DNA of 20,000 bases from an uncultured virus (IMG/VR IMGVR_UViG_3300032820_000005) (IMGVR_UViG_3300032820_000005); one strand, 5' to 3'. Numbered from the stretch's first letter, positions 1-20,000 are shown. Notes: a model not told the origin generated them from the sequence alone. Numbers and translations are program-made.

Positions 1-982
1 CTATATTCTGAACCCAATCTTCAGCTGAAAATTCATTTGAATCTTCACCATGTTGGTAAACATTTTTGTAGTCAAGAATATACCCTTTACTGTTAAGATT
101 TGGTATAGTCAAATATTCAATTTCCTTGCGATCTTGGTCTACTAGTTCTTCACTATTTTCTTCAAAATTTTCTTGGGTTTCACTCTTTTCTGGTCGGCCA
201 CCATTAGCACCTTTTCTACCAGTTTTATCAGATTTTGAATTATCATTTCCATCTGAATTTTCGTCGGCTTTACCTTGCTCTGAATCATCTTCAGCTGAAT
301 CCTGATCTGTTTTTTGTCCTTGATCGGAATCACCTTTTACTTGACCATCTGCTGGCGAGCCGTCACCTTCTGTTGCATATTCCATATCATCTGGTAATTT
401 GAAATCATTTCTATCGCCACCTGAAGCTTCATATACATCTCTGGTTAGTTTTACAACTTGCTCAAAAGTTTCTGCATTTTCGATTCTTTCTACTAAAACT
501 TTTTCATCAGCTGAAAATGGAACATCTATCAAATTACCAATTTTAAAGTATAGATTGATTCTATCAATAAATGAACATTCTTTGACTTTTTTCTTGGATA
601 GACCAAAGAAATCTTGGTCTACTAATTCTTGATAGCCGATACGAAAATTTTTCCTTAGTCCATTAAACTTGCGTTTGATTTTCTTTTCGATTCTTGCATC
701 TTCAATCACATTCAAATATGATTTTATGACGGTTGAATGCTCTTCTGAAATACTTTCACAAATTTCATGTAAATCTTTTTGTGGAGTAAAAAGTGCGTGT
801 CCTACTTCATGCCCCACTAGTAGATCATAGACATCACTTGAAATATTTTCCCATGTGGGGAGTATCAGCCGTCGATTCAAAATGTCAAAAGCTGCTGTTG
901 ATATATTTCTATGTTCAACTATAAGATTTTCAGTAGCTAACAATTTTGCTAGATTATTTTTGGAAAGTTTATTGACTGTCAT
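1..982 (-). CDS. HExxH metallopeptidase-like / CobT-like partner of the phage CobS AAA ATPase (3'-truncated by window edge)
   Basis: Absent from the ORF track. Manual translation from ATG at 982 gives MTVNKLSKNNLAKLLATENLIVEHRNISTAAFDILNRRLILPTWENISSDVYDLLVGHEVGHALFTP...YLNVIEDARIEKKIKRKF..., open to base 1 with an acidic low-complexity linker. Matches the T4-like phage protein normally adjacent to cobS. Confidence 0.9.
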   Translation of the reverse strand, partial: MTVNKLSKNNLAKLLATENLIVEHRNISTAAFDILNRRLILPTWENISSDVYDLLVGHEVGHALFTPQKDLHEICESISEEHSTVIKSYLNVIEDARIEKKIKRKFNGLRKNFRIGYQELVDQDFFGLSKKKVKECSFIDRINLYFKIGNLIDVPFSADEKVLVERIENAETFEQVVKLTRDVYEASGGDRNDFKLPDDMEYATEGDGSPADGQVKGDSDQGQKTDQDSAEDDSEQGKADENSDGNDNSKSDKTGRKGANGGRPEKSETQENFEENSEELVDQDRKEIEYLTIPNLNSKGYILDYKNVYQHGEDSNEFSAEDWVQNI

Positions 983-1038
983 TTTTATCCTTGTTTTTGG
1001 TTGTATCTATATCGCTTCCTGCGGTTATAACTATCTAC

Positions 1039-2202
1039 TCAAAATGGTTGTTCTGAAGTTTCTTCCAAATCACCGTCTATCTTTTCATACAATTCTTTGA
1101 ATGCAATTTTGGTTTCTTCATCAAATCGAGCGATACATAGATTAATAGATTTTATTCTATCTTTGAAAATACTATATGCTTTAGCGATATGTACTAGACG
1201 CCGTGTTGATATAATTTCATCAACGCCGCCATCAAAATAGGTCTTACGGATAATATCAGCCCAACGAACCAACTTATCACCAAATTCTTGCGATTCTTTT
1301 TCATCAACATTTGCACTTTCAAATACACCTTTGACTATTCTTAATTCTACAGTATTTTTAGGATACTCTTGCTCAAGAGTAATAGCGAATCTTTCCAGAA
1401 ATGCTTCATTGAGAATATTTGTACCAATGAAAGCCCCACTATCACTGCCTTTACCTTTAGTATTAGCTGTAGCTACTACTGTAAAGCCATCTGCTGGTTT
1501 GATCCATTGATTGATTTTTTTCAGGTATACACCCTTGCCCTCGAGCACTGGTTGTAGACATAAAATTTTATTTGATGCTAAATCTACTTCATCTAATAAC
1601 AGTACAGCCCCGCGCTCCATTGCGTCTACTACCGGCCCTTTGTGAAATACTGTTTCACCATTCAATAGTCTAAAGCCGCCCAGCAAATCATCTTCATCTG
1701 TTTCGACTGTTATGTTTACTCTGACGCATTCTCTTTTTAGTTGTGCACATACTTGCTCAACCATGTATGTTTTTCCATTACCAGAAAGTCCAGTAATAAA
1801 AATGGGATAGAATACAGCAGATTTGACTATACTGGAAAGATCCTTGTGATGGCCCCACGGCACATAATTTTCTTCAACATCTGGTATGAAACTAATCTCT
1901 TTAGCTACTATACTTTCGGCTGTAATCACACTAGCCACAGATGGTGCACCTTTGACTGCACTTTGAGATATTTCAGTTGGTTCTGTTTCTTGGTTCAAAA
2001 ATTCTGGTAAATTATCAATAGGTAGTTTGAATTGACCTCTTTTGAGTCTATAGTTATCAGTAAACCAACGAAAGCTTTTTAACGGAAGCTCATCTTTTAG
2101 GTCAACTAATGCCTTGTCTAATTCTGCTTTACTGATAACAACTTTACCAAGATGGCCGTGAAGTAATTCAACTGCTTTTGCTCTTTTTTCTGCGCTTGTC
2201 AT
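1039..2202 (-). CDS. cobS: CobS-like MoxR-family AAA+ ATPase (T4-like phage type)
   Basis: Walker A GLSGNGKT, Walker B LLLDEVD, plus RVNITVETDEDDLLGGFRL, ATANTKGKG, NEAFLERF and ISTRRLVHI, typical of marine T4-like phage CobS. Confidence 0.93.
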   Translation of the reverse strand: MTSAEKRAKAVELLHGHLGKVVISKAELDKALVDLKDELPLKSFRWFTDNYRLKRGQFKLPIDNLPEFLNQETEPTEISQSAVKGAPSVASVITAESIVAKEISFIPDVEENYVPWGHHKDLSSIVKSAVFYPIFITGLSGNGKTYMVEQVCAQLKRECVRVNITVETDEDDLLGGFRLLNGETVFHKGPVVDAMERGAVLLLDEVDLASNKILCLQPVLEGKGVYLKKINQWIKPADGFTVVATANTKGKGSDSGAFIGTNILNEAFLERFAITLEQEYPKNTVELRIVKGVFESANVDEKESQEFGDKLVRWADIIRKTYFDGGVDEIISTRRLVHIAKAYSIFKDRIKSINLCIARFDEETKIAFKELYEKIDGDLEETSEQPF

Positions 2203-2218
2203 TATATATATCCTATCC

Positions 2219-2395
2219 TTAACTGTTGTTGTAACCTAATGTGGTAAAATCATCATCATCTTGATGATATCTGCTAGCCGATACTAATCTTTCGACACTA
2301 TCGTTGAGTATCAATATATTGAATTCAACGTCAACATCTTTACCATGAATGGTAGCTAATTCCTGTAAATCTTCGATCAGGTCTGATAATTTCAT
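2219..2395 (-). CDS. small acidic hypothetical protein (58 aa), cargo of promoter cassette 1
   Basis: Manual translation MKLSDLIEDLQELATIHGKDVDVEFNILILNDSVERLVSASRYHQDDDDFTTLGYNNS*; AAGGA RBS and consensus promoter directly upstream. Confidence 0.75.
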   Translation of the reverse strand: MKLSDLIEDLQELATIHGKDVDVEFNILILNDSVERLVSASRYHQDDDDFTTLGYNNS

Positions 2396-2430
2396 ATCTG
2401 TTTCTTTTTTCCTTAATTGTCTAATAGTAT

Positions 2431-2473
2431 ATTATACCATTTTTTGGGGGCTAATGTCAAGGTTATTTTCACT
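2431..2473 (-). promoter_or_regulatory. sigma70-type early promoter, copy 1
   Basis: Minus strand GTGAAAATAACC-TTGACA(2455-2460)-18 bp ending TGG-TATAAT(2431-2436). Confidence 0.9.
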
Positions 2474-2500
2474 TTTTTTCATTCTTTCTTTAGTTTCTTG

Positions 2501-2656
2501 TCAACTAACTTTTTTTACAGTAGATGTCCAAGCGTGAATTCTACTGATTTCTCGCCGTGTTGCTCTTCTGAGTCTAAATTCCCAGCTGTTTGATTTTTTC
2601 CTAGAAAATTCTTTTTTTCTTTGATCTCTGTAATTCTCTGAAGTTGCTTGTTTCAT
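2501..2656 (-). CDS. small basic hypothetical protein (51 aa), cargo of promoter cassette 2
   Basis: MKQATSENYRDQRKKEFSRKKSNSWEFRLRRATRREISRIHAWTSTVKKVS*; same AAGGAAAA..AGATATG leader as cassette 1. Confidence 0.65.
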   Translation of the reverse strand: MKQATSENYRDQRKKEFSRKKSNSWEFRLRRATRREISRIHAWTSTVKKVS

Positions 2657-2688
2657 ATCTGGTTCTTTTCCTTGATTGTTATAGTGTA

Positions 2689-2725
2689 ATTATACCATTT
2701 TTTAGGGGCTAATGTCAAGGTTAAA
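2689..2725 (-). promoter_or_regulatory. sigma70-type early promoter, copy 2
   Basis: TTGACA(2713-2718)-18 bp ending TGG-TATAAT(2689-2694). Confidence 0.9.
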
Positions 2726-2762
2726 TGAGCTTTTTTTCGATTTATTTTCACTTTTTTCTCAG

Positions 2763-2990
2763 TTATCCAAAAGCTGGCCAGCATGGTTTTTGATTTCTCA
2801 GAGCTAGTTCTTTTCGTGATTTTGACTCTTTATCTAGCATTTGTCTGATTTCTGAAAATGTCAAGCTTGGATGTATCCATACAAACCATTTTTCAGTTTC
2901 TGTTAAATTTCGTCCAGCTTCCAGTTCAGCTGTGGCTAATAATTGTGCTTCTGTCATCATAATCTGTGCTTCTCTGTTATTGTTTTTCAT
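2763..2990 (-). CDS. small hypothetical protein (75 aa; alternative start 3005), cargo of promoter cassette 3
   Basis: ORF track 2763..3005; the MKNNNRE start sits at the same position relative to the promoter as in the other cassettes. Confidence 0.7.
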   Translation of the reverse strand: MKNNNREAQIMMTEAQLLATAELEAGRNLTETEKWFVWIHPSLTFSEIRQMLDKESKSRKELALRNQKPCWPAFG

Positions 2991-3020
2991 CTTTTCTTTT
3001 CCCATTTTTGATTATAGTAT

Positions 3021-3063
3021 ATTATACCATTTTTCCTTGACCATTGTCAAGGCTAATTTCACT
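3021..3063 (-). promoter_or_regulatory. sigma70-type early promoter, copy 3
   Basis: GTGAAATTAGCC-TTGACA(3045-3050)-18 bp-TATAAT(3021-3026); the -35 lies in the inverted repeat CCTTGAC-catt-GTCAAGG. Confidence 0.9.
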
Positions 3064-3121
3064 TTTTTTCGATTTATTTTTGATTTTTTTCTTTGTTTCT
3101 TTTCTCGATTGTTATAGTGTA

Positions 3122-3164
3122 ATTATACCATTTTTTGGGGGCCAATGTCAAGGTTAATTTCACT
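3122..3164 (-). promoter_or_regulatory. sigma70-type early promoter, copy 4 (no cargo ORF)
   Basis: GTGAAATTAACC-TTGACA(3146-3151)-18 bp-TATAAT(3122-3127). Confidence 0.9.
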
Positions 3165-3316
3165 TTTTTGACCTATTTTACCAAAAAAAATAAAAAAATA
3201 TTTTTCTGATGGTTTTTTGAAAACTTCTGCAGTCGTTTGGGCGCGTCTAGCCGAACTTGGGGGTCGATTTTTGTGAAGATCTCATATGACTGTCCTTTTG
3301 ACATATTTGAGAAATC

Positions 3317-3724
3317 TCAAAAATCATGTGAAAAGTTAAAAATCGAGCATTTAGCTAAAAATGTGTCAAAAAGCGCTTTTCTGTGAAATTTCAGCTTTTC
3401 ACCGATTTCCCAAATATGCCCAAAAAGCGTGCAATTGCTCATTTTTTGTGCATTTCCTCGAATCACAAACCATGCCAAGTCGAAAATCCACTTTTTTGAG
3501 CTTTTCTGTAAACATTTTGTAAAATTCTGTGAATCACAATGCGTGCCAAGTTTTTTCAGCTTTTCTGAAAATATTTTCAGCTGCTTTTCAGTCGAAATAC
3601 CCAAATCACAAACTGTGCCAACTTTTTTGTTGAAATCGAGCTGCTCATGAGCTGAAATTTCATTTTCGACTGAAATACAGCTGTTTTGGTCTGTTTTGAG
3701 TATTTTTATGTCATTTTTGGTCAT
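3317..3724 (-). CDS. doubtful hypothetical ORF (135 aa) across the repeat-rich region
   Basis: Open frame with ATG just downstream of promoter copy 5, but no clear RBS and a composition dictated by A/T tracts. Confidence 0.3.
   Translation of the reverse strand: MTKNDIKILKTDQNSCISVENEISAHEQLDFNKKVGTVCDLGISTEKQLKIFSEKLKKLGTHCDSQNFTKCLQKSSKKWIFDLAWFVIRGNAQKMSNCTLFGHIWEIGEKLKFHRKALFDTFLAKCSIFNFSHDF
3461..3623. repeat. three 20 bp direct repeats with a 71-72 bp period
   Basis: aatcacaaaccatgccaagt (3461), aatcacaatgcgtgccaagt (3532), aatcacaaactgtgccaact (3604). Confidence 0.75.
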
Positions 3725-3773
3725 AATTGATCGCTTTTGGACTAAATGTCTTTTCTGAATGATGTACAGAGTA

Positions 3774-3815
3774 ATTATACCATACGGCGCTACCCTTTGT
3801 CAAGGCTATTTTCAC
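3774..3815 (-). promoter_or_regulatory. sigma70-type early promoter, copy 5
   Basis: GTGAAAATAGCC-TTGACA(3798-3803)-18 bp ending TGG-TATAAT(3774-3779). Confidence 0.88.
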
Positions 3816-4068
3816 ATTTCGACCAAATTAATTTGAGATATTGTAAAATAGGAAATGGTCAAGCTGTCAGTGGTTTTTGGTGGGCAGAGAAAAAAGTTGA
3901 CACGGCTCTAATGCTATGTCAACTTCTCGATTTTGGATGTTGGGTATATGTCAAATCCAGTGGTGGCGTGTGTTTGAAGGTGTCAACAAAAGTTTTCCTG
4001 TGTGTTGGGAACATCAAGAGTACTGCCACCAAGACATTCCATCCGATAAAACCACCTAAACAGGTTTT

Positions 4069-4467
4069 TTACGCCTTTTTTAATTTTCCTTCTCTGCTAT
4101 ACACTTTTACACTTTTATCAGGTTTTCTCAAAAATATATCACCAGGCTCCCAATCACAATATTTTGACAGTCCTTCATTTCGTTTGACATTCAACGAAAA
4201 TGCTGTCTGCTTTCCTGTAACCTTAGTATCATTAATTAAAATCCTTTCATCATTGCCTAAATTATACAATATCATATCATACTCTATACCATTCTTGGCT
4301 AATGCTTCTTCTGTAGACTTACCTTCTGAATCATGCCTAGCTGTTGTCAAGATTATCATATCATCATTTTCATAGATATTGTCTAAAAACTTTTTAGCTC
4401 CATCTAATAGTTCATTTGTGTCATGTTTAAATATTGTGCCATCTATGTCTATAAAATAAGTCTTCAT
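4069..4467 (-). CDS. capless HAD-superfamily phosphatase
   Basis: Motif I FIDIDGT, motif II LTTAR, motif IV-like RILIND. Confidence 0.85.
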   Translation of the reverse strand: MKTYFIDIDGTIFKHDTNELLDGAKKFLDNIYENDDMIILTTARHDSEGKSTEEALAKNGIEYDMILYNLGNDERILINDTKVTGKQTAFSLNVKRNEGLSKYCDWEPGDIFLRKPDKSVKVYSREGKLKKA

Positions 4468-4479
4468 ATTTGTATACTA

Positions 4480-4947
4480 TTATGTTCTAGCAATTGCGTC
4501 CTTGCCTGGTAATAAATCTGGAAATGCTTGATTTACTAATCTACTTGTTAATCCCTTATAGGGCAATTTCTTTTTAACTACATTTAGCAGCAATTTTGCT
4601 TCTGTTGGGTGTAATCCTTCTAATAGTTGAATAAATTGATTTTCTGCTTGTACTTGTGTTATGTTCTGTGATTGATTTGTAGGTCGATTATCAAAATTAG
4701 CAAAGCGGCCGATTCTTAGTGCTTCTCTTTCTAATTGTAAATCTGCTAAATCCCAATCTGGCGCGTCGTGTTCCTCATAAGGCGGCGGAGTTGATGGAAT
4801 ATTCCATTGTACCCTTGAATCATATGCTCCCCGCAAAACGGCTTTTAGACCATCGGTTTCATATTGCTGCAAGACTTCTGCTTTTTCTGCTACTTTGGAC
4901 GCTTCTTCTACTTTTGTAAATATTTCGTGTAATGATATATCGCTCAT
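4480..4947 (-). CDS. conserved T4-like phage hypothetical protein (DUF6433-like), usual neighbour of rnh
   Basis: LHEIF..V, W..P...PPY, FIQLLEGLHPTEAKLL...K.KL.YKGLT..LV..AFP pattern. Confidence 0.8.
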   Translation of the reverse strand: MSDISLHEIFTKVEEASKVAEKAEVLQQYETDGLKAVLRGAYDSRVQWNIPSTPPPYEEHDAPDWDLADLQLEREALRIGRFANFDNRPTNQSQNITQVQAENQFIQLLEGLHPTEAKLLLNVVKKKLPYKGLTSRLVNQAFPDLLPGKDAIART

Positions 4948-4995
4948 GTGAATAATTTCTCCTTCTGTGTGTGTCTAACTTTATGTTGACGACAA

Positions 4996-5847
4996 CTAGA
5001 ATTCTCCTAGATGTTCAGTTAGATTTTTCAAATTGAATTTTGTAAAATACTTGATTAGGTATTTTCTTGACTTGTCTAGTTTTTGTATAGATAATTGCTC
5101 TAGGCACTCTTTTTTTAATATAGAGGGCGTTTTCGATAAATCTATTAGCATTTCGTTTCGATGAAATTTCGGTAGTGTCTCATAGTCGCAGAAAATTTCT
5201 GGTTCTAAGTCCAACCACTGCTTGACTTTGCCAGCTGATAATGGCGTTTGTCTGACGCCATTGACAAATGAAGTATCTTCTGATAAAATGTTAGGAATCC
5301 CATCGCCTCGATCACCACGTAAGATTTGCTCTTTTAAAAATTTGACAGGATCGGGTTGTCTAATAAATTCTTTCCGCATGGGATTAAATTGATGCACGTT
5401 GTCAAATTTTTGTAATTGTTGAAAATCCTTGTCACCTGATAAAATCAGATTGTCTAGTTTTTCATCTTTTTCTGCATAGCATATGGTGCCAATTAAATCA
5501 TCGGCTTCTGCTCCTTCTACCTCGATTACTGGATAGGGAAAATATTCATATAGTTCATCCTTGATTTGGTTTAAATTTTGAAATAGTAAATTCCAATCTA
5601 CGTTAGTGCGTTGACGGGTAATTTTACGGTTAGCCTTATAATGCTTGAAATATGACTTTCGCCAATTTTGCCTTGAGTCGCAGCATATCACCAATTCACC
5701 ATATTGCGAATTGAATTTTTGTCTGTGACTACGTAGCGAATTTAGCACCATATGTCGGATTAAGTCTGTTTCGATATCTCGATTTTGGGAAGGTTGAGCC
5801 ATAATGTTAGATATGAACACCTGGCTATAGTCAACTAATATACTCAT
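4996..5847 (-). CDS. rnh: T4-type RNase H (5'-3' exonuclease, FEN family)
   Basis: ILVDYSQ, IRHMVLNSLR, WRKSYFKHYKANRK, EADD, SGDKDFQQL, GDRGDGIPN, C-terminal LKNL.EH..EF. Confidence 0.95.
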   Translation of the reverse strand: MSILVDYSQVFISNIMAQPSQNRDIETDLIRHMVLNSLRSHRQKFNSQYGELVICCDSRQNWRKSYFKHYKANRKITRQRTNVDWNLLFQNLNQIKDELYEYFPYPVIEVEGAEADDLIGTICYAEKDEKLDNLILSGDKDFQQLQKFDNVHQFNPMRKEFIRQPDPVKFLKEQILRGDRGDGIPNILSEDTSFVNGVRQTPLSAGKVKQWLDLEPEIFCDYETLPKFHRNEMLIDLSKTPSILKKECLEQLSIQKLDKSRKYLIKYFTKFNLKNLTEHLGEF

Positions 5848-5851
5848 AATT

Positions 5852-6112
5852 TTATTTTTTAATCAATGGATGCTCTAATCCAATTTCACGATACATCAAT
5901 GCTCTTAGAAAATCCACTAGTGCATTGAAATCTTTAACAAATCCATCACTCTCTATATCGAAATTATTTTCTTTAAGTATAACTAAAGTATGCGTACAAC
6001 ATTCAGCTAAAACCTGCTCGACATATGGTTCTGGCTCATCTGGATATACTAGTGGAATTTCAACTTCCTCATAATTGCAACTTGGATGGATTATAATTTT
6101 ATCATCATCCAT
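5852..6112 (-). CDS. hypothetical protein
   Basis: ORF track 5852..6181; GGAG RBS supports ATG 6112, which removes the overlap with the SET gene. Confidence 0.75.
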   Translation of the reverse strand: MDDDKIIIHPSCNYEEVEIPLVYPDEPEPYVEQVLAECCTHTLVILKENNFDIESDGFVKDFNALVDFLRALMYREIGLEHPLIKK

Positions 6113-6134
6113 ATAATTCTCCATATACAAATAT

Positions 6135-6476
6135 TTATTCCATTTGATATAAGCTATAGCTGCAAGTAATTTCATGGCCACATTTTATATCTTGGATTGT
6201 AAACAATTTCTTTACTATCAAAAAAATTGTAGAAGATTTGACTACTGGTTCTAACTGATAAAGTTCAGTACCTTCAATCAATGTACAATTTGGTTCATCA
6301 CTATGATTGTAAAATCCGCCTAATGGTGTTCTACAATATCCTTGTGGAAATCCAGGCAATTTGACATGGGCAATACCCAAATCACAACCAGAGTATATAT
6401 TAGATGTAGCAAATATACCTAAACCATGTATATCAGATTTTTTAATTGTAAGACAGGGTGGTAATGGTGTATACAT
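6135..6476 (-). CDS. SET-domain protein (putative lysine methyltransferase)
   Basis: SDIHGLGIFA (motif I), RTPLGGFYNHSDEPNC (NHS motif), DIKCGHEITCSY (ELxxxY-like). Confidence 0.9.
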   Translation of the reverse strand: MYTPLPPCLTIKKSDIHGLGIFATSNIYSGCDLGIAHVKLPGFPQGYCRTPLGGFYNHSDEPNCTLIEGTELYQLEPVVKSSTIFLIVKKLFTIQDIKCGHEITCSYSLYQME

Positions 6477-6481
6477 TTTTG

Positions 6482-6679
6482 TCAACGTTGGCCATTTATC
6501 AGATTGTCTACTTTTAAGTTTAAAATTCTGATGGTACGCAGCAATGAAGTAATATTTTCCTTCAATTGTTGATTTTCATTCTTCAGTTGATGGACTTCAC
6601 CTCGCAATGTAGATGATTCTCTCAAATTTGATCTTTTGACCAATCCTAAAATACCCGTATCGGTTCTTCTTTTTAGCAT
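6482..6679 (-). CDS. small coiled-coil hypothetical protein
   Basis: ORF track 6482..6748; GGAG upstream of ATG 6679; heptad pattern LRGEVHQLKNENQQLKENI. Confidence 0.6.
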   Translation of the reverse strand: MLKRRTDTGILGLVKRSNLRESSTLRGEVHQLKNENQQLKENITSLLRTIRILNLKVDNLINGQR

Positions 6680-6684
6680 CTTTT

Positions 6685-6768
6685 TTACGCTCCGCATACA
6701 ACTATACATAATCCCAATATTATAATAAGTCCGATTCCTACTATCCAATAATATCCTTCAGTAACCAT
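6685..6768 (-). CDS. 27 aa single-TM peptide
   Basis: MVTEGYYWIVGIGLIIILGLCIVVCGA*; fills the gap between neighbours, AAGGA upstream. Confidence 0.55.
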   Translation of the reverse strand: MVTEGYYWIVGIGLIIILGLCIVVCGA

Positions 6769-6770
6769 TT

Positions 6771-7118
6771 TTATTTCCTTGCATATAAATCATACTGTTC
6801 TGGCCATCCCGTCTGCATTTTAGCATGTTCTTCTTCTGTGCAACTTCTGTCTAATGGAACATTGCTAGTATCATCTTTATATTCATATCCATTGGCAACC
6901 AAATAAGTTTCTAATTCTTCACCGCTAATATCGGAAAGTATCAGATTGTCATCTAATTGTATACAAGGCTGATTTGTCTGCCCTGTTTTTTCCACCATTT
7001 CATGAAAATTTACAGGATCGTGTATTTGGCGCTCTTCATATTGTATGCCATACTTTGACAGAACTTCTCTTACTCCGCGACTCCAACCACACTGCTTTTT
7101 TAAATATGCTATTGTCAT
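6771..7118 (-). CDS. monothiol glutaredoxin (CGWS active site)
   Basis: AYLKKQCGWSRGVREVL, cis-Pro motif TGQTNQPCI; AAGGAG RBS. Confidence 0.88.
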   Translation of the reverse strand: MTIAYLKKQCGWSRGVREVLSKYGIQYEERQIHDPVNFHEMVEKTGQTNQPCIQLDDNLILSDISGEELETYLVANGYEYKDDTSNVPLDRSCTEEEHAKMQTGWPEQYDLYARK

Positions 7119-7133
7119 TGTTGTTCTCCTTAT

Positions 7134-7352
7134 TTAAAACCCCCTAAAATTCACATCTCTAAATGGAATTATAGTATCTACTGGTTTTGCTGATAATTTC
7201 TTTCTTAATGATTGTATCTCTGAATTCAAAAAATTAATTTTATTTTGGGTATTAGCAACATTTGATAAACGATCATTTTTAATCGTTTCCGCCAGCTTTA
7301 CTACTTCTTCTCTTTTACTAATTAACAATTTTCTAATTTCACCTTTATTCAT
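7134..7352 (-). CDS. small coiled-coil hypothetical protein
   Basis: ORF track 7134..7394; ATG 7352 preceded by GAGGG minimises overlap with nfuA. Confidence 0.65.
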   Translation of the reverse strand: MNKGEIRKLLISKREEVVKLAETIKNDRLSNVANTQNKINFLNSEIQSLRKKLSAKPVDTIIPFRDVNFRGF

Positions 7353-7362
7353 TACAATTCCC

Positions 7363-7953
7363 TCATGTATAGTATGGATTTTCGCCTTCTTCATGTTCTG
7401 TTATATCATCAATTCTTGTTATCTCTGGAAATTCTGCTAATATCTGCTGCTCGACTCCATATTGTAAAGTAGTACCAGATGATGAACAACCTTGACATCC
7501 ACCTTTCATTTCTATATACAGTACACTGGCCTCTACTCTAATCACATCAATTTTCCCGCCATGAGAAGCTATCATAGGATTAATAGTAGAATCTAAATGC
7601 TTAGTAATTCTTTGCTCTATTTCACTGATTTCTGGTACATTAGGATTTGTAATTACAAAACCTTCATTATTCAAATCTGTCTTATAATCAATAGTAGCAC
7701 CATTCACTTTCTCTAAAGAATTTTCATCAATTACCATATCAAATTTTTCTAAATTGAAAAAATTGTCATACCGATGCTCTATTTCATTTTTTCTAATATC
7801 CAACCCCATCTGATAATCAAACTCAGTAGAATTTTGACCCGTTACCTTTAATCTGAATAAGGTATCTTTTGGTATCATGTTTTCAGATTCAATTACACTG
7901 AAAATTTTTGCAATTGCTGTTTCAGTTACTTCTAATTCAATATCTGGTATCAT
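7363..7953 (-). CDS. nfuA: Fe-S biogenesis protein NfuA (degenerate A-type domain + Nfu domain)
   Basis: Cys-less A-type N-domain (..VNGATIDY...GFVITNPN); Nfu domain [10 protein letters not shown]...MKGGCQGC; C-terminal [15 protein letters not shown] overlap with sufB. Confidence 0.93.
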
Positions 7954-9329
7954 CCTACACTACCTTCCATTTGTAGTTGAATTAATTTATTAAGTTCCAT
8001 TGCATATTCCATTGGCAATTCCTTGACCAACGGTTCTATAAAACCATTAACGATCATAGCTGATGCTTCCATTTCTGAAATACCCCTACTCATAAAATAA
8101 AATAATTGTTCTTCACCTATTTTGCTAACAGTAGCTTCATGCTCTATGTTGACTTGATCATTGTCTATCTCTATATACGGATATGTGTCAGATTGTGATT
8201 CTTCGTCTAATATCAATGCATCACATACTACGCTAGATTTTGAATTGTCCGCATTTTCACTAACTTTAACCAATCCGCGATAACTAGTTCTACCACCGCT
8301 TTTGCTAAGAGATTTTGATACAATTTTAGATGTAGTATTTGGTGCATTGTGTACAATTTTGCCACCAGCGTCTTGATGCTGATTTTTGCCAGCAAAGGCT
8401 ATTGACAAAACTTCACCGTGTGCGCCTTCTCCATTTAAATATACACTAGGATATTTCATTGTTACCCTACTACCCAAATTACCATCTACCCATTCCATTA
8501 CTGCACCTTCTTCGGCGATAGCTCTTTTGGTTACAAGATTGTATACATTATTAGACCAATTTTGTATAGTTGAGTATCGTACTCTTGAATCCTTCATGCA
8601 AATAATTTCGACTACTGCACTATGAAGCGACGCAGCTGAATAAGTTGGAGCCGTGCAGCCTTCCACATAATGTACTTGTGAACCTTCGTCGGCTATAATC
8701 AATGTTCTTTCAAATTGCCCCATATTTTCAGTATTGATGCGAAAGTATGCTTGTAACGGATAATCTATTTTAACTCCTGGCGGTACATAGATGAAACTTC
8801 CACCTGACCAAACTGCAGTATTCAATGCTGCAAATTTGTTGTCTAATGGCGGAATAACAGTACCGAAATATTTTTTAAAAATTTCTGGATGTTCCTTGAT
8901 GGCTGATTCTGGATCAGAAAAAATAACGCCCTGCCTGCTCAATTCTTCTTTCATATCATGATAAACAACTTCTGAATCATATTGACCGCCAGCACCAGCT
9001 AAGAATTTCTGTTCTGCTTCTGGAATACCCAACCTATCAAAAGTATTTTTAATGTCATCTGGTACATCATCCCAATCGGTGGCTGATTTTTCAGAGTGCG
9101 ATACATAATACCTTATTTGATCAAAATTCAATTCTGACAAATCTGCACCCCAATCCAAATCATTTTTCTCTAAAAATATTCTATATGAATTTAAGCGATA
9201 ATCCAACATCCATTGCGGCTCATTTTTCAAATCAGATATTTGCTTAATAGTGGCAGATGTTAAACCTTTATCAAATTGAATTTTTGGCTTGACATCATCT
9301 GAAAATCCGTATTTGTAGTTATCTAACAT
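7950..9329 (-). CDS. sufB: Fe-S cluster assembly scaffold SufB
   Basis: [100 protein letters not shown]. Confidence 0.97.
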
Positions 9330-9338
9330 ATTATGGGA

Positions 9339-9364
9339 AATGGGCGCTTATATAAGCGCCCATT
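9339..9364. terminator. perfect 26 bp palindrome between hsp20 and sufB (terminator-like or RNA-processing hairpin)
   Basis: AATGGGCGCTTAT|ATAAGCGCCCATT, extendable via GGAAA/TTTCC; U-tail on the minus strand is short. Confidence 0.65.
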
Positions 9365-9371
9365 ATTTCCT

Positions 9372-9818
9372 TTATCCGTTTAGTATCTCTTTTTTTGTAC
9401 TAATTGGAATTTCTTGCGGTTTCTTAGATTCAGGAATGGCATTTAGTAAATTAATTGTCAACACTCCGTCAGCGAAAATCGCATCTTTGATTTCGATGGT
9501 ATCAGCTAACTTCCACTCAGTTTCAAAAGCGCGTGATGCTATACCCTTGTGTATATATTCACCATCATGTCTATCTTTGCTGCCTTTGACCGTCAGTTTA
9601 CCTATCTCATATAGTACACTGATTTCAGATTCAACAAATCCAGCTAAAGCAATCTCAATGATGATCTGACCGTCATCAGATTTGATTACATTATATGGCG
9701 GATAATTTGGTTTTGAGCCTGGCTTAAAAGTTTCCAATTCTTTGAATAAGCGATTGAAACCTAAGAAAAACGGATCGTATTTTTGATGGATTGATGAATC
9801 CATATTGAAAATTGTCAT
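9372..9818 (-). CDS. hsp20: small heat-shock protein (Hsp20/IbpA family)
   Basis: FFLGFNRLF, NYPPYNVIK, IEIALAGF, YIHKGIASRAF, DGVLTI, IPESKKPQEIPI. Confidence 0.95.
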   Translation of the reverse strand: MTIFNMDSSIHQKYDPFFLGFNRLFKELETFKPGSKPNYPPYNVIKSDDGQIIIEIALAGFVESEISVLYEIGKLTVKGSKDRHDGEYIHKGIASRAFETEWKLADTIEIKDAIFADGVLTINLLNAIPESKKPQEIPISTKKEILNG

Positions 9819-9872
9819 TTTGTTATCTCCTTAAAAAAGCAAGATATTGCGAATGTCTATAATAGACCATTC
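9819..9872 (-). promoter_or_regulatory. ROSE-like RNA thermometer in the hsp20 5' UTR
   Basis: Minus strand: hairpin GAATGGTCTATTATAGACATTC, then ATCTTGCT-TTTTTA-AGGAGAT with UUGCU opposite the AGGAG SD. Confidence 0.65.
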
Positions 9873-9876
9873 TTGT

Positions 9877-10044
9877 TTATATTTTTTTAGACAGTCTAAC
9901 TATTGTACCATCTAATACAGGGGCTGTCATTAACATCAGCCCCACTACTCCGAGTAGAAAAGCAATCATAGGCGAAAGATCACCCATTTCTGTACTACCC
10001 ACTGAACCCCAAACTGTAAAAAACCCTGTAACCAATCTAATCAT
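9877..10044 (-). CDS. small membrane protein (55 aa)
   Basis: MIRLVTGFFTVWGSVGSTEMGDLSPMIAFLLGVVGLMLMTAPVLDGTIVRLSKKI*. Confidence 0.7.
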   Translation of the reverse strand: MIRLVTGFFTVWGSVGSTEMGDLSPMIAFLLGVVGLMLMTAPVLDGTIVRLSKKI

Positions 10045-10047
10045 TAT

Positions 10048-10179
10048 CTAGTCTATCCATTGACCACTTTGTCTAAAGTGGTACAATCTATGTTTAAAAA
10101 TTTCAATCAATAATCCTAAAAGTGTATCCGATTCATACATAGCACCTGTTGTGCCAAGTATTAATCTGTATTTTGTCAT
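10048..10179 (-). CDS. small hypothetical protein (43 aa; alternative start 10194)
   Basis: MTKYRLILGTTGAMYESDTLLGLLIEIFKHRLYHFRQSGQWID*; tightly packed with neighbours. Confidence 0.7.
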   Translation of the reverse strand: MTKYRLILGTTGAMYESDTLLGLLIEIFKHRLYHFRQSGQWID

Positions 10180-10194
10180 TGACCTTTTTTCCAT

Positions 10195-10416
10195 TTATAA
10201 TCCTTCCAAATGACTAATCACTATATCCTGAACATATTTTTTGATTTCATCTTTATCTTCTGTATCAAGAAAATTACTTATCCTTACATGTAAACTCTCT
10301 CCCAAATCAATTTTCCCTTTGCCCTTGTTGTCTATAATTTCCCAAATCAATACAACAAGTGCACTGGCCATCATCATGAAAAGAGAAATTATTACAGCGG
10401 TAAAGAATGCATTCAT
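10195..10416 (-). CDS. N-terminal TM hypothetical protein
   Basis: Hydrophobic N-terminus; ATGA overlap with the upstream gene. Confidence 0.75.
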   Translation of the reverse strand: MNAFFTAVIISLFMMMASALVVLIWEIIDNKGKGKIDLGESLHVRISNFLDTEDKDEIKKYVQDIVISHLEGL

Positions 10417-10604
10417 GCCTCAAGAATATATCCATTTTCCTTATATTCTAATTTCTTGGTATAAAAATCAACACGGGTTTGATAATATTCCACTTTTTCT
10501 TTACCCTTTTCTTTGTCTGGATATATTCCTTGTTCTACTGCTTCTTTGATTCTACGTAAAAATCCACGTGCTAATATCAATTCGTATTTATCACTGTTGA
10601 TCAT
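10413..10604 (-). CDS. hypothetical protein
   Basis: Tight minus-strand packing. Confidence 0.7.
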   Translation of the reverse strand: MINSDKYELILARGFLRRIKEAVEQGIYPDKEKGKEKVEYYQTRVDFYTKKLEYKENGYILEA

Positions 10605-10893
10605 AATGAAATATTTCTTTATTTTTTTCTGCTATTTGCTTAAGATTTTCATCTGTGCTGCTTTCTATCGCACATCCCAAATGCATAGTAGGTGATAGTA
10701 AATAATCATATTCTGTATCCCATGTAGATTTATCACAAACGCTACATACCCATTTACTGCGTATACGCTCTACTCCAATATCTTCTCTAAATTTTCCAAT
10801 TCGCGAATTCAAAATTTTCTCTAATCGTGATCTTTCATTATTTGTCAATTCCCAAAGAAAATCAAGATCTAATTTTATGTCTAAATTGTCCAT
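10591..10893 (-). CDS. hypothetical protein with a possible Zn-binding CxxC...HxxC motif
   Basis: WVCSVCDKST...DYLLSPTMHLGC; AAGGA RBS. Confidence 0.75.
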   Translation of the reverse strand: MDNLDIKLDLDFLWELTNNERSRLEKILNSRIGKFREDIGVERIRSKWVCSVCDKSTWDTEYDYLLSPTMHLGCAIESSTDENLKQIAEKNKEIFHYDQQ

Positions 10894-10899
10894 AGTTCC

Positions 10900-11118
10900 T
10901 TATCCACGTTTTAAGTGTACTAGCCATTTTCCAAATCCCCAAACATCATAGATTATTCGGCTGATAGGTGGTAATTGACTAAATGTAAAATTGTCAGCTG
11001 GAATTCCATATATGGTTTCGATTCGCCAAAGGAGCCAACTCTTTTGGAATCGGCCTTTGGCGAATAAAAACCTACTATACCATAATAGCTCTATGGCTAC
11101 TTTTAAATTTTTAGTCAC
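10900..11118 (-). CDS. hypothetical protein (Trp-rich)
   Basis: GTG start overlapping the upstream stop; packing. Confidence 0.65.
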   Translation of the reverse strand: MTKNLKVAIELLWYSRFLFAKGRFQKSWLLWRIETIYGIPADNFTFSQLPPISRIIYDVWGFGKWLVHLKRG

Positions 11119-11329
11119 GTAACAATGTTCTAACCGTGTCTAGCGCATCCTCTTTATGAGCAATATCGTCAACTAATTTGTAAACCTCTGCTACTAAATC
11201 AATATGTTCACCAATGCCGACTGGATTTTCTAACAGAATATTCAAATTGGCTCTAGCTTTTTTAATTTCTGAATCAATAATTGAATCAGTGGCTTCTAAT
11301 AAATTTCTTCCTAACTCTTTCATACTCAA
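11111..11329 (-). CDS. conserved phage hypothetical protein (xxGIGEH family)
   Basis: KARANLNILLENPVGIGEHIDLVAEV motif, which I recall from marine phages; lies directly behind promoter copy 6. Confidence 0.8.
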   Translation of the reverse strand: MSMKELGRNLLEATDSIIDSEIKKARANLNILLENPVGIGEHIDLVAEVYKLVDDIAHKEDALDTVRTLLRD

Positions 11330-11355
11330 ACTTTCCTATTGTTTAATATACCTAT

Positions 11356-11397
11356 ATTATACCATATCTAGCTAGCCTTTGTCAAGGCTAATTTCAC
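11356..11397 (-). promoter_or_regulatory. sigma70-type early promoter, copy 6
   Basis: GTGAAATTAGCC-TTGACA(11380-11385)-18 bp ending TGG-TATAAT(11356-11361). Confidence 0.9.
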
Positions 11398-11398
11398 C

Positions 11399-11845
11399 TT
11401 AGTCGGTATCTTTCGTATTATTTTTCAACGGCGGGCCATTTTTCCCATTTTTAGCACCATTAGCGCTAATAGTGAAATTTCTAATATCGAAAAAGCTACT
11501 GACTGCACCACCTACTATACCTATTAGCACAAGCAGGATACGTTCAAAAAATGCCATTTCTCTTTCTATTGTGGTTTGATTTGTAAACCATCCAATCATG
11601 ACCAATACACCCATCATCATAACCAAGCCTACAACACCAAAAAATACTGCTCTCAATATTCCATGCTGAGCAGATAACTTCTCGTGCATAGCTAATTGCT
11701 CGGCAGAATCTCGATAATTCTCTTGGGAAACTTTAAGTCTATCTTCGACTTCTACTGTATGAGCGGTCAATTCCTCAATTTCTTTTTTAAGAAGTAAAAT
11801 CAGTTCATGATCAGATTCTATTTCATTGGTTAGATCTTCTGTCAT
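11399..11845 (-). CDS. coiled-coil + 2-TM membrane protein
   Basis: Acidic coiled-coil N-terminus; TM segments AVFFGVVGLVMMMGVLVMIGWF and ILLVLIGIVGGAVSSFF. Confidence 0.8.
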   Translation of the reverse strand: MTEDLTNEIESDHELILLLKKEIEELTAHTVEVEDRLKVSQENYRDSAEQLAMHEKLSAQHGILRAVFFGVVGLVMMMGVLVMIGWFTNQTTIEREMAFFERILLVLIGIVGGAVSSFFDIRNFTISANGAKNGKNGPPLKNNTKDTD

Positions 11846-12387
11846 TCTGTAAAATCACTCACTTTCGGATTATGAATATAATGTTTAGAATCTGGATCTA
11901 ATACATCCTTCCTATTGCAGGATTGACATAATAATCCTCTTACCATTTCTTTACATTTTCCATGCTTTTCTTCATAATCATGATCGTGATCTATAGTGCA
12001 ATATGCATAATCTACCCCTTCAATTAAATTTGAATCATCATAATACTGGGATCTTTCTTCAAAAAAAATAGGATCTACTAATTTTATATTACAATCAGGA
12101 TTGGCACAATGGCCGTTCTGTTTTTCCCACAATTCAATAAAATCAGATTTTGTAAAATTGTAACGATACTTCATCATGGCTATTCGATGTGCATCTGGGT
12201 GTTTGAGACGGTGAAGTTTAGTGCTTTTATTGTTCGATTCACGCCATTTTTCTGGATCTTTCGCACGATGCCTTAAAGCTGCAGCCGCAGCAAATTTTGG
12301 ATCGCGATTTTTTTGATATTCATTTTGCCACTCATTGCGTGCTTCTCTATTTGACCAATCAATAATACTACTACTCATCATCATCAT
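11842..12387 (-). CDS. endonuclease VII-family (His-Me finger) nuclease, putative homing endonuclease
   Basis: YRYNFT..DF..LWEKQNGHCANPDC...IDHDH...VRGLLCQSCN, with a basic helical N-terminus. Confidence 0.88.
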   Translation of the reverse strand: MMMMSSSIIDWSNREARNEWQNEYQKNRDPKFAAAAALRHRAKDPEKWRESNNKSTKLHRLKHPDAHRIAMMKYRYNFTKSDFIELWEKQNGHCANPDCNIKLVDPIFFEERSQYYDDSNLIEGVDYAYCTIDHDHDYEEKHGKCKEMVRGLLCQSCNRKDVLDPDSKHYIHNPKVSDFTE

Positions 12388-12565
12388 CTTTGAACTTCAA
12401 ACTTTTCTTAGAAAAATCACGATGCTTTTTTGGCTTTTTACCTTTGGCCTTTCTATGTGGATCTTTGAATTTCAAAATTTTATCCTTTTTGCGATTTCTC
12501 TGATTGTCATAAAACGTATCTTCAAGATCCTCTATATCCAAGTGATTAAGGTTTAATTTTGCCAT
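12371..12565 (-). CDS. small highly charged hypothetical protein
   Basis: AAGGAG RBS before MAKLNL; acidic/basic/acidic blocks. Confidence 0.7.
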   Translation of the reverse strand: MAKLNLNHLDIEDLEDTFYDNQRNRKKDKILKFKDPHRKAKGKKPKKHRDFSKKSLKFKDDDDE

Positions 12566-12570
12566 ATAGC

Positions 12571-12993
12571 TTACTCCTTTGTATGCCATCTGTTCATTAT
12601 ATTAGAATTATAATATTTTCTTGTACCATCTGAAAATCTTTCATCCAATACATTTTCATTAAATTGATACATTGTTTCTGTGTATCCTAAATCTCGTTTA
12701 TTCAAACAAAATTTTAGAATTTTAAAATCGAACTTGTCCTTGCCTAATTCTTCTATCTCTTGATTCAATTCATTACACGATCCTGTATATGTTTTCCAAT
12801 CTGACTCTTTTTTGACATGCTTTCTATTGACTCTACCTTTGACCTTTCTTCTCTCTGTAAACACCATTTGCTTTTTGCCTATATATGACCTACCTGAATC
12901 CTGGCGAGTTATGCGATAGACAAAACCAAAAAAGGTAGTAGGATCAAAATTTTCACCTAACTGATTTAAATCAGGTTTCCAGTGTCCGTACAT
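12571..12993 (-). CDS. GIY-YIG family nuclease (short T4-like phage type)
   Basis: FFGFVYRIT...GRSYIGKK, KESDWKTYTGS, LGYTE, YYNSNI. Confidence 0.88.
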   Translation of the reverse strand: MYGHWKPDLNQLGENFDPTTFFGFVYRITRQDSGRSYIGKKQMVFTERRKVKGRVNRKHVKKESDWKTYTGSCNELNQEIEELGKDKFDFKILKFCLNKRDLGYTETMYQFNENVLDERFSDGTRKYYNSNIMNRWHTKE

Positions 12994-13378
12994 TTGCGCC
13001 TACAAGAAAACTTGGTTGTTTTTCATCTTTGTCATATGGCCTAGTATTTTCAGCCATAAAAAGTTTATCATCTAAAAATTCTTCAGGCATCATAACTTCA
13101 AAAGTGTAATGTGGTTTGTGAAAAGGTTCATCAGTATTTTCAGCAGTCGGGTGAATTTCGATTTTCCAAGAATTATAAACGTCTTGTTCTATATACTTAA
13201 TTGTTCGCATATAGGTATACCAAGAATTTTTAGAACCGAAATTTGTAGCATTTTTGGTAAGATGTCGATAGCCATACAAAGGATCATAATTATGCGCGAC
13301 GGCCATCAATTCTGTTTTTAATATTGGGTCGTTTCGTTCCCATCTCTGTCTATATTTATACATATCACTATCAAACAT
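12971..13378 (-). CDS. hypothetical protein
   Basis: ORF track 12971..13471; GGAG RBS supports ATG 13378 (MFDSDMY), which avoids overlap with the IscA gene. Confidence 0.7.
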   Translation of the reverse strand: MFDSDMYKYRQRWERNDPILKTELMAVAHNYDPLYGYRHLTKNATNFGSKNSWYTYMRTIKYIEQDVYNSWKIEIHPTAENTDEPFHKPHYTFEVMMPEEFLDDKLFMAENTRPYDKDEKQPSFLVGANVRTLET

Positions 13379-13403
13379 TGTAAAACTCCAAAATGAATGT
13401 TTT

Positions 13404-13730
13404 TTATATACTAAAGCTTTCACCGCATCCACAAGTTGAATTAGCTTTAGGATTACTGACTGAAAAACCATTCCCCATTAAACTATTATCATAGTCAATA
13501 TCAGAGCCAGCTATATACAAAAAAGACCTTTTATCAGTAATGACAGGAAAATCTTCTTTCCAGAAAACTACATCGCTATCATCCCACCAATCAAATGAAA
13601 GATTGTATTGAAATCCAGAACATCCACCACCTTCCACTTTAATTCTCAATCCACAATCTTCTTTTTCTTCACCCAATCCACTTCTCAGTCTAATTGCTGC
13701 AGTGACGGCCTGTTCAGTTATACTTAACAT
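13404..13730 (-). CDS. iscA: A-type Fe-S carrier (IscA/SufA/ErpA, HesB family)
   Basis: LRIKVEGGGCSGFQY, IDY...GF.VSNPKA, TCGCGESF with all three Cys; AAGGAG RBS. Confidence 0.95.
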   Translation of the reverse strand: MLSITEQAVTAAIRLRSGLGEEKEDCGLRIKVEGGGCSGFQYNLSFDWWDDSDVVFWKEDFPVITDKRSFLYIAGSDIDYDNSLMGNGFSVSNPKANSTCGCGESFSI

Positions 13731-13887
13731 TAAAACTCCTTGAGAATGTTATCACTAAATTTATTTTCTTTCTTTTTTGTTTTTACCACAGTCCTTTTCG
13801 GTGATTTACTATTATTCACTTTCTTTTTAGCTTCCTTTTCTTTTGTTTTTTGAGCAGCTATGAAAGAAGCTACTATTCTAGCTATCA

Positions 13888-14676
13888 TTAGTTTTTAATC
13901 CTTTGACGTTTGACTTCCGCCCAACTAGTTACTAATAGATTTTTCAAATCTACTCTTAGCTCATTACCCCAATAATTATATGTGACTTCCCATGGCTTCA
14001 ATCTAGTATTATAAAGCTTAATATCATCTAACCTACCAGCATATCCATCGCTGGCAAATTTTATCAATTGGTTTCTAACTGGAGTTCTAGGTGTATGGAT
14101 AACTCTTACGCATTGCGTGTTTATCCATATTGAAATTCCATTATCCTCCGATCTTAATACCATATGTTGAAAATCAAATGCGCGCACATTACGTATTCGT
14201 ACTTCTCTCTGTCTATATTCCACTAATACAATTCCACGAAATTCATCATCACCATCTTTAAAATAAGTAACTCGTAAATCTCCCCATTCTACTACTATAC
14301 CATCAACTATTTGCCCTTGATCCATTTCAACTTCATCTGGATCTACTGCATGAGTACCTATACCAAACTCAAAATCTAATGTCCAATTTTCAAACTCCTT
14401 ATCAGTATATTTAGCTGGTATCTGAAATAATGTAGTCGTATTCTTATCTCCGTGTAAATGAATTACTCCTGATTCTGGATTCTGAAACGATCTATCAGGT
14501 GGTATCCACCTAATTTTACCTTGTGTAAACGCTTCAGCCCCTAATTTTCTATCAATTCTCCAACTTTCCTTATTCTCAAAATCCCAAAAATATAACAAAT
14601 CTCTACTGACATAACGATCTGCTGAAAAGACAGTAGTCGCAACCAACATCATGACAAAACATAATAGTTTATTCAT
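13888..14676 (-). CDS. secreted LamG/ConA-like jellyroll protein
   Basis: Signal peptide MNKLLCFVMMLVATTVFSA; LLYFWDFE start and YAGRLDDIKLYNTRL end of a LamG-like fold; C-terminal VDLKNLLVTSWAEVK. Confidence 0.8.
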   Translation of the reverse strand: MNKLLCFVMMLVATTVFSADRYVSRDLLYFWDFENKESWRIDRKLGAEAFTQGKIRWIPPDRSFQNPESGVIHLHGDKNTTTLFQIPAKYTDKEFENWTLDFEFGIGTHAVDPDEVEMDQGQIVDGIVVEWGDLRVTYFKDGDDEFRGIVLVEYRQREVRIRNVRAFDFQHMVLRSEDNGISIWINTQCVRVIHTPRTPVRNQLIKFASDGYAGRLDDIKLYNTRLKPWEVTYNYWGNELRVDLKNLLVTSWAEVKRQRIKN

Positions 14677-15025
14677 CTTTTTGTGGATCTTTGGTAGTTT
14701 TAGACCAATAGTTCCTTTTATGCACTGCTATTCCATTATACCTTTTGGGTGTTATATGCTTACGTTGACCACTCTTATTTGGATTATAGGTATTTCTACC
14801 TAGTCCTAATTGTGGGTTGCGATAACGCAGCACATTTTGGTTTTGACGCAAACGATGACGATTTTTCCAATTCCATTCCGCTTGTCTAGCATCTAATTCT
14901 TTTTTAGCTTCTTGCTGTAAGGATTCTTCTACAAGAAATTTTGGTTTTATTGCACAACCTGTAGACATTATTGCTAACCACATAACAATTATCCATACAC
15001 AAAAACCTGTTATATATTTAATCAT
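14669..15025 (-). CDS. predicted lipoprotein, basic
   Basis: Hydrophobic leader ending MSTG-C. Confidence 0.7.
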   Translation of the reverse strand: MIKYITGFCVWIIVMWLAIMSTGCAIKPKFLVEESLQQEAKKELDARQAEWNWKNRHRLRQNQNVLRYRNPQLGLGRNTYNPNKSGQRKHITPKRYNGIAVHKRNYWSKTTKDPQKDE

Positions 15026-15028
15026 TTT

Positions 15029-15223
15029 TCACCACTCTTGCTCTGAAAGTTCCTTTGTTTGTAGTTTAGACGTTTTCTTTATCCATTTCCCATACGAAAT
15101 AACACATATATGCCACCAATCCTTTATGAATTTTTGGTGTATTTTGTGCATATTGATTGGTAGATTTTTCTTTTTTCGTTCATCACAATACCGAAAAATT
15201 TTATCTTCAATATATTCAATCAT
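15029..15223 (-). CDS. hypothetical protein
   Basis: Packing; ATGA overlap with the upstream ORF. Confidence 0.65.
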   Translation of the reverse strand: MIEYIEDKIFRYCDERKKKNLPINMHKIHQKFIKDWWHICVISYGKWIKKTSKLQTKELSEQEW

Positions 15224-15399
15224 TCCATCATACCTTCATAAATTTCTTTTCCAGCTATTTCATATTCATTTTCTACTAATGGACGCACTGTTGAAATTTT
15301 CATAGTTGGATATTGCAATGAAGCACATCCTTGGCATACCAAGAATATAAACCACCACACAAGGCCAAACAAAATCCAAATCAAAATTCTATTTTTCAT
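15220..15399 (-). CDS. predicted small lipoprotein (59 aa)
   Basis: Manual translation MKNRILIWILFGLVWWFIFLVCQG-CASLQYPTMKIS...EGMME*. Confidence 0.65.
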   Translation of the reverse strand: MKNRILIWILFGLVWWFIFLVCQGCASLQYPTMKISTVRPLVENEYEIAGKEIYEGMME

Positions 15400-15646
15400 T
15401 TGCTTCTTTTCTACATTCTAATTCTTTTTTAAGTTCAGCTATTTGTGTCTGTTGTTTAGATATTTTATTCTCTAATTCATATTGTACCTTCTGTCTGTAG
15501 TTCAACTCATCCTCGAAAACAGCTGATTGATCACTGACAAGCTTATCACTCTGATAATCACAACCAACCACATGAAATAATACTGTTGCCAAACCACAGA
15601 CAGCCCAAACTGACGTAGCAATTAATTTAATATACATAACAAACAC
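15389..15646 (-). CDS. predicted lipoprotein with coiled coil
   Basis: Leader ending HVVG-C, then heptad repeats; AGGAG RBS (ATG 15637 is the likely start). Confidence 0.7.
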   Translation of the reverse strand: MFVMYIKLIATSVWAVCGLATVLFHVVGCDYQSDKLVSDQSAVFEDELNYRQKVQYELENKISKQQTQIAELKKELECRKEANEK

Positions 15647-15648
15647 TC

Positions 15649-15744
15649 CTAGCTAGATATACCAACAATAAAAAGGATGAGAAATATAAATGCCCATCCT
15701 ATAACCCAAATACTAACACTATGACCTAATATATTGAATCTCAT
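15649..15744 (-). CDS. 31 aa single-TM peptide
   Basis: MRFNILGHSVSIWVIGWAFIFLILFIVGISS*; TAATG coupling to the upstream gene. Confidence 0.55.
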   Translation of the reverse strand: MRFNILGHSVSIWVIGWAFIFLILFIVGISS

Positions 15745-17330
15745 TATGCCTCAAAAATACTATCTTCAAATTTAGTAAATGACTCAATTGCGGCCGCTAC
15801 TATTTGTTCAGCATTAACAAGTCCAAATATGCCATAAGCGATAGCTAATCCATAAGCAGCTGCTGATCCACCCATTGTAGTTTTTATCATAATATTATAT
15901 GCATTTTTTTGTGTCACTCCCCGCCACATACTGAAAGCTTCTTGAGTTACAATATTAGGTGCATACGGATAGAAAAACGATGTTAATCCCATAGCCCCTA
16001 CTTCTTGATGTAAAAATGGATTTACCAAATCACCCTTTCTAAATGTTGATGGAAAAAGTTGAAATGCTGAATTTTCAGTCCATTCTTTATAAGTAACATA
16101 ATCCAGATAATCACCACTCATATTCCAATAAGGTATTACAACAAGCGAACCAGCCTTTTTCCATCCTTGTATAGCATCTGAATTGTTCAGTTGTGGTACA
16201 TCGACCTCAAATTTATCTACGCCAAGATCCTTTCCTCTTTCAGATGGTAAAACTGCATCATCTACTAAATCCATAACATCAGCCATAGTGTTCTTTTTGA
16301 TAGCAGCAAAATATTCTTTTAGCCTAGTTGTAGTATAGGCATCAACTTCCCAATCATCAACAGGTTCTTCACCATATACTGCGTCTACAGGAATATTATT
16401 TCTATTTCCTATTTCTTCTAATTCTTTTCCTATGTGAGAGTTAGTCGCGCCCATTAATTCAATTGAGAAATCATTCAATAAAATTTCATTCCATGCTCCA
16501 TAGTCCTCGCCTGGATCTGTAAGAATTCCTTTAATAGCGTCATACCCGCCTTTTTTGAGTAGTTTCTCAATTCCATCAAAGTACTGCTTTATTATCCATC
16601 CTTTAGCTTGTTTAGTTATCTTGGTGGGCGCCAGCCAATATCTTTTTCGACCATCTGCGAATATAGATTCTGAATATTTAAGATGTATATCTAAAGGCTT
16701 TGGAATCTTAGCCCAATATTGAGCTAACTTAGTCTGTTTTCCAACTTGAAAATCAAGTGGATTAAATCTTTCTGATCTAAAATCATGGGCATAGGCATAA
16801 GAAAAATTCTGTAGCCATTCATCTTTCTTAAATCTTTTCCAAGCCCTTATTAATATCTCTTTTTTTAATTGATATATATCACCTAACAAATCATTAATTT
16901 TCCCAACATTTCCTTCTGGATCACTGGTATGCTTGGACTGATAACGCAATTTTTCCAAGCTCATCCATTTGCGACCTTGTGTATCCAACTTTGTCCAAAA
17001 ATCGCGAGATGAACTCATTACTGGATAACCATTAATTATTGTCCATACGCCACCTTCTGTAGCTACGCCACCTTCGATCAAAGAACTCAACATATCGCCT
17101 GGATCTGTCATAGCAGATATTTGTCGAGCAGAATTTTGTATTTTAATAAGTGTATCTACATTATCTAAAGATGTGATATGTACAGCATAAAGGGGCAACT
17201 TTACTATCCCCTCAATACGCTGAATCATTTTTTTACTCAAAGGAACATGTGGATATAAATGAAAAGCATAATCTTCTGTTTTTTCTGTCGCTTCTAATAA
17301 AAGAGGTTGGAAATTTTTATAAGTTTTCAT
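15744..17330 (-). CDS. large hypothetical protein, putative head-packaged (internal virion) protein
   Basis: 528 aa ORF; N-terminus MKTYKNFQPLLLEA resembles the T4 capsid-targeting sequence; late promoter upstream. Confidence 0.7.
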   Translation of the reverse strand: MKTYKNFQPLLLEATEKTEDYAFHLYPHVPLSKKMIQRIEGIVKLPLYAVHITSLDNVDTLIKIQNSARQISAMTDPGDMLSSLIEGGVATEGGVWTIINGYPVMSSSRDFWTKLDTQGRKWMSLEKLRYQSKHTSDPEGNVGKINDLLGDIYQLKKEILIRAWKRFKKDEWLQNFSYAYAHDFRSERFNPLDFQVGKQTKLAQYWAKIPKPLDIHLKYSESIFADGRKRYWLAPTKITKQAKGWIIKQYFDGIEKLLKKGGYDAIKGILTDPGEDYGAWNEILLNDFSIELMGATNSHIGKELEEIGNRNNIPVDAVYGEEPVDDWEVDAYTTTRLKEYFAAIKKNTMADVMDLVDDAVLPSERGKDLGVDKFEVDVPQLNNSDAIQGWKKAGSLVVIPYWNMSGDYLDYVTYKEWTENSAFQLFPSTFRKGDLVNPFLHQEVGAMGLTSFFYPYAPNIVTQEAFSMWRGVTQKNAYNIMIKTTMGGSAAAYGLAIAYGIFGLVNAEQIVAAAIESFTKFEDSIFEA

Positions 17331-17572
17331 TCGATTAGCCTAACAGTAGTTATTTCACTACCATAAAAAGATTTACTGTCACCGTTTTTAGTATTTATAA
17401 CTACCCTATCCTCAAAATCATCCCATTGAACAGTACATACTGTTCCAACAATAAATTGACCTTTACCCAATAAAGCTACTTGCCTTTTTTCTTGTAATGC
17501 GTATTTACAACATTCTACATTTTTGTATACAGAATCTTTAATACTCTCGAAACGCTCGCCATTAAGGATCAT
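17327..17572 (-). CDS. small beta-rich hypothetical protein
   Basis: AAGGGGG RBS; ATGA overlap with the next gene. Confidence 0.75.
   Translation of the reverse strand: MILNGERFESIKDSVYKNVECCKYALQEKRQVALLGKGQFIVGTVCTVQWDDFEDRVVINTKNGDSKSFYGSEITTVRLIE
17392..17399 (-). promoter_or_regulatory. T4-type late promoter TATAAATA
   Basis: Exact match ~60 bp upstream of the 17330 start; other exact copies at 13353-13360 and 18772-18779. Confidence 0.6.
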
Positions 17573-17660
17573 GGATGCCCCCTTAAGCCTCTTTTAGAAA
17601 AGGCAAAAAACTAAAATGAAAATTAAGAAAATTATTGTACCTATCAGATCAGCTATGAAT

Positions 17661-18071
17661 TTATCGTTGTTGTCCATTATTGGCAAATTTGGTTGTTCCC
17701 TCCTGCAATAAAGCATTATCTGCTTCTGAATTACTAAACCAATAGTCGATTACCTTTCCCCAACTTCCGACAAAAGCACCTAGCATTATTAGCAAAATTT
17801 CTTTCCACTCTGTTTTAATATCATTACCCAATGCTATTTGAATCATCATTAAAAGTAAAATTCCACTAAAAATACCAACAATGCCTGCCGTAGCCATCCA
17901 ATTTTTTTGTGTACGGTATCTTATTAAATTCAAAAGTTCCATATTAATCTCATCATGTGAATCCTGAGCTTTCAATCTAAGCTCAGCGTCAATAGTTTCT
18001 TCATGTGCCTCTTGGGCTATTTCTAATAGTTCATTTTCTATATCATCAGAATCTCGTATACTTTCTGACAT
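17661..18071 (-). CDS. acidic N-terminus + 2-TM membrane protein
   Basis: AAGGAGG RBS; TM segments ATAGIVGIFSGILLLMMIQIAL and ILLIMLGAFVGSWGKVIDYWF. Confidence 0.8.
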   Translation of the reverse strand: MSESIRDSDDIENELLEIAQEAHEETIDAELRLKAQDSHDEINMELLNLIRYRTQKNWMATAGIVGIFSGILLLMMIQIALGNDIKTEWKEILLIMLGAFVGSWGKVIDYWFSNSEADNALLQEGTTKFANNGQQR

Positions 18072-18087
18072 TGACTATTACCTCCTT

Positions 18088-18546
18088 TTAGCAATCTGCA
18101 TACTTAGCGTTCATTTTAGCTACATAATTCGCAAAATCTTCTTCAGCCTCCTGACGTGCTTTCATTAGATTATTGTGTTCTATATACTTTTCAGTATATT
18201 CCGCTGCAGTAGTAATACAGTCGTCAGCTAATTTTTTATGATTTGAATATTTGGCCCATCCATCAGCCCATTCAGATTCCCTTAAAACAATTTCAGCTAA
18301 AATATCACCTTTAATATCTTCTGTTGTAGATGTTGGCAACGCTGACTTTATTCGATATACCAATTCTAAATATTCATCGACAGTTTCTTGTGAAATCATC
18401 TCGCCTGGTATATCAGCAGTAAAAAAATTAAATGTTTCATACGATTCGAGATAATCGCATGTATCCAATATCCTTTTAATCAACTCTTTTCTCAACCAAG
18501 CCACATCACTCGAAAAATCTTTTACCAAACTTCTATATACACCCAT
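18088..18546 (-). CDS. hypothetical helical protein
   Basis: GGAGGA RBS; 152 aa. Confidence 0.8.
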   Translation of the reverse strand: MGVYRSLVKDFSSDVAWLRKELIKRILDTCDYLESYETFNFFTADIPGEMISQETVDEYLELVYRIKSALPTSTTEDIKGDILAEIVLRESEWADGWAKYSNHKKLADDCITTAAEYTEKYIEHNNLMKARQEAEEDFANYVAKMNAKYADC

Positions 18547-18551
18547 TACTA

Positions 18552-18674
18552 CTATCCTCCAAAAATACTATAAACCGCTTTTGATCCAAGTTTGAATCCT
18601 ATTAACCAAAAACAAACACAAAAAACTAATATTGTTGCCCATACCAACAATTTATACCAATCCAAATCAAACAT
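18552..18674 (-). CDS. 40 aa membrane peptide
   Basis: MFDLDWYKLLVWATILVFCVCFWLIGFKLGSKAVYSIFGG*; TAATG coupled to the RNR stop. Confidence 0.6.
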   Translation of the reverse strand: MFDLDWYKLLVWATILVFCVCFWLIGFKLGSKAVYSIFGG

Positions 18675-20000
18675 TATGTTATCTCACATGAGCCTCCACT
18701 ACAAGCAAGTTCTCCTTGCAAATCTGTGTTATCATCAATTTCTATTACATTTTCAAGATTAATCTTCGATATATTTATAATATTTTTCTCATAATCATCC
18801 TTTGTAATATCTTCAAATGGTGCCTGGACATAAGTTCCATTATCATATGGCAAAAATGACAAGCCATTAAATGACTCTTGATTTTTCCATAGCCAATCAG
18901 CTACTTTATCCCATTCATCTGGTTTTATGGATATTGTTGCGGATACATTATGTGTATTCATTCCTTTTTTATGACCTGGCTGTATCCAATTTTCATGAAA
19001 ATATTTAATACGCTGCAACAAATCTTCAACATTCTCTGTTCTAGTAACTGCCCCATCTGGTGATTTGATTGGAATTGTAATAACTGCATTATTACCAAAT
19101 ACTTCATCTTCCATTACATCAGGATTAGTACCTATAAGATATTGATAAATAGCTTCATTTTTGCCAACTCTGATTCTTCGATTGTAATGCTCATTATGCC
19201 AAGCATGTATACCTGAGCTAGTACCCAATACCAAACTACCAGTTCCTTCTGGCTTAATACAAGTTACCCTTTTAGCTGAACCAATACCTAATTTTTTTGA
19301 CACTCTTTGATTTTCTTCAACTGCTATATTTGCAGCTCTTTTAAAATCATATTGAGTATGATCAATTGAAGCTATACCTGTCAATGATACACCTAATAGA
19401 GATTCTTTCTCTGTCATTTTTTTCCATTCTGGCTTTAAATAATGAAAATCAGTATATGAAGCCTGCAATGTACCAATAAAAGTAGCCGCTTTGGTTCGTT
19501 CTTCTAAATCTTGCTGATTTTCTATTGTAGCTACATTAATAGATGTCAAGTTACAAAATTGATTAGGATTAAGGCTAATTTCACAGCATGGATTTGAACC
19601 CAATTCTACATTGTTAGTAAAATACAACCCTGGCTCTCCACTGCCAGAATTTTTAATAACATCCCATTTTTCTTTAAACACATCTTCAGTGATTAGAGAT
19701 CTGGCTACTACCATTGAATTATTAGATCGAGCTCTATACGGATGCAAGTAATACCATTGTAATACATTTTCATCCTTCAATTTATTAAAATCTGATTCTG
19801 GTATCCATACATTTTTTTGTTCATGAAATTCATTTTCTCGAAATACATTAACACTTACATTATAGCTTCCATTCACTTTACCTATCACTTCATCAATTTC
19901 AGCTCGATGTAATGATTTACAATTAAGCATTGATTCATCTTCGATACTGAACAATGATATTAATGCAGATCTACGTATCCCACCTGACAACACAGCATCA
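18674..20000 (-). CDS. nrdJ: class II adenosylcobalamin-dependent ribonucleoside-triphosphate reductase (5'-truncated by window edge)
   Basis: DAVLSGGIRRSALISLF, RARSNNS, GSGEPG, NPCCEISL (radical Cys), FCNL, VTCIKPEGT, HNVSATIS, NGLSFLP, YVQAPFE, C-terminal GELACSGGSCEI. Confidence 0.95.
   Translation of the reverse strand, partial: DAVLSGGIRRSALISLFSIEDESMLNCKSLHRAEIDEVIGKVNGSYNVSVNVFRENEFHEQKNVWIPESDFNKLKDENVLQWYYLHPYRARSNNSMVVARSLITEDVFKEKWDVIKNSGSGEPGLYFTNNVELGSNPCCEISLNPNQFCNLTSINVATIENQQDLEERTKAATFIGTLQASYTDFHYLKPEWKKMTEKESLLGVSLTGIASIDHTQYDFKRAANIAVEENQRVSKKLGIGSAKRVTCIKPEGTGSLVLGTSSGIHAWHNEHYNRRIRVGKNEAIYQYLIGTNPDVMEDEVFGNNAVITIPIKSPDGAVTRTENVEDLLQRIKYFHENWIQPGHKKGMNTHNVSATISIKPDEWDKVADWLWKNQESFNGLSFLPYDNGTYVQAPFEDITKDDYEKNIINISKINLENVIEIDDNTDLQGELACSGGSCEIT

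Follow-up and report, generated by a model that had tools for sequence, protein, structure and literature searches.

A phage-borne SufB scaffold gene with iron-sulfur carrier genes: a candidate auxiliary Fe-S cluster biogenesis module in an uncultured marine, probably T4-like phage

The DNA analysed here is a 20,000-nt stretch (the window) of an uncultured virus (IMGVR_UViG_3300032820_000005), which carries four genes related to iron-sulfur (Fe-S) cluster assembly: sufB, an nfuA-type gene, a glutaredoxin-like (Grx-like) gene and an A-type carrier gene. All four are on the minus strand, and the ORF list placed them at the positions given by the first-pass annotation (Table 1). The ATG of nfuA overlaps the stop codon of sufB (ggATGAtacc), which confirms the claimed coupling of a full-length sufB to nfuA. 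The grx-like gene with its CGWS motif was recovered two genes downstream of this pair, separated from nfuA by one ORF of coiled-coil appearance that matched no family above cut-off in profile searches. The A-type carrier gene, described as intact and about 4 kb upstream, was located 4.07 kb upstream of the sufB start with its three cysteines.

Table 1. Coordinates of the features at the locus, counted from the first nucleotide of the window.
Feature	Position	Strand	Evidence
Grx-like protein, 115 aa	6771..7118	-	PF00462 33.6 bits (gathering cut-off 22.9); CGWS at residues 10-13
86-aa ORF, coiled-coil look	7134..7394	-	between nfuA and grx-like gene
nfuA-type carrier, 196 aa	7363..7953	-	PF01521 + PF01106
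sufB, Fe-S cluster scaffold, 459 aa	7950..9329	-	TIGR01980 716.3 bits (equivalog cut-off 346.4)
Perfect 26-nt palindrome, 11-bp stem, 6 G-C pairs	9339..9364		hsp20 stop to sufB start
Hsp20/IbpA-like small heat-shock gene	9372..9818	-	PF00011 51.7 bits; phrog_432 129 bits
Sigma-70-type promoter, TTGACA-N18-TATAAT + TG extension	11356..11385	-	consensus score 12/12
A-type Fe-S carrier (IscA/ErpA/SufA family), 108 aa	13404..13730	-	TIGR00049 100.2 bits (cut-off 58.8)

The neighbouring genes, as identified by profile searches of the window, are phage genes, including a 5'-3' exonuclease/T4 RNase H-like gene, a SegE-type GIY-YIG gene, an endonuclease VII-like gene, a CobS/CobT-like gene, hsp20 and a class II ribonucleotide reductase (RNR). 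The GC3 of the four Fe-S genes is 0.20-0.27, vs 0.245 ± 0.042 (mean) for the other 21 ORFs in the window and 0.45-0.59 for cellular sufB genes. Logan contigs from other runs cover positions 5396-8480 (X2) and 4238-7853 (X12), each with 0 differences, and positions 9294-11367 (X9), and both SufB junctions are bridged by such contigs. The sequence TTGACA-N16-18-TANNAT occurs seven times in the window against 0.47 expected matches, and six of the seven are on the gene strand. The promoter in Table 1 lies closer upstream of the hsp20-sufB-nfuA-grx gene string than any other consensus promoter and probably drives the Fe-S genes.

In addition to passing the TIGR01980 equivalog cut-off, SufB matches Pfam SUFBD_core (298.6 bits) and aligns from residue 4 to residue 459 with E. 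coli SufB (5awf_A) end to end. It is of the Gram-positive/SufU type and does not have the CxxCxxxC insert of the E. coli protein. In the portions of PMC6006206 used here, the sulfur acceptor Cys254, the tunnel residues and the cluster site Cys405/Glu432/His433/Glu434 are described for E. coli SufB, and the 16 residues called critical or tunnel-lining there were mapped onto the phage protein. All 16 are present (R197, N199, E207, E223, C225, H236, T254, Q256, W258, K268, T290, K292, C369, E396, H397, and E398), and they are retained in 119-120 of 120 clade members. At positions at least 90% conserved among 47 cellular SufBs, only five clade-specific changes were found, all of them conservative. 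The clade comprises more than 100 sequence variants from marine metagenomes, and the identical SufB protein is recorded on 13 contigs, the longest of 74 kb. Comparison with L124/L125 gave a pN of 0.087 and a pS of 0.69-0.74, the latter saturated, and a dN/dS of about 0.05. Judged by these sequence comparisons, sufB is under strong purifying selection and the phage SufB appears functionally intact.

The NfuA-type protein has the expected architecture, a cysteine-free A-type-carrier domain followed by a CxxC Nfu domain. Its degenerate N-terminal domain (PF01521, residues 6-106) contains no Cys, its Nfu domain (PF01106, residues 116-181) contains C153-Q-G-C156, and the GGCQGC motif is invariant in alignment A2, accompanied by a GENPYY tail. 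It does not reach the NfuA equivalog TIGR03341 (110.2 bits vs a cut-off of 269.35), and its nearest named relative is poribacterial. The A-type carrier has all three ligand cysteines (Cys37, and Cys100 and Cys102 in C-G-C at 100-102) but is below the ErpA equivalog cut-off (97.2 vs 117 bits). Copies 54-70% identical to it adjoin NfuA or Grx genes in G002, G003, G005, G010, and L124.

The Grx-like protein had been annotated as a monothiol glutaredoxin, and its assignment to the CGFS type was not upheld. The class II monothiol family (Grx4/GrxD) was rejected, as the motif is CGWS and the phage protein gave no match to TIGR00365 at E<=0.01; cellular relatives scored 20.1 and 16.7 bits on this model against a cut-off of 117.1. 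The predicted structure has the Grx fold (pLDDT 79.6) and resembles Grx3, NrdH, and GST N-terminal domains with TM scores of 0.5-0.55. Three cysteines are invariant in alignment A1: C10 in CGWS, C52 following the cis-Pro position (QPC), and C93 within the C-terminal tail. Homologs come after sufD in L127 and in Poribacteria loci, and the family occurs in 97 of the 101 genomes from the poribacterial phylum but in 0 of 101 from Planctomycetota. By its sequence relationships, the Grx-like protein belongs to an unmodelled, suf-operon-linked family with three invariant cysteines.

The origin of two of the genes is indicated by trees and synteny. In the SufB tree, the 17 phage/metagenome rows group as a single clade (SH-aLRT 100) whose sister is L127 (93), with Poribacteria branching next (97), and in the Grx tree the 19 phage rows form one clade (97) that adjoins Poribacteria rows. 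The Poribacteria operon has the order sufC-sufB-sufD-grx-like...sufS-sufU, and the phage SufB is 70-78% identical to the nearest cellular SufBs. The trees and gene order show that a phage lineage captured sufB, along with the grx-like gene near it, a single time and long ago from a suf operon of the Poribacteria type. Exactly these two genes were retained from the donor operon and now have phage-like base composition, and in the phage lineage they are joined by two carriers, one A-type and one NfuA-type.

The occurrence in nearly all poribacterial genomes, the placement between sufD and sufS, and the co-retention with SufB in an abundant lineage of planktonic phages raise the tentative possibility that the Grx-like protein is an undescribed dedicated SUF component pairing with SufB, although we regard this as rather doubtful. 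If it were so, the protein could fill the place of a missing thiol/electron donor in resolving the SufB persulfide or, alternatively, be the first exit carrier for the SufB cluster. The three poribacterial-type genes would then point to Poribacteria-related bacteria as hosts of these phages, now or in the past.

As first read, the four genes are carried by the phage, are intact and make up a real module. In relatives, the carrier genes lie directly side by side, and SufB adjoins either NfuA or the Grx-like and A-type-carrier genes. The Grx-like, A-type carrier, and NfuA genes are contiguous in G005 and G010, NfuA adjoins the A-type carrier in G002 and G003, and the order SufB-ferredoxin-Grx-A-type carrier is found in L124 and L125, which are taken to be phage only by the grouping of their SufB, Grx, and A-type-carrier genes with the phage clade and whose small ORFs matched nothing among the sequences compared. 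For 13 SufB clusters, the longest contig has the same length as that of an NfuA cluster (8 cases) or of a Grx cluster (5 cases), from which we infer that SufB is on the same contig as NfuA or Grx in these clusters. No SufB/D core was detected in 12 related IMG/VR records (fragments, 2-73% complete), one of which, G001, is the same phage cut just before the module. The first-pass annotation had read the locus as a scaffold plus three candidate carrier types; because the carrier trio occurs in related fragments without SufB, SufB is better described as an add-on in a sub-lineage than as the hub, with the Grx-like protein, A-type carrier, and NfuA as the cassette. Evidently the carriers can also function with no phage SufB close by. 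As to the phage itself, the window contains T4-type genes of the accessory kind only; the T4 core genes are known from the relative G010 (portal, major head, sheath, tube, gp43-type polymerase, gp41, UvsX, UvsY, and gp55), which has 13 genes in common with the window and keeps the order of several of them. The carrier trio is also present in G005, a phage of the DnaE/HK97 type and not T4-like.

No sufC, sufD, sufS, sufU, or sufE was found in 33 kb of this phage, that is, the 20-kb window and a further 12.9 kb leftward from G001, which agrees with and extends the absence of sufC/D/S noted earlier for the window; SufB thus has no SufC, SufD, or SufS beside it within the DNA read. All suf operons known at the time of the review encode SufC with SufB, and the known complexes are SufB2C2 and SufBC2D, according to the cited portions of PMC6006206. 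From the absence of these genes in the 33 kb, the phage SufB probably depends on a compatible host SufC and SufS.

Taken together, and with a probability of roughly 0.6, the locus is proposed to work as an auxiliary module for Fe-S cluster biogenesis in an uncultured marine, probably T4-like phage. Host RNA polymerase would read the genes early from sigma-70-type promoters. The phage SufB, which has unchanged sulfur-entry, tunnel, and cluster-ligand residues and a conserved C-terminal SufC-binding domain, would dock on the host SufC ATPase, either with host SufD (SufBC2D) or as SufB2C2. As the first-pass annotation suggested, it may join host SufCD and may act under iron or oxidative stress. 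Persulfide sulfur would be supplied by host SufS with SufU or SufE, clusters would go on to the phage A-type carrier and NfuA, and the three-cysteine Grx-like protein might either shuttle clusters or serve as a thiol/electron donor. In this way, host Fe-S enzymes, and phage ones where encoded, could stay loaded during infection. Candidate clients flank the SufB gene of L124, as described next.

The idea that the module mainly serves phage Fe-S proteins rather than host metabolism (ferredoxin, NuoB-like and PFOR-like proteins, and radical SAM or Cas4-type nucleases encoded in other parts of the genome) is compatible with the main explanation, if on the unlikely side. The SufB gene of L124 is flanked by a NuoB-family gene (TIGR01957, 230 vs a cut-off of 142.7 bits), a PFOR/PorB-like C-terminus, and an FdxA-type ferredoxin gene, G005 encodes a PD-(D/E)XK nuclease, and T4-like marine genomes have been described in which an A-type carrier is accompanied by as many as 12 radical SAM genes (PMC5332604). 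Against this, the 33 kb of the window phage revealed no recognisable gene for an Fe-S client; the RNR of this phage is of the B12 class II type and its thymidylate synthase is ThyX.

A distinctly less probable reading is that a SufB2 homodimer sits on host SufC as a minimal scaffold, as SufB2C2 without SufD, the Grx-like protein replacing persulfide reduction or cluster release, in which case only SufC and a sulfur source would be needed from the host. In vitro the SufB2C2 complex can form and bind clusters, and organisms with sufBC only have it as their active form (PMC6006206); the retention of precisely sufB and the grx-like gene from the donor operon fits such a unit; in relatives, however, the Grx-like gene is beside the A-type carrier and NfuA genes in fragments without SufB, and the carriers are therefore indicated as its partners. 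Very improbable is a decoy role, in which phage SufB would tie up host SufC/SufS and so halt or divert the Fe-S synthesis of the host: a scaffold subunit without its own ATPase could titrate host partners, but a decoy needs binding surfaces only, whereas the sulfur-entry, tunnel, and ligand residues are kept almost throughout the clade, the gene is under strong purifying selection, and it travels with three cluster carriers. Joining of a bacterial SufB segment to phage DNA by the assembler, or host contamination, which the first-pass annotation had named as a refuting case, can be practically dismissed at the level of contigs, because GC3 fits the neighbours and other-run contigs bridge both SufB junctions, the SET-Grx adjacency is seen again in G002, and a clade SufB (P0063, 461 aa) used as query reached at most 73% identity across 185,579 species-representative genomes, even though the independent record G001 stops at window position 6476, which is 295 bp short of the Grx-like gene, and most "phage" SufB records in public phage collections are host flanks.

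Compared with known systems, the phage SufB is full-length like that of SufBC2D (E. coli 5awf; SufU-type operons of Firmicutes and Poribacteria) and has the same mapped residues; unlike in SUF operons, its gene has nfuA, rather than another suf gene, as its coupling partner within the 33 kb read. The phage supplies what would be one subunit of a multi-subunit host machine, much as cyanophages carry psbA for one subunit of a host complex. Marine viral genomes, partly T4-like, encode A-type carriers, IscU, Grx, PaaD/DUF59, and radical SAM proteins, and the viral A-type carriers and glutaredoxins were proposed to act for Fe-S proteins of both host and virus (Nishimura et al., 2017, PMC5332604). 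The present phage resembles these viruses in its A-type carrier and glutaredoxin-type genes; it differs in that its scaffold is SufB, not IscU, and its Grx belongs to the suf-operon-linked three-cysteine family. The proviso that the gene set might already be described holds for the carrier genes and the Fe-S assembly idea; SufB and the Nfu domain are not mentioned in the excerpted text and supplements of that paper. Group C amoC-phages, which are large, carry sufB as a host-like gene, near-identical to that of the present freshwater nitrifier host and recently captured (bioRxiv 10.64898/2026.06.18.733297), unlike the gene described here, which was captured long ago and is now found, along with carrier genes, across a large marine clade. 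E. coli GrxD, NfuA, and ErpA cooperate downstream of Suf under stress (PMC11327457, in the section cited), and the phage cassette has one each of these carrier kinds, although its Grx-like protein is not Grx4/GrxD and its NfuA and A-type carrier are below the NfuA/ErpA equivalog cut-offs. Phage Fe-S carrier genes are already known, and a phage-borne SufB with carriers extends this kind of helper gene.

Strong purifying selection on SufB in more than 100 variants suggests that scaffold supply may limit phage production. In the iron-poor ocean, Fe-S clusters limit respiration, central metabolism, and many DNA/RNA enzymes. The phage SufB also offers a natural test of which SUF subunits organisms can exchange, and the small Grx-like protein linked to sufB in Poribacteria and phages may be an unrecognised SUF accessory. 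Three of the four genes have poribacterial affinities, a kind of hint at its hosts that is seldom available for an uncultured phage lineage.

Two further features precede sufB. The hsp20 gene is directly upstream, and the link is positional only, because in G010 hsp20 lies between regA and the DNA polymerase gene. The palindrome between them stops 9 nt short of the sufB ATG, has no clear T-run on the gene strand, and may serve as an attenuator, an RNA stabiliser, or a processing site.

The reading of four window genes as a real phage module for iron-sulfur (Fe-S) cluster assembly is well supported. The genes for SufB, an NfuA-type protein, an A-type carrier and a glutaredoxin (Grx)-like protein are intact, under selection, phage-borne and linked across related phages, and their origin can be traced. 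The first-pass annotation had described a SufB gene, an ATGA-coupled nfuA, a CGWS gene and an intact A-type carrier gene, and these observations were right in every particular. According to the ORF list, all window genes lie on the minus strand. The NfuA-type protein is composed of an A-type-carrier-like N-domain without cysteine and an Nfu domain with C153-x-x-C156; a single 86-aa ORF separates its gene from the Grx-like gene. The phage neighbours encode a T4 RNase H-like exonuclease, a SegE-type GIY-YIG protein, an endonuclease VII-like protein, CobS, a CobT-like protein, Hsp20 and a class II RNR, and a tRNA scan of the window found none. The second gene downstream of the Grx-like gene, after an 88-aa ORF (6482-6748), codes for a SET-domain protein (6135-6485); in the related IMG/VR record G002 the SET and Grx-like genes (65% and 81% identity) are also ~400 bp apart.

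Positions of the Fe-S genes and the nearest upstream promoter in the window
Feature	Position	Strand	Description
SufB	7950-9329	minus	459 aa; Pfam SUFBD_core 298.6 bits; NCBIfam TIGR01980 716.3 bits (cut-off 346.4)
NfuA-type gene	7363-7953	minus	196 aa; start overlaps SufB stop as ATGA
Grx-like gene	6771-7118	minus	115 aa, glutaredoxin fold; CGWS = residues 10-13
A-type carrier	13404-13730	minus	TIGR00049 100.2 bits (cut-off 58.8); 3/3 cysteines present
Promoter	11356-11385	minus	nearest upstream of the hsp20-sufB-nfuA-grx string

That the contig might be a host-phage chimera had been raised against such a module, and this explanation fails on base composition, on contigs from other sequencing runs and on gene order in a relative. 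The GC3 of the four Fe-S genes (0.20-0.27) is phage-like, the other 21 window ORFs having a mean of 0.245 +/- 0.042, and the nearest cellular sufB genes have values of 0.45-0.59. An IMG/VR record of the same phage, G001, shares 99.94% identity with window 1-6476 and extends 12.9 kb further left, where CobT-like, DNA ligase, ThyX and GH108 genes were detected and no suf gene was found. It ends 295 bp short of the Grx-like gene, which is why it contains no SufB. The junction left open in this way is bridged by Logan contigs from other runs, X2 (5396-8480) and X12 (4238-7853), each with 0 differences, and X9 spans 9294-11367, from the SufB start across hsp20; the window itself may derive from some of the runs behind these contigs. 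The SET-Grx adjacency was found again in G002, and the identical SufB protein is recorded on 13 contigs, the longest of 74 kb. Contigs in runs X2 and X12 also fuse 16428 directly to 12785 with ~21 other letters between, so that window 12786-16427 is missing, and in X12 contigs 13189 is joined to 16261; co-occurring relatives therefore lack the A-type-carrier segment at this place. The record G010 agrees with this, its SegE homologue following closely after the w15744 homologue.

No match to the window was found by megablast among 50,697 phage records, and the nearest isolates, Methylophilales phage Melnitz and cyanomyophages, are 46-55% identical (RNase H, CobS). The phage is called T4-like because of its synteny with G010, a 67-kb IMG/VR record which has 13 window genes in common, several of them in the same order. 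This record contains the T4 core set, with terminase, sheath, tube, portal, prohead protease, major head, UvsY, a gp55-type sigma factor, clamp, clamp loader, RegA, a gp43-type polymerase, UvsX, gp41 and gp61. The same carrier genes are present in G005 (105 kb, estimated 73% complete), yet this is another phage type: its polymerase is DnaE, its capsid is HK97-type and its portal belongs to a different family. Further genes of G005 code for a flagellin (Flagellin_N and Flagellin_C) and a protein with a FlgM anti-sigma-28 domain (L226-L231).

In the SufB search 8000 candidates were scored, and the best 120 clusters, almost all from ENA metagenomes, were all 85-100% identical and fell into two forms of 459 and 461 aa on contigs of up to 148 kb, those of ~148 kb carrying the 461-aa form. 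About 75 clusters (51-99% identity) were obtained for NfuA and 110 for the Grx-like protein, whose nearest ESM-Atlas clusters carry a viral label. The three carrier genes (Grx-like, A-type carrier and NfuA) stand side by side in G005 (65127-66614) and G010 (32518-33831), and NfuA adjoins the A-type carrier in G002 and in another related record, G003. A SufB/D core was found in none of the 12 IMG/VR records with NfuA or Grx relatives, all of which are fragments and one of which is G001. Based on these contiguous carriers and the records without the core, the conserved unit is a cassette of the three carriers, passed between phage types, and SufB is an addition in one sub-lineage. NfuA as a single query gave no match in IMG/VR, its alignment as query gave 11 loci, and SufC from the metagenome locus L127 gave no relative there. 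The longest contig is equal in size for eight SufB clusters and an NfuA cluster, and for five SufB clusters and a Grx cluster, and SufB was thus indirectly taken to share contigs with NfuA or Grx. Two loci with a SufB relative at 85%, L124 and L125, have the order SufB-ferredoxin-Grx-A-type carrier. Upstream of SufB, L124 carries a NuoB-family gene (TIGR01957, 230 bits) and a PFOR/PorB-like C-terminus, and its ferredoxin is of the FdxA type (L124 1-1489, 3486-3749). When its small ORFs, ferredoxin, PFOR piece and NuoB were compared with all collected loci, NuoB alone was matched; five Planctomycetaceae loci (L016, L024, L051, L059 and L060) have NuoB-like genes (53% identical) at 1-4 kb upstream of sufB.

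The cellular origin was traced with the 461-aa form as query in one genome each of 185,579 species. Among the best 80 of 587 confirmed relatives (600 pattern matches), identity to this form was at most 73%, with Poribacteria ranked first, followed by Planctomycetaceae, Limnocylindria and Bacillota. A quick maximum-likelihood tree with 65 rows placed the 17 phage or metagenome SufBs in one clade (SH-aLRT 100, stem length 0.35), sister to L127 (93) and then to Poribacteria (97). The SufB of L127 is 80-83% identical to poribacterial SufBs, and its locus has the order moaA, sufC, sufB, sufD, grx-like, sufS; a poribacterial locus (L006) has the same order, ending in sufS-sufU. A Grx-like gene was present in 11 of 12 poribacterial-type genome loci, the twelfth being cut short, and in 0 of the 68 other genome loci. 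Its profile matched 97/101 sampled poribacterial-phylum genomes versus 0/101 Planctomycetota, and in the Grx-like tree the 19 phage rows formed one clade (97) beside poribacterial rows. For NfuA, the first named cellular relative was poribacterial (43%), and full-length profile matches were detected in two Poribacteria genomes (253-260 bits). Judged from these trees and gene orders, the simplest reading would be a single old capture of sufB and grx-like out of a Poribacteria-type suf operon, after which the genes fully took on the base composition of the phage. A DNA search of the window against five poribacterial-phylum genomes found no spacer-like and no prophage match; what matched was confined to sufB, at a nucleotide identity of 68-72%, and part of grx, so that the search gives no host link.

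SufB matches in other phage records were read differently. Among 23 isolated-phage records with SufB, those at 60-68% (Staphylococcus, Listeria, Enterococcus) were attributed to the host, since their SufB matches sit at the ends of records or on short contigs without annotation. The SufB of Microcystis phage MaAM05 (43%; L214, MW495066.1 261819-273876) was read as bacterial DNA and not as a phage Fe-S module; the end of this record contains panB, panC and a complete sufB-sufC-sufD-sufS-iscU block. IMG/VR SufB scans gave 4 and 39 loci, all at 60-67% and mostly at contig ends, which were read as provirus edges, and no other window gene was found in the first four. Host sufB (63-67%) begins or ends many phage or provirus records of Staphylococcus, Listeria, Enterococcus and Bacillus type, which suggests that a prophage insertion site next to sufB is common in Bacillota.

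Phage SufB aligns to E. coli SufB (5awf_A) over residues 4 to 459, and only the CxxCxxxC insert, which is dispensable, is missing. In the review PMC6006206, Cys254, Cys405, Arg226, Asn228, Gln285, Trp287, Lys303 and Glu434 are given as critical, Glu432 and His433 as possible ligands, and Glu236, Glu252, His265, Thr283, Thr326 and Lys328 as tunnel residues of the E. coli protein. All 16 mapped residues are found in the window SufB and are kept in 119-120 of 120 clade members. The phage clade carries only five fixed differences, each of them conservative, at the positions that are at least 90% conserved across 47 cellular SufBs. Comparison with L124/L125 gave a pN of 0.087 and a saturated pS of 0.69-0.74, hence a dN/dS of ~0.05. 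Nothing points to a new function or to a mere binding decoy.

The Grx-like protein is not a CGFS protein: its motif is CGWS and the Grx4-family model gave no match at E<=0.01; the best family model, YruB, reached 30 bits versus 88.6 required. Three cysteines are invariant in 17 members: C10 (CGWS), C52 (right after the cis-proline position) and C93 (C-terminal tail). In the predicted structure (pLDDT 79.6), a plain Grx fold leads into a tail that is poorly defined; the model resembles Grx3, NrdH and GST N-domains. A cluster can be ligated when glycine follows the first cysteine, as in poplar GrxC1 (CGYC), and by this analogy the protein may well work like a cluster-carrying Grx. It could equally be a thiol or electron donor to a SufB-bound persulfide. 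A predicted complex with SufB scored 0.00 against a mark of 0.32 and has no weight either way.

Phage SufB would dock on host SufC, either with host SufD or as SufB2C2; SufBC2D and SufB2C2 are both known complexes (PMC6006206). Sulfur would be supplied by host SufS with SufU or SufE, and the clusters would pass to the phage carriers, which may deliver them to host enzymes and, in relatives, to clients encoded by the phage (ferredoxin, NuoB, PFOR-like).

The principle of phage Fe-S assembly genes is already published, and the window module is a variant of it. In the available text of Nishimura et al. (2017; PMC5332604), A-type carrier, IscU, Grx, DUF59 and radical SAM genes are reported from marine, partly T4-like genomes and the same general role is proposed; the gene list there is without SufB or an Nfu domain, unlike the window phage, which has both. 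'Fe-S biosyn' genes are marked on T4-type dsrC and soxYZ contigs in the accessible part of Roux et al. (2016, bioRxiv 053090), and sufE and nifU were reported from OMZ and Cariaco viromes. Phage SufB was found discussed only in an amoC-phage preprint (bioRxiv 10.64898/2026.06.18.733297), available as an excerpt; a literature search on NfuA gave no relevant report, and the pelagimyophage paper contains no Fe-S term. What is new is a scaffold gene within a large marine phage lineage, the single poribacterial-type origin of the gene set, and a suf-linked, unmodelled three-cysteine Grx-like family.

Six sigma-70-type promoters, TTGACA-N18-TGGTATAAT, were found on the gene strand (0.47 matches expected on both strands), and no convincing terminator was found after the one nearest the hsp20-sufB-nfuA-grx string; this pattern would fit early transcription by host RNA polymerase. 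The T4 late-promoter motif TATAAATA has 3 matches in the window versus 3.4 expected, and thus gives no signal. The gap from the hsp20 stop to the sufB start contains a perfect 26-nt palindrome without a T-run (9339-9364), and the sufB ATG is not preceded by a visible Shine-Dalgarno sequence. Among the sequencing runs with matching contigs, none was listed as RNA; a run presumed to be RNA contains a 362-nt contig over hsp20 (9565-9911), which is not usable as expression evidence, and no contig on the Fe-S genes. No tandem repeats were found in 2000-4000. Between very small ORFs at 2402-3190, a ~98-nt repeat occurs four times, its copies having 63-72% identity to the reference copy; the same repeats are present in G001 too. 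Every copy includes an early promoter of consensus type on the gene strand (TTGACATTAGCCCCCAAAAAATGGTATAAT and variants), and the arrangement resembles the repeat cassettes with promoters that occur in T4-type hyperplastic regions.
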